From contig SICL01000002.1 of the NCBI GenBank assembly GCA_009691445.1, forward strand, positions 63 to 64,062: 64,000 nucleotides of DNA. The letters run 5' to 3'. How positions within the stretch are numbered: the first letter of the stretch is position 1; each line of letters starts with the position of its first letter. The position numbers and the translations under genes are program-made. Below are positions 1 to 64,000 of this stretch, one piece after another. The notes beneath the pieces were generated by a model. It was not told the origin of the DNA and did no database searches. It saw nothing but the letters and a program-made list of their open reading frames with translations. Source of the DNA: Candidatus Taenariivivens baikalensis. Its GTDB lineage: Bacteria; Omnitrophota; Omnitrophia; Omnitrophales; Aquincolibacteriaceae.

Positions 1-424
1 TGATGCCAAAACGTTTTCCCGCATCCATATCAGAAATTTTATCGCCGATAAAACAAGTCTCCGTCTTATCAAATTCAAGCCCTGAAGTTGCTTCCAGGAA
101 AAGCCCAATTTCTGGCTTGCGGCATTTGCAGCCCGCGCTTTTTCCGTGGTGGCAGTAATGAGACGAACGGAAGCGAATCTTATTTTGGCGGAAGACCTCG
201 ATCATGTTCCGGTCGATTCTTTCGAGTTCGGACGCGGGATAAATCGAGTCTCCCACTCCGGCCTGATTTGAAATCACAATAATTTCGTATCCGGCATCCG
301 AAAGGCTCTTCAGACCATCCAGAGCACCCTCTTCAAAGCGAAAATCTTCCCAGCGTTTAATGTAATCCCCAATTGGATCCACATTAATAACACCGTCTCG
401 GTCCACAAAAATAATTTTTTCCAT
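1..424 (-). CDS. gmhB: D-glycero-D-manno-heptose 1,7-bisphosphate phosphatase (HAD family), C-terminus truncated at window start
   Basis: Reverse translation from ATG at complement(422-424) gives MEKIIFVDRDGVINVDPIGDYIKRWEDFRFEEGALDGLKSLSDAGYEIIVISNQAGV..., the classic GmhB/HAD-IIIA DxDGV motif and GmhB-like body. The frame stays open to position 1. Confidence 0.8.
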   Translation of the reverse strand, partial: MEKIIFVDRDGVINVDPIGDYIKRWEDFRFEEGALDGLKSLSDAGYEIIVISNQAGVGDSIYPASELERIDRNMIEVFRQNKIRFRSSHYCHHGKSAGCKCRKPEIGLFLEATSGLEFDKTETCFIGDKISDMDAGKRFGI

Positions 425-434
425 ATTCTTTGAT

Positions 435-493
435 GAGATTGCTTCGTCGGATGACCTCATCGCAATGACGTCATTGCGAGCAAGGCGATCTCG
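435..493. repeat. Intergenic palindromic repeat element, copy A. Perfect 20-bp palindrome TCGCAATGACGTCATTGCGA at 460-479, preceded by GAGATTGCTTCG.
   Basis: Read directly in sequence. It shares a GTCATTGCGAG core and GAGATTGC arm with copies at ~2456-2520, 3997-4110, 7697-7782 and 63100-63220. Confidence 0.6.
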
Positions 494-497
494 TTTT

Positions 498-1646
498 TTA
501 GTGAGGCTTATAAAATTTTTGAATATGATCACAGACCTGATTAACCTCTTCGAAGGTCATTTCCGGAAAAAGAGGCAGAGAAACGATTTCACGCGTGGTT
601 TGAAGGGTCGCGGGAAGATCCCAGGATTTTTTGCTTTGTTTCCGGTAAAAAGGTTGAAGATGAACCGGAGTTTTGTAGTGCACGAGTGTGGTCACACCCT
701 GCCGGCTGAGGTAATCTCGGAGCGTCTCGCGTTTTCCTTGAGGAATTCTTGCGACCATCAGGTGATAAGCTGACCCGGCATCAGAAACTTCTTCCGGGAA
801 AATCACGGGAGTATTTTTCAGATTTTTCCGGTAATGCTGTGCCAGCTCATAACGCTTGCGGTTAAAATCATCCAGATGCTTGAGTTTAATCTCTAGAACG
901 CAAGCTTGGAGTTCATCTAGTCGACTGGTCCATCCGAGTTCTGAATGATCCGCATGAAAACTAATATGGCCTAAGTTACGCAAAGTAAGGATTTTTTTTG
1001 CCAGGGTCGCGGAGTTTGTTACGACCATTCCTCCGTCGCCGTAAGCTCCAAGATTTTTTGTCGGATAAAAACTGAAACATCCAAAATCACCAAAGGTGCC
1101 GGCCTTTTTACCCTTCCAGGACGCACCGTGAGCCTGAGCGACGTCTTCGACAACTTTCAGTTTATGTTTGCGGGCAATTTTCATAATGGCCGTCATGTTG
1201 GCGGCTTGTCCGTATAAGTGAACCGGAAGAATAGCCTTAGTTTTTGGGGTGATAGCCTTTTCGATCAGATCGGGATTGATGCAAAATGTTTTCGGATCAA
1301 TATCCACAAAAACAGGTTCCGCACCGTGATGCATAAACCCAAATACAGAGGCCGTGTAAGTATAAGAAGGAACAATGACCTGATCCCCTTTTCCGATGCC
1401 GAGTGCACGGAAGGCTAGGATGAGAGCGTCGGTTCCCGATGCGACGCCAATCGCATGTTTGACGCCGAGATATTTCGCGAAAGACTTCTCAAAGGTCTGA
1501 ACTTTTGAACCAAGAACGAACTGGCCAGATTCAAGCACACCATTAATTTCCTGGCGGATCTCTTTTTCAAGAGAACGGAATTGGCGCTTGAGATCAAAAT
1601 AAGGAATTTGGGTGGAGGATTGATTCAGGGCCAGCGACTTGATCAT
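498..1646 (-). CDS. DegT/DnrJ/EryC1/StrS-family PLP-dependent sugar aminotransferase
   Basis: 382-aa ORF. Motifs GVASGTDAL, SFYPTKNLGAYGDGG and the overall DegT architecture are present. It is tightly spaced with the downstream GT2. Confidence 0.85.
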   Translation of the reverse strand: MIKSLALNQSSTQIPYFDLKRQFRSLEKEIRQEINGVLESGQFVLGSKVQTFEKSFAKYLGVKHAIGVASGTDALILAFRALGIGKGDQVIVPSYTYTASVFGFMHHGAEPVFVDIDPKTFCINPDLIEKAITPKTKAILPVHLYGQAANMTAIMKIARKHKLKVVEDVAQAHGASWKGKKAGTFGDFGCFSFYPTKNLGAYGDGGMVVTNSATLAKKILTLRNLGHISFHADHSELGWTSRLDELQACVLEIKLKHLDDFNRKRYELAQHYRKNLKNTPVIFPEEVSDAGSAYHLMVARIPQGKRETLRDYLSRQGVTTLVHYKTPVHLQPFYRKQSKKSWDLPATLQTTREIVSLPLFPEMTFEEVNQVCDHIQKFYKPH

Positions 1647-1649
1647 GGA

Positions 1650-2414
1650 TTATAATTTGACGAGACGCCGTTTCATTTCGCGGTACTTTGCGTAGCTAAA
1701 GAGCTGATAAAGACCGTGAAAGGCCGACATGAGAAATCCCATGAAGCCATGCTTCCATCCCTTTTTAAGGAAATAGTTTTTCAGGAACCGGTCTACGGTT
1801 TTTCTGAGTGAGTTAGCCAGTTTCACCTTGCGTCCGTCTTGAATCCACTTGTCCGCTTCGAGCGTGGTTTCCCGGTTAAATTTTGAAATCCAGTGTTCTA
1901 AACTCTGGCAAGAGTAGTGAAAAATGTCCCCTTTGAGATGTCCACAGGTTCCTTGATAAATTGCGCGCGGATGGACGCGGGCTTCTTCGTAACGAAACTG
2001 TCCTTTGCGAAACAGGCGAGTTTTGGCTGCCGGATAATAACCAGCTCCCTGAATCCATTCGTCGGCAATGAAAGTCCTGATAGGGATAGAGAAGCAAATA
2101 TGGGTGGTACTTCCGGTAATGGTTTGCGTAATTTCCCTGGCAAGTTCGGGAGTGATACGTTCATCGGCATCGAGACTCAAAACCCAGGGTTGGGTGGCCT
2201 GGTCATAGGCATAATTTCTCTGGCGGCCTTCGATATCCATCGCGCGTTGGAAGACTTTGCATCCGTACTGGTTTGCAATTTCACGGGTCTTATCGGTGCT
2301 CATATCGTCGAGGACAACAATTTCCTGGGCCCAACTTGCAGACTTCAAACAGTCTTCAATTCGCTTTTCTTCATTCTTGGCAATAATCACTACAGAGACA
2401 GGTGCTTTTTCCAT
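1650..2414 (-). CDS. Family 2 glycosyltransferase (LPS-core type, WaaE/KdtX-like)
   Basis: 254 aa. N-terminal VSVVIIAKNEEKRIEDCL...VVLDDMSTDKT motif is the GT2 DxD region. It is a paralog of the ORF at 11260-11997. Confidence 0.8.
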   Translation of the reverse strand: MEKAPVSVVIIAKNEEKRIEDCLKSASWAQEIVVLDDMSTDKTREIANQYGCKVFQRAMDIEGRQRNYAYDQATQPWVLSLDADERITPELAREITQTITGSTTHICFSIPIRTFIADEWIQGAGYYPAAKTRLFRKGQFRYEEARVHPRAIYQGTCGHLKGDIFHYSCQSLEHWISKFNRETTLEADKWIQDGRKVKLANSLRKTVDRFLKNYFLKKGWKHGFMGFLMSAFHGLYQLFSYAKYREMKRRLVKL

Positions 2415-2455
2415 AAATTCCTTGGTTGAAGAGGCTTAGAGCGTCTAGCAAAACG

Positions 2456-2520
2456 GTCATCGCAAGCTCCACAGGGCGCGACGATCTCGGGGATTGCTTC
2501 CGCGCTTCACTCGCAATGAC
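2456..2520. repeat. Intergenic palindromic repeat element, copy B (GTCATCGCAAG ... GATCTCGGGGATTGCTTCCG ... CTCGCAATGAC)
   Basis: Imperfect inverted repeat sharing core with copy A. It lies in the 149-bp gap between the GT2 and the sugar phosphotransferase. Confidence 0.5.
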
Positions 2521-2563
2521 AGGATTTTATTAGGTGCCGTAGTTTAATCGATTTTTCTGGATT

Positions 2564-3961
2564 TTAATAGGCATTTTTGAAGGCGAAGAGTGTCATGAAG
2601 AGGATTTCGATATCAAGGACGATCGACCAGTTCTCCATATAATAAAGATCATACTTAATGCGTTCTTCAATGGAGGTGTTGCCGCGATAGCCATTGACCT
2701 GGGCCCAGCCTGTAAGTCCTGATTTGATTTTATGACGGGCCATGTACCGCGGAATTTCGGTGCGAAACTGGTCAATAAAATGCGGACGTTCTGGGCGTGG
2801 TCCGACAAGACTCATATCGCCGTTTAAAACATTAAAGAGTTGCGGCAGTTCATCAATATTCCACCGGCGGAGAAAAGTTCCCATCGAAGTGCGCCGGGTA
2901 TCATCCTTTTTGGCCCAGACCGGCCCGGTTTCCTTTTCCGCATCCATTTTCATGGTGCGAAATTTGATGACTTTGAAAATTTTTTGATCTCTCCCCATTC
3001 TTTCCTGAAAATAAAAAATAGGACCTCCATCCTGAAGCTTAATCAACGCCGTGGTGATGATCCAGATGGGAGACGTGACGAGGAGCATGAAGGATGAAAC
3101 CAGCAGATCAAAAGTTCTCTTGATCACTCGATTCCAGGGGTCGTCCAGAGGCAATTCATTGAATCCAAGCAAGGGAACCGTACTCATATAGGTCACATCC
3201 ACATTCCGTGACATGAGTCCGTAAATGTCCGCACCGATTTTAAAATCAATAAAACGATCTTCGCAAAGAGCGACCAAATCTGCAATTTTTTCCCGGGAAA
3301 GAGTATGGTCCAGCAAAATAACTTCTTGAGGCTGGAGATCTTGAATAAAAGTTTCGCAATGAGGAATGGTTCCAAGAATAGGAATCTCATCCAAATGCTT
3401 TCCGAGATCTTCCACATCCTGAGTCAAAACTCCGATGACTTTTCGGCCGTAGTGTTTATTCGTGTGTGCCCACTCAATGATGTGGCGGGCATTTCGGTTG
3501 GAGCCAATCAGCAGGACGCGGCAGATATCCTTCTGTTGGAGTTTTCGCTGATATTCATACTGGATGAGAAGATAGCGGCCCAAACTCACATAAAGGATGG
3601 AAAAAACCCACAAGGTGATTAGGTAAATTCGGGAGTAAGTTAGCTCACGGTAAAAAAAAGTAACGGCCATTAAAATAATCACAGCAAATGTGACTGCCTT
3701 CACGACTTGAAAAATTTCTTCCACACGGCGTCTTTGATGTTTTTGGGAGTAGAGGCCATAGATGCGGAAAAACCATAAATAGACGGGAATAATGACAACA
3801 AGAGCTTGAAGATAGATTTTCAGGTCCGGGGGGGTTCCGTGGAGCGGAAGAATGCCAAGGTAAAACCGGAAATGATAGGTCGACACAAGGCTGGCGGCAA
3901 TGGCCAGAGAGTCCATCAAGAGACAGAGAAGTGAGAAAAGACGATGTTTATGAGACAACAT
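2564..3961 (-). CDS. Undecaprenyl-phosphate hexose-1-phosphate transferase (bacterial sugar transferase, WbaP/WcaJ-type initiating enzyme)
   Basis: 465 aa. N-terminal TM segments plus C-terminal Bac_transf domain ([17 protein letters not shown]..., [27 protein letters not shown]). Confidence 0.9.
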
Positions 3962-3996
3962 AAGTTTAATTGACCGTTAGCAAAATTTGAATGGTA

Positions 3997-4110
3997 GAGA
4001 TTGCTTACGGATCCCCGCCTCTGGCGGAGTCGCCAATCCCTTTGGACTGCTCTCAATGACTGTCATTGCGAGTCCTTCGTCTGTCATCCTGGGCAGAGCG
4101 AAGGATCTCA
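3997..4110. repeat. Intergenic palindromic repeat element, copy C (GAGATTGCTTACGG ... CAATGACTGTCATTGCGAG ... CGAAGGATCTC)
   Basis: Same core and arm motifs as copies A/B. It lies in the 146-bp gap upstream of the phosphotransferase. Confidence 0.5.
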
Positions 4111-5199
4111 GGATAAACTCCGCGAAGCCATCTCGTTTGTGACACACTCTTTGATTCGTTGTTTAAAGAATTCTTTGCTAAAGGATTCTACCTGAGATGG
4201 GATCTGGGTTCGATCAAAATTTTCACCTTCGAATTCCAGGATGGCTTTACGTAAAGCTTCTTTGGTTTGACCGGAGAAAAAAAGACCGGTTTTCACGCTT
4301 TCTAAAGCCCCGCCCTCTTTCAGAGCAATCACCGGAGTGCCGCAGGCCTGGGCCTCAAGCGGTACAATCCCGAAATCCTCATTGGTTGGGAAAATAAGCG
4401 CCTTAGCCTGCGAATAGATTTTAGAAAGCTCTTGATTAGAGACCGAGCCAAGAAATGAAATGCGGTCGGTCTTGCGCAGCTGCTTGTACCTTTTCTCCAT
4501 CGGGCCGGAACCCACGATTAAAAGTTTTCGATCAAGGGCATTAAAGGTCTCAATAACAAGATCAACTTTCTTATAAGGAACGAACGCTGAAACGACTAAA
4601 TAGAAATCGCCATCGTGAGGACCTGCTTGATAGGCATTCGTATCAAGCGGAGGATGAATGACCTTGGCTTCCCGTCCGTAGAAATTCTTAATACGGGAAC
4701 GCACGTTCTCTGAATTTGCAATAAACAAACTCACCTTTTTATTGGATTCCAGATCCCAGATTCGAAGCGGCCTAAGGAGGAGTTTGATGAACGGTTTGAT
4801 CCAAAAGGGAAAATTTCCGAAATAATCCTTTTCAAATCCCCAAAGATAACGCATCGGCGTGTGAATATACGAAACGTGAAAAGCCTTGGGTGGAATACGA
4901 ATCCCTTTGGCAACGCAGTGAGAGGATGAGAGCACGAGATCCGTGTCCGGGTCGATTTCAATTTTTTGGATCATGGCCGGGAGAATGGGAAGCAGCCAAC
5001 GGTAGAAACGTTTAATCCCAGGAACGCACTGGAGCGGACTTGCTTTAATTTTCATGCGCTGGAGCGGCGGGCTTAGTTTGTCACGGTCATAAAAGAGCGT
5101 ATGAATCACGGCATCGGGATAAAGCTCGGAGAAGGCTTCCAAAACTTTTTCACCGCCGCGCATGTGAAACAGCCAATCGTGGACGAGCGCGATTTTCAT
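4108..5199 (-). CDS. Family 4 glycosyltransferase (GT-B, retaining)
   Basis: 363 aa. C-terminal EX7E-type region (FPTNEDFGIVPLEAQACGTPVIA). 4-bp overlap with the next GT4. Confidence 0.85.
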   Translation of the reverse strand: MKIALVHDWLFHMRGGEKVLEAFSELYPDAVIHTLFYDRDKLSPPLQRMKIKASPLQCVPGIKRFYRWLLPILPAMIQKIEIDPDTDLVLSSSHCVAKGIRIPPKAFHVSYIHTPMRYLWGFEKDYFGNFPFWIKPFIKLLLRPLRIWDLESNKKVSLFIANSENVRSRIKNFYGREAKVIHPPLDTNAYQAGPHDGDFYLVVSAFVPYKKVDLVIETFNALDRKLLIVGSGPMEKRYKQLRKTDRISFLGSVSNQELSKIYSQAKALIFPTNEDFGIVPLEAQACGTPVIALKEGGALESVKTGLFFSGQTKEALRKAILEFEGENFDRTQIPSQVESFSKEFFKQRIKECVTNEMASRSLS

Positions 5200-6308
5200 G
5201 ACCGCCTCAAGACTTTCTCATAAACCGCAAAGGTTTGTTCTGCCGTCTTGTTCCAATGAAATCGGCGCACATTCTCTTTCCCCTTTTCGATGAGCTGTTG
5301 GCGGATAGTTTCTGATCCTTCAATTTCCATGAGAGCGTTCTGGAGCTGAACAGAGTTGGAGGATTCGATCAGATAAGCCCCCTCTCCCGCAACCTCCGGG
5401 ATCGAAGAGTTCCGGCACGCAATCACCGGAGTTTGGCTTGCCATGGCTTCCAGTAACGTAAGGCCAAAGCCTTCGTAAAGTGACGGATGAATCAGGGCCT
5501 TGGCCATTTGGTAGAAAATGGGCAGCTCTGAATACTCCACACGTTCAATGTGATGGAGAAGCCCGCGGGACTTAAGGGAATTTAGAAGCTGGGTCAACTC
5601 CGGGTCTTTAAGATCATCCTTCCCGACAAGAACCAGAGCTGCCTCGGTCTTTTTTTGATCCCGGAGATCTGTAAAGGTGCGGAGAAGCCAGGGAAGATTT
5701 TTGTGAAGTTTGAAGGACCCGACATAAAGAAAAAAAGAATCCGGAAGCCGGTATTTTTCTTTCAAATTTATTTTTTGATCATTGTCAACCAAAACGGAAA
5801 ATCGTTCATCAACACCCTCATAGGTCACGGTGATCTTTCGAGGGTCCGCTTGAAAATAGCGGATAAGATCAGATTGAGTATGTTCGGACACGGTTAAAAT
5901 ATGATCCGAATATTTCACGGCCCGTGCAAGCATCAGGCCGGCATAAAATTCCTGAGTTTTGGAAAGGAAAGATTTGCGGAAAACCCAGTGGATAATGTCA
6001 TGAATGGTTACCACTAATTTAGTTTTTCCTTTAAAAAATGGAATATTGTAATGCGGAGAATGCCAGAGCCGGCACTCAGAAACATTTTTTGAGTACTCCC
6101 ATTGCTCGTTCAGAGAATAGATGGGGGCGCGGAAAGGACGGTGCGCAGGAGCGGCTTGTGTGCAGGGACGCTCAGGAGATTCATACAAGGCGACTTGCAA
6201 GGATTGATCTTTGGCTGATTGAAGCACGCCCGGAAGAATCTGCCGCACATAAGTACCGATGCCTGTGTGCTGAATCATGCGAACATCAATGCCAATATCC
6301 CATTTCAT
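5196..6308 (-). CDS. Family 4 glycosyltransferase
   Basis: 370 aa. SLYEGFGLTLLEAMASQTPVIA motif. ATGA overlap with the upstream GT9 gene. Confidence 0.85.
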   Translation of the reverse strand: MKWDIGIDVRMIQHTGIGTYVRQILPGVLQSAKDQSLQVALYESPERPCTQAAPAHRPFRAPIYSLNEQWEYSKNVSECRLWHSPHYNIPFFKGKTKLVVTIHDIIHWVFRKSFLSKTQEFYAGLMLARAVKYSDHILTVSEHTQSDLIRYFQADPRKITVTYEGVDERFSVLVDNDQKINLKEKYRLPDSFFLYVGSFKLHKNLPWLLRTFTDLRDQKKTEAALVLVGKDDLKDPELTQLLNSLKSRGLLHHIERVEYSELPIFYQMAKALIHPSLYEGFGLTLLEAMASQTPVIACRNSSIPEVAGEGAYLIESSNSVQLQNALMEIEGSETIRQQLIEKGKENVRRFHWNKTAEQTFAVYEKVLRRS

Positions 6309-7480
6309 TTTTTTGCGCCTTGGTTTTGTTCGAGGAGCGCTTGCTCAACGGCTTTGTAAACTTCTTCCGGATCAATTTTGTTCATGCAATCATGATGGAT
6401 CAAAGGACACTCCCTTGATTCGCACGGAGAACACGGAACTGGATGCGTGAGGAGTGTCATGTGATTCGACCAGGGTTTCCAAATGTCCTGATTGTTTGCT
6501 CCGCTGAAAAGGATCACGAGCGGTAATCCCTGGAGCGCCGCCAGGTGGGAAGGACCTGAGTCCTGACCGATAAAGAGATCTGCGTGATTAAGTAAAACCG
6601 GAAGTTCTTCCAGGTTTGTCATTCCCCTCAAGTCGATCATTTCTGATGCTGGAAAGGAAGAAAAATCGGCCGAGGATTTTTCCGCCTGCGTTCCGATCAA
6701 AATTAATTTCCCCAATCGATGCTCCAGGATTTTTTTGATGAGAGAAGAAAAATGTTTATGAGGCCACTGTTTTGAAGGATACCCGGCTCCGGGATGAATC
6801 ACAATCCGTTTCATTCCGGGCTTAAAAAAAGCTGGAGGGATTTTCCCAAGAAGATCTTTTCTCTCTCCCCACGCATAAGAAAAAGAATGTCGATCTGTCG
6901 GGGCCTCGATACCCATGGATTTTAAAAGCTGGAAATTGACTTCCGTTTGATGGGCTTTGAAGTCATATCGAGGAGAATGTGTGAGCCAAAAGCTTCCCCC
7001 GGTGAGACCATAACCGACGCGGATCGGGATGAGAGCCTCTTTCATGAGCCAGATATTTCGAATGTCACCCCGAAAGTCAATGGCAAGATCATAGTGGTTT
7101 CTTCGCAGTTGATTTAGGATTTGTTTTGCTTCTCGCCACATCTCCCCGGAACCTGATTTCGAGAACCAATGATGGACAAAGGGAATGGTGCGGTGAATGC
7201 CGGTAATCTTTTGTCCAAGGCTGGCGCATTCGGCGGCGACTAGCAAATCAACCGTTGAGTCAGGAAAGGATTTTTTGACCAGGGATAGGGCGGGAGCTGT
7301 CAGAAGAAGATCTCCCAGCTGATCGTTACGAATCAGGAGGATATTTTTAATTTTTTTTGGATCAAACCTTCTCGGTTGAAAGAAGAGGCGTCCGTATATC
7401 AAAGATCCCGCAAGATCAAAAAGGAAAACACCCAGACGGCGATACCACGCCTTGTAGCGATACTGCGAAAACCATTTCAC
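6305..7480 (-). CDS. Family 9 glycosyltransferase (ADP-heptose:LPS heptosyltransferase-like)
   Basis: 391 aa. N-terminal ILLIRNDQLGDLLLTAPAL motif is typical of RfaC/RfaF heptosyltransferases. Co-occurs with gmhB in the window. Confidence 0.8.
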   Translation of the reverse strand: MKWFSQYRYKAWYRRLGVFLFDLAGSLIYGRLFFQPRRFDPKKIKNILLIRNDQLGDLLLTAPALSLVKKSFPDSTVDLLVAAECASLGQKITGIHRTIPFVHHWFSKSGSGEMWREAKQILNQLRRNHYDLAIDFRGDIRNIWLMKEALIPIRVGYGLTGGSFWLTHSPRYDFKAHQTEVNFQLLKSMGIEAPTDRHSFSYAWGERKDLLGKIPPAFFKPGMKRIVIHPGAGYPSKQWPHKHFSSLIKKILEHRLGKLILIGTQAEKSSADFSSFPASEMIDLRGMTNLEELPVLLNHADLFIGQDSGPSHLAALQGLPLVILFSGANNQDIWKPWSNHMTLLTHPVPCSPCESRECPLIHHDCMNKIDPEEVYKAVEQALLEQNQGAKK

Positions 7481-7516
7481 GAATCTTTCTCCCCCTTCGT
7501 TGGAGGAGGTATTCTA

Positions 7517-7675
7517 TCAGAAGAGCGTATAAATGAAAGGCGCGACCGGGGTGCTTTGGGTCAAGACGATCAGGATCCCTAGGAGCAGGAAAACGATTAC
7601 GATCGGGGTGAGCCACCACTTTTTACGGATTTTGAGGAAATCCCAGAATTCTTTCAGGATGGATAGTTTGCCCAT
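7517..7675 (-). CDS. Small single-TM protein, SxtK/DUF5989-like (carbamoyltransferase-associated)
   Basis: The ORF track gives 80 aa. The likely true start is MGKLSILKEFWDFLKIRKKWWLTPIVIVFLLLGILIVL... (about 52 aa). Size, the charged N-terminus followed by one TM helix, and position after an SxtJ-like gene and a carbamoyltransferase fit the sxtI-J-K arrangement. Confidence 0.55.
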   Translation of the reverse strand: MGKLSILKEFWDFLKIRKKWWLTPIVIVFLLLGILIVLTQSTPVAPFIYTLF

Positions 7676-7696
7676 ATTTTCTCTTCTCCTTATCAA

Positions 7697-7782
7697 GTCA
7701 TTGCGCGGGAACAAAGCGACCGAAGCAATCTCACAGTTTGAGATTGCCACGCCCGTCAAAAAGCAGACGGACTCGCAACGAC
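7697..7782. repeat. Intergenic palindromic repeat element, copy D (GTCATTGCGCGG ... CGAAGCAATCTC-acagttt-GAGATTGC hairpin ... ACTCGCAACGAC)
   Basis: Stem GCAATCTC/GAGATTGC with a 7-nt loop read directly. It shares motifs with copies A-C and E. Confidence 0.55.
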
Positions 7783-7795
7783 TAATACTATTTCG

Positions 7796-8212
7796 TTAAT
7801 ATTGAGTTTCGCAGCTTTTTTGAGGATCTTTCTTTGGCTTCGGGATCCAATAACTATCCGTGGGCTTTTTGAATTTAAAATCCAAAAACTCTTTCCCGGT
7901 TAAACGGGCAATCATAGCTATCGGTGTGATTCCTGAAAAGTAAAGTAGGCCCAGGACAGCAGGAGCAACGACTGCACCGAGAAGGAGGCCAAAGGCCATC
8001 CAGGCGATATAGATTTGTTTTAAAGATTTTGGAAGAAGCAGACCGAGTAAGACCAAAGGAACTCCGATGCCAAAGAAGACGGGAAAATGCGGTTTTCCAC
8101 GCCAAAGCATCAGGGCTCCAAGCGCCATAAAAATCCCACCGACCATCCAGCCGAAGGTTTTAAGTTCCTTCTCTCCGCTTTTAATCTGTTTGATTTCTTC
8201 AAGTAGTTTCAT
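7796..8212 (-). CDS. SxtJ-like membrane protein (carbamoyltransferase-associated)
   Basis: 138 aa with two to three hydrophobic segments. It sits immediately downstream of the carbamoyltransferase in the same orientation, as in sxtI-sxtJ-sxtK. Confidence 0.5.
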   Translation of the reverse strand: MKLLEEIKQIKSGEKELKTFGWMVGGIFMALGALMLWRGKPHFPVFFGIGVPLVLLGLLLPKSLKQIYIAWMAFGLLLGAVVAPAVLGLLYFSGITPIAMIARLTGKEFLDFKFKKPTDSYWIPKPKKDPQKSCETQY

Positions 8213-8214
8213 GA

Positions 8215-10032
8215 TTAATCCAGCACAAATTCTTTTTTCCAGTTCGTGTCTTTGTCCAAGGGCTTTTGCTCTTTTTTATCCAGGATATAATTTCCCAAGA
8301 CCAGATAATCCATATCCGTGCGCATAAAACATCGGAACGCATCTTCCGGAGAGCAAACCAGCGGTTCTCCGCGGACATTAAAAGACGTATTGATGATCGT
8401 GGCGCAGCCGTGGCGGTCACGAAGCTCCCGGATGGTTTCGTAGTAGGCCGGGCTTGTTTCATGCGAAACGGTTTGGACCCGGGCTGAATAATCCACATGA
8501 GTGACGGCAGGAATCGTGGAACGGATGGCGTTCAGTTTTTGAATTCCAAAAAGTTGTTCTTCCGTTTCTGTCATGGCGCGGCGGATATCTTTTTTTATGG
8601 GAGCGACCAGAAGCATGTAAGGGCTTTCATGGGTCAGTTCAAAATAATCCGCGCAGTTCTCTTCAAGAACGCTGGGTGCAAAGGGGCGAAAGCTTTCGCG
8701 GAATTTGATTTTGACATTCATCGTCTCCTGCATTTTGGGAGAGCGCGCATCACCGATGATTGAACGCGCTCCCAATGCGCGCGGCCCAAATTCCATGCGT
8801 CCATGAAACCAGCCAATGACTTTTTCTTCTGCGATAAGATCCGCCACCGTTTTCGGGAGTTCTTGTGCGGAGCACTTTTTGTAAGGGATTTTTTTTTCTT
8901 CCAGAAATATTTTGATCTCGTCATCTGTAAAAATTGGGCCGAGGTAGGAGCCTCGCATAAAATCCTTTTTGTTTTCTGGATGCCGCGGTTTATCGAGATA
9001 TTGATGCCAGGCATAAAGAGCTGCACCAAGGGCTCCTCCGGCGTCCCCGGCTGCGGGTTGAATCCAGACACTCTCAAAAGGGCCTTCGCGGAGAATGCGG
9101 CCGTTGGCAACACAATTCAGGGCGACTCCGCCGGAAAGACAGAGATTTTTCATCCCGGTTACTTTGTGAATGTGGCGTGAAATGCACAGCATTACTTCTT
9201 CGGTGACATCTTGGATGGATCGGGCAATATCCATATCCTTTTGGGTGATGAGAGACTCAGGTTTGCGCGGAGGTCCGCCAAAGAGACGGTGGAAGTGATG
9301 ATTCGTCATGGTCAGGCCTGCTGGGTAATTGAAATATTTTAAATTCAGATGAAACGAACCGTCCTCTTTTAAATCCAGCAGTTCATTCAAAATGAGATCC
9401 TTGTATTTTGGAATTCCGTACGGGGCAAGCCCCATTAATTTATATTCTCCGGAATTAACTCTAAATCCTGCGTAGTAGGTGAACGCTGAGTAAAGAAGCC
9501 CGAGCGAATGCGGAAAGCGGATTTCATTCAGGATTTCCATATGATTCCCCTGCCCGATCCCAAAACTGGTCGTGGCCCATTCCCCAACTCCGTCTGCGGT
9601 GATAAAGGCCGCGTTTTCATAGGGCGAGGCATAGAAGGCGGACGCGGCATGAGACTCATGATGTTCGGGGAAAATAATTTTTCCGGCAAACCCGAGTTTT
9701 TCTCCGATGATGTCCTTGATCCACAGCTTTTCCTTGAGCCAGACCGGCATGGCTTTGATGAAAGAGAAAAGTCCCGCGGGAGCGTAGCTTAGATAAGTTT
9801 CCAGAAGGCGTTCAAATTTAACAAAAGGTTTTTCGTAGAAGGCAACGATGTCGAGGTCTTTGGCTTGAATCCCCCCTTCCTTCAGGCAGTATTCAATCGC
9901 GCGTTCGGGAAAGGCTGCGTCATGTTTTTTCCGGGTAAAGCGTTCTTCCTGCGCCGCCGCAATAATTTTTCCGTCCACGACCAAACACGCAGCCGCGTCA
10001 TGATAAAAAGCTGAAATTCCAAGGATGTTCAT
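8215..10032 (-). CDS. Carbamoyltransferase, NodU/CmcH/SxtI family (O-carbamoylation of a sugar)
   Basis: 605 aa. The N-terminal MNILGISAFYHDAAACLVVDGKIIAAAQEERFTRKKHD is the hallmark Kae1/YgjD-like carbamoyltransferase N-domain. It has a C-terminal YrdC-like half. Confidence 0.9.
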   Translation of the reverse strand: MNILGISAFYHDAAACLVVDGKIIAAAQEERFTRKKHDAAFPERAIEYCLKEGGIQAKDLDIVAFYEKPFVKFERLLETYLSYAPAGLFSFIKAMPVWLKEKLWIKDIIGEKLGFAGKIIFPEHHESHAASAFYASPYENAAFITADGVGEWATTSFGIGQGNHMEILNEIRFPHSLGLLYSAFTYYAGFRVNSGEYKLMGLAPYGIPKYKDLILNELLDLKEDGSFHLNLKYFNYPAGLTMTNHHFHRLFGGPPRKPESLITQKDMDIARSIQDVTEEVMLCISRHIHKVTGMKNLCLSGGVALNCVANGRILREGPFESVWIQPAAGDAGGALGAALYAWHQYLDKPRHPENKKDFMRGSYLGPIFTDDEIKIFLEEKKIPYKKCSAQELPKTVADLIAEEKVIGWFHGRMEFGPRALGARSIIGDARSPKMQETMNVKIKFRESFRPFAPSVLEENCADYFELTHESPYMLLVAPIKKDIRRAMTETEEQLFGIQKLNAIRSTIPAVTHVDYSARVQTVSHETSPAYYETIRELRDRHGCATIINTSFNVRGEPLVCSPEDAFRCFMRTDMDYLVLGNYILDKKEQKPLDKDTNWKKEFVLD

Positions 10033-11288
10033 TAAGTTCTCTGATCTGTATGGGAGGGGCTATTTAAAAAAGATAGTCCCAGTCCAAGAAAAAAGTAAAA
10101 GGCAACAATCGTCACTGAATTGTGAAGAATGGTATCCACCAAGGCCATCAGCATGAAATTAAGAATTCCCCATCCCACATAAAACGAATCCGTCGAATAA
10201 GAAGCGCCTCTCAACACGTATTTAAGAAGCAAAGATAAAAAAGCTAAAAAAAAGAGTGCGCACGGGATCCCGGTTTCAGCGGCCATTTGAAGATAACCAT
10301 TATGCGCGTAATAGTTCTGAACTCTCCAGCTTTTGTTTCGGTCGTATTTCTGGTGAGCCACCGCGTATGTATTGATCCCTGTTCCTAGGAGCGGCTTGGC
10401 ACGAATCACGTCAAGGGCTCTCTCCCAGAGATCATGGCGTTCCACGAGAGATTGTTCCTTGCGTTCTTTGTCATAATGAATCTTCATGGAAGAAGGAAGC
10501 AGGAACAAACCCACCGCTGAAAAAAAAACGAGGAATCCCATAACCTTGAGTTGTCGCTTGAGAATGAGAAAGATGAACGTTCCCAGGAGAAATGCAAGCA
10601 TGGCTCCCCGACATCGAGTGACATAAAGCATGAATCCAGAAAGAAGCAGGATCACCAAAGCTACCAAGTTATAGGGGAATTTTTTTAAGAAGCGGATAAA
10701 TATTCCGACTAAAACGGGTATGACTAGAAGAAGGTAAGCCGCAAAAAGTCCGTACACTTTAAACGAACTAGTAACTCGAATTCCCGATTCGGAATCTTCT
10801 GCGGCGATGTGGCGAAGTAAGTCGGTATGAAACCCGTACTGATAAAGACCATTCAAAATAATGATTGTGTGCCAGGAGATCAGGACGATCAAAAAATGCC
10901 GGCGGTGTTTCGTGTCAGAAAGGCCATCGGCTGTGGCAAACATGATAAGTGTCCAGCGGATGATTTTGAAAATCCCCTGAACGCTTTGCTTCGGAAACTC
11001 GGACCAAAAAACGGAGGCTAGACTTAAAGCAAGGAAAATGCCCAGTGAAAATTTAAGTTCCCGAGGCATCGTCTTGAATGCGGAGCAGCCTTGCTTCTGA
11101 AAATACATGCGTGCCCCCCAAAAAAGGAGGGTCAAGACTGTGCCGATCGAAACAAGAGCAAGTGAAAAAGAAACCCCGGCCCAGAGCAGACAGAGGCTGA
11201 CTAAAAAGGCTTGGTCCAAAAATGAGAAAAGTTTTGAGGACTCGGGATTTTGACTGGCCTTAACCATTTTGTTTCCGATAAAGTTCAT
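10032..11288 (-). CDS. O-antigen ligase / Wzy_C-family polytopic membrane protein
   Basis: Multi-TM protein with the Wzy_C signature region (YYAHNGYLQMAAETGIP). Start uncertain: MNF at 11288 or MVK at 11267. The ORF-track start at 11357 would overlap the upstream GT2. Confidence 0.7.
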   Translation of the reverse strand: MNFIGNKMVKASQNPESSKLFSFLDQAFLVSLCLLWAGVSFSLALVSIGTVLTLLFWGARMYFQKQGCSAFKTMPRELKFSLGIFLALSLASVFWSEFPKQSVQGIFKIIRWTLIMFATADGLSDTKHRRHFLIVLISWHTIIILNGLYQYGFHTDLLRHIAAEDSESGIRVTSSFKVYGLFAAYLLLVIPVLVGIFIRFLKKFPYNLVALVILLLSGFMLYVTRCRGAMLAFLLGTFIFLILKRQLKVMGFLVFFSAVGLFLLPSSMKIHYDKERKEQSLVERHDLWERALDVIRAKPLLGTGINTYAVAHQKYDRNKSWRVQNYYAHNGYLQMAAETGIPCALFFLAFLSLLLKYVLRGASYSTDSFYVGWGILNFMLMALVDTILHNSVTIVAFYFFLGLGLSFLNSPSHTDQRT

Positions 11289-11997
11289 ATTTAGCAAACG
11301 TATAATAAGCTGATAAAAAGGCAAAAAGAAATCCCGCCCAGCTATCAAGGAATCCAAAGTCGATAATATAGCACCGGAGGAATCGAGCGATCGGACGAAG
11401 GATGAGATCGCTCAGTCTCCTGGGTCGATTCTGCAGTGTCATTGTCTGAATTTCAAGAGGAATATAGCGGTTCATTTTTTTTTGATATTCCTGGAGAGTT
11501 TGAGTGGTGTGATGTTCCATCCGATGGATGAGTTTTTCACAAGGTAAATCCGTCAAAAGTTGTTCGTGAACGGGTTGAGTGAAAGAGGCTTTCCCTCGCG
11601 GAAATAAACGGAGGGGGTAGTCGTTTTGGGATCCGCTAAAACGCAAGGGTTGATTGAAAAAATAATTGATGCGCCCGATGGCATAAACTTTTTCCGGTGA
11701 CTGGGAAGTGACGACTGCTTGGATTTCCCGGGCCAATGGTTCGGGAATCACTTCATCGGCGTCCAGGACAAGAATCCAAGGCTGAGAGGCTTTGGAAATT
11801 GCGAAATTTTTCTGAGAGGAAAAATCCTGGAAGGGATGATCAAAGACATGGGATGTGTACGTTCCTGCGATTCGGGATGTTTCATCCTCACTGGCGCTGT
11901 CCACGACAATAATTTCTTCCGCCCATCGGACGGACTCAAGTGAACGAACAATCCGGTGAGCCTCATTTTTGACAATCATCACCACGGAAAGAGTCAT
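11260..11997 (-). CDS. Family 2 glycosyltransferase (paralog of 1650-2414)
   Basis: Likely start MTLSVVMIVKNEAHRIVRSLESV...VVDSASEDETSRIA at 11997, giving an ATGA overlap with the upstream GT2. It has the GT2 DxD region and aligns motif-for-motif with the ORF at 1650-2414. Confidence 0.75.
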   Translation of the reverse strand: MTLSVVMIVKNEAHRIVRSLESVRWAEEIIVVDSASEDETSRIAGTYTSHVFDHPFQDFSSQKNFAISKASQPWILVLDADEVIPEPLAREIQAVVTSQSPEKVYAIGRINYFFNQPLRFSGSQNDYPLRLFPRGKASFTQPVHEQLLTDLPCEKLIHRMEHHTTQTLQEYQKKMNRYIPLEIQTMTLQNRPRRLSDLILRPIARFLRCYIIDFGFLDSWAGFLFAFLSAYYTFAKYELYRKQNG

Positions 11998-12857
11998 GAT
12001 TTTTTTTTGCCCACCATTTGCAGGGCAGCCCAGAATCCCATCCACATCGGATAGTTGCCTTTGATGAGTGCATAAAGGAGCCGGAAAGGCAGCCAAAAAA
12101 TGTGGGACGGCCAGAATCTCCAGGTGTGAAAATTTTTCCACATGAATAAAAAAGTATTTCGCTGGGCAATCTGCTGGATTTTCGAAGCACCAAAAGCTTT
12201 TTTAAAACTGGCCTGTCCCATATGATAAACCATACTTTGAGGTTCATAATAGAGGGAGTATCCGGCTTGTCTTGCCCGGTGACACAAGTCCACATCTTCC
12301 ATAATTCCGGGGAAAAAACGGTGGTCATATCCTCCAAGCCTTAAGAAAAACTCTCGGGAAAACGCTCCGAATCCGGAGGAATAAGTATCCGACGGAGTCA
12401 TCACTTCCCTTTCATAGCCCGGATAGCGTGCGTCACACCAGAACATTCCAAAACGATGAAAGGAACGGGTTCGTCCCGCCTCGACGGTTGTTCCGTCAAA
12501 ACTGAGAACGCGCGGCGCCACTAGAAATGTTTTTGGGTCCTCTTCAAATTTTCGGATTATCGGATCCACAAAATTCTTATCGACCCGGATGTCATTATTG
12601 AGAAGGATGGCAATGGGTTCCTGCATTTGCTCAAGATAACGATTGTAAGAACCGAGAACAAGATTTTCGGGAGCATGAACAATTTCAACCTGGGGAAATT
12701 CTCTCCGGACGTATTCCAATCCATCATCTTGGCTGAGATTATCCAAAAGAGTCACTTTAACAGAATATTTAGAGGACTGTGCCGCGCCAACAATGCTGGG
12801 GAGGCATCGGGGAAGCAGTGCCTCACCATTGTAATTAAGAACGACAATACGGATCAT
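11994..12857 (-). CDS. Family 2 glycosyltransferase (rhamnosyltransferase-like GT2)
   Basis: 287 aa. Starts MIRIVVLNYNGEALLPRCL and has the DVDLCHRARQAGY motif typical of WbbL-like GT2 enzymes. It is the first gene of the minus-strand block, facing a divergent promoter. Confidence 0.8.
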   Translation of the reverse strand: MIRIVVLNYNGEALLPRCLPSIVGAAQSSKYSVKVTLLDNLSQDDGLEYVRREFPQVEIVHAPENLVLGSYNRYLEQMQEPIAILLNNDIRVDKNFVDPIIRKFEEDPKTFLVAPRVLSFDGTTVEAGRTRSFHRFGMFWCDARYPGYEREVMTPSDTYSSGFGAFSREFFLRLGGYDHRFFPGIMEDVDLCHRARQAGYSLYYEPQSMVYHMGQASFKKAFGASKIQQIAQRNTFLFMWKNFHTWRFWPSHIFWLPFRLLYALIKGNYPMWMGFWAALQMVGKKKS

Positions 12858-12924
12858 GCTTCAGAAACTCTTGATCGTTAAGATCCTATGGACAAATAGG
12901 ATAAAGTAGAGATAATTCCGGTTA
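12858..12924. promoter_or_regulatory. Short divergent intergenic region between the minus-strand GT operon and the plus-strand MBOAT operon
   Basis: 67-bp gap between divergently transcribed genes. No motif verified. Confidence 0.3.
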
Positions 12925-14301
12925 ATGTTATTTAACAGCCTTGAATTTATTTATGGGTTTCTTCCGTTAACCCTGATCGCTTTTTACCTTGCCACGCATT
13001 ATCGCCTGCCAAAGCTGGCTAAAACCTTTTTACTTCTGGCATCTCTTTTTTTTTACGCCTATTGGAAGCTCACCTATTTTCTGTTAATGATGGTCAGCAT
13101 TATAGTGAACTATGTTTTCGCCGTCACCCTCGAAAAATATCGCTCAAAAAACGTACTCAAACTCAGTTTATGCTGGAATTTGGGGCTATTAGGCTATTTC
13201 AAGTACTTTAATTTTTTTATCGAAAATCTGAACCCCTTATTTTCCACGGCTCTGACCACTGTTCGGCTGGCGATTCCGCTTGGAATCTCATTTTATACAT
13301 TTCAGCAGATTACTTACCTAGTGGATGTCTATCAGGGGAAAATCAAAAGATTTCAATTAGGTGACTACGCTCTCTGTGTCACCTTTTTCCCGCATTTGAT
13401 TGCGGGACCCATTCTTCATTATGGACAAATTATGCCGCAGTTCAGCCGTTTACGCACTTACCGGGCTAATTACCGTCATTTATTTCTCGGGATTTTCTTT
13501 TTTGTGATCGGGCTTTTCCAAAAACTCGTGATTGCCGATTTCCTGAGTCCGATCGCAGACCGGGCTTTCATGAACGCGCATCTCTTGAATGTTCTTGAAG
13601 CTTGGGGAGGATTGTTTGCTTACTCCTTTCAGCTTTATTTTGATTTTGCCGGATATTCCAATATGGCGATTGGACTCGGTTGGCTCTTTAATATCCAGAT
13701 CATTCAGAATTTTAATTCCCCTTATCAGGCGGTATCTTTCATTGATTTTTGGAAACGATGGCATATGAGTCTTTCACAATTTTTGAAGGATTATGTTTAT
13801 ATTCCTCTGGGCGGTAACCGCCTGGGCGTTTCGAGAAAATATTTTAATATTTTATTGACGATGCTGATCGGCGGGTTTTGGCATGGAGCAGGATGGACAT
13901 TCCTTTTGTGGGGATTTTATCATGGGGTTCTTCTGGTGCTTAATCATTGGGCGGACGATTTAAAGATTAAATTCTCACTCATCGGGGGAAGAGTCATCAC
14001 TTTTATCATGATTTGTTACGGCTGGGTTTGGTTCCGGGCGTCTCACTTTTCGGAAGCGGTAGAAATGTCAAAAGCGCTCCTTGGATTCCACGGATTTGGG
14101 AAAGAAACCTATTTTTTGTGGAAACATGAGGTGGCGGTCTTAGCCATCCTTGGGGCTGCGGCACTCTTTATGCCCAACGCTCAAAAATGGAGTCAAAGAC
14201 TCTCACCGACACGAACGTGGTGTTTTCTTTTAGTGATTGTTTTTTTAATGGATCTGCTTTACTTGAACCGGGAAAGTTCCTTTTTGTACTTTCAATTCTG
14301 A
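12925..14301 (+). CDS. Membrane-bound O-acyltransferase (MBOAT), AlgI/DltB/PatA-like
   Basis: 458 aa and polytopic. Conserved MBOAT region FWKRWHMSLSQFLKDYVYIPLGGN...GGFWHGAGW with the catalytic His. Confidence 0.9.
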   Translation: MLFNSLEFIYGFLPLTLIAFYLATHYRLPKLAKTFLLLASLFFYAYWKLTYFLLMMVSIIVNYVFAVTLEKYRSKNVLKLSLCWNLGLLGYFKYFNFFIENLNPLFSTALTTVRLAIPLGISFYTFQQITYLVDVYQGKIKRFQLGDYALCVTFFPHLIAGPILHYGQIMPQFSRLRTYRANYRHLFLGIFFFVIGLFQKLVIADFLSPIADRAFMNAHLLNVLEAWGGLFAYSFQLYFDFAGYSNMAIGLGWLFNIQIIQNFNSPYQAVSFIDFWKRWHMSLSQFLKDYVYIPLGGNRLGVSRKYFNILLTMLIGGFWHGAGWTFLLWGFYHGVLLVLNHWADDLKIKFSLIGGRVITFIMICYGWVWFRASHFSEAVEMSKALLGFHGFGKETYFLWKHEVAVLAILGAAALFMPNAQKWSQRLSPTRTWCFLLVIVFLMDLLYLNRESSFLYFQF

Positions 14302-15449
14302 TGAAAAAAAACGCCGATCGCTCCTTCGTCTTGCTGTTTACTGCGCTGACTTTGGTGATCCCTGTGTTGATTATTGCTTTAAATTTCTTCCAGGACCCTC
14401 ATCATCGTTATCGGTCTAAAGTGCCCACCGAGCGGCTTGAAGAACTTGCCAAGTCTCCCGACAAAATCTTAACCGTTCCCGGTACTTACGATGATCGGAT
14501 TCTTCTCAAGAGGTTTATGGAAGTTTCACCCGCTCCCCGGATCCTCGTTTTGGGAGGAAGTATTGCGATGGATTTTCAGCAGGAGATGTTCACGGAAAGA
14601 CTGCTGAACGCCGGCGTAACGGCCGGAAGTATTCAGGATTTTGTTGCCATTTGGGCTTTGGCAGAAAAAAACCATTTTCATCCCCGGATGACAATCATGG
14701 TGCTCGCAGAATATAATTTGCATCCCCAATCATTTAACGAACGCTACTTATCCATTTATGAGGATTATCTTCGTTTTTCCCAAAAAGGGATTTCGCTGCG
14801 GGCGATGTTTTCGGAAAAAACCTCACAATTCAAAGATCTTCTTTCCCTTCAAACCACGCAATCCTCGCTGATGGGTTTATTCACTCATTCTAAAGAGCAG
14901 ACTCAGGATCTCGTATCGCGCTCAGGTTTTGATTTCGCGCTGCCTGCCCGGACATTGTCTTTTTCTATGCTTTATCCGAAAGATTATGAAGAGCGAACGC
15001 CCAAAGTGACCAATCCTCTTGGCGTAGCGCATGGTTTAGGGGAAGCTCAGGTTTTTGAAAAATGGAATGTTCAAGGCGGCGGTCTGCGATTTGAATTGCT
15101 TCGCCAATTAATCCGCCGGATTCAGGATCAAGGAAGCCGTGTTCTTATTCTGACAATGCCCTACCACCCCCAAGCTTATGCAGTGATTCGTGAAAATCCA
15201 AAAGCGTATGCGAATTTCAAGAACTATCTCCAGGCCATCCGGCTGATTGCGGCAGAATCCGGCGTTGATTTTTATAATCAGGCTGATTCAACGTCATTTT
15301 GGAAAGAAGATGAATTTACGGATGGGGTCCACCTAAAGACGGCCGTAATATACCGTTGGATTAAAGCAGCAGACCAGGAGTTTCAGCTAGGAATCGCGAA
15401 CGATGCGTTTGGGAAAGAACCGATTTATCCGAAGTCAGCTAAGCGTTGA
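14301..15449 (+). CDS. DltD/AlgJ-like SGNH-fold acyltransferase partner protein (N-terminal TM anchor)
   Basis: The start ATG overlaps the MBOAT stop (TGATG). It has an N-terminal hydrophobic anchor, a DGVH (DxxH) motif near the C-terminus, and sits right after an MBOAT, like AlgI-AlgJ, DltB-DltD and PatA-PatB. Confidence 0.6.
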   Translation: MKKNADRSFVLLFTALTLVIPVLIIALNFFQDPHHRYRSKVPTERLEELAKSPDKILTVPGTYDDRILLKRFMEVSPAPRILVLGGSIAMDFQQEMFTERLLNAGVTAGSIQDFVAIWALAEKNHFHPRMTIMVLAEYNLHPQSFNERYLSIYEDYLRFSQKGISLRAMFSEKTSQFKDLLSLQTTQSSLMGLFTHSKEQTQDLVSRSGFDFALPARTLSFSMLYPKDYEERTPKVTNPLGVAHGLGEAQVFEKWNVQGGGLRFELLRQLIRRIQDQGSRVLILTMPYHPQAYAVIRENPKAYANFKNYLQAIRLIAAESGVDFYNQADSTSFWKEDEFTDGVHLKTAVIYRWIKAADQEFQLGIANDAFGKEPIYPKSAKR

Positions 15450-16509
15450 GAGCGCGCTGATAAGCTTCGATGGTTTTGAGCGCTGTCTGCTTCCATAGAT
15501 AGTTAGCCCGGAGACGATTTTTAAGTTTTGGATTCGCGGTCTGACTAAATGCTGCGAGGGTTTTATCTTTGATGTCTTTTAAATTTTTTGGATCGACATA
15601 AAGGGCATCGTTTGAAAAGTATTCCCGGGCTGCACCTTCCTGGGTGATCACAATCTTGGCACCCGCCAACCCCGCCTCAAGAGCGGCAAGTCCTGGGGTT
15701 TCCAGCCAGCTTGCCAGAAGAAACGTATTGCAAGCGCCGTACGCCGACCGAAGAAGATCGCTGCCATGAGGAAGTCCCCCAAGAAAATGAATATTGGAGG
15801 AGGCCTCCTTGCGGCATTGGTCGTAATAACCTTGGTAATGGGAAACGCAATCACCGATAAAGAGAACTGTTTGAGTGATTCCTTTCAGGGCTCGGACCAT
15901 TCCGAGCTGGTTTTTACGCGGTTCAATTCGGCCCACGCAGAGGATAAAGTTTTTAAATCCGTATTTTTCCTCAAAGGCGTTTGGTGAAGCTTGAGCAAAG
16001 GATTCATCAACGGCATTCGGCACCACGAAAATTTTTGATTCTGGAATACAGAAAAAACGTTTCAACTGAGCCGCTTCACTTTGTGAATTGGGAAGCAAGA
16101 GATCGGAGATTCCCATCATCCGTTTTCGTTTGGAGGACACGAAAGGTGCAAAGACTTTGACGGCATAACGAAGTGAGGATAGCGCCTTTGATTGAAGATC
16201 CGGATAAGTGAACAATGAAGATTTCCAGCTGTACCAGCAAATGGTGGAAAGTACATTTTTGATCCCGGCTTTCGAAGCTGCTTCCATCATGGGGAGACAG
16301 TCTTTGACCGATCCAAACGTGTGAAGGATATCAAAATCTTTGAGTCTATCTTTCCAGGGATCGAACAGTTTGACCGCAATCCCCTCTTTTTCAAGATACT
16401 CTTTGGTTTTAAGCAGCTGGACTTCTCCCCCGCCTGGATTTTGGAAAGCAGTTGGATAGACGTAAAAGGCAATGCGCCAATCCTGGGGCTTTTTAAGCGG
16501 ACTCGTCAT
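15439..16509 (-). CDS. Family 4 glycosyltransferase
   Basis: 356 aa. GRIEPRKNQ and C-terminal LETPGLAALEAGLAGAKIV EX7E-like region. Confidence 0.8.
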   Translation of the reverse strand: MTSPLKKPQDWRIAFYVYPTAFQNPGGGEVQLLKTKEYLEKEGIAVKLFDPWKDRLKDFDILHTFGSVKDCLPMMEAASKAGIKNVLSTICWYSWKSSLFTYPDLQSKALSSLRYAVKVFAPFVSSKRKRMMGISDLLLPNSQSEAAQLKRFFCIPESKIFVVPNAVDESFAQASPNAFEEKYGFKNFILCVGRIEPRKNQLGMVRALKGITQTVLFIGDCVSHYQGYYDQCRKEASSNIHFLGGLPHGSDLLRSAYGACNTFLLASWLETPGLAALEAGLAGAKIVITQEGAAREYFSNDALYVDPKNLKDIKDKTLAAFSQTANPKLKNRLRANYLWKQTALKTIEAYQRALNA

Positions 16510-17621
16510 GAGAGGTACTTCAAAATTATTTTCAGGATTCGCTCGCTTGAGTGACCGTCTCCGTAAGGATTTTTGGACATGACCATCTTCTGATAGGCTT
16601 TCGGGTTGTCTAAAAGGCGTTTTGATTCGGAAGTGATTTTATTAAAGGATGTTCCGACCAGTTTAGCGACTCCGAGATGAATTCCTTCATTACGTTCCGA
16701 CACTTCCCGCATGACTAAAACAGGCTTGCCAAACGAAGGGGCTTCTTCCTGAATGCCGCCCGAATCGGTGAGGATCAAATAGGATCGGTCCATTAGGACC
16801 AGAAACTCCGTATAAGAAAGCGGCGGCAATAAATGGATGCGGGGGTTGTTTCCCAGTTTTTGAAAGACCACGTCTTTGATATTCGGATTAAGATGGACTG
16901 GATAAACAATTTCCGTGTCTGGATACCCTTCAGAAATTGCCTTCATGGCACGGCATATTTCCAGGATAGGTTTTCCGAAGTTTTCCCGGCGGTGAGCCGT
17001 GACAAGAATAATTCTCTTTGTGAAATCAATTCTCTTAAAAACCAGGGAATTAAAATGATGAAGTTTGGGACGGATTAATTTTAACGCATCCACAACCGTA
17101 TTTCCCGTCACAAAAATAGTCTGCGAAGAAACGCCTTCCTTTAAAAGATTTTTAGCAGCTTCCTGAGTGGGAGCGAAATGGTAATCAGCAATTCGGGAAA
17201 TAAGGACGCGGTTGATTTCCTCCGGATAAGGATGAAGCTTGTTGAAGCTTCGGAGTCCTGCTTCAACATGAGCCACGGGGATGCGATGGTAGAAACCTTG
17301 AAGGGCCGCTGCAAAAGCTGTGGTGGTATCCCCCTGGACTAAAATAAAACCCGGTTTTAACTTTCTAAGAATCGGGTCCAAACTTTCCAGAACTTTTTGG
17401 GTCAAGGATGAGAGCGTTTGCCCCTCGGTCATGATATTTAAGTCAAAATCCGGCCGGATTTTAAAGAGCTCCAAAACCTGATCGACCATTTGCCGGTGCT
17501 GGGCGGTGAGGCAGGTGTAAACTTTCAAGGCACGATTTCGTTGCGCGCTTAAAATGAGCGGAGCTAATTTAAGGGCTTCGGGACGCGTTCCGAAAACAAA
17601 GAGTATCTTTTTAGCCTTCAC
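16506..17621 (-). CDS. wecB: UDP-N-acetylglucosamine 2-epimerase (non-hydrolysing, WecB/MnaA type)
   Basis: 371 aa. Starts MKAKKILFVFGTRPEALKLAP, has DTTTAFAAALQGFYHRIPVAHVEAGLRS, and full-length similarity to WecB. Confidence 0.9.
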   Translation of the reverse strand: MKAKKILFVFGTRPEALKLAPLILSAQRNRALKVYTCLTAQHRQMVDQVLELFKIRPDFDLNIMTEGQTLSSLTQKVLESLDPILRKLKPGFILVQGDTTTAFAAALQGFYHRIPVAHVEAGLRSFNKLHPYPEEINRVLISRIADYHFAPTQEAAKNLLKEGVSSQTIFVTGNTVVDALKLIRPKLHHFNSLVFKRIDFTKRIILVTAHRRENFGKPILEICRAMKAISEGYPDTEIVYPVHLNPNIKDVVFQKLGNNPRIHLLPPLSYTEFLVLMDRSYLILTDSGGIQEEAPSFGKPVLVMREVSERNEGIHLGVAKLVGTSFNKITSESKRLLDNPKAYQKMVMSKNPYGDGHSSERILKIILKYLS

Positions 17622-19261
17622 GGGTTATCCCTCATGCGTTTGAAAAGATAGAAAGTCTCCTGATGAAATGCGGTGCGATAGCCCATTTCCTGGAGCTCGG
17701 ACAAAGTGGCTTCAAAGCCTTCATTTTCCCAATAGAGTTTATCGAGAATAACATAATCGGGCTGAAGTTGATGGACTTGCTTTAGCTTGGTAAGTGGACC
17801 GGAATATTCAAATTGGTAGACTTTAAAACGGTTTGCGAGTTGAGGGATAAAATTATTATGGGTTAATACGGAAGCGTTCTGCGGAATTTCCCGGAGTTTT
17901 CTTTTGACCATTTCCGTATGCGGCGTTGCATGAGCAAGGTCTTTCCAGATGAAAAAATATTCGGAAGGACCGGATCGGATGAGCCCGATGAAGATGAGAA
18001 GTCCTAAAAGCCAGCGTCTAAAAAGCGGATGGGAATGGCGCTGGATAAGCCCGCGAAATCCTTCGGTAGCAGAAATAAACAGAAAGGGCGCCATTCCTAT
18101 CGTGTAATGGTAACTTAACGAAAGCATCAGAGGATTCTGGCTGAGTATATTTTGAAACAGGATCGGAAAAGCAAGCATCAAAGTAGGGAAATGGAAAAGC
18201 GGCAAAAAAAGAAGCGGACTCAATAGTTTGAGGACATATTCCCACGCGTCCGCTCGTAAAAGGCTTTGAAGGATTCCCGAGAAGGGGTTGGAAGTGAATT
18301 GACGATAATTTTCCTGATAAAAATATTGTCCGTGATTAAAATGTGGCACGATCCACCGGATGCTTACTGCGAATAATGCGAGAGAAAAAAAGATAAGAAA
18401 AAACGAAAACCGTTTCCCCTTTTTTGCTGCCCAGGCATAAATCCCCATCATCAATGTAATTCCCGCCATATTTTCTTTGGCCATCCAGACGGGAATGAGG
18501 TACAGGATGGTTTGTGAAATTCTTTTCCTTTCGAGGGCAAAAAAGGACAGGAGCAAAAAAGGTTCAATGAGAACCTCGGGATGAAAGTCTTCATGCAGGG
18601 CGGAGCGTGTTGGAAGAAAGAAAAAGTAAATGACGGCAAGTAAAACGGCAAAGGTCTTATCCCCGGTTCGTTCAAAGGCCCAGGATCCAATCAAAAACAA
18701 ACAAGAGCCGGAAGCGATGGCTTGAAGGAGGAGCAGGCACTTAGGATCGCTCCAGAGGGCATAAAAAGGAACCACGGCGGCAAGGATTGGGCTGACATGA
18801 TCGCCGAGGAGACAAATGTCACCTTTGATGGATGAAAAAAGAAAATGTCCTTTCATCGTCGTCCAAACTGCCTGGGAAAAAATCCCCAAATCAAAAGCTC
18901 TTGTGGCCATCACCTCGTGACGGATAAAACCATTGAAGCTCATAAGAGACACGTAAAGAAAGAAGAGCGTCCCGAGAATCGCGCCTAGCGGAAGGGTATT
19001 TATCTTTTTCCATATTTGCGCGATTTGCAGCCCCCTAAATCTTTCAGAGAATTTCCAGCGAAGTAGGATCATTAAAATCGCAAAGCCACTGAGGCTGTAG
19101 CGCATCAGGTTTTCATAGTCGTTCTTTTTTCTAAGTTCGTGCATCAGCCCCATTTGAACGAGTGGAATGCCATTTGTCAGAAGAAAAAATGCAGTAATGA
19201 GAGCCGCAAAAAAAAGGCAAAAATCAAGTAGTGTGTGCTGCGATTTGAGGGGAACGGTCAT
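17618..19261 (-). CDS. DUF2079-family polytopic membrane protein (putative GT-C-like glycosyltransferase)
   Basis: 547 aa with more than 10 TM helices. Motifs RAFDLGIFSQAVW and GDHVSPILA match my recollection of DUF2079. The C-terminal domain is soluble. Confidence 0.55.
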   Translation of the reverse strand: MTVPLKSQHTLLDFCLFFAALITAFFLLTNGIPLVQMGLMHELRKKNDYENLMRYSLSGFAILMILLRWKFSERFRGLQIAQIWKKINTLPLGAILGTLFFLYVSLMSFNGFIRHEVMATRAFDLGIFSQAVWTTMKGHFLFSSIKGDICLLGDHVSPILAAVVPFYALWSDPKCLLLLQAIASGSCLFLIGSWAFERTGDKTFAVLLAVIYFFFLPTRSALHEDFHPEVLIEPFLLLSFFALERKRISQTILYLIPVWMAKENMAGITLMMGIYAWAAKKGKRFSFFLIFFSLALFAVSIRWIVPHFNHGQYFYQENYRQFTSNPFSGILQSLLRADAWEYVLKLLSPLLFLPLFHFPTLMLAFPILFQNILSQNPLMLSLSYHYTIGMAPFLFISATEGFRGLIQRHSHPLFRRWLLGLLIFIGLIRSGPSEYFFIWKDLAHATPHTEMVKRKLREIPQNASVLTHNNFIPQLANRFKVYQFEYSGPLTKLKQVHQLQPDYVILDKLYWENEGFEATLSELQEMGYRTAFHQETFYLFKRMRDNP

Positions 19262-19741
19262 ACGGACATACTAGTTTTTTTTACCGGAACAATTGTTAAA
19301 AAACTTTTTGTCATATCCATTATCAATGAGATCATAACATAGGATGCCACGATACCCATGAGGGGTTCAAGAGAAAAAACTGTGATTTTCCGTCAAATCC
19401 GCTTGAAAGCAGGACCTTTTTTGAGGTCATTGGGATACGCTGGCGGACTATCAGAATGGACGCATAATTTCCCTTTACTTCCCCAAACCATAAATGTAGT
19501 CTTCCCTGTCAAAGTTGTGCGGAATTTGAGATTGCTCATGGGCGCATTTTTATGTATATTCTTGCTGAACCTATGAGGAAATATCGGGTTCATTCGCATT
19601 CTAAATCCCGCAAAAAAAATTCAGGGATGACACCACACAAAACTCAGTGACCCAAAAGCATTTATAGCGGCTCATGAAATCCATCTGGAAATAATCCAAA
19701 GCTTGTGTCCCGTCTAAAAACTTGAAATACGGATGTGAAAA
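19262..19741. promoter_or_regulatory. 480-bp divergent intergenic region (probable promoters for the minus operon ending at 19261 and the plus CDP-sugar operon starting at 19742)
   Basis: Largest non-coding gap in the window. It is flanked by divergent operon starts, is AT-rich, and contains degenerate copies of the GAGATTGC/GTCATTG repeat motifs (around 19420 and 19526). Confidence 0.45.
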
Positions 19742-20518
19742 ATGAAAGTAGTCATATTGGCAGGGGGCCGGGGTTCTAGGATCAGTGAAGAAACGGAAGT
19801 TCTGCCTAAACCCATGATTGAAATCGGCGGGAAGCCCATGATATGGCACATCATGAAATTGTATTCTTTTTATGGCTACAATGAATTTATTGTCTGCCTG
19901 GGATATCGAGGTTACATGCTGAAAGAATATTTTTCTCATTATTTTATGCATATGAGTGATGTGACTATCGATTTATCCAGGAATGAAACGAAAATTCACA
20001 CCACCACCTCGGAACCGTGGAAAATCACGCTCGTGGACACAGGTTTGGAGACAATGACAGGAAGTCGAATCAAACGCGTACAGAAGTATGTCGGAAATCA
20101 CCCGTTCCTTTTGACTTATGGCGATGGCTTGTCGGATGTCAATATTAAAAAGTTAGTCCAATTTCACAAAAAAAATAAAGGCCTCGCGACATTAACCGCG
20201 ATACAGACTGCGGGGAGATTTGGCATCGTAAGCATTGACCAGGGCTCTAAGGTTTCTTCTTTCCTGGAAAAACCTACGGGAGGTGACCGCTGGATTAACG
20301 GGGGCTTCTTTGTGCTTGAACCTGAAATTTTTGATTTTATAAAAAACAATGATACGGTGGTTTGGGAAAGTGAGCCTTTAGAGAATCTAGCAAAAAAAGG
20401 TAAATTGCGTGCCTATAAACACCCCGGATTTTGGGGCTGCATGGATACTTTGCGCGATAAAATAAATTTTGAGCGAATTTGGCAATCAGGAAACATTCCC
20501 TGGAAAGTGTGGCAATAG
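19742..20518 (+). CDS. rfbF: Glucose-1-phosphate cytidylyltransferase
   Basis: 258 aa. Starts MKVVILAGGRGSRISEETEVLPKPMIEIGGKPMIWHIMK and shows RfbF/DdhA-type similarity end to end. Confidence 0.92.
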   Translation: MKVVILAGGRGSRISEETEVLPKPMIEIGGKPMIWHIMKLYSFYGYNEFIVCLGYRGYMLKEYFSHYFMHMSDVTIDLSRNETKIHTTTSEPWKITLVDTGLETMTGSRIKRVQKYVGNHPFLLTYGDGLSDVNIKKLVQFHKKNKGLATLTAIQTAGRFGIVSIDQGSKVSSFLEKPTGGDRWINGGFFVLEPEIFDFIKNNDTVVWESEPLENLAKKGKLRAYKHPGFWGCMDTLRDKINFERIWQSGNIPWKVWQ

Positions 20519-20523
20519 TATCT

Positions 20524-21513
20524 ATGGATAAAAAATTCTGGAAGAATAAAAAAGTGCTCGTCACTGGTTTCGAAGGTTTCCTCGGTTCGAATTTGACTGG
20601 AAAGCTTATTTCTTTAGGAGCTGCTGTTTGGGGTCTCGATATAAAAGTGAGACGGAAAGAAACAATTCTTACTCCCAATGATTACAAGAGAATAAAAGTC
20701 ATTAAGGGAGATGTGGCTAATAGCCCACTCCTTAAAAAAATCATCCGAAAAAATAAGATACAAATTGTTTTTCATTTAGCCGCCGAAGCTCTGGTGGGCA
20801 AAGGTTATGATGCTCCCCTAAAAGCATTTAAATCCAATATCGCCGGAACCTGGAGCGTCCTTGAAGCTTGCCGTCTCGCGGAGAACTTGGAAGCGATCAT
20901 CGTTGCCTCAAGTGATAAGGCTTATGGGGCACACAAAAACTTACCCTACAAAGAAAATTTTTCGCTGAACGGATGTTATCCTTATGATGTTTCAAAAAGC
21001 TGTACTGATTTGCTGACGAACACGTATTTTCACACCTATGGGCTTCCGGTATCCATCACCCGTTGCGGGAATATATTTGGGCCCGGAGATTTTAATTTTA
21101 GCCGTCTTGTCCCCGATGCCGTCAGGTGCTTAATACGAAATAAAACATTGAAGATACGAAGCGATGGGACTTTTGTTCGTGATTATGTTTATGTTGAGGA
21201 CATCGTCGCGGGTTACATGAGGATTGCGGAACTTCTTAAGAAGAAAAATCTTTCGGGCGAAGCATTCAACTTCAGTTATGAAAAGCCCCTATCGGTAGTC
21301 CATTTATTAGAAGAGATCGATAAGCTTCATTTCTCCTCGCAGAAGTTAAACCGTCAAATCCTTAACAAGGCCAGGTATGAGATAAAAGAACAGTATCTTT
21401 CCGCGGCAAAAGCCAGACGTGTTTTGGGTTGGAAACCCGAATTCACTTTACGTAGCGGGCTGAAGAAAACAATCGCCTGGTTCTATCACAATAAAAAACT
21501 CCAACCGCAATAG
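20524..21513 (+). CDS. rfbG: CDP-glucose 4,6-dehydratase
   Basis: The start MDKKFWKNKKVLVTGFEGFLGSNL at 20524 is chosen to avoid overlap. It has the SDR Rossmann motif and YxxxK, matches RfbG/DdhB-type sequence, and follows rfbF. Confidence 0.85.
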   Translation: MDKKFWKNKKVLVTGFEGFLGSNLTGKLISLGAAVWGLDIKVRRKETILTPNDYKRIKVIKGDVANSPLLKKIIRKNKIQIVFHLAAEALVGKGYDAPLKAFKSNIAGTWSVLEACRLAENLEAIIVASSDKAYGAHKNLPYKENFSLNGCYPYDVSKSCTDLLTNTYFHTYGLPVSITRCGNIFGPGDFNFSRLVPDAVRCLIRNKTLKIRSDGTFVRDYVYVEDIVAGYMRIAELLKKKNLSGEAFNFSYEKPLSVVHLLEEIDKLHFSSQKLNRQILNKARYEIKEQYLSAAKARRVLGWKPEFTLRSGLKKTIAWFYHNKKLQPQ

Positions 21514-21514
21514 G

Positions 21515-22585
21515 ATGAATCTCTCAATGCGAAATCAAATTATTTGCGAGGACCTGGAGTTTATCGCAAAAGCGCCTATCCCCTGGAAAGATTTGGAGGG
21601 GAAGAATATACTTATCACTGGCGCAACTGGCTTCCTCCCCGCATATATGATCGAACTGCTATTATTTCTGAACGATAATTTTTTTCAAAAAAAAGTGCAA
21701 ATATTTGCATTAGCACGCAACAAAATGAAAGTTCTTGATCGATTCCAGAATTATGGGAAAAGACCCGACCTTAATTTTTTAATTCAAGATGTCTGCCTGC
21801 CCATCATCGACGAAGGAACAAGGTTTGATTTTGTGATTCACGCCGCAAGCCTAGCGAGTCCCAAGTTTTATGGCGTTGATCCCGTCGGGACTATTTTGGC
21901 CAACACCGTTGGGACAGCAAATCTTTTGGCTTTGGCTGAGAAACACAAGAGTGAGGCTTTTTTATTTTTCAGCAGCGCTGAAGTCTACGGAGATATAAGC
22001 TCCGATCGAATGCCCATCCGGGAGGATTGCTTTGGTCCTCTGGATCCCCTGCTTATTCGTTCCTGTTATGCTGAAGGTAAGCGGGCCGGAGAAAATATGT
22101 GTATTTCATGGAGCCAGCAATATGGACTCCCCGTGAAAATCATCCGCCCTTTTCATACTTATGGTCCTGGTATGAGTCTTGACGACGGAAGGGTTTTTGC
22201 CGATTTTGTTTCTGATATCGTCCACGGAAGGAATATCCAAATGACGAGCGATGGAAGTGCCGTACGAGCGTTTTGTTATCTCGCTGACGCAGTTGTGGGC
22301 TTTTTCATGGTTCTTCTAAAAGGAAGTCCTGCCCAGGCTTATAATATCGGAAACGATTTGTGTAAAACCAGCATTGTGGAACTTGCCGAGTTGCTGATCG
22401 GTATTTTTCCTGAAAAGCGTTTGAAGGTTGTTCCCAGTAAAGCTGTGAATTCTCCGGGATACATCAAGAGCAAAATTTCCGTAAGCGTTCCTGATACCTG
22501 CAAAATCAGGGCATTAGGGTGGAGCCCCTCATACTCATTAAAAGAAGGTTTTGCACGAACAATCAGGAGCTTTTCGGGTGAATAA
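21515..22585 (+). CDS. NAD(P)-dependent epimerase/dehydratase-family protein (extended SDR; CDP-sugar reductase/epimerase candidate)
   Basis: 356 aa. ILITGATGFLPAYMIE Rossmann motif and a YAEGKRAGE catalytic region. It sits between rfbG and rfbH, as in CDP-dideoxyhexose loci. Exact specificity not assignable. Confidence 0.6.
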   Translation: MNLSMRNQIICEDLEFIAKAPIPWKDLEGKNILITGATGFLPAYMIELLLFLNDNFFQKKVQIFALARNKMKVLDRFQNYGKRPDLNFLIQDVCLPIIDEGTRFDFVIHAASLASPKFYGVDPVGTILANTVGTANLLALAEKHKSEAFLFFSSAEVYGDISSDRMPIREDCFGPLDPLLIRSCYAEGKRAGENMCISWSQQYGLPVKIIRPFHTYGPGMSLDDGRVFADFVSDIVHGRNIQMTSDGSAVRAFCYLADAVVGFFMVLLKGSPAQAYNIGNDLCKTSIVELAELLIGIFPEKRLKVVPSKAVNSPGYIKSKISVSVPDTCKIRALGWSPSYSLKEGFARTIRSFSGE

Positions 22586-23504
22586 ACTGTCGCAGATTGA
22601 GAGTGCCTACCGAGCGGGGTCTCTTCCTAAAAAAACGTACATTAAAAAGATGCATGAACGCCATCTTCTTCTTTGGGAGCATTCGGAGTTCCTCCAGAAT
22701 AAAAATATTGAATCCATCATCATGGACCATCAACGCATCGTCGTCAGGACAAAAAGCGGGGTGCGCTTGATCTGCGATCCTCAAGACAAGCGGCACATGT
22801 TCATGGAGATTTTAAACTTCAATGACTATGAAGCCGCTGAACTCAAAATGATGAAACTCCTTTTGAAGAAAAACAGCATCATCCTTGATATTGGTGCCAA
22901 TGTTGGTTGGTATTCTATCCATCTTGCAAGGCAAGTTCCCCAAGGCAAGATCTTCGCTTTTGAACCCATTCCGCGAACTTATGATTTTTTAACAGAAAAT
23001 ATCGCATTAAACGGTCTGACCAATATCAAAACCTATAAGATTGGATTTTCCGACAAAGCCGGTTTTTTCAATTTTTACTATAATCGCGATTACCCAACCG
23101 CGACTTCGCTGAAAGATATTATGCAAGGAAATGATGTCGCTTTGGTAAAATGCCGCGTGGAAAGGCTGGATGATTTTTTAAAAAAACACCGTATTAAGCA
23201 TTTCGATTTCATTAAGTGTGACGTCGAAGGCGCCGAAAAGTTCGTGATCGAGGGTGGCTCACAAGCCATTGCGGAAAACAAGCCGATTATTTTTTTAGAA
23301 TTGCTCCGGAAGTGGTCTGCTAAGTTTAATTACCATCCCAATGACGTGATCAACGCTCTTGCCCACATCGGCTATGCCTGCTGCGAGATCGCTGAAACCA
23401 GGCTCCAACAGATCGAAAAAATCACCGATGCCACTGAATCGACCAATTTTTATTTTCTCCACAAAACCCACCACGCCAGTTTATTGAGAAAGTTCGCTCG
23501 ATAG
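22551..23504 (+). CDS. FkbM-family SAM-dependent methyltransferase
   Basis: LDIGANVGWYS and FAFEPIPRTYDFLTENIALNG motifs are typical of FkbM methyltransferases. The start is ambiguous: ATG 22551 (35-nt overlap), GTG 22578 or ATG 22650. Confidence 0.75.
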   Translation: MHEQSGAFRVNKLSQIESAYRAGSLPKKTYIKKMHERHLLLWEHSEFLQNKNIESIIMDHQRIVVRTKSGVRLICDPQDKRHMFMEILNFNDYEAAELKMMKLLLKKNSIILDIGANVGWYSIHLARQVPQGKIFAFEPIPRTYDFLTENIALNGLTNIKTYKIGFSDKAGFFNFYYNRDYPTATSLKDIMQGNDVALVKCRVERLDDFLKKHRIKHFDFIKCDVEGAEKFVIEGGSQAIAENKPIIFLELLRKWSAKFNYHPNDVINALAHIGYACCEIAETRLQQIEKITDATESTNFYFLHKTHHASLLRKFAR

Positions 23505-23506
23505 TT

Positions 23507-24889
23507 ATGGAAAAAGAAATCAGAAAAAAAATTCACTTACTAGTGAGATCTCTGATCAAGCGCCGACTTGCTAAACAGCGGTTTGTGCCTGGCACCTCCC
23601 CCGTCCATTATTCCGGGAGGGTTTATGATGAAAAAGAGGTGATAAATCTAGTCGACGCTTCATTGGATTTCTGGCTCACAGCGGGACGATTCGCCGAAGA
23701 ATTCGAACGAAAACTGGCGAAGTTTATCGGTGTACGCTTTTGCCTTCTGACCAACTCCGGATCCTCAGCAAATCTTTTGGCGCTATCCGCGCTTACTTCC
23801 CCTCTATTAAAAGAGAGACGGCTGAAACCCGGGGATGAGGTCATTACCACCGCGTGCGGTTTTCCCACCACACTCAATCCAATGCTACAAAACAATTTGA
23901 TCCCGGTTTTCGTTGATATAGACCTTAAAACCTACAATATTGATGCGAAAAAGATTGAGCGCGCGATAAGTAAAAAAACAAAAGCCATTTTTTTAGCGCA
24001 TACACTCGGCAATCCGGCCAACCTTCTGCTGATCAAAAAAATGGCGGAAAAATATCATTTGTGGGTGATTGAGGATAATTGTGACGCTTTGGGCGCTCAA
24101 TACTCGGGAAAACATACGGGCTCTTTCGGAGACATTGCCACGTTCAGCTTTTATCCTGCGCATCATATTACCATGGGGGAAGGTGGCGCCGTTGTGACCG
24201 ACAATCCTCAGTTGCGCAGGATCCTGCTTTCTTTCAGGGATTGGGGGCGGGATTGTTTTTGTGATCCGGGGAAGGACAATACCTGCGGAAGGAGATTTGG
24301 TCAAAAATTCGCCAAGCTACCCTTCGGATATGATCACAAATACGTCTATTCGCATATCGGCTATAACCTCAAGGCGACCGACATGCAAGCTTCGATCGGT
24401 GTCGCACAAATGGATAAGCTTCCCTCGTTCATAAAAATGCGACGCGAAAACTTTCAACGCCTCCGTGACCACCTTGACAAATACCGCCGTTTTTTCCATT
24501 TTGTTGAAGCGGCAGCTCATTCGCAGCCGAGTTGGTTTGGATTCCCCCTCTTAATCAAGAAATCAGCTCCTTTTTCCAGAGGAGAGATTGTTTCCTACTT
24601 GGAACAGCGAAAGATCGCCACGCGCATGCTTTTTGGCGGAAATTTAACGAAACAGCCCGCGTACAAGGATTCTAAATACCGCATTGCCGGCAGCTTGAAG
24701 AATACGGATTTAGTGATGAACGATTTGTTTTGGATAGGCGTCTATCCAGGCTTAGATTCCGATCAACTTTCCTATGTCCTTAGCGCTTTTGATGATTTTC
24801 TCAAGCAGTGCACTCAAAAGAAAAAAGACATCCATCGAGTGCCTGCCACTTCATCCAGTTGTCCTTGCGGGGAGGCCATAGGCCAATGA
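23507..24889 (+). CDS. rfbH: CDP-6-deoxy-D-xylo-4-hexulose 3-dehydrase (E1, PMP-dependent; RfbH/DdhC/AscC family)
   Basis: 460 aa in the DegT fold. The position that is the PLP lysine in DegT aminotransferases is His (YSHIGYNLKATD). It has the RfbH-specific DWGRDCFCDPGKDNTCGRRFG motif. Confidence 0.85.
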   Translation: MEKEIRKKIHLLVRSLIKRRLAKQRFVPGTSPVHYSGRVYDEKEVINLVDASLDFWLTAGRFAEEFERKLAKFIGVRFCLLTNSGSSANLLALSALTSPLLKERRLKPGDEVITTACGFPTTLNPMLQNNLIPVFVDIDLKTYNIDAKKIERAISKKTKAIFLAHTLGNPANLLLIKKMAEKYHLWVIEDNCDALGAQYSGKHTGSFGDIATFSFYPAHHITMGEGGAVVTDNPQLRRILLSFRDWGRDCFCDPGKDNTCGRRFGQKFAKLPFGYDHKYVYSHIGYNLKATDMQASIGVAQMDKLPSFIKMRRENFQRLRDHLDKYRRFFHFVEAAAHSQPSWFGFPLLIKKSAPFSRGEIVSYLEQRKIATRMLFGGNLTKQPAYKDSKYRIAGSLKNTDLVMNDLFWIGVYPGLDSDQLSYVLSAFDDFLKQCTQKKKDIHRVPATSSSCPCGEAIGQ

Positions 24890-25812
24890 ATCTCATCAGC
24901 GTGATTACCCCGTGCTACAACGAAGAAAAAAATGTTGAGGATCTTTATCTTCAAGTCAAAGCAGTGTTTCAGGGCCTCAAATATCAGTACGAGCATATTT
25001 TTATTGATAATGCTTCCACGGATGGGACCATCACCATCTTGAAACGACTTGCACAAGCCGATAATAATCTGAAGATCATTATCAACTCTAAAAATTTCGG
25101 ATGGGTACGCTCACCTTTTTATGGAATGCTGCAGGGGCACGGGGCTGCTGTGGTTTTATTAGCGTCGGATCTGCAAGATCCGCCGGGGCTCATCATCGAA
25201 TTCATAAAAAAGTGGGAAGAGGGTTATAAAATAGTCCTTGGAGTTAAAACCAAAAGTAAAGAACCCGCCCTGATTTACAAGGCAAGAAGTTTGTACTATG
25301 GGCTCTACAATAAACTCTCTGAAAATGAGATTGTGCGGCACAGTACGGGTTTTGGACTGTACGATAAGACCATCATAGAAATCTTCCGGCAGTTAAAGGA
25401 ACCCTACCCATTTCTAAAGAGCTTGATCCCTGAAATAGGTTTCAAGAAGGCAACGGTTGAATATATACAGGAAAAAAGGGAAAAAGGCATTTCATCGAGT
25501 AGTCTTTATCGACTCTATGACGTTGCAATTCATGGAATCATTAGCGATTCCAGGGTGCTTATCCGAGGCGCAACGCTGTTTGGATTTCTTGCGTCTGCCC
25601 TCAGTCTTTTAATCGCTATTGCGTATTTGATTTTAAAAATAACTTTGTGGGAAAGATTTCAATTGGGTATCGCCTCGGTGGCAATAGGCGTTTTCTTTTT
25701 CGCGTCCGTGCAGCTTTTTTTCATTGGAATCATTGGTGAATATGTCGGAGCAATCTATACGCATGTCAAAGACAGACCGCTTGTTATCGAAAAGGAAAGA
25801 ATAAATTTTTAG
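24886..25812 (+). CDS. Polyprenyl-phosphate glycosyltransferase (GT2, GtrB/ArnC/Dpm1-like, C-terminal TM pair)
   Basis: The start MNLISVITPCYNEEKNVEDL overlaps the rfbH stop (ATGA). It has the GT2 core plus two C-terminal TM helices, as in bactoprenol glucosyltransferase GtrB and ArnC. Confidence 0.8.
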   Translation: MNLISVITPCYNEEKNVEDLYLQVKAVFQGLKYQYEHIFIDNASTDGTITILKRLAQADNNLKIIINSKNFGWVRSPFYGMLQGHGAAVVLLASDLQDPPGLIIEFIKKWEEGYKIVLGVKTKSKEPALIYKARSLYYGLYNKLSENEIVRHSTGFGLYDKTIIEIFRQLKEPYPFLKSLIPEIGFKKATVEYIQEKREKGISSSSLYRLYDVAIHGIISDSRVLIRGATLFGFLASALSLLIAIAYLILKITLWERFQLGIASVAIGVFFFASVQLFFIGIIGEYVGAIYTHVKDRPLVIEKERINF

Positions 25813-25894
25813 CTGCCATCCAGCAAGAGTTGCATGAAACGGATCTGTCAGCCGGTTCGTAGGACACTTTCCAGAAAGTCGAGAAAATATTCAG

Positions 25895-26701
25895 ATGAAG
25901 AAAACGGACGATTTTGCCTTCCAGTTGAGGGAAATCATATTACGCCAATCGAAGCGAGCGAATGCGGGTCATATTGGCAGCTCCCTTTCAATCGCCGACT
26001 TGATCGCTGTACTTTATAGCGAAGTTCTTGGTCCCATTGGGCCTCGTCGCGAGCCTGATCGAGATCGTTTTGTGTTATCCAAGGGGCACGCGGCTCTCGC
26101 GCTCTATGGGGCACTCTATCTGAAGGGAGTTTTTGATCAATCCATTCTTGATACTTATTGCGCTGACGGTTCTCTTTTGGGAGTTCATCCTGAGCATGCT
26201 CTCGACGGAGTGGATTTTTGTACGGGTTCCCTTGGCATGGGATTTTCATTCGCGGTAGGGGCAGCGCTGGCCGCCAAGCTGTCAGGATCCAAACGGCGGA
26301 TTTTTGTTCTTCTCAGCGATGCTGAATGCAACGAAGGTGTGGTCTGGGAGGCCGCCCTTTTTGCCGCACATCACCGTCTTTCTAATCTGGTCGCAATATT
26401 GGATCTCAATGGCCAGCAAGCATTGGGTTATACCCGGGATGTCCTGGATCTCACCTCAATTTCTAAAAAATGGCAAGCCTTCGGATGGATCGCACGCGAT
26501 CTGGATGGACACGATCGAACTGAGATCGCCCGGGCGATTTCAGAACACAACTTTGCGTTAGGATCCCCTGCAATATTAATCGCAAAAACAATCTTCGGTA
26601 AAGGGGTTTCCTTCATGGAAAACCGTATTCCGTGGCATTACTTGTCGCTCAATGACGAACAGTACGCTGTTGCTTTGCGTGACATAGGCGTAGAGCCATG
26701 A
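25895..26701 (+). CDS. Transketolase, N-terminal (TPP-binding) subunit of a split transketolase
   Basis: 268 aa. Motifs GHIGSSLSIADL and GHAALALYGALYLKG. 4-bp overlap with the C-terminal subunit gene. Confidence 0.85.
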   Translation: MKKTDDFAFQLREIILRQSKRANAGHIGSSLSIADLIAVLYSEVLGPIGPRREPDRDRFVLSKGHAALALYGALYLKGVFDQSILDTYCADGSLLGVHPEHALDGVDFCTGSLGMGFSFAVGAALAAKLSGSKRRIFVLLSDAECNEGVVWEAALFAAHHRLSNLVAILDLNGQQALGYTRDVLDLTSISKKWQAFGWIARDLDGHDRTEIARAISEHNFALGSPAILIAKTIFGKGVSFMENRIPWHYLSLNDEQYAVALRDIGVEP

Positions 26702-27624
26702 GAAACGCATTTGCAAGCACGATACTGGATATTGCCCAGATGGAACCACGCGTCCTTCTCCTGACGGGAGATCTTGGATTCATGGTCCTGGAACCCTTTC
26801 AAAAACGTTATCCCGAGAGGTTTATTAATGTTGGCGTTTCTGAACAAAATCTTTTGGGTTTGGCGACTGGCTTGGCGGAGGCGGGTTGGATTCCTTACGT
26901 CTATTCGATTGCAAATTTTATAGCGCTTCGTCCGTACGAATTTATTCGCAACGGTCCGGTATTGCATCGTTTACCGGTTCGAATCGTTGGAATCGGAGAT
27001 GGATTTGATTACGGACATGCCGGCCCGACCCATTTGAGCATTGATGATGTGGGCGTGCTTCGAACGCTTCCGGGTATGGAGATCATTGCGCCGGCCACGC
27101 CCGGTCAAGCGCGTGAGGCATTGCTCAAGACTTATGCCTCGCAGGGTCCGATCTATTATCGTCTCGGGAAATCCGCGGGAGGAACATTGCCTCCGGTCGA
27201 ATTTCATTCAGGGAAAGTTGAATGGCTCCGCAACGGCAAAGATGTTGTTTTGCTGACCATGGGAGGTATTGCTGCCGAGGCTTTGAGCGCCGCTGCACAG
27301 CTGGAAGCCCTCGGAATTTCTGCGGCTGTTATCGCTGTCGCTCACATATCCCCGACTCCCCAAAATGCTCTTTTTGAGGTCTTGAAAAAATTTCCTCTGG
27401 CCGCCACGATTGAAGCTCATTCTGTTCAAGGCGGATTGGGCTCGATGGTTGCCGAAGTGATCGCTGAGGGACAAATGGTCTGCCGCCTGTTGCGCTTTGG
27501 CGTTAGGAAGCCGTTTGACGGTAGATCCGGTTCCCTTAAGTGGTTACTTCGCGAACATGGCCTGGATGCTGCATCTGTATCGAGCACTCTCCATAAAATG
27601 ATTAGAAATATTGGGGAACAATGA
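26698..27624 (+). CDS. Transketolase, C-terminal (pyrimidine-binding/transketolase C) subunit
   Basis: 308 aa. EQNLLGLATGLAEAGWIPYV plus a C-terminal transketolase-C domain. Overlaps the next gene start. Confidence 0.85.
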   Translation: MRNAFASTILDIAQMEPRVLLLTGDLGFMVLEPFQKRYPERFINVGVSEQNLLGLATGLAEAGWIPYVYSIANFIALRPYEFIRNGPVLHRLPVRIVGIGDGFDYGHAGPTHLSIDDVGVLRTLPGMEIIAPATPGQAREALLKTYASQGPIYYRLGKSAGGTLPPVEFHSGKVEWLRNGKDVVLLTMGGIAAEALSAAAQLEALGISAAVIAVAHISPTPQNALFEVLKKFPLAATIEAHSVQGGLGSMVAEVIAEGQMVCRLLRFGVRKPFDGRSGSLKWLLREHGLDAASVSSTLHKMIRNIGEQ

Positions 27625-29096
27625 AAACGATACTTTTTTATCTTTACCAGTATGTCAAGTTTGGCCCCTTGACAACCTATTTCCTCATGGCTGTAAGCAG
27701 TATCTTATTAGGAAAATATTTCTTGAAATTCAAATGGCCCTTTTCATCTCGAACGACTTTTTTCATGATCCTTGTGCTGGGGCTTGCGCTTCGGATCGGG
27801 TGGGTCTTTTATTCCGCGCACACGCCCATGAGCCATTGGAACGCTGAGCACATGCTTGAGAACGATAGGATCAATGTCCATGCCATAGAGTTAGTGGAAA
27901 AGAATCGCTGGTTTCTTGAGCCGGACGGACGCCCATCGGGACGCCGTCCGATTGGTTATCCACTTTTTTTAGCTGTTTTTTATAAGATCTTCGGGGTCCA
28001 TATCGGAGTTGCATGGGCAGTAAACCTTGGGCTTTTTTCCATTTCACTTTTTTTCCTGTACAAGCTGGCGGAGAAGATCTTTGGCGGCTCAGTAGCCTTG
28101 ATCACGGTTTTCTTATTTTCCATCTACCCCATGTCCATCTACAGCATTAAGCTCCTCACCGATGAGCATCTTTTCATTCCATTTTGGTATGGAGGGCTTT
28201 TTCTTCTTTTTGAGATCCTTCATGATCGCAAAGTCCGATGGGACTGGATTTGGCTTGGACTTATATTCGGTTATACAGCCATGATACGCACTCATGCGAT
28301 CTTTATGCCGCTGGTTGTTGGTATTGCTTTTTGGCTTTTAAAGCGTCCGTGGAGAGAAATAATCGGAAAGATCATCCTTGTGGCTATCGTCATGCAGGTT
28401 ATCAATCTGCCTTGGATAGTCCGAAATTACATCGCTTGGAAAGTTCCCATTCTTTATATCGCTTCGGGGGCTGGTGTTTACGCTCAAGTGAATTCAACAG
28501 CCAAACCCGAAGGGAATGGTCATGTTCCTGAAAAGGGTGACCCGGGTTATTCTCCGGAACTCGATCAGGCGATCGCCTCAGGCAATGAGGGTCTCATCCA
28601 TAAGATTTCAAACCGTGAGATGAAACGCTGGATATTGGAACACCCACAAGAGTTTTGGGTCATGGGTGTCAGCCGATTGCTTTATTTTATGAATTTCAAT
28701 CGCCAAGGGGGTGTCTGGGCCCTATGGCATCAATATTACCCCGGATCCTTCGATCCCAAACGCCCTTTGCCACCCAAGCTTCAGAAAATTCTGGAAGAAT
28801 ATGCGTTAGCCTTCTATTACATCGTTTTCTTTTCCTGGCTTTTCGCTATCGGTATTTTAATCAGTCGATGGCAAACATTAACACCCCTGACAAAAAATTG
28901 CCTGCTTGTTCTTGGAAGTTGTTTTTTGTTCTGGTTTGCCGAGCACATAATCATCTATCCGGACCGGAAGTATCGTTTTCCATTGGAACCTCTGATGCTG
29001 ATCACCACCGCTTTTTTCTTCTACAATCTTCATACGCCTAAATGGATCACCCCGCTACTGGCTTATTTAGCCCGGCTTAAAAAGACTAAATGCTGA
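27621..29096 (+). CDS. GT-C superfamily membrane glycosyltransferase (ArnT/PMT-like, GT39/GT83-type)
   Basis: 491 aa with about 11 TM helices. ArnT-like N-terminal loop (RRPIGYPLFLAVFYKIFG) and C-terminal hydrophilic region. It sits downstream of the GtrB-like gene. Confidence 0.7.
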   Translation: MKTILFYLYQYVKFGPLTTYFLMAVSSILLGKYFLKFKWPFSSRTTFFMILVLGLALRIGWVFYSAHTPMSHWNAEHMLENDRINVHAIELVEKNRWFLEPDGRPSGRRPIGYPLFLAVFYKIFGVHIGVAWAVNLGLFSISLFFLYKLAEKIFGGSVALITVFLFSIYPMSIYSIKLLTDEHLFIPFWYGGLFLLFEILHDRKVRWDWIWLGLIFGYTAMIRTHAIFMPLVVGIAFWLLKRPWREIIGKIILVAIVMQVINLPWIVRNYIAWKVPILYIASGAGVYAQVNSTAKPEGNGHVPEKGDPGYSPELDQAIASGNEGLIHKISNREMKRWILEHPQEFWVMGVSRLLYFMNFNRQGGVWALWHQYYPGSFDPKRPLPPKLQKILEEYALAFYYIVFFSWLFAIGILISRWQTLTPLTKNCLLVLGSCFLFWFAEHIIIYPDRKYRFPLEPLMLITTAFFFYNLHTPKWITPLLAYLARLKKTKC

Positions 29097-29149
29097 GAAT
29101 CTCAAAATACGCCCGTGTTGTCTTAATGGCCTCTTAAAAATAAACAAGT
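29097..29149. terminator. Convergent intergenic region between the plus GT-C gene and the minus GT-C gene (probable bidirectional termination zone)
   Basis: 53-bp AT-rich gap between convergent stops. No strong hairpin verified by eye. Confidence 0.3.
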
Positions 29150-31069
29150 TCAAACAATATGAAAAATGTAAAAGGTTTTTCCGGCCTTAGCAATAGATTT
29201 CATTTCTTTAAATTGTGAAAGGGGAAAGTTGCGCTGTGCGATCATGGCATCAATATCAAGCGCATAATATCCAGGCTGGGGCTGGAGCCAGTCCTCTTCA
29301 CCCATTGCCTCCCACTGAAGGTGATGAAAGGTATAGGCTTCTGGGTTGATAAATTTTGAAGCAATCTTGATCCGGGACACCTGATGTTCCGAGGCCCAAA
29401 GCGCCAGGTGCTTGTTGTCCTGGCCCCAATTCAGATTGGAGTCCGTAGTCAGTCTGGCCCCGTCCTCGACCTCTTTGACTCCTTCATTGAAGTAGGAAAG
29501 GTGATGGGGAAGATTGCTGAGAGACTGATGGACAAAGTGGATCAGTATAAATACCCCCACCCCTGCCGTTGCTTTCTGGAGAAAGATAGATTTTAGGGAA
29601 GCGACCCATTTCCCGACATAGCCTGCGATGACAAAAATAAAGGGGTAGATGGGAAGGATGTGACGGAGGCCAATTTTAACGTGACTGGCAAGGCTTGAGA
29701 CCGCTAAGAAAAATAAGGGCGGCCACAGAAGCATAAGCTTCACCTTCCAGGAGTATCCCTTCTCTTTCAGGAATAAAAACATTCCCATCCCGAAACAAAA
29801 AAGTGTTGTCCATGGAGTCTTAATTAAAAGAAGCCCTAAAAAGTATTTCCAATCACAGGTGATGAATGATCCGGAAACGCACATTTGGTGATTCATTTGT
29901 GTATTGGGGACTCCAATATGGAGCGATTCAAGGTAATGTTGGAAAGGCTTAAGCCGCAATAAAGTTGAGGGAAAGTCACGGTATGAGAAGATGAGGACCC
30001 AAGAAGCCACGACACACAATAAGGCAAAACATTGCGCAAAAAATAACGGTTTCGGCCCAGCCCGCAGAATCAGCCCCATGAGAAGGACAAAGATAAACAC
30101 ATTCCAGCCTGTAAACACCAAAGCCAATAGCCCCATCCCCTTTTTTGCAATCAAAAGGATCGAAACAAATGAGACCATAAAACCTGCGGCAGACAAAGCG
30201 ATTAAGAGCCACCGGGAAAGGTTCTTCTTTAGCAAAAACAGGATCAGGGCAGAACTAGTGACTGGAACCAAAAAACACAGGATGGACTTTTGCCCTAAGG
30301 ACAGGACGAAGAGAATTCCCGCAAGAAGCAACAGACCCGTCTCCGCATTTTTTGAGAGGTGGCAGGCATCGGATTCTTGTTTTCCATGGAACGGCTGCAG
30401 GATAAAGAGAAAAAGCAGGGTAGGAAGAACCAGAAGGCCGCTCATTTTTGAAAGCAAAGTCAGCCCCGTGAAGAAACCCGCAAGGAGCACATCGGGAATC
30501 CGCAATGTGATAAAAAATCGGTTCGTAAAATAGAGGGCGATGAAAAAGAAAGCGGCAATTCCGAGGTCTGTGGTAAAAAGACTTCCATGGGCGATCATAT
30601 TGGGGCAAAAGGCGATGAGAGTCAGTGAGAGCAATCCCCCGCCCCAACCAAAAAGTTCCTTGGACCATTTGAAAACAAAGAATGCCAGGAGAAGGGTGAC
30701 GAGGATAATAGGAATCCTTGAAAGAAAGAGAATCTGGTACGGATCGTTTCCCATGAGATAAAGAAATTTAAGTCCGGTCTTGGACACATCGATTTCATTC
30801 GAGTTTGGAAGATAGACAGGATTCTGGATGGGAAAACGGGGCTGAATCCATAAAAGGGGCAATGCCCCGAGCTGTGGCATAAGCGGCGGATGGGCTGTAC
30901 GGCTCCGGTAATCCGCATATCGGATTCCTGCGTAGCCCGTGGTGTAATAAAAAGGTTCATCCGAAGTTTGCCCGTTGTTCCATGCGAAATAGACGCATTG
31001 AACCGCAAGGACGCTCAAAAGTAATGCCGGAAAAATAAATTTTAAGGGTGCCGATAAAGAGCGGGGCAT
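29150..31069 (-). CDS. GT-C superfamily membrane glycosyltransferase (PMT/ArnT-like) with a large C-terminal periplasmic domain
   Basis: The likely start is MPRSLSAPLKFIFPALLL at 31069 (the ORF-track start at 31159 overlaps the upstream gene). It has a DE motif in the first loop (TSDEPFYYTTGYA), multiple TM helices, and an ~200-aa soluble C-terminal domain. Confidence 0.7.
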   Translation of the reverse strand: MPRSLSAPLKFIFPALLLSVLAVQCVYFAWNNGQTSDEPFYYTTGYAGIRYADYRSRTAHPPLMPQLGALPLLWIQPRFPIQNPVYLPNSNEIDVSKTGLKFLYLMGNDPYQILFLSRIPIILVTLLLAFFVFKWSKELFGWGGGLLSLTLIAFCPNMIAHGSLFTTDLGIAAFFFIALYFTNRFFITLRIPDVLLAGFFTGLTLLSKMSGLLVLPTLLFLFILQPFHGKQESDACHLSKNAETGLLLLAGILFVLSLGQKSILCFLVPVTSSALILFLLKKNLSRWLLIALSAAGFMVSFVSILLIAKKGMGLLALVFTGWNVFIFVLLMGLILRAGPKPLFFAQCFALLCVVASWVLIFSYRDFPSTLLRLKPFQHYLESLHIGVPNTQMNHQMCVSGSFITCDWKYFLGLLLIKTPWTTLFCFGMGMFLFLKEKGYSWKVKLMLLWPPLFFLAVSSLASHVKIGLRHILPIYPFIFVIAGYVGKWVASLKSIFLQKATAGVGVFILIHFVHQSLSNLPHHLSYFNEGVKEVEDGARLTTDSNLNWGQDNKHLALWASEHQVSRIKIASKFINPEAYTFHHLQWEAMGEEDWLQPQPGYYALDIDAMIAQRNFPLSQFKEMKSIAKAGKTFYIFHIV

Positions 31070-31073
31070 AAAT

Positions 31074-32147
31074 TCAGGATGACGGATCAAGGGGCTTAAG
31101 CATGACGGTTCGAAATATTTTTTGGGGGGCCTTCGAGGACCAGTGGGAGTCATCCGCATAATAGATATCCTTTTCCCCGCGGGCTAGCTCGGCAAGAAGA
31201 ATTTCTTTTGTGTCGATGAATGTGTAGGATTTTTTCAAAGTGCGTAGAGTTTCAAAAAAATGACTGTGCGGATAGGGGTTATGAAGGATGAAATCGCTGT
31301 AAAGGTTATATTTATCCACCACGGGCATAAAATAAAGTCGGATCCCCTTTTGATTTAATTTTTCCGCTAACGCGTTCAGGTTTCTATTCGCTTTTTGGAT
31401 TGAGGTTTCACTTTCCCCCGCCAAGTGCTCAATATCTTCGTAAGCAAAAATGAGTTTCCTTCCGTTTTTTACTGTAAAAAAAGGTCGGCTTAGCTCGCGC
31501 GTGTAAACTTTCGAAAAGAAAGCGTCGTCTTTAATCATGTATAAAAAATGGTAGAGAAGAAATTTTAAATTCCCGATATTCAGAAAAGAAATCTCAGGCG
31601 GTCGGTTGGTGTATTTCAGTTTTTGATAAGTCTTCAGAATATCTCCAAGAGGAAGGTGTTGGTCCATATCGACCGGTTTAGAAAGAAAGTCAGCGGCGTG
31701 GTGCTCAATGATTTCTAAAATAATGGCTTTGGGATGCACCTGATCCAGATAGCCGCTGTTGGCGAGAATAACAAGGGTATCAAAAAAATGTTTTCCGGGA
31801 AGCTTCTGAACATTCAGGACGGTTTTACTGTGAATCGTTGCAATCCAGTCTTGGTAATATTGATCGGTCTTGCCGTTGCTATTCGAAAATGAATCCCCAA
31901 TCGTTAGAATATCAATGGGCTCGTGCTGGTATTGATAATTTTCAAGATGTTTCCGCTGTAAACCGTACCCGGGTTTTGACGGGTAGCTTGATCCGGCAAT
32001 ATAACCGATCCGGGTATAATCGCCGCTGCGTGGGCCGTCGATTAAAAGTTCTTTTGTGTATTTTTCCCAAATCAAAAAATTGAGCGCAACAAAGCTCAAA
32101 AAAAATCCCAGTACACTCAATGTCCAGAACTTGTGAGTTTTCATCAA
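31074..32147 (-). CDS. AlgJ/AlgX-like SGNH-hydrolase-fold O-acyltransferase partner (signal-anchored)
   Basis: 357 aa with an N-terminal TM. Block I GDSF (TIGDSFSNSNG) and C-terminal DDSHW (DxxH) motifs. It lies directly downstream of an MBOAT. Confidence 0.7.
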   Translation of the reverse strand: MMKTHKFWTLSVLGFFLSFVALNFLIWEKYTKELLIDGPRSGDYTRIGYIAGSSYPSKPGYGLQRKHLENYQYQHEPIDILTIGDSFSNSNGKTDQYYQDWIATIHSKTVLNVQKLPGKHFFDTLVILANSGYLDQVHPKAIILEIIEHHAADFLSKPVDMDQHLPLGDILKTYQKLKYTNRPPEISFLNIGNLKFLLYHFLYMIKDDAFFSKVYTRELSRPFFTVKNGRKLIFAYEDIEHLAGESETSIQKANRNLNALAEKLNQKGIRLYFMPVVDKYNLYSDFILHNPYPHSHFFETLRTLKKSYTFIDTKEILLAELARGEKDIYYADDSHWSSKAPQKIFRTVMLKPLDPSS

Positions 32148-32151
32148 GGGC

Positions 32152-33567
32152 CTAAAAGTTGAAATAAATGAATTCGCTGACTTTGGTAATGCTGATGATT
32201 CCTGCGCAAGCGAGAAACGTACACAGAGCCGCTGTTTTCCAACTAGGTTGAAACGTTGAACGCATTAGGGAGGAATTTTTTAATATCAAAACTGCTGCGG
32301 TGAGACCCAATACGGTGGGGATTTGTGTTCTAAAATCCGCGGAAATTCCAAAGCCGTTACAGCCGGCCATTCCCCGAAGGATATGGACAGCATCTTCCCA
32401 GGTTTTTGCCCGAAAAAAAACCCAAGCTGCATTGACAAAGTTAAAGGTAAGAAACCACGCAAGGAAGCGATTCATTTTGATTCCAAATCCGCCCCAGATC
32501 CGGTGAATGACCATGGCCAATCCGTGAAGTGCTCCCCAAAAGACAAAGGTCCAGCTTGCCCCGTGCCAGAGTCCGCCCAGCAAAAAGGTGACCATTAGAT
32601 TGACCACTGTCCGCCATTCTCCGTGCTGATTTCCTCCCAAAGGAATATAAATATAATCGCGCAGGAATCGGGAAAGTGTGATGTGCCAACGGCGCCAGAA
32701 ATCCTGGATAGTCGTAGCCTGGTAGGGCGAGTCAAAGTTAATGGGAAGCTGGATATTAAACAGAAGCGCAGAACCAATCGCCATATCGATATAGCCGCTG
32801 AAGTCAAAATAGAGTTGAAGGCTGTAGGAGAGCGAAATCATCCAGGCTTCGCCAAAAGTGAGAAGGCTCGAATGATCAAATCCCTGATTAGCCCAGACGG
32901 CCACGGTATCTGCAATCAAAACCTTTTTACAAAGACCAATCGAAAAAATAAACAGACCTGCAGAAATATTTTTATAATTGAGAACTTTATTTTTAATTCG
33001 ATCAAACTGGGGCATTAAATCTTTATGATGAAGGATCGGGCCTGCAATCAAGTGCGGAAAAAAAGTAACAAAAAGTCCGTAATTGAGAAAATCGTACTCC
33101 TGGCACTCTTCCCGGTAACTATCGACCAAAAAAGCGATTTGAGTAAAGGTAAAAAAACTGATTCCGAGAGGTAAAGCAATGTGAAGAAGTGGTAGATTCA
33201 AGCCCGCAGCCCATCGGATATTGGAGATGAAAAAATCCGTGTACTTATAATAACCCAGGAGAAGCAAATTGGCGGTTACGCCAAAACACAAAATACCCTT
33301 GCGGGATGTTCGCCTCGGCCGTATCGGGATTCCCTCCGACGATTTCTTCCCTGATTTAATGAGAGCCGTTCCTACCGCATAGTTAAAGACAATGGAGATT
33401 AAAATAAGGGGCAAATAGGCGGCGTTCCAATAAGCATAAAAAAATAACGAACATAAAACCAGCCAGGCTTTCGCGGCTTGAAGCAGACGTTTGTGGGTTA
33501 GAAAAAAATAAATGCCAAACGATGCAGGGAGGGAAAAAAAGATATAGACATAGGAATTAAATAGCAC
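32152..33567 (-). CDS. Membrane-bound O-acyltransferase (MBOAT), AlgI-like, second copy
   Basis: 471 aa. FWRRWHITLSRFLRDYIYIPLGGN...GGLWHGASW. It is a paralog of the ORF at 12925-14301 (shared MLFNS... N-terminus). Confidence 0.9.
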   Translation of the reverse strand: MLFNSYVYIFFSLPASFGIYFFLTHKRLLQAAKAWLVLCSLFFYAYWNAAYLPLILISIVFNYAVGTALIKSGKKSSEGIPIRPRRTSRKGILCFGVTANLLLLGYYKYTDFFISNIRWAAGLNLPLLHIALPLGISFFTFTQIAFLVDSYREECQEYDFLNYGLFVTFFPHLIAGPILHHKDLMPQFDRIKNKVLNYKNISAGLFIFSIGLCKKVLIADTVAVWANQGFDHSSLLTFGEAWMISLSYSLQLYFDFSGYIDMAIGSALLFNIQLPINFDSPYQATTIQDFWRRWHITLSRFLRDYIYIPLGGNQHGEWRTVVNLMVTFLLGGLWHGASWTFVFWGALHGLAMVIHRIWGGFGIKMNRFLAWFLTFNFVNAAWVFFRAKTWEDAVHILRGMAGCNGFGISADFRTQIPTVLGLTAAVLILKNSSLMRSTFQPSWKTAALCTFLACAGIISITKVSEFIYFNF

Positions 33568-33576
33568 TTTTTATCC

Positions 33577-34326
33577 TTATCCAGAGGCGGTCGTGTCCAG
33601 CTTGCGTGTCATCACCTTCTGAGTCAGCTGAAGGATCCAGATGAGATTTGCAGAAAGGGCGTAAAAAATAAGAAGAAGATTAAAGACCCCCGCCATCGCG
33701 ATCGAGAAACCTTTGCAGACCAGATAGCTTGAAGAAATGACCAGAAGAAAATCAGGAAAGTTCAGAAGTTTATGCCAAGCCATGAATATGGTTTTGGGAA
33801 ATGACGGAGATATTTTTGATTTAGCCGGATTTGCCTCTGAAGGGTGCCGTGTCCCTTCTTTTTTAAGAAGGCTGTACCGGATAACATCTTCGCACATGGG
33901 AAGAATCATGAGCATGAGAAATCCGTAGGCTCCCGTGATTCCCCAGTGGGGTTTGTCCAAACAAATGCCTAAAGCAAGAAACGTCAGCGGTTGGATCATA
34001 AAGTTAACGATTGTATCGAAATAAAACCCGGTTGCAGAAGCCTTGCCGGTATAACGTGCAATTTCGCCGTCGACATGATCTAAAAGATACCAAACATTAA
34101 GTAAGCCGATCCCCCCCCCAAGTTTTTTATCAAAAGCAAAAATCCATGCGGATAAAAGTCCGGCCATAAGTGACACCAGTGTGACTTGGTTTGGGGTAAT
34201 TCTCAGAGGAAGAAAAAGCCAGGTTAGATAAATAGAAAAGCGCCGCATGACTTGCCGGCCGTACCAGGTATCAACCGCTTTGCGAGGTGCTTGAAGCTGC
34301 TCACGCAATTCCCGGATAGAACTCAT
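33577..34326 (-). CDS. CDP-alcohol phosphatidyltransferase-family membrane protein
   Basis: 249 aa, polytopic. Motif DHVDGEIARYTGKASATGFYFDTIVN is approximately D-x2-D-G-x2-A-R-x8-G-x3-D-x3-(D/N). The last Asp is replaced by Asn. Confidence 0.6.
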   Translation of the reverse strand: MSSIRELREQLQAPRKAVDTWYGRQVMRRFSIYLTWLFLPLRITPNQVTLVSLMAGLLSAWIFAFDKKLGGGIGLLNVWYLLDHVDGEIARYTGKASATGFYFDTIVNFMIQPLTFLALGICLDKPHWGITGAYGFLMLMILPMCEDVIRYSLLKKEGTRHPSEANPAKSKISPSFPKTIFMAWHKLLNFPDFLLVISSSYLVCKGFSIAMAGVFNLLLIFYALSANLIWILQLTQKVMTRKLDTTASG

Positions 34327-35111
34327 GACTTCGTTCCTGCCAAGATGACGAATTTCATGTCGATGTAGCAGTCTTTGTTTTCAATGACCATGTTGTAATC
34401 TCGCTTGCCCTGCTCATCGAGGTCGATATGCATCTGGAAAATTTCATTCTTAACTTTTGCCGGAAGCCCGCTACTATCAAGCCAATTCCGAATGCTGGAG
34501 TGACGAGCCCAATAAATCTTCTTCTGGATTTTTTTGAACCCCGCTTTTTTCATGAGGTTAGTCAGATCCTCTTCCATAAAAGTGATCCGGTCTTCCTTCA
34601 GTTTAAACATTTCGGTGTAGAAAGTTTTTACGTGTTTTGTGGGAGGGACGCCTTCAGAGAAAACCATAATCCCATCTTTTTTGAGAACGCGGTAGCATTC
34701 TTTCATTGCGGCCTGGGTATGATCGATGATGTGGTGGAAGACCATCCGGGCAGTGATTTTATTAAACGTCTGATCCTTAAATTTCAGATCGTGCGCGTAC
34801 ATGCGCATCCAGGAAATATTTTTAAAAGCCGGATTTTCCGCGCGCTTCAGCATTTCTTCCGAAATATCCACACCAACGACATTTTTAACAAAGGGCGAAA
34901 CGGTGTGGGCAATGATTCCCGTCCCTGTACCGATGTCGAGGGCGTGGTCACTCTCATGAAACTGCCCGATGTTCAGAAAAGTATGCAGATAATCACCCTT
35001 GCTGGCCCACTCAAGATTATTGTATTTCTTGGCGCGTGTTGCCCAAAATTCAATCTCATCATTCGGTTTGGTTTTGGATTTTGCTTGTACGGCCTTGGAT
35101 TTAATTTTCAA
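34323..35111 (-). CDS. Class I SAM-dependent methyltransferase
   Basis: 262 aa. Motif I LDIGTGTGIIA and the post-I acidic residue VDISEEM. ATGA-type overlap with the downstream gene. Confidence 0.8.
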   Translation of the reverse strand: MKIKSKAVQAKSKTKPNDEIEFWATRAKKYNNLEWASKGDYLHTFLNIGQFHESDHALDIGTGTGIIAHTVSPFVKNVVGVDISEEMLKRAENPAFKNISWMRMYAHDLKFKDQTFNKITARMVFHHIIDHTQAAMKECYRVLKKDGIMVFSEGVPPTKHVKTFYTEMFKLKEDRITFMEEDLTNLMKKAGFKKIQKKIYWARHSSIRNWLDSSGLPAKVKNEIFQMHIDLDEQGKRDYNMVIENKDCYIDMKFVILAGTKS

Positions 35112-36600
35112 GAAGTTCCTCCTGTGGTGGCGGCGGTTTAGGAATAAATTTATTTTTAAAGACCTTAAGCAAATCCAGTTCTTTATTGAGTTTGATCAAG
35201 AAGGGCGAATAGATAAGTAAGAAAATACCAAATTGAAGCAAAACTTTCCACAGGTTTTGTTCTGAACCCGGGATCAGACGGTCAAGAGCAAACAGGAGTC
35301 CGGTCAAAAGAACAAATTTGATAAAAAGAAGAGCAAAATGTCCGATCGTTTCCCGACGGTTGAAAATGTAGGATGAAGCAATCCAGTAAGTGGTGGCGAA
35401 TTCAACAAATTGGACGATTGTCGTCGCAATCGAGACTCCGATAATGCCGGTATGTCCTTTAATGGCCAGGTAATTGGAAACGAAAGCCAGGCCGCACGCG
35501 ACAAGCATAATCGGTACCATGAACGCTTGTTTGCGGATGACGGCCATAAAATAATTGAAAGGATTAATCAGGGCAAGAAAGTAAGAGCCCAGGATCAGTG
35601 CTTTCATCGGGGCAATGCTCTCTAAAAAATCAGGAAGAATGATGCGGGAAAAATACGGCGCAAAGAACCAGACGCCCGCAATTAAAAGAGGCATGAGATC
35701 GGAAAACGCGAGTGAGGACTTCATGAGATATCCCTTAAGGGCATCGGCTTTTTCAGTCTCTCCGTACCGTTCATGAAAATTGGGCATCAGCACAACCCCG
35801 ACGGCAGTGGGAATGGTTCCGATATAGGTATAAGCCAGAATCGCGAGACTGTAGATGCCCAGTTCGCGAAGTCCCAAGAATTTTGCGATCATGATTTTAT
35901 CAATGCTCAGGAATAAGGTCCCAAGAAACCCGGTGATCATAAGCGGGAATCCATAACAAACCATTCCCCAAAGAATTTTCCAGTTCAAATCAAAGCGGAA
36001 ATGAAAGGAATAGTAGCAGCGGATACAGATAATATTGAAAACAAAACTCAAGCACATCGCCAACATAAAACCATACATGCGAAATTTATAAGACAAGATC
36101 GCGACGAGGATGCCATTTACAATCGATGAGAGAACCATTTGTTTTCCTGCAAGGGTAAACAGCTTATAACCCCGCAAAAAAGCGATACTCAGATTACTGA
36201 TACGCTGCAGGATAACCAGGCCCCCGATAAACAATAATCCGTAAAACATGACTTCGGAAAGCCGGGACTGGTAGACAAGCGCATAAACCAGCGCGCCTAA
36301 ACTAATCAGGGCCGCCGTAAGCAGGGAGAAACTAAAAATAATATTCTTCATTTGGTCGGCGGTCTTGAGATCCCCTTTTCCCCGGTAGTACGGGACTTCT
36401 CGGGAGATGGATTCGGAGACGCCGAAGGTGGAATAAGAGGAATAATTCAGAATCACTTGAAGAAGAGACCAGGCGCCCATTTGAGTCGGTCCCAGAAAGC
36501 GGCGGGTCAAAAGGCCCGCGATAAGCGTGATTAGCTGGGTGACAATGGAAAGCGCCAAGTAAATGCTCGCATCTTTAATGATTTCGTTTTTCTTGGTCAT
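35101..36600 (-). CDS. wzx: Wzx-type oligosaccharide flippase (polysaccharide biosynthesis protein, MOP superfamily)
   Basis: 499 aa with about 12-14 TM helices. The N-terminal region is typical of PST-family flippases. Confidence 0.75.
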   Translation of the reverse strand: MTKKNEIIKDASIYLALSIVTQLITLIAGLLTRRFLGPTQMGAWSLLQVILNYSSYSTFGVSESISREVPYYRGKGDLKTADQMKNIIFSFSLLTAALISLGALVYALVYQSRLSEVMFYGLLFIGGLVILQRISNLSIAFLRGYKLFTLAGKQMVLSSIVNGILVAILSYKFRMYGFMLAMCLSFVFNIICIRCYYSFHFRFDLNWKILWGMVCYGFPLMITGFLGTLFLSIDKIMIAKFLGLRELGIYSLAILAYTYIGTIPTAVGVVLMPNFHERYGETEKADALKGYLMKSSLAFSDLMPLLIAGVWFFAPYFSRIILPDFLESIAPMKALILGSYFLALINPFNYFMAVIRKQAFMVPIMLVACGLAFVSNYLAIKGHTGIIGVSIATTIVQFVEFATTYWIASSYIFNRRETIGHFALLFIKFVLLTGLLFALDRLIPGSEQNLWKVLLQFGIFLLIYSPFLIKLNKELDLLKVFKNKFIPKPPPPQEELLEN

Positions 36601-38501
36601 ATGATTGAGGCGAGCTCGCGGGGTGTTATTTTTAGGGACTTTTGGATAAAATTCGCAACCCGACCTGCTTGATCCGTACCCGATTTTCCAAGAAAGAATT
36701 CTATTTCTTCAGAAGGCAGGTTTTTCCAGGGGATTGTGTCTTTTTCATAAGGTTTGAGGCGGTTCAAGGCCTGCTTGATTTCGTTTTCATTTCTTGCGAC
36801 CTGAATGAAGTTTCTCTTTTCAAAATCAGAGATCCTCTCCCGGTTTTTATCCGATAAATCCATAAAAATAACGGGAAGCTGGCAGAGAACAGCTTCAATG
36901 ATGGTGGTGGACCAGGAAGAAAGAATCATTGCATCACACTGATGGATCAGGGTGATAATTTCTGATTTTGGATCGCTGACCACCCTGATTTTATTTTCAA
37001 TCTCATATTCTTTAAATAAACGCTTCCATGTTCCAAGGCCCATTGTATTGTGGGGCTTAAAGATGACTTCAAGTTCCCCTTTGAATTCCCTCAGAATCTT
37101 GAAAAAACTACGGGCGGCGGGTTCAACAATTTGTTGAAAGCTATCATCATGAATGCCGAGGTATCCGTGATGATCCGGAGTTTGTGGCGTAATGTAGGTA
37201 TTAGCGCAATAGAGAAGCTTTATTTTTGAAGAAAAGGATTTTTTAAGACGTTTTTTAAATTCCCGGATTAATTCATCATAGCGCGGTGTTCCGGTTACAA
37301 CGATTCCCTTGGGATTCCATCCTCGGCGAACATAAAAATCTTTTTCATATTGGGATTGAACGAGCGTGGAGGATTGGTGAAAGACCTGGCAATCCGTCGG
37401 TACTGCGAAATTAACGGCGAGATTGGCGTGCGACAGGCAATAGACCGGGATTTTCTTTCGTTTGGCAAAGGCGCCCAGGAATCCTCCCCGGAGAGCGTAA
37501 TCATCTTCAGTGAGAATTGCCTTTACCTTTGTCGCTTGAAAAACTTTTTCATATTCTTCGTATCGTTTGCCCAGTTGTTTCAGAAATGGATAAAAAGACG
37601 GAAGGACTAAATCAAGAATGAAAGGACTGAGGTTATCCTCCTTATAATGAAAGAATCCTGCGTCCGATGCAGACCGAAGGCCTGCAGATAGTTCCTGAAA
37701 AGCGGCGGAAGAGTCGTATTCAGCCGGAGTAACACCGTGAGATCGATAAGAGTCCGAAGTCATATAAGGAATGCGATTTTTTTGCGACCAGGAAAAAAGA
37801 TTGGCATTAAACGCACTGTCGTAAATACCCGTCGAAATGCCTTGTGACGAAAGAACCTGGAGAAGACGGCCTAAATGACGCAAAGAACCAATCGCCAGAA
37901 TATCCACATGTTTTGGAGGATGGAAAAAAGAAGCGTGAATTTTTGAAATCTGATTTTTGAATTTGGCGGAAAGTTCCGGTGGCACCGGATGGCCTCCTGA
38001 TTCTCCGGAGTTTATTGAGCTGGAATCAAGTTCAACCATTGGGAGAGCGGACTCTTTTGCTTTTTGCTGAAGCAAATAGTTGAGATAACTATTGCCGGAA
38101 AAATCAGGGTAAGTTTTAAAAAAAGGTTTAAACGTAATGACCGCGGCTGGAGATGCGCATTTCAAAATTATTTCTGAAAATAATAAATTTTTGACCGCCT
38201 GGCACAGTAAGTGTGAAAAGAAAAGATAGACGGTAGAGGCAAGATCAATGGTTTTAAAAACCGATCGCTCCCGGCAAAACTCAATCCATTTCGCCGCACG
38301 GCCGCAGCCCCAGGCATTGATTTCAGCCCACTGAGATTTTAAGGCGAAGTCATCAACCTTCCGGAAATTAATTTTTTGATTTCCCAAATAAGAATATATC
38401 TGGGGATTGTCACAAAAAATAAGAATATCACTGAGGCAGGGATAAGCCTCAGCCAATTTTTTATGCTGAATTTCATTGGATAATACGGCAACAGCCTTCA
38501 T
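36597..38501 (-). CDS. Large GT-B-like transferase, possibly TagF/Glyphos_transf-like polyol-phosphate (CDP-glycerol/ribitol) transferase
   Basis: 634 aa. The C-terminal half has KIKLLYCANTY...HHG and CDAMILSSWSTTIIEA. I judge these similar to TagF LYAPTFRD and SDxLITDYSS blocks. Function not firmly assignable. Confidence 0.4.
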   Translation of the reverse strand: MKAVAVLSNEIQHKKLAEAYPCLSDILIFCDNPQIYSYLGNQKINFRKVDDFALKSQWAEINAWGCGRAAKWIEFCRERSVFKTIDLASTVYLFFSHLLCQAVKNLLFSEIILKCASPAAVITFKPFFKTYPDFSGNSYLNYLLQQKAKESALPMVELDSSSINSGESGGHPVPPELSAKFKNQISKIHASFFHPPKHVDILAIGSLRHLGRLLQVLSSQGISTGIYDSAFNANLFSWSQKNRIPYMTSDSYRSHGVTPAEYDSSAAFQELSAGLRSASDAGFFHYKEDNLSPFILDLVLPSFYPFLKQLGKRYEEYEKVFQATKVKAILTEDDYALRGGFLGAFAKRKKIPVYCLSHANLAVNFAVPTDCQVFHQSSTLVQSQYEKDFYVRRGWNPKGIVVTGTPRYDELIREFKKRLKKSFSSKIKLLYCANTYITPQTPDHHGYLGIHDDSFQQIVEPAARSFFKILREFKGELEVIFKPHNTMGLGTWKRLFKEYEIENKIRVVSDPKSEIITLIHQCDAMILSSWSTTIIEAVLCQLPVIFMDLSDKNRERISDFEKRNFIQVARNENEIKQALNRLKPYEKDTIPWKNLPSEEIEFFLGKSGTDQAGRVANFIQKSLKITPRELASII

Positions 38502-38520
38502 AAGTCCTTAAAGATCAAGC

Positions 38521-39297
38521 TCAGGCGGGATGGGTTAATTTTTCAAAATAAGTTTTAAAAAGGCGGTCCTGCGGCATTTGAGAGCGAATGAGTTCAAGAT
38601 CCTGCGGCGTATCCACGCTGACCGTGGCGTGCGGAATGTGAACGGCTTTAATTTTGTATCCCTTTTCTAAAATTCTCAGGTATTCATTGAACTCAATGGT
38701 TTCAAGCTTCCCTTTCGTCCACGCCGCGTATTGCAGCAAAAAAGATTTACGGAATGGAACCAGATGGCAGACCTTGAGTAAAGGCGGATTCGGTGTCCGT
38801 GCATCCGAAGGAATATCTGAACGGGAAAAATACATCACTTCATCTTTTTCATTCAATACGGTTTTGATGACAGAGGTGATTCCCCGCTCAGCAAAAGGAG
38901 TCACTAAAAGAGCGACCGAGAGATCAGGATTTTGATAGAGCGCCGTAACCGCGGCATCAATATGTTCGGGATCGAGAAGGGCTTCATCCCCTTGAACATT
39001 GACAATGATATCCGCTTCGATTCCAGCAGCTGCTTCCGCAATTCGATCGGTGCCGGTTTGATGCCGGCTGTTTGTCATGATGGCCTTGCCGCCAAACTTT
39101 TGAACGGTTTCGAGAATCTCAGCACTGTCCGTTGCCACATAGACATCATGGAGAGTTTTAGCCATTTGACTTCTTCGAAGCACATGAACAATCATGGGAA
39201 GGCCGCAAATATCCGCCAAAGGTTTTTTTGGAAGGCGCGATGATTCGAGCCGGGCCGGAATAATGGCAACCGTTCTGGGAGTGGCGTGATTACTCAT
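38521..39297 (-). CDS. kdsB: 3-deoxy-manno-octulosonate cytidylyltransferase-like (CMP-Kdo synthetase family)
   Basis: 258 aa. VAIIPARLESSRLPKKPLADICGLPMIVHVL, NVQGDEALL and SVDTPQDLE align closely with E. coli KdsB blocks. This is a better fit than NeuA. Confidence 0.8.
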   Translation of the reverse strand: MSNHATPRTVAIIPARLESSRLPKKPLADICGLPMIVHVLRRSQMAKTLHDVYVATDSAEILETVQKFGGKAIMTNSRHQTGTDRIAEAAAGIEADIIVNVQGDEALLDPEHIDAAVTALYQNPDLSVALLVTPFAERGITSVIKTVLNEKDEVMYFSRSDIPSDARTPNPPLLKVCHLVPFRKSFLLQYAAWTKGKLETIEFNEYLRILEKGYKIKAVHIPHATVSVDTPQDLELIRSQMPQDRLFKTYFEKLTHPA

Positions 39298-40070
39298 TGA
39301 AATTTTTTAAAAGCCTGGTGAACGGTGCTGTATTCCCGGTAAAGGAGATTGGCATCCACTCCGTACGTGATAAATTTCAACCCTAAATTCAGAAGTTTTT
39401 TAATATCGTTTTGAGAATGGGCCACAAATCCTCCGGCGCATTTTCCCACAGCAGACACCTTCGCAATTCCCTGTTTTAAAGGTTTCATGACATCGGCGTG
39501 ATAGATGTCGCCCGGATGACCAAAAACGGCGGAGAGGTCATAGGCGCCGAAGTAAACGATATCTAAGTCTTCGATTTCGAGAATCTCGTCCAGGTTTTCA
39601 AATCCTTCTTTTGACTCAATAATAATGGAGCGGACAATATTTTGATTCGAATGCTTTACATAGTCGCCTGCATTTGTGCCGTTAAAAGAGCCTGCTTTGG
39701 TAAAGGGTGTGAATCCCCGCGTGCCTTTCGGAGAAAATTGGGTAGTGCGAATAAACTCCTTCACATCATTTGCATTCTGCATGTGAGGAACCATCAATCC
39801 TTCAGCCCCTTGATCGAGGGCTTGTTGAATCATCCAGGGCTCAGGGACCGGGAGGCGGACAATCGGTGCGCAGCCGTAGGCCTGACAGTGGCTGACATAG
39901 TCCGAAATCCGGTGAAGTTCAAAGGGGCCGTGTTCGAAGTCAATGATGACGAAATCAAGACCGGATTGCGCAATCGCATCAGTCACAAGCGAAGCGCCTA
40001 AGGTATTCCAGGTCCCCAGGATAGGATTTTTTTTCTGAATTTTATTTTTAAGCGTGAAGGGCATGTTCAT
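39294..40070 (-). CDS. HpcH/HpaI-family class II (metal-dependent) 2-keto-3-deoxy-acid aldolase
   Basis: 258 aa. ILGTWNTLGASLVTDAIAQSGLDFVIIDFEHGP is the family signature. Confidence 0.75.
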   Translation of the reverse strand: MNMPFTLKNKIQKKNPILGTWNTLGASLVTDAIAQSGLDFVIIDFEHGPFELHRISDYVSHCQAYGCAPIVRLPVPEPWMIQQALDQGAEGLMVPHMQNANDVKEFIRTTQFSPKGTRGFTPFTKAGSFNGTNAGDYVKHSNQNIVRSIIIESKEGFENLDEILEIEDLDIVYFGAYDLSAVFGHPGDIYHADVMKPLKQGIAKVSAVGKCAGGFVAHSQNDIKKLLNLGLKFITYGVDANLLYREYSTVHQAFKKFQ

Positions 40071-40836
40071 TTTCTACCTTGAGCTGGTTAAAGGATTCAA
40101 TGATGTGACAAGGCAGGTCTTTAAAATCCTCTCGGGTTCCGAGTCCGGTCAAGACACCGATATTACAGATGAGCCCCGCGTTTTCCCCCATCAGAATATC
40201 CACCGGATGATCCCCGATGACGGCCGTCTTTTCCCGGCGTGCCTTTGTTTTTACAAGAAGCCTTTCTACGGCTTCAGGTTCGGGTTTTGAATTCTGAATC
40301 TGATCGCCTCCCAGGACAGAGTGAAAATAGGGAGAAAGGCCAAACTGATTCAGAGTTTCCTGGGCGCGATTAGTCCGATCGCTTGTCGCAATGGAAAGCA
40401 GGATTCCGGCATCGTGAGCTTTCCTGACAAAATTTTCCACGCCCGGAAGTAATCGAACGAAATCACGGATGTGAGAAAGCGTTTTCTCATCCACTTCACG
40501 AAAAAGAGTTTCGATCTCCTGGACTGATGCCGCGGCGCCCATCTCCTTGAGTGTCTGAATGACGACTTGAACGATAAAACTCCGCGGTTTAATCCCGACC
40601 GGCCCTTCCCTTTTCATTTTGCCTGTGGATTCATCAATTCCCATGGCTTCAATCAAACGGGTGGAACGTTGTGAATCCGAGGTGTCCTTAAAGTATTTCT
40701 GAACAAGCAACTCGGTTCGCATGCGGATCATCGCGGTCCAGTAAAAATGGACATCAATGAGGGTTCCGTCTTTATCAAAAATAATAAGTTCCGGATCCTC
40801 CAGAAGAGTCTGGCCGGTGTCAAGCTTTAACGCTTT
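40048..40836 (-). CDS. HAD-superfamily hydrolase (phosphatase, HAD-IA-like)
   Basis: The start MKALKLDT... is chosen at 40836 to avoid overlap. Motif I IIFDKDGTLID and a C-terminal GDHPVDI motif. Confidence 0.75.
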   Translation of the reverse strand, partial: KALKLDTGQTLLEDPELIIFDKDGTLIDVHFYWTAMIRMRTELLVQKYFKDTSDSQRSTRLIEAMGIDESTGKMKREGPVGIKPRSFIVQVVIQTLKEMGAAASVQEIETLFREVDEKTLSHIRDFVRLLPGVENFVRKAHDAGILLSIATSDRTNRAQETLNQFGLSPYFHSVLGGDQIQNSKPEPEAVERLLVKTKARREKTAVIGDHPVDILMGENAGLICNIGVLTGLGTREDFKDLPCHIIESFNQLKVENEHALHA

Positions 40837-41833
40837 CATAAAATCCTTCGTGCACCAGTTCTTTTCCGATTTCCACGGCAGAGCGTATATTTTCGGCATT
40901 CGTATCAAAATCCGGTTTAATAAGGAATTCATTCACAATCTTCCGTGCATGAGTTCCTACAGAAATTCCGTTATAACGAACCCCGCACATCCGGGCAAGC
41001 TTAGAGGTTTGATTATTGGTTCCTCCGGAAACGAGGATTTTAAGGCTCTTGAAATTTTTCCGGATAATATCCGTCGTCGCAATGGCCTGAAGCGTGGTAT
41101 TAAAATCGTCTTTTCCCCCGCTCATTGGAACCCCGTCGGCCTGAATAATGGTTCTGTCTTTGGCAATGGATAAGGCTTCCTTGATACGCTGCGTCAGGCT
41201 GTGTGTGGATAAGTAAGCTCGGTCGAGGCACATCGAGATGAAGTTATTCGGTTGAATCTCATTCACCGTTTTCCATTCCTCAATAATTTGGTCATTGGAC
41301 GGGACGGCGGCATGAAGTTCAATATTTTCCGCGCCGGCTTCAAGGCATTCGGGAAGAATTTTTTTGAGCGACTTATCATCATGTTCGTAACGGATGGCAT
41401 CAATTTTTTTCGGACAGGCTTCTTCACAAGCGCCGCATCCGATACAAAGATCCCGGATGATCACCAGATTGAGCGGAATCGCATCCGTCGGGCAAACCGG
41501 AATACATTTATCGCATTTAATGCAGGTATCAATGATGTAAGCTTTGCGGACATGATGATCGCCCGGCATCCCGACGCTGACGGTGATAAAAGGCCGGTTA
41601 GGGATTTCAATATTCAGTTTTTTGGACCATTCGTACGCGGTATTGATTCCCGAAACACAGGATTGAACAATATGCGGCTTGGCAGAAACATCAAAACCGT
41701 TGGCACCGGCAAGCGTATAAACAACCGCAAGCTTGCGGACTTCCTCGGCGTTTTCGTTCCCCGCTCCGCAGACCAGTTTAAAATAACGGTTTTCATCCAA
41801 AAGCTTTCTCATTTCCTCGAAACGCGCATTCAT
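40820..41833 (-). CDS. 4Fe-4S dicluster-domain protein of unknown function
   Basis: 337 aa. Central CIKCDKCIPVCP and CIGCGACEEACP ferredoxin motifs, flanked by an N-domain (KLVCGAGNE) and a C-domain (KILVSGGTNN) that look like split halves of a barrel. Confidence 0.5.
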   Translation of the reverse strand: MNARFEEMRKLLDENRYFKLVCGAGNENAEEVRKLAVVYTLAGANGFDVSAKPHIVQSCVSGINTAYEWSKKLNIEIPNRPFITVSVGMPGDHHVRKAYIIDTCIKCDKCIPVCPTDAIPLNLVIIRDLCIGCGACEEACPKKIDAIRYEHDDKSLKKILPECLEAGAENIELHAAVPSNDQIIEEWKTVNEIQPNNFISMCLDRAYLSTHSLTQRIKEALSIAKDRTIIQADGVPMSGGKDDFNTTLQAIATTDIIRKNFKSLKILVSGGTNNQTSKLARMCGVRYNGISVGTHARKIVNEFLIKPDFDTNAENIRSAVEIGKELVHEGFYESVKA

Positions 41834-41834
41834 T

Positions 41835-43481
41835 TCATTTCTCCTTCAGTTTTTGAGAATTATTTTTAGAAAATTCCGGGGAATAAATGGAACTTTGAGT
41901 GACCGAGTAAGTGGTCGGAGTGACGCTGATGATCGATGGGGCCAGCGGAATTTTTTTATAAAGATTTAAAATATGTTCCATCTCTTTGTGGCGAGGGTCC
42001 TGGTAATCATAGCCATCAAATCCGGCCAAAAGAATCCGGGATGCTCCGCTGCTGATCCCAAGTGCAAACACGTAAGCGGCAACCAGCATGAGAGGGATCA
42101 CGCAGTCATTTTCCTCGGCTAGAAAAGTATTTTCACTCGTTCCCATTCCATAATCAAAAACTTTCAAATTTTTAAATTTATGTTTTACAATTTCAGGCAC
42201 GGCGTTCATGGGTGCGATGATCGGACGGTTTAATGATTGGTATTTATCGGAATCCATGAGTAATCGGGTTTTGTGGCAGGTGGCATAAGCCGTAATATGT
42301 TCAGGAGCAATATACGGATTAATGTTCAGAGAAACCACTACCGGGTCATTTTCTTTGATCAAGCGGACAACATCCTCTTTATATCTTTCCAGCTGCGGCC
42401 CTGATCCCAGAATAAGTAAGTCACGGTTTTGAGCCCATCCGGATGCGGACCACGAACCTTTCAGAGGCTGATGAAGATTATTCAGGGCTTTTTCCAGATC
42501 CTTATCTTTAAAAGAAGTGGCGCCGCTGTTTTTTAAAGATTCCAATGCCGCAAGAATCTTTTCCGGCTGGTAATCAGGTTTTGAAAGAATCTCCTGAATG
42601 TAAGTCGGGTGGATTCCGTATTTGCCGGAAAGATAATAAAGCAGATTATTTCCCCAGCCGTAGCGTTTTTTCATTTTTTCAAAATCGTCGATCACCAGGG
42701 AGAAAAGGGCGTCGGGATAAAAGGTTTGAATGCCCCGGCTCGTGAGTTCCAGGATAAGAAGTTCGGTGCAGGCATTCCCCGCTCCGCGTCCCATGCCAAG
42801 GATGGTGCCGTCAATCCACGCAGCCCCTGTTTCGATGGCCGTTAAAGAGTTCTCAAGTGCGTTGCCCATATTATCGTGAGTGTGAATCCCCACCGGTCCG
42901 TCCCAATTTTTTTGAATGGTCTGGATGATTTCCCGTGTTTGTTTGGGATCAAGACTTCCCAAACTGTCCGCAATATAAAAGACATCAATCATGTTTTGAT
43001 TTTTTATCCATCCGGAATATTCGCGGAGCTGATGAGGGGGGATATGCGAAATATGCATTAAATTTAAACCGATCGCATAACCCAATTTTTTTAAAGCGCT
43101 CATCAAAGCGGCACATTCTGTCAGCTGATTCGGATTGACGGCAATTCGCACAAGTTCGACGCGGGAATTTACCGCGGGCTGGAATACAAGATCAACCGCT
43201 TGTTCAATCCCCCCGGGGTATTGAAGAAATTCTTTGGCATTGATCATGACCCCAAGCTTCAGGTCTTCCGGGACATCGAGAGTGGAAATAAAATAATCCG
43301 TCGTGTAGGCAAATGGCCCCAGGAAACCTTCCTGAGGAAGTGAACGAAAACCCAATTCAACCGTCCGAATACCCGCGGTATGAACGGCCTGAAGGTAGCG
43401 GGACACAAGATCCGCAGGAAAATCCCACTGATTGTAGTAGCCGCCGTCGCGGAGCGTGCAATCAAGAATTCTTAAATCCAT
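41835..43481 (-). CDS. Fusion protein: N-terminal DRE-TIM metallolyase (HMGL-like aldolase/synthase) domain plus C-terminal MptE/DUF115-like domain
   Basis: N-terminal LDCTLRDGGYYNQWDF...TVELGFR is the DRE-TIM signature. The C-terminal ~230 aa (LILGSGPQLE...ILLAGFDGY) resembles Maf/DUF115 (MptE-like) domains. Start either MDL at 43481 or MIQ at 43526. Confidence 0.55.
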   Translation of the reverse strand: MDLRILDCTLRDGGYYNQWDFPADLVSRYLQAVHTAGIRTVELGFRSLPQEGFLGPFAYTTDYFISTLDVPEDLKLGVMINAKEFLQYPGGIEQAVDLVFQPAVNSRVELVRIAVNPNQLTECAALMSALKKLGYAIGLNLMHISHIPPHQLREYSGWIKNQNMIDVFYIADSLGSLDPKQTREIIQTIQKNWDGPVGIHTHDNMGNALENSLTAIETGAAWIDGTILGMGRGAGNACTELLILELTSRGIQTFYPDALFSLVIDDFEKMKKRYGWGNNLLYYLSGKYGIHPTYIQEILSKPDYQPEKILAALESLKNSGATSFKDKDLEKALNNLHQPLKGSWSASGWAQNRDLLILGSGPQLERYKEDVVRLIKENDPVVVSLNINPYIAPEHITAYATCHKTRLLMDSDKYQSLNRPIIAPMNAVPEIVKHKFKNLKVFDYGMGTSENTFLAEENDCVIPLMLVAAYVFALGISSGASRILLAGFDGYDYQDPRHKEMEHILNLYKKIPLAPSIISVTPTTYSVTQSSIYSPEFSKNNSQKLKEK

Positions 43482-43482
43482 T

Positions 43483-44532
43483 TCAGATTTCACGCGAACC
43501 TCTGCTAATCTTTGCGTTTGGATCACTGGTTAAGTAGTTATTTTCATAATCTTCTGCCATTTGTTCCAGAATTTTACGGTAAAAATCCGAAACTTGGTAT
43601 TCCTGATATCGGTTATCAACGATTTTGCGCTGTTGTACCCAGTAAGTTGACGGAAGGATTCGCGGGATATTCATGTTTTTGAACATCGTGGCTGTTCGGG
43701 ATGTTTCACAGATTCCTAATTTTTTTTGTACAGTTGTCCAGTCATCGTTTGGGGTTACGACAAATCTTTCAAAAGGGATGATCATCACCTTGTTTTGGAA
43801 TGAGGGCCGTTGAGTATAAAATTCCTTAGCTTGATGAAGAAGATGATGCGTCACAAGAATTGCTTGTTCAAAGGGATTGGCCGCTAAATAATCATCGGCA
43901 ATTTCAAGGGCAAACCAAGGTATTATTTTATCTTTTACTAATAAAACCTGCTGAAATTCTCTAGGATCATTACCGAGGCGTTTATTCCAGTTGCCTTTAG
44001 TCCAGTTTTCCACAAGCCAAAATGGATGTCTGATCGGTACAACCATGAGTTTAAGACGATGATGGAAGGTGTCAAACATAAGCTCAGAGATTCCGAAAAG
44101 ATAATGGGTCATCAGCACTAAAATGGGTTTTTCTAATTTTATTTTATCAACAATAGCTTCTCCTTCTGTTTTGTCTTCGAGCCTCAAACGATATTTTTCC
44201 TCCTGAAGATTTGCTTGTATGCTGCTTAGGTCAGAAGCTCTAAGGTTAATGTGTCTTCCTATCATAAGGTGGTAAAGATCCATATCAGCATAGGTTTTGA
44301 GGAATGTCGCTGCCACAGATCGATTCATGAATCCGTAATGGTCCGCCATGCACAAGTAGTCATAATTATAATTTGCGATCCATGCCTCACATCGATCCAA
44401 GCTGCTGATAAGTGGTGCTAGCAGGGATTTTCCGGAGCCTGAAAATCCATCAATAACAACAATATCCTCGGCAAGTTGCAGAGGGCGAATCAAGACTGCT
44501 TCACTTAGGGGATTTGAAATCTTGGGACTCAT
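43483..44532 (-). CDS. P-loop NTPase-fold protein (Walker A GFSGSGKS; kinase- or sulfotransferase-like)
   Basis: 349 aa. VVIDGFSGSGKSLLAPL Walker A resembles APS-kinase/zeta-type kinases. No further family assignment possible. Confidence 0.4.
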   Translation of the reverse strand: MSPKISNPLSEAVLIRPLQLAEDIVVIDGFSGSGKSLLAPLISSLDRCEAWIANYNYDYLCMADHYGFMNRSVAATFLKTYADMDLYHLMIGRHINLRASDLSSIQANLQEEKYRLRLEDKTEGEAIVDKIKLEKPILVLMTHYLFGISELMFDTFHHRLKLMVVPIRHPFWLVENWTKGNWNKRLGNDPREFQQVLLVKDKIIPWFALEIADDYLAANPFEQAILVTHHLLHQAKEFYTQRPSFQNKVMIIPFERFVVTPNDDWTTVQKKLGICETSRTATMFKNMNIPRILPSTYWVQQRKIVDNRYQEYQVSDFYRKILEQMAEDYENNYLTSDPNAKISRGSREI

Positions 44533-44533
44533 G

Positions 44534-45352
44534 TTAACTTTTTTGTAGTGTTGACAGATTTTTTGATGGATTCAATTTAAATTTTTCCCATTGAGCCAAG
44601 TCAAATCCTGATTCGATCAAGGATTGGCGGGATTTTTCCAGACCGTCTCCGATAAAGTTAAATAGATGGGCCGTGGCCACGGCATCGACTCGTGGATCTT
44701 TTAACCCCTGGGCAAGGTGATGATAGTTACCGGCACCGCCCGCAAGGATCACCGGAATGGTTAGAGTCTCCGGGATTTGATCCAATAAGCCTAAGTCGTA
44801 ACCCTGTCCTGTTCCATCCCGATGAATCGAATTCAAATAAAGTTCGCCAATAGGATAGTTTGATATTTTTTGGAGCCAGGTACTCAGGGAATCATTGACC
44901 GGCTTACTTCCATTTTCGACCATGATTCGGTATCCGGACTCATGGAGGGAAGCATCAACGGAGGCAATAATGCATTGCTGTCCAAATTCTACAGCCAGTT
45001 GGTTGAGAAGGATGGGGTTTTCAAAGATCGGAGTGTTGATAACGATCTTATCTGCGCCAGACCGGAGAAGTTGTTTAGCTTGCTCAACGGAGCGGATTCC
45101 TCCCCCTGCGGCTATCGGCATAAAGCAACCCTCCGTGAGCGACTTGAGATGTTCACAAAAAAGATCAAATTGGCGAGCGTCTCGTGAAACATCAAGGACG
45201 ATCAATTCATCGATCGAAAATGCCACTCGATAAAAGTTATAATTCTTTTGCAGCCACCGTAGATCACCCACGCGCTGCAGACGAAAATTACGGCTTAACA
45301 TGAATGAGCCGTGATCAAATAAGAGTGTAAAAATAACACGTTTTTTAAGCAT
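44534..45352 (-). CDS. HisF-like cyclase subunit of a glycan-modifying imidazole-glycerol-phosphate-synthase-like complex (WbuY/PseudoHisF type)
   Basis: The start MLKKRVIFTLLFDHG is chosen at 45352. IAAGGGIRSVEQAKQLLRSGADKIVINT is a HisF-type (beta/alpha)8 phosphate-binding motif. It sits next to a HisH-like gene and a WbpG-like amidotransferase. Confidence 0.8.
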   Translation of the reverse strand: MLKKRVIFTLLFDHGSFMLSRNFRLQRVGDLRWLQKNYNFYRVAFSIDELIVLDVSRDARQFDLFCEHLKSLTEGCFMPIAAGGGIRSVEQAKQLLRSGADKIVINTPIFENPILLNQLAVEFGQQCIIASVDASLHESGYRIMVENGSKPVNDSLSTWLQKISNYPIGELYLNSIHRDGTGQGYDLGLLDQIPETLTIPVILAGGAGNYHHLAQGLKDPRVDAVATAHLFNFIGDGLEKSRQSLIESGFDLAQWEKFKLNPSKNLSTLQKS

Positions 45353-45354
45353 GG

Positions 45355-45981
45355 TTAAATCTCTAGAAAATTTCCTAATAAAATCAAACCGTTCGTTTGG
45401 CTTTTTTCCGGATGAAATTGAGTGCCGCATATATTGTTCACCTCAAATGCAGCGAGGAACTCAGTGCCATAGTTGCAAGTCCCCCAATTCCCTTTCAGTT
45501 CTGCGCCAAGCATGCGATAGGAGTGAACAAAGTAAAAATCAGCGGCAGGAGGCAATGAGCGAAATAATCCTGAGCATTTGGCAAAATGAACCGTATTGAA
45601 TCCCACATGAGGGATTTTATTTCGGTTGAGTTCTTGCGGTGAAAATTTATCAACGGCATTCGAAATCAATCCAAGGCCTTTCGTCTTACCATCTTCTGAA
45701 CCGGAAGCACCCAAAAGCTGCATGCCTAGACAGATTCCTAATATTTTTGCACCGCGAACTTTAACAGCCTCTAAAATCGCCTGTTCAAGACGCGTGCGTC
45801 TCAAGGTTTCCATTGCTTTTCTAAAGGAGCCTACGCCCGGTAAAATTAAGAAATTCGCCTCGCGAACTTGATCAGGATCGCTGCTTAAGAGGGATTGTCT
45901 TCCCAAGTAGCGGACCGCACTCTGAACTGACCAAAGATTGCCCATTCCATAATCGATCGTAACAATCTTTTTTTGTGACAT
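45355..45981 (-). CDS. HisH-like class I glutamine amidotransferase subunit
   Basis: 208 aa. IVTIDYGMGNLWSVQSA...ILPGVGSF plus the catalytic Cys region GICLGMQLL. Confidence 0.85.
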   Translation of the reverse strand: MSQKKIVTIDYGMGNLWSVQSAVRYLGRQSLLSSDPDQVREANFLILPGVGSFRKAMETLRRTRLEQAILEAVKVRGAKILGICLGMQLLGASGSEDGKTKGLGLISNAVDKFSPQELNRNKIPHVGFNTVHFAKCSGLFRSLPPAADFYFVHSYRMLGAELKGNWGTCNYGTEFLAAFEVNNICGTQFHPEKSQTNGLILLGNFLEI

Positions 45982-47126
45982 TAGAGGGTTGTAAAAACCG
46001 GGATCCAGCGCCCATTTTCTTTTTTAAATAAATTTTTATTTGCCCATTGATCGAGCACAGCATCAAATTCATTTTGAGTCATCTGATAATAATCCAGATA
46101 GGTTTCAATGAATTCTTCAGGATAATGTCCATCATAAAGACGAACGAGATTGATTGCTTGGTCACGAGTCATCGCGCCGCGACGGATTTCGATTCCTGCA
46201 TCTTGGGTGGCTCTTCCAAAACCAAATTTAAGATACATCATATAAGTGTGAAGGGCATATAAAGCCTGATCATTCTGGGCAAAATTTGTAAACGTGCCGG
46301 TATTATTTTCAGTAGCCTCCTGCAAACCACAATGTTCTTTCGCCGTCAAATAGTTCTGATAAGGGTCCCAGGATTCAAAATAAGACCAGTGGGTGATTTT
46401 TAGATCCTTGCCTTTCAGTTCCCGGTCGGATGGGAATGAAAAGAAGTACAATTCAGCGTCGCTTAGGCCGCACGAGTTAAGTATCCTTTCATGGCCGCCC
46501 TCGAGATAAATCCTTTTCATGTAAGCAATGTCATAAACGGGATGATTTTTCGATTCCGAAGATCCGCCATATTCCACCTCACCATCCTCTCCATAAAACA
46601 GAAGCGGGATATTTAGATTCACCGCGAGACGGACGACGGCGGCTTGCACCGCCACTAACCAGCCATAATAGGGGAATCCTTTCTCGATAAATCCCTGACG
46701 ATTCAGGATGCGCATAACTTTTGGATTGGGATTGATCTGAATATGGTTATGCCCGCTCTCGATATAATTTCGAAGATTTTTATTCCCCAAATCGAGCGAC
46801 AAAGCAGGGGTCACAGTAATTGCCAAAGGATTCATTCCATGGTTATGCTTGAGCTGATATGAAACATAAGAGCCATCTTTTCCTCCGCTGACAGGGACGA
46901 CACAATCAAAAGTTCCTGATGAAGATTTGTACTGATTGAGGATTTCAGTCAGCTCATTTCTCCGCGAATCCCAATTAAGATTCCTTTTTTCCTCCATCCA
47001 TTGGCAGGCATTGCACCATCCCCTGTCATCAAAGGTAATGCGCGGACGGGTTGACATGTTGAGACAGTTTTTGCACCAAAAAACTTTACTGCTGGAATGA
47101 GTCATAAACTTTTCCTGATTAAGCAT
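45981..47126 (-). CDS. N-acetyl sugar amidotransferase (WbpG/PseA/LegA-like, PP-loop ATP pyrophosphatase)
   Basis: 381 aa. N-terminal CKNCLNMSTRPRITFDDRGWCNACQW zinc-ribbon and PP-loop VPVSGGKDGS. This is the hallmark of acetamidino-forming amidotransferases. Confidence 0.85.
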   Translation of the reverse strand: MLNQEKFMTHSSSKVFWCKNCLNMSTRPRITFDDRGWCNACQWMEEKRNLNWDSRRNELTEILNQYKSSSGTFDCVVPVSGGKDGSYVSYQLKHNHGMNPLAITVTPALSLDLGNKNLRNYIESGHNHIQINPNPKVMRILNRQGFIEKGFPYYGWLVAVQAAVVRLAVNLNIPLLFYGEDGEVEYGGSSESKNHPVYDIAYMKRIYLEGGHERILNSCGLSDAELYFFSFPSDRELKGKDLKITHWSYFESWDPYQNYLTAKEHCGLQEATENNTGTFTNFAQNDQALYALHTYMMYLKFGFGRATQDAGIEIRRGAMTRDQAINLVRLYDGHYPEEFIETYLDYYQMTQNEFDAVLDQWANKNLFKKENGRWIPVFTTL

Positions 47127-47147
47127 AATTTTAAAAGAGGTTCAGTG

Positions 47148-47966
47148 TTACCAAACCGTTAATCCCCCATCAACAATAAGGTTGTGCCCTGTGACATAAC
47201 TTGAGGCACCGGAAGCAAGATAGATAAGAGCACCCACCATTTCTTGAGGATGAGCCATTCGCCCTAGAGGAACACGGTCGGAATATTTCTTTTGAAACGT
47301 TTTATTTTGCCCGCTAAAGACTCCTCCAGGTGTAAGCGTATTGACGCGAATTTTATGAGGAGCCAAGTGGGTTGACAAATATTTTGTTAGAGCAATCACG
47401 CCGCCCTTTGAGGCAGAGTACACGGCGGGATTGTTAATCTCTTGATTGAGATAAAACGACCCTTGATAGGTTCGCGGATCATGTGACGAAAGGCCATAAA
47501 TGGACGCCGTTTGTATAATTGAGCCGCCTTTTTCTTGCTTTATCATTTGGCTACTGACGGCCTGCGCGACGAGGAACATTGCATCCAGATTGATCGCCAT
47601 AATTTCCCGCCATGTTTCTAGAGAGTAGCGTTCAAATTTCTCAAAAAACGCATGGGCGTCTTTTGATTTTCCGGCGGCATTATTATGGAGGATGTGAACG
47701 GTTTTAAAGGTTTTAAGGATTTGTCGGAGCATTTCGTTTACATTTTGCGGTTGTGTAATGTCGCAGCCCACGCCTAAAGCTTTTATTTTATATTTTTGAT
47801 TCAATTTTTTTGCTAGAGAAACCGCCTCTTTTTCGCGGATATCCACAATCGCCACATGAGATCCGCGGGCAGCCAAGGCTTCACAGAAATGCTTCCCTAA
47901 GATCCCGCAGCCGCCAGTGACAATGGAAGTTTTCCCTTGAAGGCTAAACAGGTCCTTAAAACTCAT
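47148..47966 (-). CDS. Short-chain dehydrogenase/reductase (PtmA-like)
   Basis: The start MSFKDLFSLQGKTSIVTGGCGILG is chosen at 47966. It has the classic SDR TGxxxGxG and YxxxK. Its position matches ptmA of the Campylobacter legionaminic acid locus. Confidence 0.75.
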   Translation of the reverse strand: MSFKDLFSLQGKTSIVTGGCGILGKHFCEALAARGSHVAIVDIREKEAVSLAKKLNQKYKIKALGVGCDITQPQNVNEMLRQILKTFKTVHILHNNAAGKSKDAHAFFEKFERYSLETWREIMAINLDAMFLVAQAVSSQMIKQEKGGSIIQTASIYGLSSHDPRTYQGSFYLNQEINNPAVYSASKGGVIALTKYLSTHLAPHKIRVNTLTPGGVFSGQNKTFQKKYSDRVPLGRMAHPQEMVGALIYLASGASSYVTGHNLIVDGGLTVW

Positions 47967-48690
47967 GGTAATTCCCCTGGTTTTGATGCTGACGATCCAT
48001 GAGAAGTTTGACCACTTCAAAATCCAGATCATGATCAATATCCACGGAACGCTCAGGCGGCATTTCGTAAAGCAATGTGTCGGAATAAAAAATAGCAGGA
48101 TTTTCAATAAAGCGATTCCGTTTCCAGACATAAATTGACGCATTCATGTCGTAACATGCTGGTGAATCTTGCCGGCGGACAACCGGTGTCGGAGTATTTT
48201 TGGAAAGACGGACAAAGCCCTCCGAATTATTTTCTACCAGATTAAAATAGGGCGAATGCCGGGATCGTGCCGCAGTGATGACGTTAGAAACTTTGCGCGA
48301 GTCAAAGAGCCGAACCGCATGATGGATATCCTGAATCGTCCTCAAAGGGGATGTGGCATCCAGATCAACGATCGTTTCGTAAGCATACTTCTTGATTTTT
48401 TCAATTTCAAGTACCGCGTGCCGGATTGCAGGAAGTTTGGATGCCGTATCAGTCGCCATTTCTTCGGGACGCTTCAGGAAGTAATCCGCTCCCCATTCGC
48501 GGCTAACCTTGAGAATATCATCTGAATCACTACTGACAACAACGGCATCAAAAAGTTTTGAATCTTTAGCTTGTTGAAGTGTGTGAGCGATCAAGGGTTT
48601 CCCTTGAATCAGCATAATGTTTTTATTTTTGAGGCCTTTGGAACCGCCTCGTGCACAGATCGTGCAAATTCGCTTTATCGGTGTATCCAC
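47956..48690 (-). CDS. CMP-nonulosonate (acylneuraminate/legionaminate) cytidylyltransferase, NeuA/LegF/PtmB family
   Basis: 244 aa. ICARGGSKGLKNKN is the NeuA-family signature. Confidence 0.85.
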   Translation of the reverse strand: MDTPIKRICTICARGGSKGLKNKNIMLIQGKPLIAHTLQQAKDSKLFDAVVVSSDSDDILKVSREWGADYFLKRPEEMATDTASKLPAIRHAVLEIEKIKKYAYETIVDLDATSPLRTIQDIHHAVRLFDSRKVSNVITAARSRHSPYFNLVENNSEGFVRLSKNTPTPVVRRQDSPACYDMNASIYVWKRNRFIENPAIFYSDTLLYEMPPERSVDIDHDLDFEVVKLLMDRQHQNQGNYHEF

Positions 48691-49586
48691 TTGAAGTCCT
48701 TTGCTGCTTCTTCAGCCGCTTCAATCATTTTTACGACATCTATTCCCTCTTCAAAAGAGCATAGCGATTCTGTGTTTCCGGAGAGCACGGCTTCGTGCTG
48801 CCGAAGATAGGTGTGATTTTTATCCATGGGATACTGCTCAATCTGATCATCGGTCTCAAGTGTATTCTGGACTAAATCGGCTTTGAACGTCTGATTGTCT
48901 GTTTGGATGATAATCTCACGCCGGGATTTTCTATCCAGGTAGTTCATTTGTAAAGAGACCAAAGGACATCGCCTTGTTTTTAGCAGGAGAGAATAAGCAT
49001 CGTCACTATCTAGGGTGTTATCGCTGAAGCGCCCTCCGACTGCCGTTAAAGCCTGCCAACCCCCAAGAAGCCAGTTCAAATAGTCCAGTTCATGACTTAA
49101 ATCCCGAAGGACACCCCCGCCGCCTGCTCGGGTTGCGGAGTATCCCAATCGCCCATCAGGCCTCCAGGTGGAAATATGTTTTCCGACGTAGGCTTGAACT
49201 TGAATAATATTTTTAGAGGCGGCAAGGATCATCTTGAGTTTTTGAAGAATGGGATGAAAGCGCAGGTTATAGGCTGTATAAATATAAGTGATCGAATGCT
49301 TTGGGATTGTCACCCTATTGGCAAAAAGGGGCTTTTCGATTAAAACCTTTCCCCTAAAGGACGTATCCGCTAAGGTTTTGAATGAATCAAAATGAGAGCG
49401 GGTATCATTTGCGATCACGACATAATCCGGATTAAAATTCTTGAGACACTCACCGAGCGAAGTAAATAAAGAATCATCATCAGAGTGGTGACGACTGATC
49501 ACTGCGACGTGACAGCCAAGTTCTTTAAGGCAGTTTGCATGACGCACTCCAATGGATCCGTATCCAACCACAGCGGCTTTGATCAT
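48675..49586 (-). CDS. Gfo/Idh/MocA-family NAD(P) oxidoreductase (PtmF-like)
   Basis: 303 aa. N-terminal Rossmann AVVGYGSIGVRH and a Gfo/Idh/MocA C-terminal domain. Confidence 0.75.
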   Translation of the reverse strand: MIKAAVVGYGSIGVRHANCLKELGCHVAVISRHHSDDDSLFTSLGECLKNFNPDYVVIANDTRSHFDSFKTLADTSFRGKVLIEKPLFANRVTIPKHSITYIYTAYNLRFHPILQKLKMILAASKNIIQVQAYVGKHISTWRPDGRLGYSATRAGGGGVLRDLSHELDYLNWLLGGWQALTAVGGRFSDNTLDSDDAYSLLLKTRRCPLVSLQMNYLDRKSRREIIIQTDNQTFKADLVQNTLETDDQIEQYPMDKNHTYLRQHEAVLSGNTESLCSFEEGIDVVKMIEAAEEAAKDFKWIHR

Positions 49587-49589
49587 CGA

Positions 49590-50663
49590 TTAATCTTTGA
49601 CGGAGGGTGCGGGTGCTTTAAAGATTTCCGCAAACTCACCATTCGCACGGACGAGATCCTCAACGCGGCCGACATCAAGCCAATATTCGCGCAGTGGAAA
49701 TGCCGCTGTTTCTTTTTTGTTTTGGATTAAGATTTCAAACAAATTTGGCATATCGAAATACTCGTTTTGAGGAATCAAAGAAATAGCGTCTGGTTCAAAG
49801 GCGTAAATTCCGGCATTGACAAAAAATTTGTGAATAGGTTTTTCGTCGATAGCTTGAATCCGTTGACGGTCGAGCTGAACGACTCCAAAGGGAACCTGGA
49901 AGTCATATTCCCGGACGCACATGGTGCCGAGGGCTTCATGTTCCCTGTGGAATTGGAGAAGCTGCCGAAAATTAATTTTTGTCAACAAATCACCATTCAT
50001 GACAATAAAGGTTTGTTTCGGGGTTTCAGGAAGCAGCGCAAGAGCACCGGCAGTTCCCCGGCGTTCATGTTCATGGAGATAAGTGATATCGGCTCCCCAC
50101 TTGCTACCATTTCCAAAATAATGACGAACCATTTCATCCTTATAATGAACTGAAATAAAAAAACGATGAAACCCCTGTTCAATAAAATTTTGCAGAATGG
50201 TTTCTAAAATAGGCTTGTTTCCCACCGACAAAAGGGGTTTTGGGCAATCATCGGTGAGAGGCCGCAGGCGAGTTCCAAGTCCCCCCGCCATTAAAATGAT
50301 CCAATTGTGGACGGGATCGACTTTTAATAATTCATCAATGATTTTCACATCAATAATCTGGCCTTCAGAGTTAAGAATTGGAAGTTGATGAATTTCACGC
50401 TTTTGCATTGTTTCCCGCGCTAAAATTGGATCATCGCTCATCGCAAGAACGGCCGGGTTATGTCGCATAATTGACTCAACGGGTGCGGAAAGAGGAACTC
50501 CCTTAAGCATGCCCCGGCGAACATCCCCATCCGTGACCGTGCCGCAGAGTTTATTCATGGCATCCACGACAAAAGCGATCTGAATGGAGCCGGCGTCAAT
50601 TTTAGCGATAGCATCGGCAATGGATGCCCCGCTAGCAACAAGTGCTTTCTTCCAGTCCGGCAT
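49590..50663 (-). CDS. CBS-domain plus nucleotidyltransferase fusion (PtmE-like sugar-1-phosphate guanylyl/nucleotidyltransferase)
   Basis: The start MPDWKKAL is chosen at 50663. It has an N-terminal CBS pair, then ILMAGGLGTRLRPLTDDCPKPLL NTP-transferase motifs. The architecture matches PtmE of the GDP-GlcNAc-based legionaminic acid pathway. Confidence 0.75.
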   Translation of the reverse strand: MPDWKKALVASGASIADAIAKIDAGSIQIAFVVDAMNKLCGTVTDGDVRRGMLKGVPLSAPVESIMRHNPAVLAMSDDPILARETMQKREIHQLPILNSEGQIIDVKIIDELLKVDPVHNWIILMAGGLGTRLRPLTDDCPKPLLSVGNKPILETILQNFIEQGFHRFFISVHYKDEMVRHYFGNGSKWGADITYLHEHERRGTAGALALLPETPKQTFIVMNGDLLTKINFRQLLQFHREHEALGTMCVREYDFQVPFGVVQLDRQRIQAIDEKPIHKFFVNAGIYAFEPDAISLIPQNEYFDMPNLFEILIQNKKETAAFPLREYWLDVGRVEDLVRANGEFAEIFKAPAPSVKD

Positions 50664-51292
50664 TAAGCAGTCCTCTTCATTAAATTTTGTGATGCTGATG
50701 AAGCAATGTTGCGAAGGATCGTTGAACCTGCTTTGATAAGGGTGTTGGGGCCGATGTGCCTTTCCTGAATGATCACAGAACCGCTTCCGATGAGCGAGTT
50801 TTCCCCAACAATGACTCCACCGCATAAAGTAACCCCAGGTGCAATATGAACATGAGGCCCAATCTTGCAATCATGATCGATCGAGGATCGGGTATTAATA
50901 ATGGAATTTTCCCGAATAATGGTTCCAGGCTGAACAACGGTTCCGGCCATGATCTGTACCCCCTCACCTATTTGGACATCCGAAGCAATCACGGAAGAAG
51001 GATGGACAACGGAAGCAAAGTTATAACCCAAGGATTTAAAATAAGTAAAAATTCTTTTGCGATGGTCGCTGACCCTAATGGTGCCAAGCCCATTGACTAA
51101 ACGAATTTTTGAATTTGTAAATTCAAGAACGGCGTTATCATCACCCAGGACACTTAATCCTGAAATTTTTTCACCGGCTTTATGTGAAGGGTCAGTGATC
51201 CCAATTATTCTTTCTTTGCGTAGTTTTAACGTCTCAATCAAGACCCTCGCATGCCCCCCACCCCCAAGAATGATAATCGGTGGTTGTTTCAT
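50663..51292 (-). CDS. PglD/NeuD-family hexapeptide-repeat sugar N-acetyltransferase (LegH-like)
   Basis: The start MKQPPIIILGGGGHARVLIE is chosen at 51292. It has an N-terminal Rossmann-like segment plus a left-handed beta-helix (IGEGVQIMAGTVV...GENSLIGSGSVI). Confidence 0.8.
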   Translation of the reverse strand: MKQPPIIILGGGGHARVLIETLKLRKERIIGITDPSHKAGEKISGLSVLGDDNAVLEFTNSKIRLVNGLGTIRVSDHRKRIFTYFKSLGYNFASVVHPSSVIASDVQIGEGVQIMAGTVVQPGTIIRENSIINTRSSIDHDCKIGPHVHIAPGVTLCGGVIVGENSLIGSGSVIIQERHIGPNTLIKAGSTILRNIASSASQNLMKRTA

Positions 51293-52362
51293 AAAGTCAC
51301 CAAGTCGTCTTTGCAAAAGTTTTTGAGAGAAGGACGTCCCAGGAGTTCCCAATATTTATAGGGACTGAGACCCAAGCCGGGTCTTTTGATCGCAAGATTA
51401 GATGATGAAAACAAATCCCCTTTTTTAATCGAGGAGGATGCCACAATGCTTTTTCGGATGGCCGATATGTTTTTAGTTTCACACAAAGAGGGTTTTTTTT
51501 GACCGTCGCCTAGGGCGTATTCAACAGCGCGTATTCCATCGATCATTTGTTTGAGTTCATTAGGTTCAAGAGAAGCAAAGTGATCCGGTCCGGAAAGTCT
51601 TCGATCCAGTGTAAAGTGTTTCTCAATAATGGTTGTTCCCAGAGCGGCTGCGGCGATGGGCACTGCACCTCCCAAGGAATGATCGGACAGTCCGGTGGAA
51701 AGGCTAAAGATTTTTTGCAAAGTCATCATGGCACGTAAATTAATGGCGTGATAAGGAGCTGGATACTCCGTGGTGCATTGAAGCAAAGTCACTTTTTCTT
51801 TCAGAAGCCCCTTTCCTTCCCGAGAATCGTAATAAGATTTAAACTTTCGTTCTGATGGGTCTTCCTTGGCTGAAGAAAGAAATCCAAAGGCTAGCACCGA
51901 GAGTGCTTTTTTAATTTCCTGAAGGGTTGACATTCCCGTTGATAAAATAATAGGCAACTTTTTTCGGGCGACGTGAAGTAAGAACGGAGCGTTTGTAATT
52001 TCTCCTGATGAGATTTTAAAACGCTTAACCCCAAGTTCATATAAAAAGTCTGCACTGGCCTCATCAAAAGGCGTTGAGAGAAATTCGATTTTTTGCTTTG
52101 TGCATTCCCGGAATAAAGCTTGATGACTTCGATCCGTTAACTCCAGGCGCTTAATCATATTCCATTGCGATGAACCCCTAGTCTGTTTCATTTGGTACGA
52201 TGCTTTGGGGGTTGTTTTGGTCAGAAGCGTCTCAGCTCGGAAAGTTTGAAACTTGACCGCGTCTGCGCCCGATGATTTTGCGCAACGCACCATTTCAAGG
52301 GCTCTTTCCACATTCCCATTATGATTGACGCCGGCCTCGGCAATAACATATACGTGTTTCAT
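51289..52362 (-). CDS. Nonulosonic acid synthase (NeuB/LegI/PseI family) with C-terminal SAF domain
   Basis: 357 aa. Starts MKHVYVIAEAGVNHNGNVERALEMV, has the SGADAVKFQTF motif, and ends in an antifreeze-like domain. Confidence 0.9.
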   Translation of the reverse strand: MKHVYVIAEAGVNHNGNVERALEMVRCAKSSGADAVKFQTFRAETLLTKTTPKASYQMKQTRGSSQWNMIKRLELTDRSHQALFRECTKQKIEFLSTPFDEASADFLYELGVKRFKISSGEITNAPFLLHVARKKLPIILSTGMSTLQEIKKALSVLAFGFLSSAKEDPSERKFKSYYDSREGKGLLKEKVTLLQCTTEYPAPYHAINLRAMMTLQKIFSLSTGLSDHSLGGAVPIAAAALGTTIIEKHFTLDRRLSGPDHFASLEPNELKQMIDGIRAVEYALGDGQKKPSLCETKNISAIRKSIVASSSIKKGDLFSSSNLAIKRPGLGLSPYKYWELLGRPSLKNFCKDDLVTL

Positions 52363-53027
52363 CGGGTCTCACGAAGAATCATAAACGCTTCAGCTGCTTT
52401 AACACCGCATTCGGATCCTCGAAGCAGCGCGAGCGCTTTCATTGTATCGGCAGAACGAGGAAACGGATGTTTTCCCCATTCACTTTGATACGTTTTCATG
52501 GCGTTTATTTTTTTTTGCAGGAACGAGGTGATATTGATATATAAATTAGGAACAAATGATTTTTGAGTCGGATCAAGCTTGAAACCTGTTTCAGAAAGGG
52601 TTTCATAGGTATAGATGTTTTTAACCGAAGGAGCACGAAACCATTTTGCTGCAGTCAGCACCGCGTCAAATGCAGCCCGGTGATCACTATGAGCGTCTCC
52701 CGGGAAAGGAACAAATAAGGTATCCGGTTTGATTTCATTGATAACTTTTTTGATTTTAAAGATCAAATCTGATTTTGGAATCTGATCGAGGGAACAAGGA
52801 GAGAATCCGAGATCCCAGGATGAATTAAATCGATAGAATTTTTCGATGGCTTTAATTTCTTTCTCCCGTCGTGAGATTGAAGAAACGGAATAGCCTGAAC
52901 GCGGACTCATTTGTGTAACGCGAATCCAATGGATTCTTTTTCCTTCTGCCCGAAGCCGAAAAAGAGTTCCTCCGCAGCCAAGAGTTTCATCATCGGGATG
53001 AGGAGCGATAACTACAATATTTTTCAT
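52359..53027 (-). CDS. PIG-L/LmbE-family N-deacetylase
   Basis: The start MKNIVVIAPHPDDETLGCGGT is chosen at 53027. AHPDDE is the family zinc-binding signature. Confidence 0.8.
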   Translation of the reverse strand: MKNIVVIAPHPDDETLGCGGTLFRLRAEGKRIHWIRVTQMSPRSGYSVSSISRREKEIKAIEKFYRFNSSWDLGFSPCSLDQIPKSDLIFKIKKVINEIKPDTLFVPFPGDAHSDHRAAFDAVLTAAKWFRAPSVKNIYTYETLSETGFKLDPTQKSFVPNLYINITSFLQKKINAMKTYQSEWGKHPFPRSADTMKALALLRGSECGVKAAEAFMILRETR

Positions 53028-53923
53028 AGATACTCTCCCGCTTTCGGGCATTGAGGAATGTCGTGGCTGAGGATTTGCAGAGCGGATGCGCCGCCGCATT
53101 TTATGGTGAAATGCTTTTTGGAAGCATTAAGAATTTTACCGGGCTCGCAATTATCCTTTAAATTTGTAACTACTTGAGATCTCCAGACAGCAAATTTCTT
53201 TCCGTTGTATCGGCACACAGCTCCAGGATAAGGTTTGGCCAGTGCTCGGATGAGATTGTAAATCGTTTCGGCGGACATTCTCCAATCAATTGCACCGTCC
53301 CCTTCCGATCGTTTTCTCCAAGTATTTCCGTGATCAGCAGGTTGTTTCCCACGTTTAAATTCCCCAGAAGCGAGTGCTAAGCTAAAAGTGGGTATTTGCT
53401 GTTTTGCAATTTTAAGGAGACGCTGATAGAGATCATGCGCATAATCGGTCTTTGAGATTTTTACATTTTTTTGGTCAAGAATATCCCCTGTGTCCGCTTT
53501 CTCATCCATGAAAAAGAAAGTCGATGCGGTTTGTTTTAAGCCGAGGGCTAAAGCCCAGATAATCGGATGCCGTCCTCGATTATAGGGTAGTTTGGCAGGA
53601 TGGTATCCAATGACCCCCAGGCGCGGAATTTCCAAAATTGTTTTTTGCAGCAACCACGACCATCCGAAACAATAAATCACATCAGGGCATATTTCATGAA
53701 GCCATTTCACAAGATTTTCTTCGTTGTGCTGGTCTGCAAGGAAATAAGGGATTTTATGGCGGGCTGCAACGGGCTGAAGTGAAGTGAAATCGCTGTTAAA
53801 ACTGGATGCTTTACGTGTGACAACTCCGGCCACATGATAATGCTTATTTTTTTGCTTCAGAAGATCTCGGAGGCATGACTCGCTGAATTGGACACAACCC
53901 ATAAAAACTATCTTCATCGGCAA
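53024..53923 (-). CDS. Formyltransferase (Fmt/ArnA-N-like, N10-formyl-THF-dependent sugar N-formyltransferase candidate)
   Basis: 299 aa. The formyl_trans_N fold with GVIGYHPAKLPYNRGRHP (HxSLLPxxRG-like catalytic region). Confidence 0.75.
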   Translation of the reverse strand: MPMKIVFMGCVQFSESCLRDLLKQKNKHYHVAGVVTRKASSFNSDFTSLQPVAARHKIPYFLADQHNEENLVKWLHEICPDVIYCFGWSWLLQKTILEIPRLGVIGYHPAKLPYNRGRHPIIWALALGLKQTASTFFFMDEKADTGDILDQKNVKISKTDYAHDLYQRLLKIAKQQIPTFSLALASGEFKRGKQPADHGNTWRKRSEGDGAIDWRMSAETIYNLIRALAKPYPGAVCRYNGKKFAVWRSQVVTNLKDNCEPGKILNASKKHFTIKCGGASALQILSHDIPQCPKAGEYL

Positions 53924-55077
53924 CCTGCCGGAACGTAAAATTTTTTCTTGAGCAAATCCGCACCAAGAGGAAAATATTTTATTTCCTTTTTAATCATCAT
54001 GGATGCCCGGCCCTTGCCGTAAAGGAAATCGGGTTTTACTTTTTTTGATCGTATTAAACCCGATTGAATCGATTGTTTAATTTTTCCTGAATTTTCAGGG
54101 CAATCGATGACCGTTTTAGCGCGCAATCTTCCTTTTTGCCGGTCACCGATATTGATAGAGATTTTCCCCATAAAAGGCGCTTCAATAATTCCGCTGGATG
54201 AATTTCCAACCAGAAGAGTGGCGTGGTGCATCAGGCTTAAGTAGATTTCTTGACCAAGCGACGTGAAAGCAAAAGTACGAGATTTTTTTTCCACATACTC
54301 ATCTATCAATTGATTAATCGAAAGGCCCAGGGGGTCTGTATTGCTTTTAGTAATAATAATGGTCCCTCGCCGAAAATGATTTAGGGCTTTAAAGAGTTCC
54401 TGGGCGGAACGTAACGACTTCTTCCCTTCCAAAGTGACGGGATGATAAGTGACGAGAAAAAGAGGGCTGTGGATTTTTATTTTCAGACAACTTTCAAGTT
54501 CCTGGAGAGTAAGCGCTTTCGTCTTCTTGATGTGGTCAAGTCCCGGAGCCCCATAATTAAATACCCGGTTGGGTTCCTCACCCATTTGGATGATGTGTTT
54601 TCGATAAGTTTCCGAGGCGGCAAAATGAAGATGAGCCATTTTTGTGATCGAATGGCGAATGGCTTCATCGATAAGCCCCTCGGTGGATTCTCCCCCGTGA
54701 ATATGGGCGATGGGGATACGGGCAATCATTGCCGCTTGAGCCGCTGCAAATATTTCATAGCGGTCCCCTAAAATAACGAGCAGATCCGGATTTAATTTTT
54801 TGAGTCCTTTCGCGAAGGAATCCACTCCAATGCCCAGGGATTTACTGACAGCTTCAGGGGAATCGGTTGCTAAGGGCATCCTGGCCTTGTAGGCGATTGA
54901 AAAGCCATCTTTTTCAATCTTTTCAACCGTGCGACCAAATTGTTTTAAGAGATGCGCGGCACCCGCGATCACCTGGAGTTTCAAAGAAGAGTCATTCTGG
55001 ATTTCTTTCATAATCCAATAGAGATGTCCATAATCAGCGCGTGATCCCGTGACGACGCAAATCTTTCTCTTTTTCAT
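53914..55077 (-). CDS. UDP/GDP-N-acetylglucosamine 2-epimerase, hydrolysing (NeuC/LegG family)
   Basis: 387 aa. Starts ICVVTGSRADYGHL, has HIHGGE, and matches NeuC throughout. Confidence 0.85.
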   Translation of the reverse strand: MKKRKICVVTGSRADYGHLYWIMKEIQNDSSLKLQVIAGAAHLLKQFGRTVEKIEKDGFSIAYKARMPLATDSPEAVSKSLGIGVDSFAKGLKKLNPDLLVILGDRYEIFAAAQAAMIARIPIAHIHGGESTEGLIDEAIRHSITKMAHLHFAASETYRKHIIQMGEEPNRVFNYGAPGLDHIKKTKALTLQELESCLKIKIHSPLFLVTYHPVTLEGKKSLRSAQELFKALNHFRRGTIIITKSNTDPLGLSINQLIDEYVEKKSRTFAFTSLGQEIYLSLMHHATLLVGNSSSGIIEAPFMGKISINIGDRQKGRLRAKTVIDCPENSGKIKQSIQSGLIRSKKVKPDFLYGKGRASMMIKKEIKYFPLGADLLKKKFYVPAGCR

Positions 55078-56249
55078 AGAAGAACACCGCTTGGGATATT
55101 AATAAGACGTGTTTCAATATCTTCGGCTGTCGATAAATCCATTCTCGGACATTCCGAGTACATGGGAAGGCGGTGCATGAGTGTCCAGCACGGACGTGTA
55201 CTCATTCCATTTTGATTTGTGATTTCAAGCAGCGGATTGCGCATTGACGCTTGATCGGCATCAAGAAGAAGTGCATTGAGCCAGTAATTGCTTTGAGATT
55301 CCTTAGGTTCGGTAAAAAAATGGATTCCGGATAAGCCTTCAAAAGCTTTTTGATAGCGTCCTGCAAGCTCTCGTTTATTTTTTAGAAAAAGAGGTATTTG
55401 TTCGAGCTGGGCACAACCAAGGGCTGCATTGATATTAGGAAGGCGGTAATTAAAACCTATTTCATCATGGGCGAAAAAATAGCCGTGAGGAATCCGAGCC
55501 GTTGTGGTGATATGTTTCAATTTTTGTGCGAGTTTTTCATTGTTTGTCAGAATGGCCCCGCCGCCTCCGGTGGTGATGATTTTGTTTCCATTAAAACTTA
55601 AAATCGTCAGATCGCCCCAGCTTCCGGTGTGCTTTCCCTGGTAATAAGAGCCAAGGGATTCTGCGGCATCTTCGATAAAAATAAGATTGTATTTTTTACA
55701 GAGCGTCTGAATGAGATCCGCCCGAAAGGGATGACCGAAGATATGAACACCGATTAAAGCTTTGATCGGATTTCCAGTCTTACGATTAACAAGCTGGCCA
55801 TTCTTAATCTGAGCAATAGTTTCAAGATACTGATCGAGTTTTTCCGGATCAACACCCAGGGTTTTTTGTTCCGAGTCAATCAAATGAGGAATGGCTCCCA
55901 AATAGCTTACCGCATTCGCTGTGGCGACAAAGGTGAGGGTGGGAATCAAGACTTCGTCGTTTGGAGCAATTCCCGAAATTTTGAGTGCCGCATGGAGTGC
56001 CGCCGTTCCATTAACAACTGCCACGGCCTTTTTTATTCCCGTAAATTGGACAAGATCATTTTCAAACCGATCTACATAAGTTCCAACCGATGAAACCCAC
56101 CCCGTGTCCAAACATTCTTTTACGTAATCCCACTCCTTGCCCGCAAAATGGGGTGCGTGAAGAGGGACGGGTAAAGATGATTCAGGAATACAACTTTTGA
56201 TTTTACGAAAAACCATTTCAAGATCTAATTCGATTTTAAGTTTTGTCAT
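55074..56249 (-). CDS. DegT-family aminotransferase (LegC/PglE-like, NDP-4-keto-6-deoxy-sugar 4-aminotransferase)
   Basis: 391 aa. AVAVVNGTAALHAAL, FNGNKIITTGGGG and DegT fold. Confidence 0.85.
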   Translation of the reverse strand: MTKLKIELDLEMVFRKIKSCIPESSLPVPLHAPHFAGKEWDYVKECLDTGWVSSVGTYVDRFENDLVQFTGIKKAVAVVNGTAALHAALKISGIAPNDEVLIPTLTFVATANAVSYLGAIPHLIDSEQKTLGVDPEKLDQYLETIAQIKNGQLVNRKTGNPIKALIGVHIFGHPFRADLIQTLCKKYNLIFIEDAAESLGSYYQGKHTGSWGDLTILSFNGNKIITTGGGGAILTNNEKLAQKLKHITTTARIPHGYFFAHDEIGFNYRLPNINAALGCAQLEQIPLFLKNKRELAGRYQKAFEGLSGIHFFTEPKESQSNYWLNALLLDADQASMRNPLLEITNQNGMSTRPCWTLMHRLPMYSECPRMDLSTAEDIETRLINIPSGVLL

Positions 56250-56252
56250 GAG

Positions 56253-57263
56253 TTAAAGATTGTAAAGATACGATTTGTATTGAGCTAAATTATTCCGATC
56301 AGAAAACCAATGAATGGTTTCCTGAAGCCCTTGAATTAAACCTTCTTTGCCTTCCGATTGCGGTTTCCACCCGGTCAAACGCTGTACCTTCGTCGCGTCT
56401 GCACAAAGACGTTTCACCTCACTTTTTAAGGGGCGCAAACGTTCGGCATCATTTTCCAGTTCAAGGGGCGTATGCATAAGTTCTGAAATAAGTTGCGCAA
56501 GATCCCCGATAGAAATTTCAAAGCCGGTCCCCAGATTCAAAATTTCACCGGTTGTGGCAGGCGATTCTGCGGCTGCTATAAACCCACGAACGGTATCCAA
56601 GACGAAATTAAAATCACGCGTAGGATGAAGGGCCCCGAGTTTGATTTTCTGTTTCCCATTTGCAAGCTGGGTAATGATCGTGGGGATTACTGCCCTCGCA
56701 GATTGCCGGGGGCCATAGGTATTGAAGGGTCTTACGATGGTGACAGGTAGATCAAAGGATTCATGAAATGACATGGCAATCTGATCTGCGCCTATTTTTG
56801 TGGCGGCATACGGTGATTGTCCATGCAAAGGATGTTTTTCCGTGATGGGAACCGTTTGCGCGCTTCCGTAAACCTCGCTTGTTGAGGTGTGGATGAATTT
56901 TTTAATACCCATGTCTCGCGCAGCCTGCAGTAAGTTGAGTGTTCCCTTGATGTTGGTGTCCACATAGGCATCGGGAGAATGATAGGAAAATGGAATTCCG
57001 ATAAGGGCGGCTAAATGGAAGATATAGTCACAGCCGTGAAGCGCTGTCCTTACTCCGTGAGGATCTCGAATGTCCCCCATAAAGATTTCGATTTTGTCTT
57101 GAATTTCCGGCTCTAAATGGTCTAACCAGCCCCAACTATTGAACGAGTTATAAAAAACGAAGGCACGGATATCACATCCGGAACGGACTAATGCTTCTGT
57201 TAAATGGGACCCGATAAAGCCGTCCGCACCGGTCACCAGTATTTTTGAATTTTTGAGATTCAA
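56253..57263 (-). CDS. NAD-dependent NDP-sugar 4,6-dehydratase/epimerase (LegB-like extended SDR)
   Basis: 336 aa. VTGADGFIGSHL, YAATK, and dTDP-glucose-4,6-dehydratase-like layout. It is the first biosynthetic step gene, adjacent to the aminotransferase. Confidence 0.75.
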   Translation of the reverse strand: MNLKNSKILVTGADGFIGSHLTEALVRSGCDIRAFVFYNSFNSWGWLDHLEPEIQDKIEIFMGDIRDPHGVRTALHGCDYIFHLAALIGIPFSYHSPDAYVDTNIKGTLNLLQAARDMGIKKFIHTSTSEVYGSAQTVPITEKHPLHGQSPYAATKIGADQIAMSFHESFDLPVTIVRPFNTYGPRQSARAVIPTIITQLANGKQKIKLGALHPTRDFNFVLDTVRGFIAAAESPATTGEILNLGTGFEISIGDLAQLISELMHTPLELENDAERLRPLKSEVKRLCADATKVQRLTGWKPQSEGKEGLIQGLQETIHWFSDRNNLAQYKSYLYNL

Positions 57264-57278
57264 GAAACCCTCCCGGAC

Positions 57279-57512
57279 TTAATCTTCGTCATGGATCCAT
57301 CGCCGGGCTTTGTTGTAAGCAATCCCGACTTTATTTTCCAATTTGGGTGAAAGGATACGTAAAAGTTCTTTTCCCATAATGCGGTATTGTTTTCCCACTT
57401 TAGCGGAGCGAATCAGGCCTTTTTTAATCATGCGCGCAAGTGTGCTGGTACTGACTTTGAGGATTTCTTCAGTTTCGGCTAAGGTATATACTTCGTTTTC
57501 TCTAATTTCCAT
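57279..57512 (-). CDS. Helix-turn-helix DNA-binding protein, excisionase/MerR-like (HTH_17) family
   Basis: The start MEIRENEVYTLAETEEILKVSTSTLARMIKKGLIRSAKVGKQYRI is about 77 aa. This is a classic excisionase-family HTH. Confidence 0.7.
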   Translation of the reverse strand: MEIRENEVYTLAETEEILKVSTSTLARMIKKGLIRSAKVGKQYRIMGKELLRILSPKLENKVGIAYNKARRWIHDED

Positions 57513-57617
57513 AGGTGCTCCATGTGGTAAGGTGCCACATAGTACCATTAGCCCTATTTAAGTGTCAATACCTGTCAAAATATAACATCAAGAGAGAGCA
57601 GGTAAATAGCCGTCCCA

Positions 57618-59756
57618 TTAATTCGAAAGGGTGTAGCGGACAAAGTCGTCGTGGGAGGCGTCTTTGGAGTCGGTGAAGTTGGACTCAGTGGAAATGATCT
57701 TCCGGAACAGGCTTTCAACATTGCTCACTCGAGTCACAATCTTACTCAATGCATTGGCATGAATTCCGTAGCGCAAGAATTGATCGCGGCGAACCGCTAG
57801 TTGGTCCTCCGTAAAAAGAAAGTCATAGCGGATCGTATGATCGCGCATAAACCGCGAAAGCGGGGTTCCCTCCGGGCTTTTCATCCAGCCCACGATATCT
57901 ACATTGCATTCAAGGCTTTTCGGCGTCAAATCCCCTTCATGATTAAGAACGCCTTTTAGTTTCATTTTGACAAACTGATTGAGAAGGTTGATCTCTTCTT
58001 CCGTTTCCTTCCATTTTTCCCGGGAAAGTTTTTCATGTGCGATCTGAATACAGATTTGCATGAGGTAATCCGCCCAGGCGTCGGCAGCAAAAGCAAGACT
58101 CATGGCCTTGTATTTATAAATAACATTGCCGCCAATTTCCCCATGATACAGCGCTTTGTAGTTAGCATCCTTTTCGTAGAAATGCAGCATTTCCTCGGCG
58201 GAGTTCCAAAGCTCTCCTTTGGTCTCAGTAATAAAACCTTCAAAAATTTTCTTTACGTCTCCTGGAGCTGAGTCCATCGCGCCGTAAACACGTAGGATAA
58301 AATCAAAAAGTTTGATATCAAACGACGCCGCATAACGAAAAAATTCATTAAAAGGACGGCTATTGTGCAGCACTTCCACCATCATGGCGAGCCCTCGGAT
58401 CCAGAGGTAGTCCTCAAAGGACATGTCTTTATTGGCGATTCCCACTTCTTCATAATCAAAAATTCTTTTGCCACCATACTCGCCAAAGTTGAGGGGAACA
58501 ATGCGGTACTTGCCCTTGATTTGAAATTCATTTCTGTACTCAGGCTCCTGAAAAGGGGTTCCGTGCAGAAGCATTAAGGAGTATGTACAGACCATGCTGA
58601 CTCCCGCTTCAAGGATATTTTGAACACCGCGTGTAAAAGTCTCCTTCGTTTCTCCCGGCAATCCCACGATTAGTTCGCCCTTGGTTGATCGCCCGCGTTC
58701 CGTCAGGGTTTTATTCACCGCCACATAGTGATCGAGTTTGATATTGGCACGCTTGATATTTTCAAGAACTTGCGGATCCATAGACTGGACCGACATGTTG
58801 ACGGAGAAAGTATTTCCCAGCATTTGAGTGATTTCAATGACATGCTCTTTTTTATTCTTTCCTGTGGTTGCCATGATTTGAAGAGGCCATCCATACTGAG
58901 TCTGAGCGGTTAAAAGTTCCTGGCAAATTTCTTTATCGCGGACATACATGCCAAAATTCGTATCGGCGATGTGGAGGTTTTTAATGCCGTGCTTTTTCAT
59001 GTAAGGCCCGACATAACGGATTTCATCGCGGATTCTTTCAAACGAAAACATGTTGATATGATTGAAGTATTGATTCCCGGTATGGCAGAACGTGCAGGCA
59101 AAAGGACATCCGCGATTGGTTTCCAAAAACGGTGTCAGCCTTCCGTCAAAAAAATGATCCAAAAGCCCAGAAAGGTACGGTGACGGTATATCGTCCAGTG
59201 ACTTCAATCGTTCGGGAGGCATTCCTTTAAGGAGCAGGGGCTCGGAACTGTTACGACTTTCAGGGACAATAAAGACGCAGCCATCGACGGGTTTTTCAAA
59301 TACCTTTTTCCGGTTCCCGCGGCTTTCAAGGATCCTTCCGACTAGGTTAGAAAAAGCAATCTCCCCTTCAAGTTCTACAAAAACATCGGTATTGGGATAC
59401 TGAAGCATGAATCCAAGTTGTAATTCGCTCCGGTGCGGGAAATTAGTCCCTCCCATGGAGGTAATGACATCGGGGTTTGCTTGCTTGGCAATGCCGGCGA
59501 CATGCTCAGAAAGGCGGCTGTTCCAGGAGTAATTACTTAAGGCGATAACATCCGGCGGATTATTTTGAATGGCTTCAATGACTGATGCAGGGTATTTGAA
59601 TAGCGAGACTTCAATATCTTCTCCGTAGATTTTCTTTGCATAAGCCGCAATAAATCCAATATTAATGGGAATGGTATCAGAAACTAAAACAAGCGTGTCG
59701 TGCGTCAGATCACACAGATAGATTTTTAATTTATCCTTTAAAGCCTTTTGTATCAT
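57618..59756 (-). CDS. B12-binding radical SAM enzyme (class B radical SAM, methyltransferase-like) with an ~260-aa C-terminal extension
   Basis: 712 aa. N-terminal cobalamin-binding Rossmann-like domain (DVIALSNYSWNS...). CPFACTFC radical SAM cysteine triad at roughly residues 217-224. Confidence 0.8.
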   Translation of the reverse strand: MIQKALKDKLKIYLCDLTHDTLVLVSDTIPINIGFIAAYAKKIYGEDIEVSLFKYPASVIEAIQNNPPDVIALSNYSWNSRLSEHVAGIAKQANPDVITSMGGTNFPHRSELQLGFMLQYPNTDVFVELEGEIAFSNLVGRILESRGNRKKVFEKPVDGCVFIVPESRNSSEPLLLKGMPPERLKSLDDIPSPYLSGLLDHFFDGRLTPFLETNRGCPFACTFCHTGNQYFNHINMFSFERIRDEIRYVGPYMKKHGIKNLHIADTNFGMYVRDKEICQELLTAQTQYGWPLQIMATTGKNKKEHVIEITQMLGNTFSVNMSVQSMDPQVLENIKRANIKLDHYVAVNKTLTERGRSTKGELIVGLPGETKETFTRGVQNILEAGVSMVCTYSLMLLHGTPFQEPEYRNEFQIKGKYRIVPLNFGEYGGKRIFDYEEVGIANKDMSFEDYLWIRGLAMMVEVLHNSRPFNEFFRYAASFDIKLFDFILRVYGAMDSAPGDVKKIFEGFITETKGELWNSAEEMLHFYEKDANYKALYHGEIGGNVIYKYKAMSLAFAADAWADYLMQICIQIAHEKLSREKWKETEEEINLLNQFVKMKLKGVLNHEGDLTPKSLECNVDIVGWMKSPEGTPLSRFMRDHTIRYDFLFTEDQLAVRRDQFLRYGIHANALSKIVTRVSNVESLFRKIISTESNFTDSKDASHDDFVRYTLSN

Positions 59757-59877
59757 GGGGTTTAGCTGCCTTTTCTCATGCTAAGATTAGGAATTAATTA
59801 AATGTTTGTCAAGACCGATTTGACCGCAGAGTTCGTTATGATCGCAATGTTATCAATGAAGTTCAATATTGCATGGG

Positions 59878-60822
59878 TCATGATTGAGTTTTGAGATACC
59901 AATCAATGGTATTCTTAAGGCCATCCGCGAGTGCTGTTTTTGCTTTGAAGCCAAAAAAATGTTCTGCGCGTGAAATATCAACACATCTCCGCGGCTGCCC
60001 ATTAGGCTTGGAATCGTCCCATTCGATATCGCCTTGAAATCCTGTCATTTTAACAATCATTTCTGTGACTTGACGGATTGAAATTTCCTGGCCGGTTCCC
60101 AGGTTTACGGGTTCTTTTCCGTTATAGTGAAGCAAGCCAAGGACAATTCCTTCAGCCGCATCCTCAGCATAAAAAAATTCACGTGTGGGTGAACCATCGC
60201 CCCAGCAGATAATTTTGTTATCTCCTTGTTTTTTAGCCTGGATGCATTTTCGAATAATTGCAGGAATGACATGCGAAGTATGAGGATCAAAATTATCCCT
60301 AGGTCCATACATATTCACCGGCATCAAATAAATACTGTTCAGACCGTATTGTTCCCGGTAAGTTTGAGCTTGAACGAGTAAAAGTTTTTTGGCAATCCCG
60401 TAGGGGGCATTTGTTTCTTCTGGATAGCCATTCCAGAGATCTTCTTCCTTGAAAGGAACCGGGCAGAATTTCGGATAGGAGCATATGGTTCCAAGGATCA
60501 AGAGTTTTTCTACCGGCACATGGCGGCAGGATTCGATCAGTTGAGATCCCATCATCAGATTTTCATAAAGAAATTTTCCGGGATTGACCTGATTGGCTCC
60601 GATACCTCCGACACTCCCTGCGGCATGAATGATATAGTCAGGACGCTGATCTTTAAGGAGGCGAACAACCGCTTCTTTTTCGATTAGATTGTAGTCTTTG
60701 CTGCGGGGTACAAAGATTTTTTTCGCGCCTTTTTCTCGAAGCTTTTCCACAATAAAGCTTCCCAAAAAACCAGCCCCACCCGTCACTACAATCACTTTAT
60801 CTTTTAAATCTGGGGCACTCAT
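59878..60822 (-). CDS. fcl: GDP-L-fucose synthase-like NDP-4-keto-6-deoxyhexose 3,5-epimerase/4-reductase (Fcl/WcaG family)
   Basis: The start [25 protein letters not shown] is chosen at 60822. It has Fcl-type motifs ([27 protein letters not shown]). Confidence 0.8.
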
Positions 60823-60832
60823 CGGGACATCC

Positions 60833-61792
60833 TTAGCGTGAGCGAAGTTTTTTGACCTGCTCTTCAATCCAGGGATAGGTGATCGCAATGCCGTTCTTAA
60901 GCTTAAATTGCGCCTGCCATCCGGTTCGATAAATTTTTTCATTACTAAAATTGCGGGAAAGAACACCCACGGGACCGTCGACAAATTTTTTCTTTATTTT
61001 TTTCTTGGCTATTTCAGCAACGATGTCGACCAAGTCGCTCACCGTCAGATATTCAGGATTTCCAATATTAGCGGGCCCTTCCACCTGGGATTGCATTAAG
61101 CGATAGATTCCGTCCACCATGTCATCGACGTAGGTGTAGGATCGAACCGCCGTGCCGTCACCCCAAATTTCAATGGCTCCCCCGTTTTCCGCTTCAGCAA
61201 CTTTCCGGCAGATAGCGGCCGGGGCTTTCTCGCGTCCTCCGTGCCAGGTCCCTTCGGGGCCATAACAATTCTGAAAGCGAGCAATCCGGATCACCATACC
61301 GTGCTTCCGTCCAAAAGCCAAAGCCATTCGTTCCGCATAAAGTTTTTCCCAACCGTACTCATTATCTGGAAGTGCGGGATAAGCATCCTCTTCCTTAAGC
61401 TCGGGAGCACCCGGTTTCATGTCGCGGTAGACGCAGGCCGAAGAAGAAAAAAAATAACGTTTAATTTTTTTTTCCGCAGCGCCAGCTGTCATATTGCTAT
61501 TGATCAAAGCATTATGACGCATGATATCGCATTCCGCCGAATGAATGAAACCCATCCCGCCCATATCGGCTGCTAAATTAAAAACTTCGTCAAATCCTTG
61601 AGGATCAGATAAAGCTTTCCGACACTGTTCCATGTCCCGCAAATCAAAGATCTGGAAATCATCGGCTTGGGTGGGAGAATATTCTGGACTTTTGATATCG
61701 ACTCCGCGAACCCAATAGCCTTCACGCTTCAGACGTTTGACCAAGTGATGGGCGATGAATCCCCCGGCACCGGTTACAAGCGCGCGTCTCAT
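60833..61792 (-). CDS. GDP-mannose 3,5-epimerase-like (GME family) extended SDR
   Basis: 319 aa. [19 protein letters not shown] and [28 protein letters not shown] correspond to my recollection of plant GME blocks ([46 protein letters not shown]). It is not Gmd-like. Confidence 0.7.
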
Positions 61793-61891
61793 GTTTCTTT
61801 AGCCTTTTTGATCTTGGTTATCCAAAAAAAAATGCTGAGCACAACATGACTTATCATCGGTCTCTTGGCTGAATTCTAAAGGGAATCCCAT

Positions 61892-62629
61892 TCAAGACAA
61901 AGGGGCGGCTAATTCAGCCTGAGAAGAGGCAAGTTGATGCGGATAGAAATTAGCAAAGCGGACATAATCATTTTTAAGGAAGTTCTTTACATACGAAAAA
62001 TTCAAATCGCGGATATCGGTCCATCGTTCTTTGCGGAACATAGCCGGACTTTTATTCAGGATTTCACAATTTTCTCCAAAATGTTTCACATAGTCGTCTT
62101 TATGCAAAAGAAACTGAGATTTTTTCAGGTAGACGGCATTATGAAACCGGCCGAAGAGCTTTGCGCGTCGATCCACCAGGGCCACATCTTCAAGATCTTT
62201 GAGAATCTTTATTCTACGGAAAACCCCTTCAATGATTTTGCGGAAAGGATAAAGCCAAAAGGGTATGTCTAGTTGAACCGACAGCTCGCTCAGTGTCGTT
62301 TTAGAGTCCGGATTTTCATAATATCGGAGCATTGTTTTTGTTTTAATGACATGGTGAATGCTGGGAAGCCATTCGGGGTGAGGTCTCAAATGGTGGTTAA
62401 TGAATGTCGCCGGGGCGCGGTATTCGCAGATGTAGGTTTGTCCAAATGTAATCCCGAAAACATTCCAGGTTTGATGGCATTTGTAATAACGGAGGCCCTT
62501 TTTAAGGACCTCAATCGATGCGGTCAGAGATTTATGGAGAAAAATATAGTGCTCGGCATCAAGGTAGACTGCTACCGCAATTGCAAGCGGCATGTCCATT
62601 TCATAACAAATCTTAAAATGGTATTTCAT
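61892..62629 (-). CDS. Rieske-oxygenase catalytic (mononuclear non-heme Fe) domain protein, encoded separately from its Rieske domain
   Basis: 245 aa. N-terminal YLDAEHYIFLH matches the DxxHxxxxH 2-His iron motif of Rieske oxygenase alpha-subunit catalytic domains. The start overlaps the Rieske ORF stop by ATGA. Confidence 0.5.
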   Translation of the reverse strand: MKYHFKICYEMDMPLAIAVAVYLDAEHYIFLHKSLTASIEVLKKGLRYYKCHQTWNVFGITFGQTYICEYRAPATFINHHLRPHPEWLPSIHHVIKTKTMLRYYENPDSKTTLSELSVQLDIPFWLYPFRKIIEGVFRRIKILKDLEDVALVDRRAKLFGRFHNAVYLKKSQFLLHKDDYVKHFGENCEILNKSPAMFRKERWTDIRDLNFSYVKNFLKNDYVRFANFYPHQLASSQAELAAPLS

Positions 62630-63069
62630 AGAAACTTAGGCACATCAATGACAAGCTCATTTTGTATAATCTCGCAGGGAAATTCCCGGAATTTATAGTG
62701 GGGAGTTTTGTACTGATCCATTTTTCCTGCGGCGAGAGGCTGTATCCAGATTTTTTCATTGGGGTTTTCAAGAAGTGACAAACTGGTTTTGGAGTATCGA
62801 TAACCATGCCAGGGGCAAACAAGAGCATTCGTTTTTGAACAAAGCCAGCCTTGAGACAAAGGGCCGCCCATATGGGGGCAGACATCATGAAATGCCCGCC
62901 ACGTCTTTCCGTCATGAAGGATAACAACTGTAAGATCAAGGCTAATTTTCTTTGAGTTGACCTGATCTTCCTTGAGTGCACTTAGAGGTACAGCGATACA
63001 ACATTTTTTTTCTTCGGCGAGCTGTTGATACATGGATTTATTGTATCGCAGGCGCCCACGCAGGGTCAA
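62626..63069 (-). CDS. Rieske [2Fe-2S] domain protein
   Basis: CPHMGGPLSQG ... CPWHGYRY (CxH-x16-CxxH). The start may be the internal Met (MYQQLAEEKK) at 63033. Confidence 0.8.
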   Translation of the reverse strand: MTLRGRLRYNKSMYQQLAEEKKCCIAVPLSALKEDQVNSKKISLDLTVVILHDGKTWRAFHDVCPHMGGPLSQGWLCSKTNALVCPWHGYRYSKTSLSLLENPNEKIWIQPLAAGKMDQYKTPHYKFREFPCEIIQNELVIDVPKFL

Positions 63070-63099
63070 TCAGGATGATGGTGTCGGGTGCCTACTCGG

Positions 63100-63220
63100 A
63101 CCACTCGGTACAGTCATTGCGAGTCCCGCGCCTTGGCGGAGACGCGGCAATCCCTGGGCACAACCCGATATTGCTCTCGCTGCGGCTCGCACCAACGGTT
63201 GAGAGTTTTCTCGCAATACC
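63100..63220. repeat. Intergenic palindromic repeat element, copy E (GTCATTGCGAG ... GCGGCAATCCC ... TCTCGCAATACC)
   Basis: Same core motif as copies A-D. It lies in the 197-bp gap between the Rieske gene and the terminal membrane-protein gene. Confidence 0.5.
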
Positions 63221-63266
63221 AAGCGTATGAAGTTTTGGTAGGACCAATGATGTCGGGATGTTGGAG

Positions 63267-64000
63267 TTACTTCAGGCGGTAGACTGTATAAACATATTGA
63301 GATTCCCGGATATTTTGGGAGCGGATCTCGGTTAAGAATTCCGTTTTGGCGCTATTTTTCAACAGGTTGTCAAGAAACGGGTATAAATTGGATCCTCCTT
63401 TGGATGATGCAGGGATGATTTCATTTCGTAAAATATGAGTCACACCCTGTTGCTTGAGCAAAGTAATCAGCGTTGCTTCATTCCAGTCGGGACGATTCCG
63501 GTAGATGCGGTAAAACATCCAGGCATCGATTAAGCGGGGCTTGAAATAGAGATGATGAACTTCATTGGCATTAAAGATGACAGCATGAGCAGGAAGATGC
63601 TGATTGATCCATTCAGCAGCTGGATAGGCTCGGTCATAATGCCGCAAGAACACCTCTCGACTTTCATGCTTGATTAAATAAATGAGTTGGGCTCGGTAGT
63701 GTCGAATACCCAAGGCCAAATAGCCGAAAAGAGCGAGCAGACATACCACGCTGATTGGGTGCAAAATTTTAGAATTAAACCTTTCTCTTAGATCATTGAA
63801 TCCATACACGCAGCTTAAAAGCATTAGGGGGAAAATGGACAAAAGAAACCGAATGTCCTGGGCGGATAAAAACCACAGTGCCGTTACAACGAAGCTGATA
63901 AAAAAATAGGGACGTGCTTTTGGATTTTTGAATGCCCCCCAGGCGGCACAAGGAACAAGTAAGGTATAGAGGGGTCCAATCCAATGGTATTGATTGAATG
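63267..64000 (-). CDS. Polytopic membrane protein with C-terminal soluble domain (GT-C-like candidate), N-terminus beyond window end
   Basis: The ORF-track entry starts at a TTG. Manual translation shows the frame stays open through position 64000 (...FISFVVTALWFLSAQDIRFLLSIFPLMLLSCVYG...), so the gene begins outside the window. It has hydrophobic helices followed by a soluble tail. Confidence 0.5.
   Translation of the reverse strand, partial: FNQYHWIGPLYTLLVPCAAWGAFKNPKARPYFFISFVVTALWFLSAQDIRFLLSIFPLMLLSCVYGFNDLRERFNSKILHPISVVCLLALFGYLALGIRHYRAQLIYLIKHESREVFLRHYDRAYPAAEWINQHLPAHAVIFNANEVHHLYFKPRLIDAWMFYRIYRNRPDWNEATLITLLKQQGVTHILRNEIIPASSKGGSNLYPFLDNLLKNSAKTEFLTEIRSQNIRESQYVYTVYRLK

What the first reader, a model, noticed from the sequence alone, without database searches (positions are those of the whole stretch)
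41835..43526. Unusual fusion of a DRE-TIM (HMGL-like, LDCTLRDGGY) aldolase/synthase domain to a DUF115/MptE-like (Maf-type) domain
DUF115/MptE-like domains occur in Maf/PseD/PseE proteins, the proposed CMP-nonulosonate transferases of flagellin glycosylation. DRE-TIM domains catalyse aldol or Claisen condensations on 2-oxo acids. This domain pairing is unusual to my knowledge. It would couple a C-C bond-forming or -cleaving step to a putative CMP-sugar transfer, or represent a bifunctional tailoring enzyme for the nonulosonate made by the downstream leg-like genes.
Basis: inference. Interest (0 to 1): 0.62.

Follow-up and report, generated by a model that had tools for sequence, protein, structure and literature searches.

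The report
Common aldolase fusion, KdsB-linked sugar cassette
This gene encodes a widespread but unstudied enzyme, a pyruvate-type aldolase joined to a nucleotide-binding domain; it nearly always sits next to a CMP-sugar-activating enzyme and a phosphatase, which points to an undescribed route to an acidic surface sugar, not to a rare tailoring enzyme for the neighbouring legionaminic-acid genes.

Summary
The ORF is real (minus strand, 41835-43526; the true start is probably the ATG at 43481, giving 548 aa). Residues 16-355 are a DmpG-like DRE-TIM aldolase barrel plus helical domain, with Pfam HMGL-like E=5e-29. Residues 356-550 form an extra alpha/beta domain. It falls below the Pfam MptE-like threshold (15.7 bits against 34.6). 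Family-wide weak hits, profile-profile alignment and Foldseek (MptE 8sd5, SteA) place it in the MptE/TPK/CstII phosphonucleotide-binding fold class. No evidence makes it specifically Maf-type. The fusion is not unusual: at least 593 species genomes carry it, and the C-domain forms 1,264 clusters at 50% identity. It is not tied to the leg genes, since NeuB is nearby in only 12 of 82 loci. Its conserved partners are a KdsB-type cytidylyltransferase (72/82) and a HAD phosphatase (59/82). Natural fusions to each partner exist. Best reading: it is the pyruvate-dependent synthase of an uncharacterised CMP-3-deoxy-2-ulosonic-acid cassette, and the C-domain binds a cytidine nucleotide. Whether that domain is a regulator, a transferase or a kinase is unresolved. 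No literature on the family was found; the only structure is an unpublished structural-genomics entry (3DXI) of the N-terminal part.

The parts
41835..43481 (-). Target gene, aldolase plus MptE-like-fold fusion. It is 548 aa from the ATG at 43481. The listed ORF extends to a GTG at 43526 (563 aa).
   Evidence: ORF list. Start-codon context: TGA, one base, then ATG. 100% identical to P0001, 'aldolase [Candidatus Omnitrophica bacterium]'.
42717..43481 (-). DRE-TIM (HMGL-like) metallolyase barrel, aa 16-270. R26-D27 motif and metal ligands H215/H217. Tyr30 occupies the position of the DmpG catalytic His.
   Evidence: Pfam PF00682 E=5e-29. NCBIfam best match is DmpG-type aldolase, below cut-off. 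Residues conserved in all aligned sequences. Foldseek: 3dxi TM 0.92, DmpG 1nvm TM 0.78.
42462..42716 (-). Helical post-barrel domain, aa 271-355, equivalent to the DmpG communication domain.
   Evidence: AF2 secondary structure: helices 272-349. Covered by the 3DXI alignment to aa 334 and by the ~350-column DmpG superpositions.
41877..42461 (-). C-terminal alpha/beta phosphonucleotide-binding-type domain, aa 356-550 (MptE/TPK/CstII/SteA fold class). Near-invariant residues: G376, N401, P478, Y485, G502, D504, T536.
40820..41833 (-). LdpA-like 2x[4Fe-4S] protein (Fer4, LdpA_C, weak DUF561). Fused to the target in P0092 and P0117. Part of the extended, window-type cassette.
   Evidence: Pfam. 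NCBIfam LdpA 135 bits, below cut-off. Fusions. Same position in L083, L003, L004, L007, L011, L019.
40048..40932 (-). HAD-IA phosphatase (phosphoglycolate phosphatase/PpaX-like). The real start is probably downstream of the listed one.
   Evidence: Pfam HAD_2/Hydrolase E=1e-25. NCBIfam. A HAD is present in 59/82 loci. HAD fused to the C-domain in P0131.
39294..40070 (-). HpcH/HpaI class II pyruvate aldolase, a second aldolase found only in the extended cassette.
   Evidence: Pfam PF03328 E=2e-31. NCBIfam HpaI/GarL-like, below cut-offs. Cluster c16 in 7 loci.
38521..39297 (-). KdsB-type cytidylyltransferase, the conserved partner of the target.
   Evidence: Pfam CTP_transf_3 E=7e-47. NCBIfam PRK13368 255.7 bits (cut-off 255) and TIGR00466 kdsB 161.2 (cut-off 155.2). 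Present in 72/82 loci and in 69/75 loci with at least 3 kb downstream. Fused to the target in P0133.
36597..38501 (-). 634-aa GT-B-like protein (weak Glycos_transf_1 and TIGR04396 hits). Candidate transferase for the cassette product.
   Evidence: Proteins of similar size (~600 aa) with no Pfam domain follow KdsB in 16/82 loci; tblastn with the window protein did not link them to it. A 636-aa protein lies two genes after KdsB in L083.
35101..36600 (-). Wzx-type flippase, indicating a lipid-linked surface glycan as the destination.
   Evidence: Pfam Polysacc_synt.

Best explanation
The protein is the committed-step synthase of a small, mobile and widespread biosynthetic cassette: aldolase fusion, KdsB-type cytidylyltransferase and HAD phosphatase. 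The cassette makes its own CMP-activated 3-deoxy-2-ulosonic acid for a surface glycan, independently of the legionaminic-acid genes upstream.

Proposed mechanism. The N-terminal DmpG-like class II (divalent-metal) aldolase forms the enolate of pyruvate on the D27/H215/H217 metal site and adds it to a sugar aldehyde that is probably phosphorylated. It therefore does with pyruvate what KdsA or NeuB do with PEP. The HAD removes the phosphate, and the KdsB-like enzyme couples the free ulosonic acid to CMP. These two irreversible steps pull the reversible aldol reaction forward.

The C-terminal domain is a phosphonucleotide-binding module of the MptE/TPK/CstII/SteA fold. I think it most likely binds a cytidine nucleotide (the CMP-sugar end product, or CTP) and regulates or couples the synthase. 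This would parallel the C-terminal regulatory domains of other DRE-TIM enzymes and the non-catalytic nucleotide sensor SteA.

In this window and its close relatives the cassette is extended by an LdpA-like Fe-S protein and a second (HpcH) pyruvate aldolase, implying a more elaborate product. A ~630-aa GT-B-like protein and Wzx then pass that product on.

Shown: domain folds, catalytic-residue conservation, gene neighbourhood statistics, fusions. Inferred: substrates, reaction direction, existence of a phosphorylated intermediate, role of the C-domain.
For: Aldolase identity: Pfam HMGL-like E=5e-29. Nearest curated and solved relatives are DmpG-type pyruvate aldolases, not Claisen synthases. 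Metal and enolate residues are conserved in every aligned sequence.

Cassette: de novo ORF clustering of 82 loci from many phyla gives a KdsB-like gene in 72/82 (69 of the 75 loci with at least 3 kb downstream; it starts within 1.6 kb downstream on the same strand in 46), a HAD in 59/82, and NeuB in only 12/82. The partner passes NCBIfam KdsB cut-offs, and PGAP independently names the trio on a Leisingera plasmid.

Rosetta-stone fusions: aldolase + C-domain + KdsB (P0133, P0137, P0208), C-domain + HAD (P0131), and aldolase + C-domain + Fer4/LdpA (P0092, P0117).

The cassette occurs in Gram-positive bacteria (Bacillus, Rossellomorea, Microthrix, Ilumatobacteraceae), which are not expected to make LPS Kdo (the taxonomic point is established knowledge).

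Established knowledge: every known CTP_transf_3 substrate (Kdo, Neu5Ac, Kdn, Pse, Leg) is formally pyruvate plus an aldose, and the Kdo, Kdn and animal sialic-acid routes use the same synthase-phosphatase-cytidylyltransferase logic.

C-domain: fold evidence. The pocket of this fold binds AMP in TPK and CMP in CstII, and SteA binds GDP/UDP non-catalytically (PMC12977500). Near-invariant residues lie at the C-terminal ends of the strands. Three C-domain-less relatives checked all lack a neighbouring cytidylyltransferase.

Surroundings are polysaccharide genes: glycosyltransferases, ABC or Wzx exporters, rml and gmd genes.
Against: No biochemical data exist for any family member. The aldehyde substrate, the product and the reaction direction are all inferred.

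The protein fails the curated DmpG cut-offs (93 bits against 286), and Tyr replaces the DmpG catalytic His, so the chemistry could differ. For example it could be a decarboxylative aldol from oxaloacetate, since oxaloacetate decarboxylase and transcarboxylase 5S are also structural neighbours.

The HAD is type IA, not the KdsC/NANP type IIIA.

A regulatory role for the C-domain rests only on analogy. The conserved polar residues would equally suit catalysis. TM-scores to MptE and SteA are only about 0.5.

Ten of the 82 loci show no KdsB-like gene nearby, some because the contig ends.
Confidence: 0.45

Rival explanations
1. Same pathway, but the C-terminal domain is the CMP-ulosonate glycosyltransferase (a minimal CstII/Maf-like GT). 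The three-gene cassette would then be a self-contained module that makes, activates and attaches one acidic sugar.
For: The fold class includes CstII and Maf (PMC12977500; PF01973 membership of stand-alone neighbours). The strand-end motifs resemble CstII: GxGP matches GNGPS, invariant N401 matches N31, and GFDGY matches GIDFY156 (the CstII sequence was recalled from memory). More than 50 loci show only the minimal trio, with no recognisable ulosonate transferase in the clustered neighbours.
Against: No CstII or Maf structure is in the top 50 Foldseek hits, and hhalign to CstII gives 22%. No conserved His equivalent to the CstII base H188 follows the GxDxY motif; the consensus there is DPRQxEM. 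The domain is only about 195 aa, with no lid or acceptor domain. Stand-alone DUF115 proteins (9 loci) or ~600-aa GT-like proteins (16 loci, including a protein of that size in this window) coexist with an intact C-domain.
Confidence: 0.2
2. Same pathway, but the C-terminal domain is an ATP-dependent kinase or pyrophosphokinase like MptE and TPK. It phosphorylates the sugar substrate or traps the aldol product, and the HAD later removes the phosphate. This would mirror the animal route: ManNAc kinase, then NANS, NANP and CMAS.
For: The closest solved enzyme by sequence profile and by Foldseek is the pyrophosphokinase MptE 8sd5. A HAD phosphatase is a core partner, which implies a phosphorylated intermediate.
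Against: The Asp in the 'ADG' motif at the end of MptE strand beta-2 is an invariant Asn here. Only one acidic residue (D504) is near-invariant, which is few for a two-Mg ATP site. A phosphorylated central metabolite such as an aldose phosphate would explain the HAD without any kinase. The window has a separate Walker-A protein just upstream.
Confidence: 0.15
3. One reading: a rare bifunctional tailoring enzyme, or Maf-type CMP-nonulosonate transferase, acting on the legionaminic-acid-like sugar made by the adjacent leg genes, in flagellin glycosylation.
For: The gene lies in the same long minus-strand operon as a complete Leg-type pathway. NeuB is nearby in 12/82 loci. The C-domain belongs to the superfamily that includes Maf.
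Against: The architecture is abundant, not rare. 70 of 82 loci have no NeuB within 7 kb, whereas a KdsB-type activator is near-constant. The Leg pathway has its own PseF/LegF-like CMP synthetase. No flagellar or Maf genes were found in the window region scanned (15.4-59.8 kb), which has a Wzx and glycosyltransferase context. There is no structural match to Maf.
Confidence: 0.05
4. The aldolase adds pyruvate to a nucleotide-linked keto or aldehydo sugar, while the C-domain holds the nucleotide handle. The product would be a branched or chain-extended 'higher-carbon' sugar acid.
For: 4,6-dehydratases, which produce NDP-4-keto sugars, are frequent neighbours (30/82). Unexplained CMP-linked C10 alpha-keto acids are reported in Magnetospirillum (preprint 10.64898/2026.04.20.719630), a genus that carries the cassette (L012, L022). 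AF2 gives a confident fixed arrangement of the two domains (pTM 0.81).
Against: It does not explain why a KdsB-type enzyme and a HAD are the core partners and are sometimes fused to the protein. The dehydratases can be explained as ordinary rml, Leg or Pse genes of the surrounding glycan loci. The preprint makes no gene link.
Confidence: 0.08
5. An ordinary catabolic 4-hydroxy-2-oxovalerate aldolase (DmpG/BphI type) of aromatic or steroid degradation, as many automatic annotations state.
For: Some sources name homologues '4-hydroxy 2-oxovalerate aldolase'. The best curated family hits are DmpG-type.
Against: Scores are far below the equivalog cut-offs: 93 against 286 and 104 against 229. No acylating aldehyde dehydrogenase partner or meta-cleavage gene is nearby. 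The catalytic His is replaced by an invariant Tyr. There is an extra C-terminal domain, and the context is always glycan biosynthesis.
Confidence: 0.02

Closest known systems
DmpG/BphI/HsaF 4-hydroxy-2-oxovalerate aldolases (PDB 1nvm, 4jn6, 4lrs; TIGR03217)
   Same: DRE-TIM barrel plus helical post-barrel domain (Foldseek TM about 0.78-0.80 over ~350 columns). Same Arg-Asp and His-x-His metal and enolate site. Presumably also stabilises a pyruvate enolate.
   Different: About 20% identity and far below curated cut-offs. Tyr30 replaces the catalytic His. No dehydrogenase partner. An extra 195-aa C-terminal domain. Biosynthetic glycan context instead of aromatic catabolism.
PDB 3DXI, 'N-terminal domain of a putative aldolase (BVU_2661) from Bacteroides vulgatus' (structural genomics)
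   Same: A true family member: phmmer E=2e-54, shared ILDCTLRDGGYY motif, Foldseek TM 0.92.
   Different: Only the barrel and helical part was crystallised. No function, C-domain structure or publication was found.
MptE (archaeal 6-hydroxymethyl-7,8-dihydropterin pyrophosphokinase, PDB 8sd5; Pfam PF01973)
   Same: Best PDB sequence-profile hit and second-best fold hit for the C-domain. Shares the GxGPS-type loop after strand 1.
   Different: Pfam score is below the cut-off. TM is only about 0.5. The Asp of MptE's 'ADG' is an invariant Asn here. There is no pterin context.
SteA C-terminal domain (PDB 9hmz, 9hmy), a TPK-like GDP/UDP-binding sensor
   Same: Top Foldseek hit (E=2e-4). It sets a precedent for a non-catalytic phosphonucleotide-binding use of this fold (PMC12977500).
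   Different: SteA is a membrane-anchored cell-division regulator of Mycobacteriales. About 12% identity, and unrelated context.
CstII (GT42) sialyltransferase and Maf flagellin glycosyltransferases
   Same: Same fold class according to the literature. Similar strand-end motifs, including the Asn after strand 2 and GxDxY. They use CMP-activated ulosonic acids, which is what the partner KdsB-like enzyme would produce.
   Different: Not retrieved by Foldseek in the top 50. hhalign gives 22%. No equivalent of the catalytic His188, no lid or acceptor domains, no flagellar context.
Kdo (KdsA-KdsC-KdsB), Kdn and animal sialic-acid (NANS-NANP-CMAS) pathways
   Same: Synthase, phosphatase and cytidylyltransferase logic. 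The partner cytidylyltransferase passes KdsB family cut-offs.
   Different: The synthase here is a metal-dependent pyruvate aldolase of the DRE-TIM superfamily instead of a PEP-dependent KdsA or NeuB enzyme. The HAD is type IA, not IIIA. The product is unknown.
LeuA/CimA-type DRE-TIM enzymes with C-terminal allosteric domains
   Same: A DRE-TIM catalytic barrel followed by helical linker domains and a C-terminal ligand-binding domain that gives end-product feedback (established knowledge).
   Different: Their regulatory domain has a different fold (LeuA_dimer) and binds amino acids. The analogy concerns architecture only.

Membership tests
DRE-TIM metallolyase / Pfam HMGL-like (PF00682) | Score above the Pfam gathering threshold | tested here: met
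   101.8 bits against a cut-off of 29, E=5.3e-29.
DRE-TIM metallolyase / Pfam HMGL-like (PF00682) | Arg-Asp motif and Asp/His/His divalent-metal ligands | tested here: met
   R26, D27, H215 and H217 are conserved in every sequence covering them, 69-74 of a 74-row alignment, and align to the DmpG and 3DXI motifs.
DmpG-type 4-hydroxy-2-oxovalerate aldolase (TIGR03217 / PRK08195) | Score above the curated equivalog or subfamily cut-off | tested here: not met
   93.4 bits against 286, and 104.1 against 229.
DmpG-type 4-hydroxy-2-oxovalerate aldolase (TIGR03217 / PRK08195) | Catalytic His four residues after the Arg (RDGxH) | tested here: not met
   The motif is RDGGYY; Y30 is invariant.
DmpG-type 4-hydroxy-2-oxovalerate aldolase (TIGR03217 / PRK08195) | Adjacent acylating aldehyde dehydrogenase (DmpF) partner | tested here: not met
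   No such gene among the window neighbours or in the recurrent clusters of 82 loci.
DmpG-type 4-hydroxy-2-oxovalerate aldolase (TIGR03217 / PRK08195) | Barrel plus helical communication-domain fold | tested here: met
   Foldseek 1nvm, 4jn6 and 4lrs give target-normalised TM 0.77-0.80 over about 350 columns.
Pfam MptE-like / DUF115 (PF01973) | Score above the gathering threshold (34.6 bits) | tested here: not met
   15.7 bits for the whole protein and 18.6 bits for the isolated domain. 19 of 30 members hit weakly, best E=0.0017.
Pfam MptE-like / DUF115 (PF01973) | Homology to bona fide members by profile-profile comparison | tested here: inconclusive
   hhalign gives 90.7% (E=1e-6) to cluster c27, which passes PF01973 at 41.5 bits, but over only 39 columns. 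It gives 95.6% over 181 columns to the L015 protein, which is itself sub-threshold.
Pfam MptE-like / DUF115 (PF01973) | Fold similarity to the solved MptE structure | tested here: met
   Foldseek 8sd5_A: probability 1.00, E=6.6e-3, TM 0.49/0.51. This is moderate similarity.
MptE pyrophosphokinase (function) | Acidic residue at the end of strand 2 ('ADG') and several Mg-binding carboxylates | tested here: not met
   That position is N401 in 74/74 sequences. Only D504 is a near-invariant acidic residue.
Maf (motility accessory factor) flagellin glycosyltransferases | Flagellin or flagellar gene context | tested here: not met
   None among the ORFs scanned between 15.4 and 59.8 kb of the window. 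The recurrent neighbours in 82 loci are polysaccharide genes.
Maf (motility accessory factor) flagellin glycosyltransferases | Structural similarity of the domain to the Maf central domain | tested here: not met
GT42 (CstII-type) sialyltransferases | Detectable homology and a catalytic His base after the GxDxY motif | tested here: inconclusive
   hhalign gives 22%, E=9e-4, over 42 columns, using a CstII sequence recalled from memory. No conserved His is present in the corresponding region.
Kdo-type CMP-ulosonate pathway (synthase / phosphatase / KdsB) | KdsB-family cytidylyltransferase encoded with the synthase | tested here: met
   PRK13368: 255.7 and 280.5 bits against a cut-off of 255. TIGR00466: 161.2 against 155.2. 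Present in 72/82 loci. PGAP gives the same name. Fusion protein P0133.
Kdo-type CMP-ulosonate pathway (synthase / phosphatase / KdsB) | PEP-dependent KdsA/NeuB-type synthase | tested here: not met
   The cassette has no such gene. NeuB is nearby in only 12/82 loci. The DRE-TIM aldolase occupies the synthase position.
Kdo-type CMP-ulosonate pathway (synthase / phosphatase / KdsB) | The product is a 3-deoxy-2-ulosonic acid that becomes CMP-activated | not testable with these tools
   Needs enzyme assays or LC-MS of the nucleotide-sugar pool.

The most novel reading that the evidence does not exclude
The family is the synthase of a previously unrecognised, PEP-independent route to a new CMP-activated 3-deoxy-2-ulosonic acid, or a family of them diversified by radical-SAM enzymes, carbamoyltransferase, or Fe-S plus HpcH add-ons. 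The route is carried by hundreds of bacterial species, including SAR11, Prochlorococcus, Marinobacter, Pseudomonas, Bacteroides and Gram-positives. A CstII/MptE-fold domain fused to the synthase would act as a built-in CMP-sugar sensor or transferase. This could account for some unexplained CMP-linked alpha-keto acids, such as those reported in Magnetospirillum.
Probability: 0.35. Interest if true: 0.8.

Novelty: new variant of a known kind. Interest (0 to 1): 0.6.

Why it matters
All known bacterial ulosonic acids (Kdo, sialic, pseudaminic and legionaminic acids) are made by PEP-dependent KdsA or NeuB synthases. They are major determinants of surface charge, phage recognition and immune evasion. 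If this reading is right, there is a second, aldolase-based entry into CMP-ulosonic acids that current annotation cannot see, because the family is labelled only 'aldolase' or mislabelled '4-hydroxy-2-oxovalerate aldolase'. That would give glycobiologists a concrete three-gene target to express and assay. It would add an unannotated domain to the MptE/CstII fold class. It would also improve O-antigen and capsule locus interpretation in marine, soil and gut bacteria. For this window specifically, the operon would encode two separate CMP-acid-sugar pathways, a Leg-type one and a KdsB-linked one, not one pathway with a tailoring step.

Tried and rejected
(1) I recalled that the P. aeruginosa b-type flagellin island PA1088-PA1091 might be this cassette. 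Rejected: it is the CDP-(N,N-dimethyl)threonine system and has no aldolase (PMC11833859).

(2) Literature searches for the domain pair, for aldolase plus cytidylyltransferase, and for MptE/DUF115, BVU_2661 and 3DXI found nothing relevant.

(4) Single-sequence PDB searches with the stand-alone DUF115 neighbours c27 and c39 gave only noise.

(5) hhalign of the C-domain profile against CstII and c39 was too weak to place the domain in a branch of the superfamily.

(6) A Cys-ligated metal site in the C-domain (C417, H418, C475) was considered and dropped, because the cysteines are replaced by Ser or Ala in many members.

(7) The short hits inspected in the representative search (P0121, P0123) start inside the helical domain, so I rejected them as N-terminally truncated metagenomic fragments, not stand-alone domains; other short hits were not inspected.

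(8) The context look-up for P0054 failed because the protein is not on record.

(9) A link to the Magnetospirillum C10 CMP-keto acids is only a co-occurrence of genus. It is not evidence.

Full report
**1. The observation**

The window holds a 563-codon ORF at 41835-43526 on the minus strand, containing 'ILDCTLRDGGYY'. The upstream gene ends with TGA, followed by one base and then ATG-GAT-TTA (MDLRILDCT) at 43481. Residues 1-13 of the AlphaFold model have pLDDT below 50. Homologues are about 537-545 aa, and the 3DXI alignment begins at M16. The real product is therefore most likely 548 aa. The sequence is 100% identical to a protein annotated only as 'aldolase' from a Candidatus Omnitrophica MAG.

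**2. Domain anatomy**

Pfam gives HMGL-like at E=5.3e-29. NCBIfam's best hits are the DmpG-type 4-hydroxy-2-oxovalerate aldolases, but far below their cut-offs (104 against 229, and 93 against 286).

The nearest solved structure is 3DXI, 'N-terminal domain of a putative aldolase (BVU_2661) from Bacteroides vulgatus' (phmmer E=2e-54; Foldseek TM 0.92). It is a family member whose C-terminal part was removed. DmpG, HsaF and related aldolases come next, at TM about 0.78-0.80 over roughly 350 columns. Residues 16-270 are thus the DRE-TIM barrel, and residues 271-355 are the DmpG-like helical domain.

R26, D27, H215 and H217 are conserved in every aligned genomic homologue. The DmpG catalytic His position is an invariant Tyr, giving RDGGYY.

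Residues 356-550 are an additional alpha/beta domain, modelled at pLDDT 92 on its own. Pfam MptE-like is sub-threshold: 15.7 to 18.6 bits against 34.6. The superfamily assignment still holds on the following evidence:

- 19 of 30 members give the same nearly full-length weak hit, and no other family recurs.
- The best PDB sequence hit of the domain profile is MptE 8sd5.
- Foldseek gives SteA (E=2e-4) and MptE (E=6.6e-3, TM about 0.5) at probability 1.00, followed by noise.
- The domain HMM detects stand-alone proteins in related loci. One group of these (c27) passes the PF01973 threshold.
- hhalign probabilities are 90.7% to c27, over only 39 aligned columns, and 95.6% to the stand-alone L015 protein over 181 columns.

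No Maf or CstII structure appears in the top 50 fold hits. hhalign to CstII and to the GNGPSL-type neighbours (c39) gives only 22-23%. So 'MptE/DUF115-fold' is supported and 'Maf-type' is not.

The SteA paper describes this fold's pocket as the phosphonucleotide site shared by thiamine pyrophosphokinase (AMP) and CstII (CMP). It shows that SteA binds GDP/UDP without known catalysis (PMC12977500).

**3. Rarity**

The fusion is common.

- The word-indexed search returned 6,935 hits. The top 120 are nearly all 533-587 aa and cover 94-98% of the query.
They include Marinobacter, Pseudomonas, Shewanella, Halomonas, Idiomarina, Magnetospirillum, Methylobacillus, SAR11, Prochlorococcus, Cronbergia, Bacillus/Rossellomorea, Microthrix, Elusimicrobia and Omnitrophota.
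- An exhaustive HMM search with the C-domain alone found 1,264 clusters at 50% identity, 762 of them at E<=1e-10. The listed full-length members almost all carry the domain at about residues 330-540 of ~540-aa proteins.

The pairing looks rare only because databases record PF00682 alone for these proteins.

**4. Context in the window**

The gene lies in one long minus-strand operon.

Upstream genes:

- A complete Leg-type nonulosonate pathway: dehydratase, DegT aminotransferase, hydrolysing 2-epimerase, NeuB, PglD-like acetyltransferase, PtmE-like nucleotidyltransferase, and a PseF/LegF-like CMP synthetase.
- A deacetylase and a formyltransferase.
- A WbuX/HisH/HisF acetamidino module.

Downstream genes, in order:

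- An LdpA-like Fe-S protein.
- A HAD-IA phosphatase.
- An HpcH/HpaI aldolase.
- A second cytidylyltransferase that passes the NCBIfam KdsB cut-offs (255.7 against 255; 161.2 against 155.2).
- A 634-aa GT-B-like protein.
- Wzx, a methyltransferase, a CDP-alcohol transferase, MBOAT and an AlgX-like protein.

The ORFs scanned further along the window encode glycosyltransferases, ArnT/PMT-like proteins and NDP-sugar enzymes, and no flagellar genes. The closest homologue's contig (58% identity) has the same order from the WbuX/HisF/HisH module through to the methyltransferase.

**5. Context across genomes**

I clustered all ORFs within 7 kb of the target in 82 loci, without prior labels.

| Neighbour | Loci (of 82) |
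|---|---|
| KdsB-like cytidylyltransferase | 72 (69 of the 75 loci with at least 3 kb downstream; starts within 1.6 kb downstream on the same strand in 46) |
| HAD phosphatase | 59 |
| NeuB | 12 |

- The representative partner scores 280.5 bits on the KdsB subfamily model.
- PGAP annotates the trio on a Leisingera plasmid as aldolase catalytic domain-containing protein, 3-deoxy-manno-octulosonate cytidylyltransferase and HAD family hydrolase, within a polysaccharide locus.
- The window's extended form (target, Fe-S protein, HAD, HpcH, KdsB, ~600-aa protein) recurs in Omnitrophota, Elusimicrobia, Nitrosomonadales and Microthrix.
- Other lineages attach a B12-radical SAM, a SPASM radical SAM plus an SDR, or a carbamoyltransferase.
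- Natural fusions join the target to each partner: aldolase + C-domain + KdsB (P0133, 781 aa; P0137 and P0208 are truncated copies), C-domain + HAD (P0131), and aldolase + C-domain + Fer4/LdpA (P0092, P0117).
- Three relatives that lack the C-domain have no cytidylyltransferase nearby. These are on Mesorhizobium, Paraburkholderia and Priestia plasmids.

**6. Mechanism**

Two points of established knowledge frame the inference. All known CTP_transf_3 substrates are 3-deoxy-2-ulosonic acids, which are formally pyruvate plus an aldose. The Kdo, Kdn and animal sialic-acid routes all run synthase, then phosphatase, then cytidylyltransferase.

A DmpG-like enzyme stabilises a pyruvate enolate and adds it to aldehydes. 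The best-supported reading is therefore that this protein is the synthase of a KdsB-linked pathway to a CMP-activated ulosonic acid. It would use pyruvate, or possibly oxaloacetate with decarboxylation, in place of PEP. The HAD and cytidylyltransferase steps would pull the reversible aldol reaction forward. I put about 0.65 on this pathway-level statement.

The role of the C-domain is less certain. Its near-invariant residues (G376, N401, P478, Y485, G502, D504, T536) lie at the C-terminal ends of strands, which is the ligand site of such folds.

- Against a pyrophosphokinase: the Asp of MptE's 'ADG' is an invariant Asn here, and only one acidic residue is near-invariant.
- Against a sole transferase: there is no equivalent of the CstII catalytic His, the domain is small, and an intact C-domain coexists with stand-alone DUF115 proteins or ~600-aa GT-like proteins in up to 25 of 82 loci (9 and 16 loci respectively).
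- For a nucleotide-binding regulatory or coupling role: the top structural neighbour is the non-catalytic sensor SteA, the C-domain tracks with the KdsB context, and DRE-TIM enzymes typically carry C-terminal regulatory domains.

My ranking is sensor or coupling role about 0.4, transferase about 0.25, kinase about 0.2, other about 0.15. All of this is inference.

**7. Comparison with known systems and novelty**

The protein works like a DmpG-type aldolase but is not a member of that equivalog. It fails the cut-offs, lacks the catalytic His, has no DmpF partner and sits in the wrong context. The C-domain resembles MptE, SteA and CstII in fold, but it fails the Pfam threshold and lacks the MptE acidic motif. 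The cassette resembles the Kdo pathway but has neither KdsA nor a KdsC-type HAD.

I found no publication on the family. The only structure is the truncated structural-genomics entry 3DXI.

I classify this as a new variant of a known kind: CMP-ulosonic acid biosynthesis with a different synthase and an unannotated fused domain. What lies underneath is nevertheless more interesting than an ordinary aldolase.

**8. Caveats**

- Neighbourhood statistics come from the 80 loci most similar to the query, plus two metagenome loci.
- TM-scores for the C-domain are moderate.
- The CstII sequence used was recalled from memory. Its numbering reproduces the published active-site residues, but it was not checked against a database.
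- No substrate or product has been identified.

Noticed in passing
window 52359-53923 (-): A PIG-L deacetylase and a formyltransferase sit between the LegG-like epimerase and NeuB. A 2026 preprint (10.64898/2026.04.20.719630) links the same layout in Ca. Kuenenia to CMP-nonulosonates carrying one free and one formylated amine. This Leg pathway may make a similar derivative.
   Followed up: partly
window 57618-59756 (-); also L012, L006, L059, L068, L080: A B12-binding radical SAM enzyme heads the operon. A B12-radical SAM (cluster c18) also sits directly after the target gene in Magnetospirillum and SAR11 loci, which hints at C-methylation of the sugar acid.
   Followed up: partly
window 43483-44532 (-): A 349-aa protein with no Pfam or NCBIfam hit carries a Walker-A-like GFSGSGKS motif immediately upstream of the target. 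A ~340-aa protein without Pfam hits occupies the same position in the closest relative (L083); among the 82 genomic loci a homologue was found in only one. It may be a P-loop kinase or a sulfotransferase-like enzyme.
   Followed up: partly
window 44534-47126 (-): WbuX (357 bits) plus HisH-like and HisF-like genes form an N-acetyl-sugar amidotransferase (acetamidino) module between the Leg genes and the target.
   Followed up: partly
P0133, P0137, P0208, P0131, P0092, P0117 (metagenomic proteins): Natural multi-domain fusions occur: aldolase + C-domain + KdsB-like cytidylyltransferase (781 aa), C-domain + HAD, and aldolase + C-domain + Fer4/LdpA-like Fe-S protein.
   Followed up: yes
L054 13013-13870, L052 14423-15301, L042 13162-13974 (c27); L045 983-1912, L055, L056, L057 (c39); L015 20374-21141: Stand-alone DUF115/MptE-like proteins of about 255-300 aa flank the cassette in about 10 loci. 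The c39 group has CstII-like GNGPSL, VNHF and GADLSFH motifs. These are likely transferases for the cassette product.
   Followed up: partly
window 36597-38501 (-); clusters SP600/c29 in 16 of 82 loci: Proteins of about 600-640 aa with no Pfam domain above threshold (the window protein has weak TIGR04396 and GT-B hits) typically follow the KdsB-like gene. tblastn did not link the window protein to these clusters, so they are grouped by size and position only. They may be an uncharacterised ulosonate transferase family.
   Followed up: no
L085 (Mesorhizobium plasmid), L086 (Paraburkholderia plasmid): Relatives of about 330 aa that lack the C-domain sit in a different conserved set: SDR, a large HAD-IA hydrolase and an aminotransferase, with ATP-grasp genes in L085 only. 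This suggests another uncharacterised pathway built on the same aldolase.
   Followed up: partly
window 39294-40070 (-) and 40820-41833 (-): The extended cassette holds a second class II pyruvate aldolase (HpcH/HpaI) and an LdpA-like 2x[4Fe-4S] protein. Why two pyruvate aldolases and a redox protein are needed is unexplained.
   Followed up: partly
L075 (SAR11 single-cell genome): Two paralogues of the target flank a NeuB gene in one locus.
   Followed up: no
window 40048-40932 (-): As listed, the HAD ORF overlaps the Fe-S gene by 113 nt, and its HAD domain starts only at aa 49. The true start is probably further downstream.
   Followed up: no

Follow-up and report, generated by a model that had tools for sequence, protein, structure and literature searches.

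A legionaminic acid-type operon with Fmt-like/PIG-L and amidotransferase modules in an uncultured Omnitrophica bacterium

Results

Layout of the operon

Analysis of a 64,000-nucleotide stretch of DNA (hereafter, the window) showed that 14 genes on its minus strand form one operon, which probably serves the synthesis of a tailored CMP-legionaminic acid (CMP-Leg) for the surrounding LPS/O-antigen-like glycan locus. According to this reading, to which moderate confidence is assigned, a module consisting of a formyltransferase-like (fmt-like) gene and a PIG-L deacetylase gene would modify N5, and an amidotransferase trio would modify the remaining N-acetyl group.

All 14 reading frames, located between positions 57263 and 44534, were intact and arranged in the order legB-legC-legG-fmt-like-pigL-legI-legH-ptmE-ptmF-legF-ptmA-wbuX-hisH-wbuZ, with most of the genes overlapping. 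The outer limits are the TTG start of legB at 57263, which preserves the Rossmann motif KILVTGADGFIGS, and the stop of the HisF-like gene at 44534. Overlaps occur at all six successive junctions between legC and ptmE, of 4 nt in five cases and of 1 nt in the sixth, and indicate co-translation. Chance is not an issue for the observed gene set. Start codons were refined using profile alignments and the public gene call of the same contig, and the coordinates given below for fmt-like, pigL, legH, ptmE, ptmA and wbuZ are the refined ones. For legF, a GTG at 48690 was preferred; the resulting protein of 244 aa keeps the ARGGSKG motif, and the PseF profile aligned with it from position 1. In the public gene call, this protein has 219 aa and no ARGGSKG motif. 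The contig was assembled from a metagenome and is assigned to an uncultured Omnitrophica bacterium.

Identity of the core pathway

LegB (56253..57263, NAD-dependent NDP-GlcNAc 4,6-dehydratase) and LegC (55074..56249, PLP-dependent 4-aminotransferase) both scored above the Leg-specific (equivalog) cut-offs of NCBIfam, reaching 514.4 bits with TIGR04180 (cut-off 475) and 534.7 bits with TIGR04181 (cut-off 420), respectively. The hydrolysing NDP-diNAcBac 2-epimerase LegG (53914..55077; TIGR03568, NeuC/LegG, 447 bits) had as its nearest solved relative 5xvs/5zlr (313 bits), a proven Acinetobacter 'GDP/UDP-N,N'-diacetylbacillosamine 2-epimerase (hydrolyzing)'; the score against the human GNE epimerase was 163 bits. 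The nonulosonate synthase LegI (51289..52362, NeuB family) passed TIGR03569 (453.9 bits, cut-off 399.65), a model that does not separate NeuB-type from LegI-type synthases. It scored 284-404 bits against synthases encoded beside LegB/LegC, 185 bits against the solved PseI and 158 bits against the solved NeuB of N. meningitidis. LegH (50663..51292) is a PglD/NeuD-type N-acetyltransferase (TIGR03570, 204 bits, cut-off 160.8) encoded at the position of the Plesiomonas LegH.

The next four genes have the same synteny, ptmE-ptmF-legF-ptmA, as in Plesiomonas. PtmE (49590..50663) combines a CBS pair with a sugar-1-phosphate nucleotidyltransferase, and its size (357 aa) and position are those of PtmE; in the longer open reading frame, residues 77-174 form the KpsF-type CBS region and residues 192-413 the NTP-transferase region. 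PtmF (48675..49586) is a Gfo/Idh/MocA oxidoreductase with N- and C-terminal Pfam GFO_IDH_MocA domains, LegF (PtmB; 47956..48690) is a CMP-nonulosonate synthetase with a CTP_transf_3 domain, and PtmA (47148..47966) is a short-chain dehydrogenase/reductase with matches to the SDR family.

A pseudaminic acid pathway was rejected. LegB scored only 79 bits with PseB and thus failed that model, while LegC (PseC, 224.7 bits), LegI (PseI, 275 bits) and LegF (PseF, 131 bits) remained below the cut-offs of 423.5, 340 and 205.7 bits, respectively. The sequences thus support a core of the legionaminic acid type supplied by the GDP-GlcNAc (PtmE/PtmF/PtmA) route; the D-glycero-D-galacto stereochemistry is not readable from them. 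A first-pass annotation of this DNA had proposed a near-complete Leg-type pathway of these enzyme families fed by GDP-GlcNAc, and it was borne out by the intact frames, the concordant profile assignments and the presence of PtmE, PtmF and PtmA.

The same annotation had likened both the order and the content of the genes to the ptm/leg locus of Campylobacter. In content, Campylobacter jejuni shares the GDP-GlcNAc route (PtmE/F/A) and LegB, C, H, G, I and F. The likeness in order was not confirmed: by description, the C. jejuni locus has another gene order, with legH elsewhere and no deacetylase/formyltransferase. The exact match is found in Plesiomonas shigelloides 302-73, Vibrio fischeri and E. 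coli elg, where the core order legB-legC-legG-legI-legH-ptmE-ptmF-legF-ptmA is identical and the protein sizes are similar (PMC4481668). It was demonstrated genetically that the Plesiomonas cluster is needed for glycosylation of flagellin with Leg (PMC4481668). Compared with this cluster, the operon in the window contains fmt-like and pigL between legG and legI and carries the wbuX/hisH/wbuZ trio in place of a small GlmU-like acetyltransferase. Its neighbourhood is an LPS/O-antigen-type locus, whereas that of the Plesiomonas cluster consists of flagellar genes.

The Fmt-like/PIG-L module

The fmt-like gene (53024..53917) encodes a two-domain ArnA/Fmt-like formyltransferase homologue (Formyl_trans_N and Formyl_trans_C) with a non-canonical active site. 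Its nearest solved relative was the N-terminal domain of ArnA (E = 2e-34). The Formyl_trans_N fold is common to the canonical sugar N-formyltransferases (the ArnA N-terminal domain; PseJ, PDB 6ci2), the C-terminal domain is also shared with ArnA and Fmt, and the catalytic pair His106/Asp142 is invariant. However, the Asn of the Asn-His-Asp triad of ArnA, Fmt, GART and the sugar N-formyltransferases is absent from the whole family, and the 'N' of the N-L-H motif of ArnA aligns with Gly. The active site reads G-Y-H-P...L-P-x-N-R-G (family form G-[Y/F]-H-P...N-R-G) and contains a different, newly invariant Asn, Asn113, in the same loop, 7 residues after the His. In addition, the SLLP motif of the folate loop is altered to A-x-L-P in this family. 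The active-site motif is kept by all of 120 homologues, and 81 of 84 loci have it as well. The formyltransferase that had been annotated here is recognizable by its domains but has no canonical catalytic Asn. A Fmt-like family devoid of this residue is one of two new elements, the other being the usual retention of LegH described below.

PigL (52359..53027) is a PIG-L/LmbE-family zinc de-N-acetylase (PF02585, 78 bits) in which the zinc/catalytic motifs AP-HPDDE and H-S-D-H are intact. Its nearest solved relatives were TT1542 and diacetylchitobiose deacetylase, and all of its solved relatives with a named substrate de-acetylate the 2-acetamido group of GlcNAc. The partner of the Fmt-like protein is a deacetylase, whereas canonical formyltransferases act on an amine made by an aminotransferase.

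Homologues of the Fmt-like protein were surveyed in 79 loci from species-level genomes, a number that is a lower bound. PIG-L was present in 77 of these loci, in 74 of them directly downstream; LegG was encoded directly upstream in 59 loci, and LegI was present in 60. The fmt-like and pigL genes are therefore a tightly coupled module. LegH was kept in 38 of the 45 complete loci containing both genes, and in 5 neither LegH nor a substitute was detectable. Two loci (L059 and L065) carry a canonical N-x-H formyltransferase in place of LegH and keep the module. Because LegH is mostly kept and only LegH is swapped in these two loci, the module apparently serves a nitrogen other than the one created by LegC, and the usual retention of LegH argues for re-acylation of N5. 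In the Bacillaceae loci, arranged as NeuC-Fmt-like-PIGL-NeuB-NeuD-NeuA, there is no LegB/LegC within 10 kb, so that N5 would be the sole nitrogen available.

Related clusters have been described. Halorubrum sp. PV6 makes 5-N-formyl-Leg, and HrrPV6_1050, its gene for a putative formyltransferase, immediately follows legG and shares a transcript with it (PMC6137143; likeness by description); however, this organism is an archaeon with an N-linked glycan, and the paper mentions neither a PIG-L deacetylase nor an amidotransferase. The first-pass annotation had linked N-formyl nonulosonates to pseudaminic acid and named no Leg case; the Halorubrum sugar is such a case. In Ca. Kuenenia stuttgartiensis, a leg-type cluster that also encodes a deacetylase and a formyltransferase was linked to CMP-nonulosonates with formyl groups and free amines (bioRxiv 10.64898/2026.04.20.719630, SugarBase preprint, 2026). 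By description, it resembles the present locus in having these two genes among leg genes and formyl in place of acetyl. It differs in its order (legB-legF-legC-deacetylase-formyltransferase-neuB-legF-legG), in which no legH is listed, in that an amidotransferase trio is not reported, and in a product with one free amine. No archaeal or named Kuenenia members were found among the matches to the Fmt-like family.

The amidotransferase module

As had been annotated, a HisF/HisH/WbpG-like trio, wbuX-hisH-wbuZ, lies adjacent to and downstream of the Leg genes at 44534-47126. The N-acetyl sugar amidotransferase WbuX (45981..47126; TIGR03573, 357 bits, cut-off 203) is a PP-loop ATPase with an SGGKDG loop and an N-terminal CxxC...CxxC motif; it scored 201 bits against its solved relative 8wex, and homologues with 65-82% identity are numerous. 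The HisH-like glutaminase subunit (45355..45981; TIGR01855, 208 bits, cut-off 105) contains GICLGMQ (Cys) and FHPEKS (His, Glu). The top match of the WbuZ/HisF-like cyclase-fold ammonia-channel subunit (44534..45352) was the WbuZ model TIGR03572, with 234.7 bits, which is below the cut-off of 299.7.

HisH followed WbuX in 68 of 69 loci, and WbuZ followed HisH in 56 of 57. The usual upstream neighbours of the WbuX subfamily were ptmA, legF and ptmF, of which ptmA was the commonest direct neighbour (18 of 59 loci), and of the 23 WbuX loci whose upstream flank spanned at least 8 kb, 21 had both LegI and LegG. This association links the subfamily to Leg clusters. WbuX/WbuY/WbuZ of E. coli O145 and WbpG and LfnA of P. 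aeruginosa share the same PP-loop amidotransferase/HisH glutaminase/HisF-like chemistry; those acetamidino systems, in contrast, have been proposed to act on hexosamine derivatives. What was observed directly is the identity of the genes, the coupling inside each module and the fact that both modules belong to Leg clusters. The annotated association of the PIG-L/formyltransferase pair and the trio with Leg genes was thus upheld, with all of them in one operon and the comparative context tying both modules to the nonulosonate pathway.

A further gene (43483..44532, minus strand), which was not part of the original finding, begins 1 nt past the end of wbuZ. Its product had no family match in profile searches. 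At least 11 Leg loci encode a homologue after WbuZ, weak matches to Sulfotransfer_3 or Sulfotransfer_1 occur among homologues, and the AF2 model (pLDDT 74.7), a P-loop protein of the sulfotransferase fold, matched only sulfotransferases in the PDB. It is possible that this is an extra tailoring gene.

Discussion

In the proposed scheme, we infer the substrates, the order of steps, the targeted nitrogen and the formyl donor; the core steps follow homology and the C. jejuni pathway (Schoenhofen 2009, as cited in PMC4481668). GDP-GlcNAc would be made by PtmF/PtmA, a housekeeping mutase, PtmE and an N-acetyltransferase. LegB would dehydrate it at C4/C6, LegC would aminate C4, and LegH would acetylate the new amine. 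LegG would then remove GDP and epimerise C2, LegI would condense the sugar with PEP, and LegF would form the CMP-sugar. PIG-L is expected to strip the GlcNAc-derived acetyl (hexose N2, which becomes Leg N5) and the Fmt-like protein to formylate the freed amine, probably on the nucleotide-linked hexose, giving Leg5Fo7Ac. Ammonia released from glutamine by HisH would be channelled by the HisF-like subunit to WbuX, which would activate the N-acetyl carbonyl and convert the group to acetamidino. In C. jejuni, the WbuX-type amidotransferase PtmG (Cj1324) produces acetamidino-Leg at the CMP-sugar stage (PMC5378307), and PtmH methylates the amidine. Formylation of N5 would leave N7 as the only position still bearing an acetyl, and the pathway would then end in CMP-Leg5Fo7Am, perhaps beside Leg5Fo7Ac and Leg5Am7Ac. 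A formyl group on one amine with acetimidoyl on the other is plausible, and Leg5Fo7Ac subsequently amidinated to Leg5Fo7Am is the likely product, the positions of the groups being predicted.

The Leg amidines known so far carry the group on N5 (Leg5Am7Ac), the nitrogen to which the formyl is also assigned; a mixture or another placement of the groups may therefore occur, and the modules may compete rather than cooperate. Both would then act on N5 and give alternative products, either a mixture of Leg5Fo7Ac and Leg5Am7Ac or one of them depending on conditions, instead of double tailoring. We consider this rather unlikely, even though every published precedent found concerns N5 (Leg5Am7Ac in C. 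jejuni, PMC5378307; 5-N-formyl-Leg in Halorubrum, PMC6137143) and WbuX of the window shares 65-81% identity with homologues from Leg clusters without the Fmt-like/PIG-L pair, so that it probably prefers the same site as they do. The modules nevertheless occur together in 10 of the 45 complete Fmt-like/PIG-L loci and across at least five separate WbuX lineages, a retention that is easier to explain if each has its own substrate, and all 14 genes share one tightly overlapping operon. That the trio modifies another N-acetyl sugar of the polymer, as has been proposed for L-FucNAm (E. coli O145 wbuXYZ) or ManNAc3NAmA (Pseudomonas WbpG), with its adjacency to the Leg genes being incidental, is very improbable given the presence of LegI and LegG in nearly all well-flanked loci and the usual upstream neighbours, although the WbuX family takes its name from such systems and the window contains other N-acetyl-sugar genes, e.g., that of a WecB-type 2-epimerase (16506-17621).

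For the Fmt-like/PIG-L module, the output may include a free amine: the amine freed by PIG-L would remain partly unsubstituted, making the sugar zwitterionic, and the Fmt-like protein would formylate either the second amine or just some of the molecules. The Kuenenia CMP-nonulosonates, which bear one formyl beside one free amine (bioRxiv 10.64898/2026.04.20.719630), and the five complete loci lacking LegH or a substitute agree with this. However, LegH is retained in the window, and the pairing in 77 of 79 loci and the 4-nt overlap of the two genes fit a couple that deacetylates and then re-acylates, making a free-amine product improbable. Still less probable is that the Fmt-like protein is no formyltransferase but binds folate or a sugar without transfer, uses another acyl donor or acts as a PIG-L scaffold. 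Gly has replaced Asn throughout the family, the folate loop is altered and the family has no characterised member; against this, His106, Asp142 and Asn113 are invariant, the protein retains its fold family and its two domains (with the ArnA match noted above), and formylated nonulosonates occur where such clusters do. Re-acylation of N5 with formyl, together with amidination of the remaining N-acetyl group, is thus the reading retained here.

The view that the gene set is unusual was not sustained: the pair is conserved in at least 79 species-level genomes, and at least 15 other loci combine the two modules, among them those of the cultured Mucilaginibacter calamicampi and Formivibrio citricus, with the two-module loci scattered across the WbuX tree. 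If a mixture of products is made, it would cause charge and epitope heterogeneity on the cell. Each module is a common accessory of Leg operons, and the locus represents a variant of moderate novelty.

Organization of the locus

The window belongs to a metagenome-assembled genome of Candidatus Omnitrophica; its Fmt-like, WbuX and 349-aa proteins were 100% identical to NCBI entries under that name, encoded on a 130-kb contig. The first-pass annotation had described a legionaminic acid (Leg)-type locus carrying two tailoring modules. This locus was confirmed, with 14 genes intact on the minus strand between positions 57263 and 44534, in the order legB-legC-legG-fmt*-pigL-legI-legH-ptmE-ptmF-legF-ptmA-wbuX-hisH-wbuZ. 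The accompanying interpretation of tailoring is reasonable, with the placement of the groups on the sugar unproven. Genes overlapped at six successive junctions from legC to ptmE (by 4 nt at five junctions and by 1 nt at one), and the largest gap within the array was approximately 20 nt or less. The same-strand array extended beyond the operon, from approximately 61.8 kb down to 29.1 kb, and the GC content (approximately 0.43-0.47) was even over the whole window. Promoter and terminator scans of the 43-62 kb region gave counts equal to those obtained with shuffled sequence and were therefore uninformative on the limits of the operon. Scans of the window for Rfam families and tRNAs gave no hits.

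Core legionaminic acid genes

The LegB-type NAD-dependent 4,6-dehydratase (TIGR04180, 514.4 bits vs a cut-off of 475) and the LegC-type aminotransferase (TIGR04181, 534.7 bits vs 420) were both recognized by their specific models. None of the pseudaminic acid models was passed (PseB, 79 bits; PseC, 224.7 bits vs 423.5; PseI, 275 bits vs 340; PseF, 131 bits vs 205.7). The hydrolysing 2-epimerase LegG scored 447 bits with TIGR03568, and its nearest solved relative was the GDP/UDP-N,N'-diacetylbacillosamine hydrolysing 2-epimerase 5xvs (313 bits), compared with 163 bits for human GNE. These similarities place the enzyme with LegG and not with the NeuC of sialic acid synthesis.

The synthase LegI scored 454 bits with the NeuB_NnaB model, which spans both NeuB and LegI. 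Its closest relatives were synthases encoded beside LegB and LegC in other loci (284-404 bits); the scores against solved PseI and meningococcal NeuB were 185 and 158 bits, respectively. A PseI identity was ruled out by the score under the cut-off of the PseI model and by the 31-34% identity to annotated pseI genes on plasmids, and the distinction between NeuB and LegI was based on pathway context. LegH, a PglD/NeuD-type N-acetyltransferase (TIGR03570, 204 bits vs 160.8), and LegF, a CTP_transf_3 cytidylyltransferase in the CMP-synthetase role, were assigned at the family level only. In the public gene call, legF encodes 219 aa, and its start excludes the conserved motif ARGGSKG. Translation from the GTG at 48690 instead gives a protein of 244 aa (47956-48690, minus strand) that keeps this motif and was aligned to the PseF profile from position 1. 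The domain architectures of PtmE (CBS-pair nucleotidyltransferase), PtmF (Gfo/Idh/MocA oxidoreductase) and PtmA (SDR) were consistent with a predicted GDP-sugar branch.

The order legB-legC-legG-legI-legH-ptmE-ptmF-legF-ptmA is identical to that of the cluster of Plesiomonas shigelloides, Vibrio fischeri and E. coli (elg), and Plesiomonas mutants in this cluster lost Leg-glycosylated flagella (PMC4481668). Only the housekeeping mutase and GlcN N-acetyltransferase were absent from the cluster in the window, as they are from the Plesiomonas-type cluster. The Leg assignment of the locus is sound.

Fmt* and its active site

The product of fmt* (53024-53917, minus strand; 297 aa) contained both formyltransferase domains (PF00551, 87.8 bits; PF02911, 76.3 bits), and its closest likeness was to the N-terminal domain of ArnA (E = 2e-34). 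An Asn-His-Asp triad is found in ArnA, Fmt, GART and sugar N-formyltransferases. When Fmt* was checked for this triad (N-x-H...D), His106 and Asp142 were present, and the N-L-H of ArnA was aligned to G-Y-H, so that Gly104 occupied the position of Asn. The motif G-[Y/F]-H-P-x-x-L-P-x-N-R-G was found in all of the 120 best Fmt* homologues (48-55% identity) and in 81 of the 84 Fmt* copies from the retrieved loci. The replacement of Asn by Gly is a trait of the Fmt* family. Because the missing Asn is fixed throughout the family, Fmt* was not filed as a canonical formyltransferase. It may nevertheless work like a canonical THF-dependent N-formyltransferase. Asn113 was invariant, and one idea is that the active-site Asn has been relocated from N-x-H to L-P-x-N-R-G. 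Members of the Fmt* family were absent from the plasmid collection, where the closest match reached 33% identity.

Distribution of the fmt*-pigL pair

The adjacent gene, pigL (52359-53027, minus strand), encoded a PIG-L/LmbE deacetylase of 222 aa (PF02585, 78 bits vs a cut-off of 28.2) with the metal and catalytic motifs APHPDDE (HPDDE) and HSDH (HxDH); H-x-D-H was present in 82 of 83 homologues. Diacetylchitobiose deacetylase was among its nearest solved relatives.

Genomes were scanned for Fmt* with one genome per species, and the best 80 of 225 relatives were examined. Within this set, 79 loci had a strong Fmt* match. PIG-L was present in 77 of them and lay immediately downstream of Fmt* in 74; LegG was immediately upstream in 59, and LegI was found in 60. 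The hosts were Bacillaceae, Paenibacillaceae, Nitrospirae, Desulfobacterota, Alpha-, Beta-, Gamma- and Zetaproteobacteria, Bacteroidota, Leptospira, Prochlorococcus, Planctomycetes and candidate phyla, including Omnitrophica. The count of at least 79 species-level genomes is a lower bound. Considering this wide host range and the constant neighbours, it may be concluded that the fmt*-pigL insertion is one of the conserved accessories found in Leg-type clusters and not a local oddity. An Fmt/PIG-L pair was also looked for beside the NeuB homologue on a Halorussus plasmid, and none was there.

The nitrogen proposed to be re-acylated

In legionaminic acid, N5 derives from the 2-acetamido group of GlcNAc and N7 from the amine introduced by LegC. 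It is argued that the pair would act on the GlcNAc-derived acetyl, which becomes the N5 acetyl of Leg, and not on the amine made by LegC. This argument draws on the retention of LegH, on the occurrence of a canonical formyltransferase at the site of LegH, and on blocks in Bacillaceae that lack LegB and LegC.

LegH was kept in most of the complete Fmt*/PIG-L loci (38 of 45). In two loci, those of Psychromonas aquimarina ATCC BAA-1526 (L059, 12611-13540) and a betaproteobacterial metagenome-assembled genome (L065, 6947-7843), the usual place of LegH was taken by an additional formyltransferase, this one with the canonical N-x-H motif (I-N-C-H-A-G-x-L-P-F-Y-R-G), and Fmt* and PIG-L were retained. 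The predicted product of these two loci is di-N-formyl legionaminic acid. A role of Fmt* as a substitute for LegH, in the way that PseJ substitutes for PseH, was ruled out by the retention of LegH and was also contradicted by these two loci.

A six-gene block, NeuC-Fmt*-PIGL-NeuB-NeuD-NeuA, was found in Metabacillus, Ectobacillus, Aeribacillus and Peribacillus (loci L003/L004, L006, L007, L011 and L014), with LegB and LegC absent within 10 kb. The N5 acetyl would therefore be the sole substrate in these blocks unless legB and legC lie elsewhere in the genome; either a formylated Neu-type sugar is made or the dehydratase and aminotransferase genes are located elsewhere. The 2-N-acetyl group of GlcNAc-type sugars is the target of PIG-L enzymes with known substrates, including the solved relatives of this kind.

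Two published systems, as they are described, agree with N5 formylation. Halorubrum sp. PV6 makes 5-N-formyl-Leg and has a putative formyltransferase gene (HrrPV6_1050; MH673034) 3' of legG (PMC6137143). Candidatus Kuenenia (NZ_LT934425.1) contains CMP-nonulosonates with one formyl group and one free amine, traced in the SugarBase preprint to a leg-type cluster with a deacetylase and a formyltransferase, for which legH is not listed (bioRxiv 10.64898/2026.04.20.719630). One formyl and one free amine is the expected outcome of N5 formylation without N7 acetylation.

The amidotransferase trio

The PP-loop amidotransferase WbuX (45981-47126, minus strand) scored 357.3 bits with TIGR03573 (cut-off 203.2) and contained the SGGKDG PP-loop and an N-terminal Cys4 motif; a solved relative was 8wex (201 bits). 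The HisH-type glutaminase (45355-45981, minus strand; TIGR01855, 208 bits vs 105.4) had the residues of a Cys-His-Glu triad, with Cys in GICLGMQ and His and Glu in FHPE. The top match of the HisF-like protein (44534-45352, minus strand) was the WbuZ model TIGR03572, at 234.7 bits and under the cut-off of 299.7. The functional counterpart of this trio in C. jejuni is PtmG.

The WbuX subfamily was strongly conserved, with many relatives at 65-82% identity. Its neighbourhood was surveyed in 80 metagenomic loci. WbuX was followed by HisH in 68 of 69 loci and then by WbuZ in 56 of 57, and its 5' neighbours were mostly ptmA, legF or ptmF. LegI and LegG were both found in 21 of the 23 loci whose upstream flank was 8 kb or longer. 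Therefore, with its conserved order and with LegI and LegG nearby, the trio is a module of Leg clusters. This gene association, which is the basis of the assignment, indicates that the trio probably modifies the nonulosonate and is not a bystander serving another sugar.

Combination of the two modules and the proposed product

The pair and the trio were both present in 11 of the 79 genome loci (best 80 of 225 relatives), in 10 of the 45 complete Fmt*/PIG-L loci and in at least five metagenomic loci. Among cultured organisms, both modules were carried by Mucilaginibacter calamicampi CCUG 63418 (L046), with the WbuX subfamily and gene order seen in the window, and by Formivibrio citricus DSM 6150 (L055). 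Cultured carriers of the pair without the trio were Metabacillus idriensis DSM 19097 and Brevibacillus gelatini DSM 100115. Loci with both modules were dispersed over the WbuX tree, which ruled out a dedicated WbuX clade for them. The pair has therefore been repeatedly gained or lost while the amidotransferase lineage remained unchanged.

In the pathway proposed as most likely, GDP-GlcNAc would be synthesized and then acted on by LegB, LegC and LegH. PIG-L and Fmt* would exchange the 2-N-acetyl for a formyl group on a nucleotide-linked hexose; alternatively, a GDP-GlcN intermediate may be formylated. LegG, LegI and LegF would yield CMP-Leg5Fo7Ac (Fo, formyl; Ac, acetyl), and the trio would convert the remaining N7 acetyl to acetamidino (Am). 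Double tailoring of nonulosonates has precedents, such as the Pse5Am7Gra of Tannerella (PMC5378307). The literature search returned no report of a nonulosonate with both formyl and acetimidoyl groups.

The main rival to one doubly tailored sugar is a mixture of Leg5Fo7Ac and Leg5Am7Ac, because the Leg amidines known so far sit on N5, the position to which the retention of LegH and the Bacillaceae blocks assign the formyl group. Lesser rivals are an inactive Fmt* and a product with a free amine, as described for Kuenenia. A wider proposal can be formulated, although it is improbable as a whole: the pair would constitute a so far uncharacterised "N5 re-acylation" system that extends across phyla and in which the Fmt* site has been rewired. 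In loci of the present kind it would feed the amidotransferase and possibly the neighbouring sulfotransferase-fold protein and B12-radical-SAM methyltransferase, to give an unseen nonulosonate such as Leg5Fo7Am, 5-formimidoyl Leg or a sulfated or C-methylated derivative.

Flanking genes and the wider glycan locus

A 349-aa P-loop protein (GFSGSGKS; 43483-44532, minus strand) started 1 nt past the end of wbuZ and had no Pfam or NCBIfam match. A word-indexed search gave five relatives, and the alignment was built from the retrieved loci instead. At least 11 further Leg clusters had a homologue 3' of WbuZ, and the AF2 model (pLDDT 74.7) matched sulfotransferases only (CurM ST and TPST). This protein may be a third tailoring enzyme.

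The region 38521-43526 (minus strand) encoded an HMGL-like aldolase (563 aa, its C-terminal half without assignment), an LdpA-like 4Fe-4S protein, a HAD phosphatase, an HpcH/HpaI aldolase and a KdsB-like cytidylyltransferase (255.7 bits vs a cut-off of 255). Together, these genes look like a second pathway, based on pyruvate aldolases, to a CMP-activated keto-acid. Elsewhere, the trio was followed on its 3' side by HMGL and cytidylyltransferase genes (locus L122) or by HpcH and cytidylyltransferase genes (locus L099). The KdsB-like gene and the flippase gene were separated by the gene for a 634-aa protein (36597-38501, minus strand) with weak GT-B-type matches only, in its C-terminal third. 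No solved relatives of this glycosyltransferase were found, and therefore no nonulosonate transferase could be assigned; the protein may be the transferase that uses one of the CMP-activated sugars.

Immediately 5' of legB were a small HTH_17 protein (57279-57548, minus strand) and a B12-binding radical-SAM methyltransferase (57618-59756, minus strand; KedN5 family, 212 bits, under its cut-off). A homologue of the latter (221 bits) followed HisH in locus L126. Unexplained C10 ulosonic acids were reported in Magnetospirillum (bioRxiv 10.64898/2026.04.20.719630), and C-methylation of nonulosonates by such a putative radical-SAM enzyme is one idea. Two neighbouring NAD-dependent epimerase/reductase genes were located at 59878-61792 (minus strand), the first being GDP-L-fucose synthase-like (303 bits vs a cut-off of 500); a GDP-mannose dehydratase was not among the genes seen in the window.

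The entire window is a surface-glycan locus, with an initiating transferase, GT1, GT2 and GT9 glycosyltransferases, a Wzx-like flippase and PMT_2 proteins. A CDP-3,6-dideoxyhexose set at 19742-27624 (plus strand) comprised a Glc-1-P nucleotidyltransferase, a CDP-glucose 4,6-dehydratase-like protein and RfbH (712 bits). The FkbM methyltransferase, GT2 and split transketolase pair beside them suggest that the dideoxyhexose of this glycan is modified or branched. Genes at 8215-10032 (minus strand), 10032-11357 (minus strand), 29150-33567 (minus strand) and 12925-14301 (plus strand) encoded a carbamoyltransferase, a Wzy_C/O-antigen-ligase-like protein, two MBOAT acyltransferases accompanied by an AlgX-like protein, and PMT_2 proteins. 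The glycan is probably also carbamoylated and O-acylated.

Implications

As regards the window, the outcome is chiefly a solid annotation and not a discovery. Novelty is confined to two points: two common modules occur in a combination not described before, and the Fmt-like family has an atypical active site.

Nonulosonic acids cap bacterial surfaces, and their N-acyl groups determine charge, recognition by phages and lectins, and antigenicity. The N5 acetyl arrives ready-made from GlcNAc, and to our knowledge no enzymology for diversifying this position has been defined so far. The comparative data point to a widespread two-gene answer for N5, namely a deacetylase and an atypical formyltransferase homologue. 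The cultured carriers allow a direct search for the predicted Leg5Fo7Ac, Leg5Fo7Am and di-N-formyl Leg.

Follow-up and report, generated by a model that had tools for sequence, protein, structure and literature searches.

The 64-kb surface-glycan locus analyzed here carries a gene for a radical SAM protein (rSAM) upstream of a nonulosonic acid operon, which raises the question of what reaction this enzyme catalyzes and on which sugar. Nonulosonic acids (NulOs), among them the sialic, legionaminic (Leg) and pseudaminic (Pse) acids, are capping sugars of bacterial surfaces and flagella and influence how phages and the immune system recognize cells. The tailoring of these sugars known so far is N- or O-linked, comprising acyl, amidino, O-methyl and O-acetyl groups. 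An earlier note on the sequence of this window (the whole stretch of DNA that was analyzed, 64,000 nucleotides) had looked to the genes on the other side of rSAM, and had proposed a branched or radically epimerized deoxyhexose as the product.

Domain structure, fold and active site of the rSAM protein

The rSAM gene and the regions of its product are located in the window as follows.

57618-59756, minus strand: rSAM gene, the subject of this analysis; ORF with ATG start, 712 aa, predicted cobalamin-dependent radical SAM enzyme of the TokK/CysS structural class
59343-59690, minus strand: N-terminal Rossmann-type cobalamin-binding domain (Pfam PF02310), residues 23-138, including W78
58635-59120, minus strand: radical SAM core (Pfam PF04055), residues 213-374
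59085-59108, minus strand: [4Fe-4S] motif C217-x3-C221-x2-C224, inside the radical SAM core
57687-58514, minus strand: C-terminal domain, approximately residues 415-690, with the predicted TokK/CysS C-terminal substrate-binding fold

The same amino acid sequence has been deposited under the title 'radical SAM protein [Candidatus Omnitrophica bacterium]' (MAG), and full-length homologs with 54-70% identity number more than 100, so the ORF is a genuine, conserved gene rather than a random reading frame. The 712-aa ORF, the B12-binding domain, the CPFACTFC triad and the C-terminal extension described in the earlier note were all recovered by ORF analysis, Pfam search and translation. PF02310 (B12-binding) matched with 38.5 bits (cutoff 32.1) and PF04055 (Radical_SAM) with 54.2 bits (cutoff 29.5), while the translation of 59079-59120 on the minus strand, TNRGCPFACTFCHT, contains the CxxxCxxC triad C217/C221/C224 in the motif CPFACTFC. 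With both domains above cutoff the earlier assignment to class B stands, and rSAM, as judged from its sequence, belongs to the cobalamin-binding radical SAM enzymes of class B. No Pfam domain was matched past about residue 405, in a C-terminal region of about 300 aa; the C-terminal domain is strongly conserved in the homolog alignment, with 12 near-invariant basic residues.

Among curated NCBIfam families, the best match was the KedN5 family NF033712 with 212.4 bits (the runner-up family reached 58 bits), a score far below the cutoff of 700 and aligned only over positions 14-390 of the 624 in the profile. Searching PDB sequences gave only two strong matches, TokK (4e-47) and CysS (1e-36). The AF2 model of the protein (pLDDT 88, pTM 0.88, with pLDDT mostly 88-98 in the C-terminal block) was aligned by Foldseek over its full length with both TokK (TM 0.72/0.77, about 708 columns) and CysS (TM 0.67/0.75, about 700 columns), while OxsB, TsrM and MgmA reached a TMq of only 0.38-0.46. 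The model superposes on the Cbl domain of TokK and CysS and predicts a fold of three domains, among them the large C-terminal domain of the TokK type. The fold search of the C-terminal region that had been suggested earlier returned this same type, and according to the model the domain is of the TokK/CysS type, and of neither the lipid nor the tetrapyrrole type. The likeness to Fom3, GenK and TsrM drawn in the earlier note holds at the level of class B, but not for the nearest relatives, which are TokK, CysS and the KedN5 family (the TsrM-type model scored 33 bits).

Residue W78 aligns with W76 of TokK and W75 of CysS, the Trp that lies beneath the corrin on the lower axial face of cobalamin (TokK and CysS papers), and is invariant in 40/40 homologs, as are the cluster cysteines C217, C221 and C224. 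The active-site Trp of TokK (W215) and CysS (W206), also found in ThnK, is replaced here by Thr226, with Thr in 39/40 homologs; the residue stands in a C-H-T-G motif, and in TokK and CysS the Trp directly follows the third cluster Cys. Furthermore, the substrate-binding Arg280 of TokK, equivalent to the gate residue W271 of CysS, is replaced by Met295, and the complete CysS gate W271/L272/S273 reads M295/A296/T297 in rSAM. The replacements at Thr226 and Met295 mean that the pocket differs, so that the chemistry of TokK and CysS is not simply transferable.

The downstream NulO operon and its conservation across genomes

The rSAM gene is flanked by an 89-aa HTH_17/excisionase-type protein and an Fcl-like SDR, all on the minus strand. 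From the upstream side, the neighboring features are as follows.

59878-61792, minus strand: Fcl-like SDR (59878-60984; NF047922 303 bits, cutoff 500) and a second NAD-epimerase, upstream of rSAM
57279-57548, minus strand: HTH_17/excisionase-family small DNA-binding protein between rSAM and legB (89 aa; Pfam 45.5 bits, TIGR01764 32.9 bits)
56253-57263, minus strand: LegB, NAD-dependent 4,6-dehydratase of the GDP-GlcNAc pathway (TIGR04180 514 bits, cutoff 475)
55074-56249, minus strand: LegC-family aminotransferase (TIGR04181 535 bits, cutoff 420)
53914-55077, minus strand: NeuC/LegG-type hydrolyzing 2-epimerase (TIGR03568 447 bits, cutoff 236)
53024-53923, minus strand: formyltransferase, for N-formylation of an amino sugar or NulO (Pfam Formyl_trans_N and Formyl_trans_C; NF005414 184 bits, below cutoff)
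52359-53099, minus strand: PIG-L family de-N-acetylase (PF02585 78 bits)
51289-52362, minus strand: NeuB/LegI-type nonulosonic acid synthase (TIGR03569 454 bits, cutoff 400)
50663-51352, minus strand: NeuD/PglD/LegH-type N-acetyltransferase (TIGR03570 204 bits, cutoff 161; PglD_N)
49590-50870, minus strand: PtmE-like CBS and sugar-1-phosphate nucleotidyltransferase (Pfam NTP_transferase and CBS; man-1-P guanylyltransferase-like, 139 bits)
48675-49586, minus strand: PtmF-like GFO/IDH/MocA oxidoreductase (Pfam)
47956-48690, minus strand: CMP-NulO synthetase, LegF/PseF-like cytidylyltransferase (CTP_transf_3; PseF model 131 bits, below cutoff)
47148-48143, minus strand: PtmA-like short-chain dehydrogenase (Pfam adh_short_C2)
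44534-47126, minus strand: WbuX (N-acetyl sugar amidotransferase), HisH and WbuZ/HisF-like proteins, by profile matches an acetamidino system (WbuX TIGR03573 357 bits, cutoff 203; HisH 208 bits; WbuZ 235 bits, below the cutoff of 300)

Directly downstream of rSAM and on the same strand, LegB, LegC, NeuC, NeuB, the NeuD-type acetyltransferase and WbuX all scored above their curated cutoffs. As read from these matches, the downstream locus is one for legionaminic acid-type NulO biosynthesis, in which LegB, LegC, the hydrolyzing 2-epimerase, the NulO synthase, the N-acetyltransferase and the CMP-transferase occur together. The order of the PtmE- and PtmF-like genes is that of the Campylobacter ptm genes, and the PtmA-like SDR shows 50-60% identity to SDRs of other NulO loci that contain rSAM. 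The HTH_17 protein has a conserved counterpart (69% identity) in just one other NulO locus, also from Omnitrophota (L035), and for two neighbors without family (349 aa and 245 aa) the PDB sequence search was empty. No cobalamin or SAM riboswitch or any other RNA family was detected by Rfam in the window. A promoter and terminator scan of the window gave counts at chance level, and therefore no claims are made on operon boundaries.

The association of rSAM with NulO genes recurs in other genomes. After deduplication, NulO-specific genes were located within 10 kb of rSAM in 15/18 loci with an rSAM of 49% identity or more, in 13/24 loci at 34-41% identity, and in one of the 27 loci below 34%. Co-localization was also found on contig P0076, and relatives on viral contigs had at most 34% identity. 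Loci of the close orthologs span many phyla, and annotated loci with rSAM and NulO genes occur in Sulfuritalea, Deltaproteobacteria, Nitrospinota, Elusimicrobia, Magnetovibrio, SAR324 and Pelagibacterales, where rSAM often lies within the operon. NulO genes are missing from the surroundings of three close orthologs (L013, L015 and L085), and two of these lie at the end of a contig or in an island scrambled by transposons. The immediate neighbor of rSAM differs by locus (NeuC, NeuB, LegC, PtmF or WbuX), and therefore gene order is silent on the pathway step. Among the distant loci, 17/28 have an NDP-sugar SDR or aminotransferase, so the wider family is glycan-linked too; the glycan setting proposed earlier for the window gene is seen in the neighborhoods of other genomes as well. 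An adjacent B12-rSAM protein in Sulfuritalea (643 aa) was rejected as an ortholog, having 24% identity over the N-terminal half only. The aldolase/HAD/KdsB-like module showed no co-occurrence in related loci by tblastn.

Proposed function and alternative explanations

The rSAM protein combines a TokK/CysS-type fold with cobalamin and [4Fe-4S] cluster motifs, and its gene is associated with the NulO pathway. We consider it probable that the enzyme is a radical C-methylase tailoring a Leg-type NulO or its GDP- or CMP-linked precursor, where both methyl transfer and the choice of substrate are inferred by analogy. The rSAM subfamily, previously undescribed, is also rather likely to be dedicated to Leg-type NulO biosynthesis. 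As in TokK and CysS, a first SAM would methylate cob(I)alamin and a second SAM would be cleaved at the [4Fe-4S] cluster to a 5'-deoxyadenosyl radical, which would remove a hydrogen from one of the sugar's unactivated sp3 carbons, so that the substrate radical could receive the methyl group from methylcobalamin. Candidate carbons are the 9-deoxy C9 methyl, the N-acetyl or acetimidoyl methyl, and another backbone carbon. The reaction would yield a Leg-type NulO with one added C-methyl group, or possibly several; this sugar would be CMP-activated and then built into the Wzx/Wzy surface polysaccharide encoded in the window. The nucleotide-sugar substrate named in the earlier note is retained in part: since the Leg pathway begins with GDP-GlcNAc, its GDP-linked intermediates stay among the possible substrates, while the branched deoxyhexose product gives way to a predicted modified nine-carbon ulosonic acid. 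Radical epimerization, the other reaction considered there, received no specific support.

The methyl group might also be added outside the sugar backbone, by extending the N-acetyl or acetimidoyl group to propionyl/propionimidoyl or branched homologs, a reading we regard as possible but rather doubtful. TokK and CysS, which are iterative cobalamin-dependent C-methylases, provide a precedent, since TokK places a methyl on the carbon alpha to an amide carbonyl and the next onto the new methyl, and CysS extends a methyl group stepwise. Similarly, WbuX/HisH/HisF genes adjoin rSAM or are near it in 6/18 close loci (51-604 bp away in L001, L019 and L087) and a PglD-type N-acetyltransferase is nearly always present in related loci; however, most close loci lack WbuX within 10 kb, and the literature yielded no NulO with a propionyl or isobutyryl group. 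It is unlikely that rSAM acts in the NulO pathway by chemistry other than methylation, such as C-S or C-C bond formation, rearrangement, dehydration or epimerization. According to a review, ThnL, BchE, OxsB and others are B12-radical SAM enzymes with chemistry beyond methylation (ThnL, of the same clade as TokK and CysS, is placed there under 'other or unknown transformations'). The exchange of the active-site Trp for Thr226 and the altered pocket residues are in line with such chemistry, and the multiple B12-rSAM paralogs in several NulO clusters suggest that it is varied. The characterized relatives that were matched (TokK, CysS and the KedN5 family) are nevertheless all methylases, and the homologs invariably retain the lower-axial Trp environment that characterizes TokK and CysS.

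A GDP-deoxyhexose substrate (fucose- or colitose-like), supplied by the Fcl/GME-like enzymes and C-methylated or radically epimerized by rSAM to a branched-chain deoxyhexose, is very improbable. The Fcl-like SDR and the second epimerase do lie directly upstream on the same strand, the former 121 bp from the rSAM start, and NDP-sugar SDRs are often found near the wider family. However, the 303 bits of the Fcl-like protein fall below the equivalog cutoff of 500, no Gmd-type partner adjoins the pair, and in the 84 related loci both genes gave only cross-hits of 21-28% to other SDRs. The adjacency was rejected as a functional link because the pair is not conserved across these loci; the partner that the orthologs conserve is the downstream Leg-type NulO pathway, and the clue that the earlier note took from the upstream genes is lost. 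That the enzyme has nothing to do with sugars and instead methylates lipids, tetrapyrroles or peptides (HpnP/HpnR, BchE or RiPP type), its gene only happening to lie beside a glycan locus, is extremely unlikely and largely refuted. Many class B families do match weakly and generically, but rSAM scored only 23.3 bits with the HpnR model (cutoff 650), 32.6 with BchE (481), 40.7 with HpnJ (578) and 43 with the RiPP methylase model (the cutoffs of these models being 280-650 bits), so the BchE- or hopanoid methylase-like identity that the earlier note wished to see checked was not found. Additionally, the linkage to NulO genes recurs across phyla, and no precursor peptide, hopanoid or bacteriochlorophyll genes are present in the window.

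Radical C-methylation of a NulO would bear on ulosonic acids of higher carbon number. In Magnetospirillum gryphiswaldense, mass spectrometry has revealed CMP-sugars of C10 and longer at m/z 679.1983, 693.2139 and 707.2296, in steps of 14.016, with a backbone marker ion of 311.10 and not 297.09, and no enzyme has been proposed for them. The rSAM subfamily might be the missing maker of such CMP-activated ulosonic acids, including those of M. gryphiswaldense, a suggestion that we make with low confidence. It would act by radical, possibly iterative, methylation at the 9-deoxy C9 methyl of a Leg/Pse-type sugar or at the C6 methyl of a hexose precursor. No Magnetospirillum protein was among the best 120 relatives of the window rSAM or of its Magnetovibrio ortholog. 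With a second paralog as bait, the only Magnetospirillum relative found was one of 32% identity in Magnetospirillum sp. UT-4, in a Wzy/GT2 polysaccharide locus where neither NeuB nor NeuC lies within 10 kb. The rSAM gene is a concrete candidate for testing where the unexplained C10 ulosonic acids come from. If C-methylation of NulOs holds true, a C-C bond-forming tailoring of NulOs is predicted, giving a sugar class without chemical description so far, and the surface-glycan structure of rSAM-bearing organisms would depend on cobalamin. The lineages concerned include abundant uncultured Omnitrophota, Pelagibacterales, SAR324, Nitrospinota and Acidobacteriota.

Comparison with known enzymes and pathways

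The substrates known for the TokK/CysS clade are pantetheine-linked aromatic or beta-lactam compounds, and no sugars are among them. TokK and ThnK, the iterative methylases of carbapenem C6 (PDB 7KDX and 7KDY), have in common with rSAM the domain plan of a Cbl Rossmann domain, a radical SAM (beta/alpha)6 core and a large C-terminal domain, together with the CxxxCxxC cluster motif. TokK is the best PDB match in both sequence and structure, although the identity in the structural alignment is only about 22%. These enzymes belong to a carbapenem cluster and use a pantetheinylated substrate, whereas the rSAM gene lies by a NulO operon and no such substrate is evident for its product. The CysS/KedN5 family, which converts a methoxy to a branched alkoxy group by iterative extension, is the best curated family and a full-length fold match. 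Its genes are found in NRPS or enediyne clusters, in contrast to the primary surface-glycan biosynthesis around rSAM; no NRPS, PKS, carrier-protein or beta-lactam genes were detected in the window or in related loci.

GenK, GenD1 and Fom3 are class B radical SAM C-methylases that act on aminoglycoside sugars or a CMP-linked substrate. Conceptually they are nearest to the proposed function, combining radical C-methylation with a carbohydrate or cytidylylated substrate, but they serve antibiotic pathways and not NulOs. They were not among the close relatives recovered from the searched libraries, which held no GenK or Fom3 reference, and they lack the TokK-type lower-axial Trp (TokK paper). None of the B12-radical SAM enzymes that the review lists as functionally assigned acts on ulosonic acids, and a literature search found no radical SAM/cobalamin enzyme for NulOs; what it returned was off topic (HutW, C. 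fetus SPASM enzymes and a cyanophage KDO paper).

On the pathway side, the operon downstream of rSAM has the same gene set as the legionaminic acid pathway of Campylobacter jejuni (LegB/C/H/G/I/F, PtmA/E/F and PtmG/H). Tailoring of Leg in C. jejuni includes N-methylation of the acetimidoyl group by a conventional methyltransferase, and the pathway as described there has no radical SAM enzyme, unlike the locus in the window. If the C-methylation proposed here is true, TokK/CysS-type chemistry would reach from antibiotic pathways into primary cell-surface glycobiology.

The radical SAM gene and its fold

The 712-aa ORF at window 57618-59756 on the minus strand (rSAM), with an ATG start, is exactly as the earlier note gave it, and a recorded protein from a Candidatus Omnitrophica MAG is identical to its product. 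The cobalamin-binding N-domain proposed for it was recovered by Pfam (B12-binding, residues 23-138, 38.5 bits, cutoff 32.1), together with a Radical_SAM core (residues 213-374, 54.2 bits, cutoff 29.5). Translation of 59079-59120(-) gives TNRGCPFACTFCHT, so the CPFACTFC triad read from the sequence is C217/C221/C224. Metagenomes and MAGs from many different phyla contain more than 100 full-length homologs (54-70% identity); for 40 homologs, column identity averages 66%, with conservation that extends into the C-terminal region. The gene is real and under selection.

The best NCBIfam match by far is the KedN5 family of methylcobalamin-dependent radical SAM C-methyltransferases (next family, 58 bits), with a score of 212 bits that is well under the family cutoff of 700; the alignment is confined to the N-terminal 390 of the 624 profile positions. 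Among solved structures, sequence search gave strong matches only to the carbapenem C-methylase TokK (4e-47) and to the related C-methylase CysS (1e-36). An AlphaFold2 model, for which the input alignment held 40 sequences, is confident (pLDDT 88.2, pTM 0.88; C-terminal blocks mostly 88-98) and aligns with TokK over about 708 columns (TM 0.72 query-normalised, 0.77 target-normalised) and with CysS at TM 0.67/0.75, while the query-normalised TM is only about 0.4 for OxsB, TsrM, MgmA and AprD4. The C-terminal extension, called long and unassigned in the earlier note, is without any Pfam assignment past about residue 405; because the confident model matches TokK and CysS along nearly its full length, it is identified as their type of third domain, which contributes to the substrate channel in both solved enzymes. 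The enzyme class proposed earlier was right. A BchE- or HpnP-like enzyme, the alternative considered then, is very improbable: the corresponding models reach 23-41 bits, with cutoffs of 480-650.

The surrounding polysaccharide locus

The entire 64-kb window is a surface-polysaccharide locus, with genes for an initiating sugar transferase, a Wzy-like protein, a Wzx-like flippase and glycosyltransferases, as well as MBOAT/AlgX O-acetylation genes and a carbamoyltransferase. A complete legionaminic acid (Leg)-type pathway follows immediately downstream of rSAM and on its strand.

Leg-type genes downstream of rSAM (score; cutoff)
minus strand, LegB: 514 bits; 475
minus strand, LegC: 535 bits; 420
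minus strand, NeuC/LegG: 447 bits; 236
minus strand, NeuB/LegI: 454 bits; 400
minus strand, NeuD/PglD-type acetyltransferase: 204 bits; 161
minus strand, WbuX amidotransferase: 357 bits; 203

The operon further encodes a PtmE-like CBS-nucleotidyltransferase, a PtmF-like oxidoreductase, a CMP-transferase, a PtmA-like SDR, HisH, a WbuZ/HisF-like protein, and a PIG-L de-N-acetylase and formyltransferase (52359-53923, minus strand) inserted between NeuC and NeuB. The same insertion is found in the Leg cluster of Ca. Kuenenia stuttgartiensis, for which CMP-linked nonulosonic acids (NulOs) carrying a free amine and an N-formyl group, one of each, were recently described; by analogy, a similar N-formyl or free-amine NulO is predicted for the window operon.

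Upstream of rSAM are an Fcl-like SDR (303 bits, under the cutoff of 500) and a second epimerase. The listed starts of two ORFs near rSAM are probably too long. With its TTG start, the Fcl-like ORF (59878-60984, minus strand) shares 152 bp with the upstream epimerase, and the first residue covered by Pfam is 65; translation therefore more likely starts from the ATG at residue 55 (MSAPDL...). For the HTH ORF (57279-57548, minus strand), the probable start is the second Met (MEIRENE...), upstream of which lies a promoter-like site (TTGACA-18-TACTAT, 57568-57539) of a kind that occurs here at chance frequency.

Other regions of the window were also observed:

19742-27624, plus strand: separate NDP-hexose pathway with nucleotidyltransferase, 4,6-dehydratase-like SDR, epimerase, FkbM-type methyltransferase, 460-aa DegT/RfbH-like enzyme, GT2 and split transketolase (one gene each for the N- and C-terminal halves)
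38521-43526, minus strand: HMGL-like aldolase (563 aa), LdpA-like 4Fe-4S protein, HAD phosphatase, HpcH/HpaI class II pyruvate aldolase and KdsB-like cytidylyltransferase (255.7 bits, cutoff 255)
43483-44532, minus strand: conserved-looking ORF, 349 aa
61892-62629, minus strand: conserved-looking ORF, 245 aa

The product of the first may be a sugar that is branched or extended by two carbons; in Magnetospirillum sp. UT-4, too, a split transketolase follows the TokK-like rSAM, two genes downstream and after an epimerase (L168, 13112-14832). The second looks like a further route, independent of NeuB, by which a CMP-activated 3-deoxy-2-ulosonic acid could be made. A comparable HpcH/HAD/CTP_transf_3 set is present near the rSAM ortholog of a Nitrospinota locus (L087, 434-2617), and tblastn detected no such module in the other loci. 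For the two ORFs, comparison with Pfam, NCBIfam and PDB sequences gave no match. Relatives of the 349-aa protein (28-36%) occur in three other rSAM loci (L001, L007, L008), and it could be a NulO transferase or other tailoring enzyme.

Conserved neighbourhoods of rSAM homologs

Loci around rSAM homologs from public genomes and metagenomes were searched with the neighbouring proteins of the window, and were counted after removal of duplicates where the total flank was at least 8 kb. NeuB, NeuC, CMP-transferase or WbuX within 10 kb of rSAM was scored as a NulO-specific gene.

NulO genes near rSAM homologs, by identity to the window protein
at least 49%, 18 loci: NulO-specific gene 15/18, NeuB 12/18
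34-41%, 24 loci: NulO-specific gene 13/24, NeuB 13/24
below 34%, 27 loci: NulO-specific gene 1/27, NeuB 1/27

The hosts are unrelated (Sulfuritalea, Deltaproteobacteria, SAR324, Nitrospiraceae, Magnetovibrio, Elusimicrobia, Nitrospinota, Omnitrophota, Pelagibacterales, Terriglobia), and the gene often lies within the NulO operon, as in a Deltaproteobacteria locus (NeuC-rSAM-PIG-L-HisH-HisF), a Magnetovibrio-like contig (LegC-rSAM-CMP-transferase) and L086 (rSAM-PtmF-CMP-transferase-SDR-NeuC-NeuB). The three exceptions among close orthologs, one at an island edge (L013), one in Pelagibacter near a GT2 and two DegT aminotransferases (L015) and one in a transposase-scrambled region adjoining a DegT fragment (L085), do not contradict a glycan role. 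Among distant relatives, 17/28 loci have NDP-sugar contexts, for example that of Magnetospirillum sp. UT-4; therefore the wider family looks glycan-associated, and the closer subfamily looks NulO-specific. The Fcl-like/epimerase pair, which the earlier note took as the functional partner, gave only 21-28% cross-hits in other loci and is not conserved. The idea of radical sugar tailoring stands, with Leg as the partner pathway instead.

In the island of L085 (6973-14210), a close ortholog (59% identity) is accompanied by an integrase, three transposases, an HTH_17 gene and a truncated DegT gene, which points to horizontal transfer and decay of the gene or the NulO cluster. In the Pelagibacter single-cell genome (L015, 7864-9810), a TonB-dependent receptor gene directly upstream of the ortholog could encode a corrinoid importer. 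SAR11 is generally regarded as not using cobalamin, and a B12-dependent enzyme there would be notable.

Many rSAM-containing NulO clusters carry one to three extra B12-binding radical SAM genes, unrelated or distant paralogs:

L003, 12116-14047
L009, 6-1883
L086, 1534-3111 and 19566-21158
L087, 13121-15082

L003 and L087 have rSAM-SPASM genes too, and on either side of the Magnetovibrio-type cluster lies a TokK-like enzyme, the two sharing 30% identity. These observations suggest extensive radical tailoring of NulOs in environmental bacteria.

Proposed chemistry and comparison with TokK and CysS

We infer methyl transfer as the reaction. By homology with the ping-pong cycle of TokK and CysS, cob(I)alamin would be methylated by SAM, a second SAM would be cleaved reductively at the [4Fe-4S] cluster, an sp3 carbon would lose hydrogen to the 5'-deoxyadenosyl radical, and the substrate radical would capture the methyl of methylcobalamin. 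Because of the neighbourhood evidence, the substrate is presumed to be a Leg-type NulO or its GDP-/CMP-linked precursor. In the characterised members of the clade, a methyl or methylene group is lengthened one step at a time; rSAM could by analogy act on the 9-deoxy C9 methyl, giving a ten-carbon backbone, or on the N-acetyl/acetimidoyl methyl, between which the varying immediate neighbours (NeuC, NeuB, LegC, PtmF, WbuX) do not discriminate. A less probable alternative is that rSAM performs a chemistry other than methylation; a recent review places ThnL under 'other or unknown transformations'. ThnL is a member of the carbapenem pathway.

Ten-carbon (C10) ulosonic acids are known from Magnetospirillum gryphiswaldense, with a backbone marker ion at m/z 311.10 versus 297.09, MS3 cleavage of four backbone carbons rather than three, and CMP-sugars spaced 14.016 Da apart; no biosynthetic explanation was offered. 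C-methyl extension of the Leg or pseudaminic acid backbone by an rSAM-type enzyme would account for them, an origin that we consider rather improbable. No Magnetospirillum protein is among the nearest rSAM relatives, and the one homolog found in the genus (sp. UT-4, 32% identity) belongs to a polysaccharide locus in which neither NeuB nor NeuC lies within 10 kb.

The functionally assigned B12-radical SAM enzymes in a 2026 review include none acting on ulosonic acids, and a full-text literature search returned no report tying radical SAM/cobalamin enzymes to legionaminic, pseudaminic, nonulosonic or sialic acid biosynthesis. It is credible that rSAM represents a family of enzymes, apparently not described before and present mostly in uncultured lineages, that tailors sialic-acid-like sugars of bacteria.

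W78 aligns with the Trp under the corrin ring (TokK W76, CysS W75) and is invariant in 40/40 homologs; the TokK paper states that other well-characterised Cbl-dependent methylases do not conserve this lower-face Trp. In contrast, the active-site Trp common to TokK, ThnK and CysS (W215/W206) is replaced by Thr226 (39/40 sequences), and the carboxylate-binding Arg280 of TokK (gate W271 in CysS) by Met295. The rSAM family has its own invariant strand motif, T298-G-K300-N301-x-K303, and twelve near-invariant basic residues in the C-terminal domain. Three TokK/CysS family features, namely a score above the curated cutoff, the active-site Trp and a pantetheinylated, secondary-metabolite context, are lacking in rSAM, which is therefore placed as a NulO-associated subfamily of a known enzyme kind. 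By analogy it would work like TokK and CysS, with the same scaffold and cofactor environment and a different predicted substrate.
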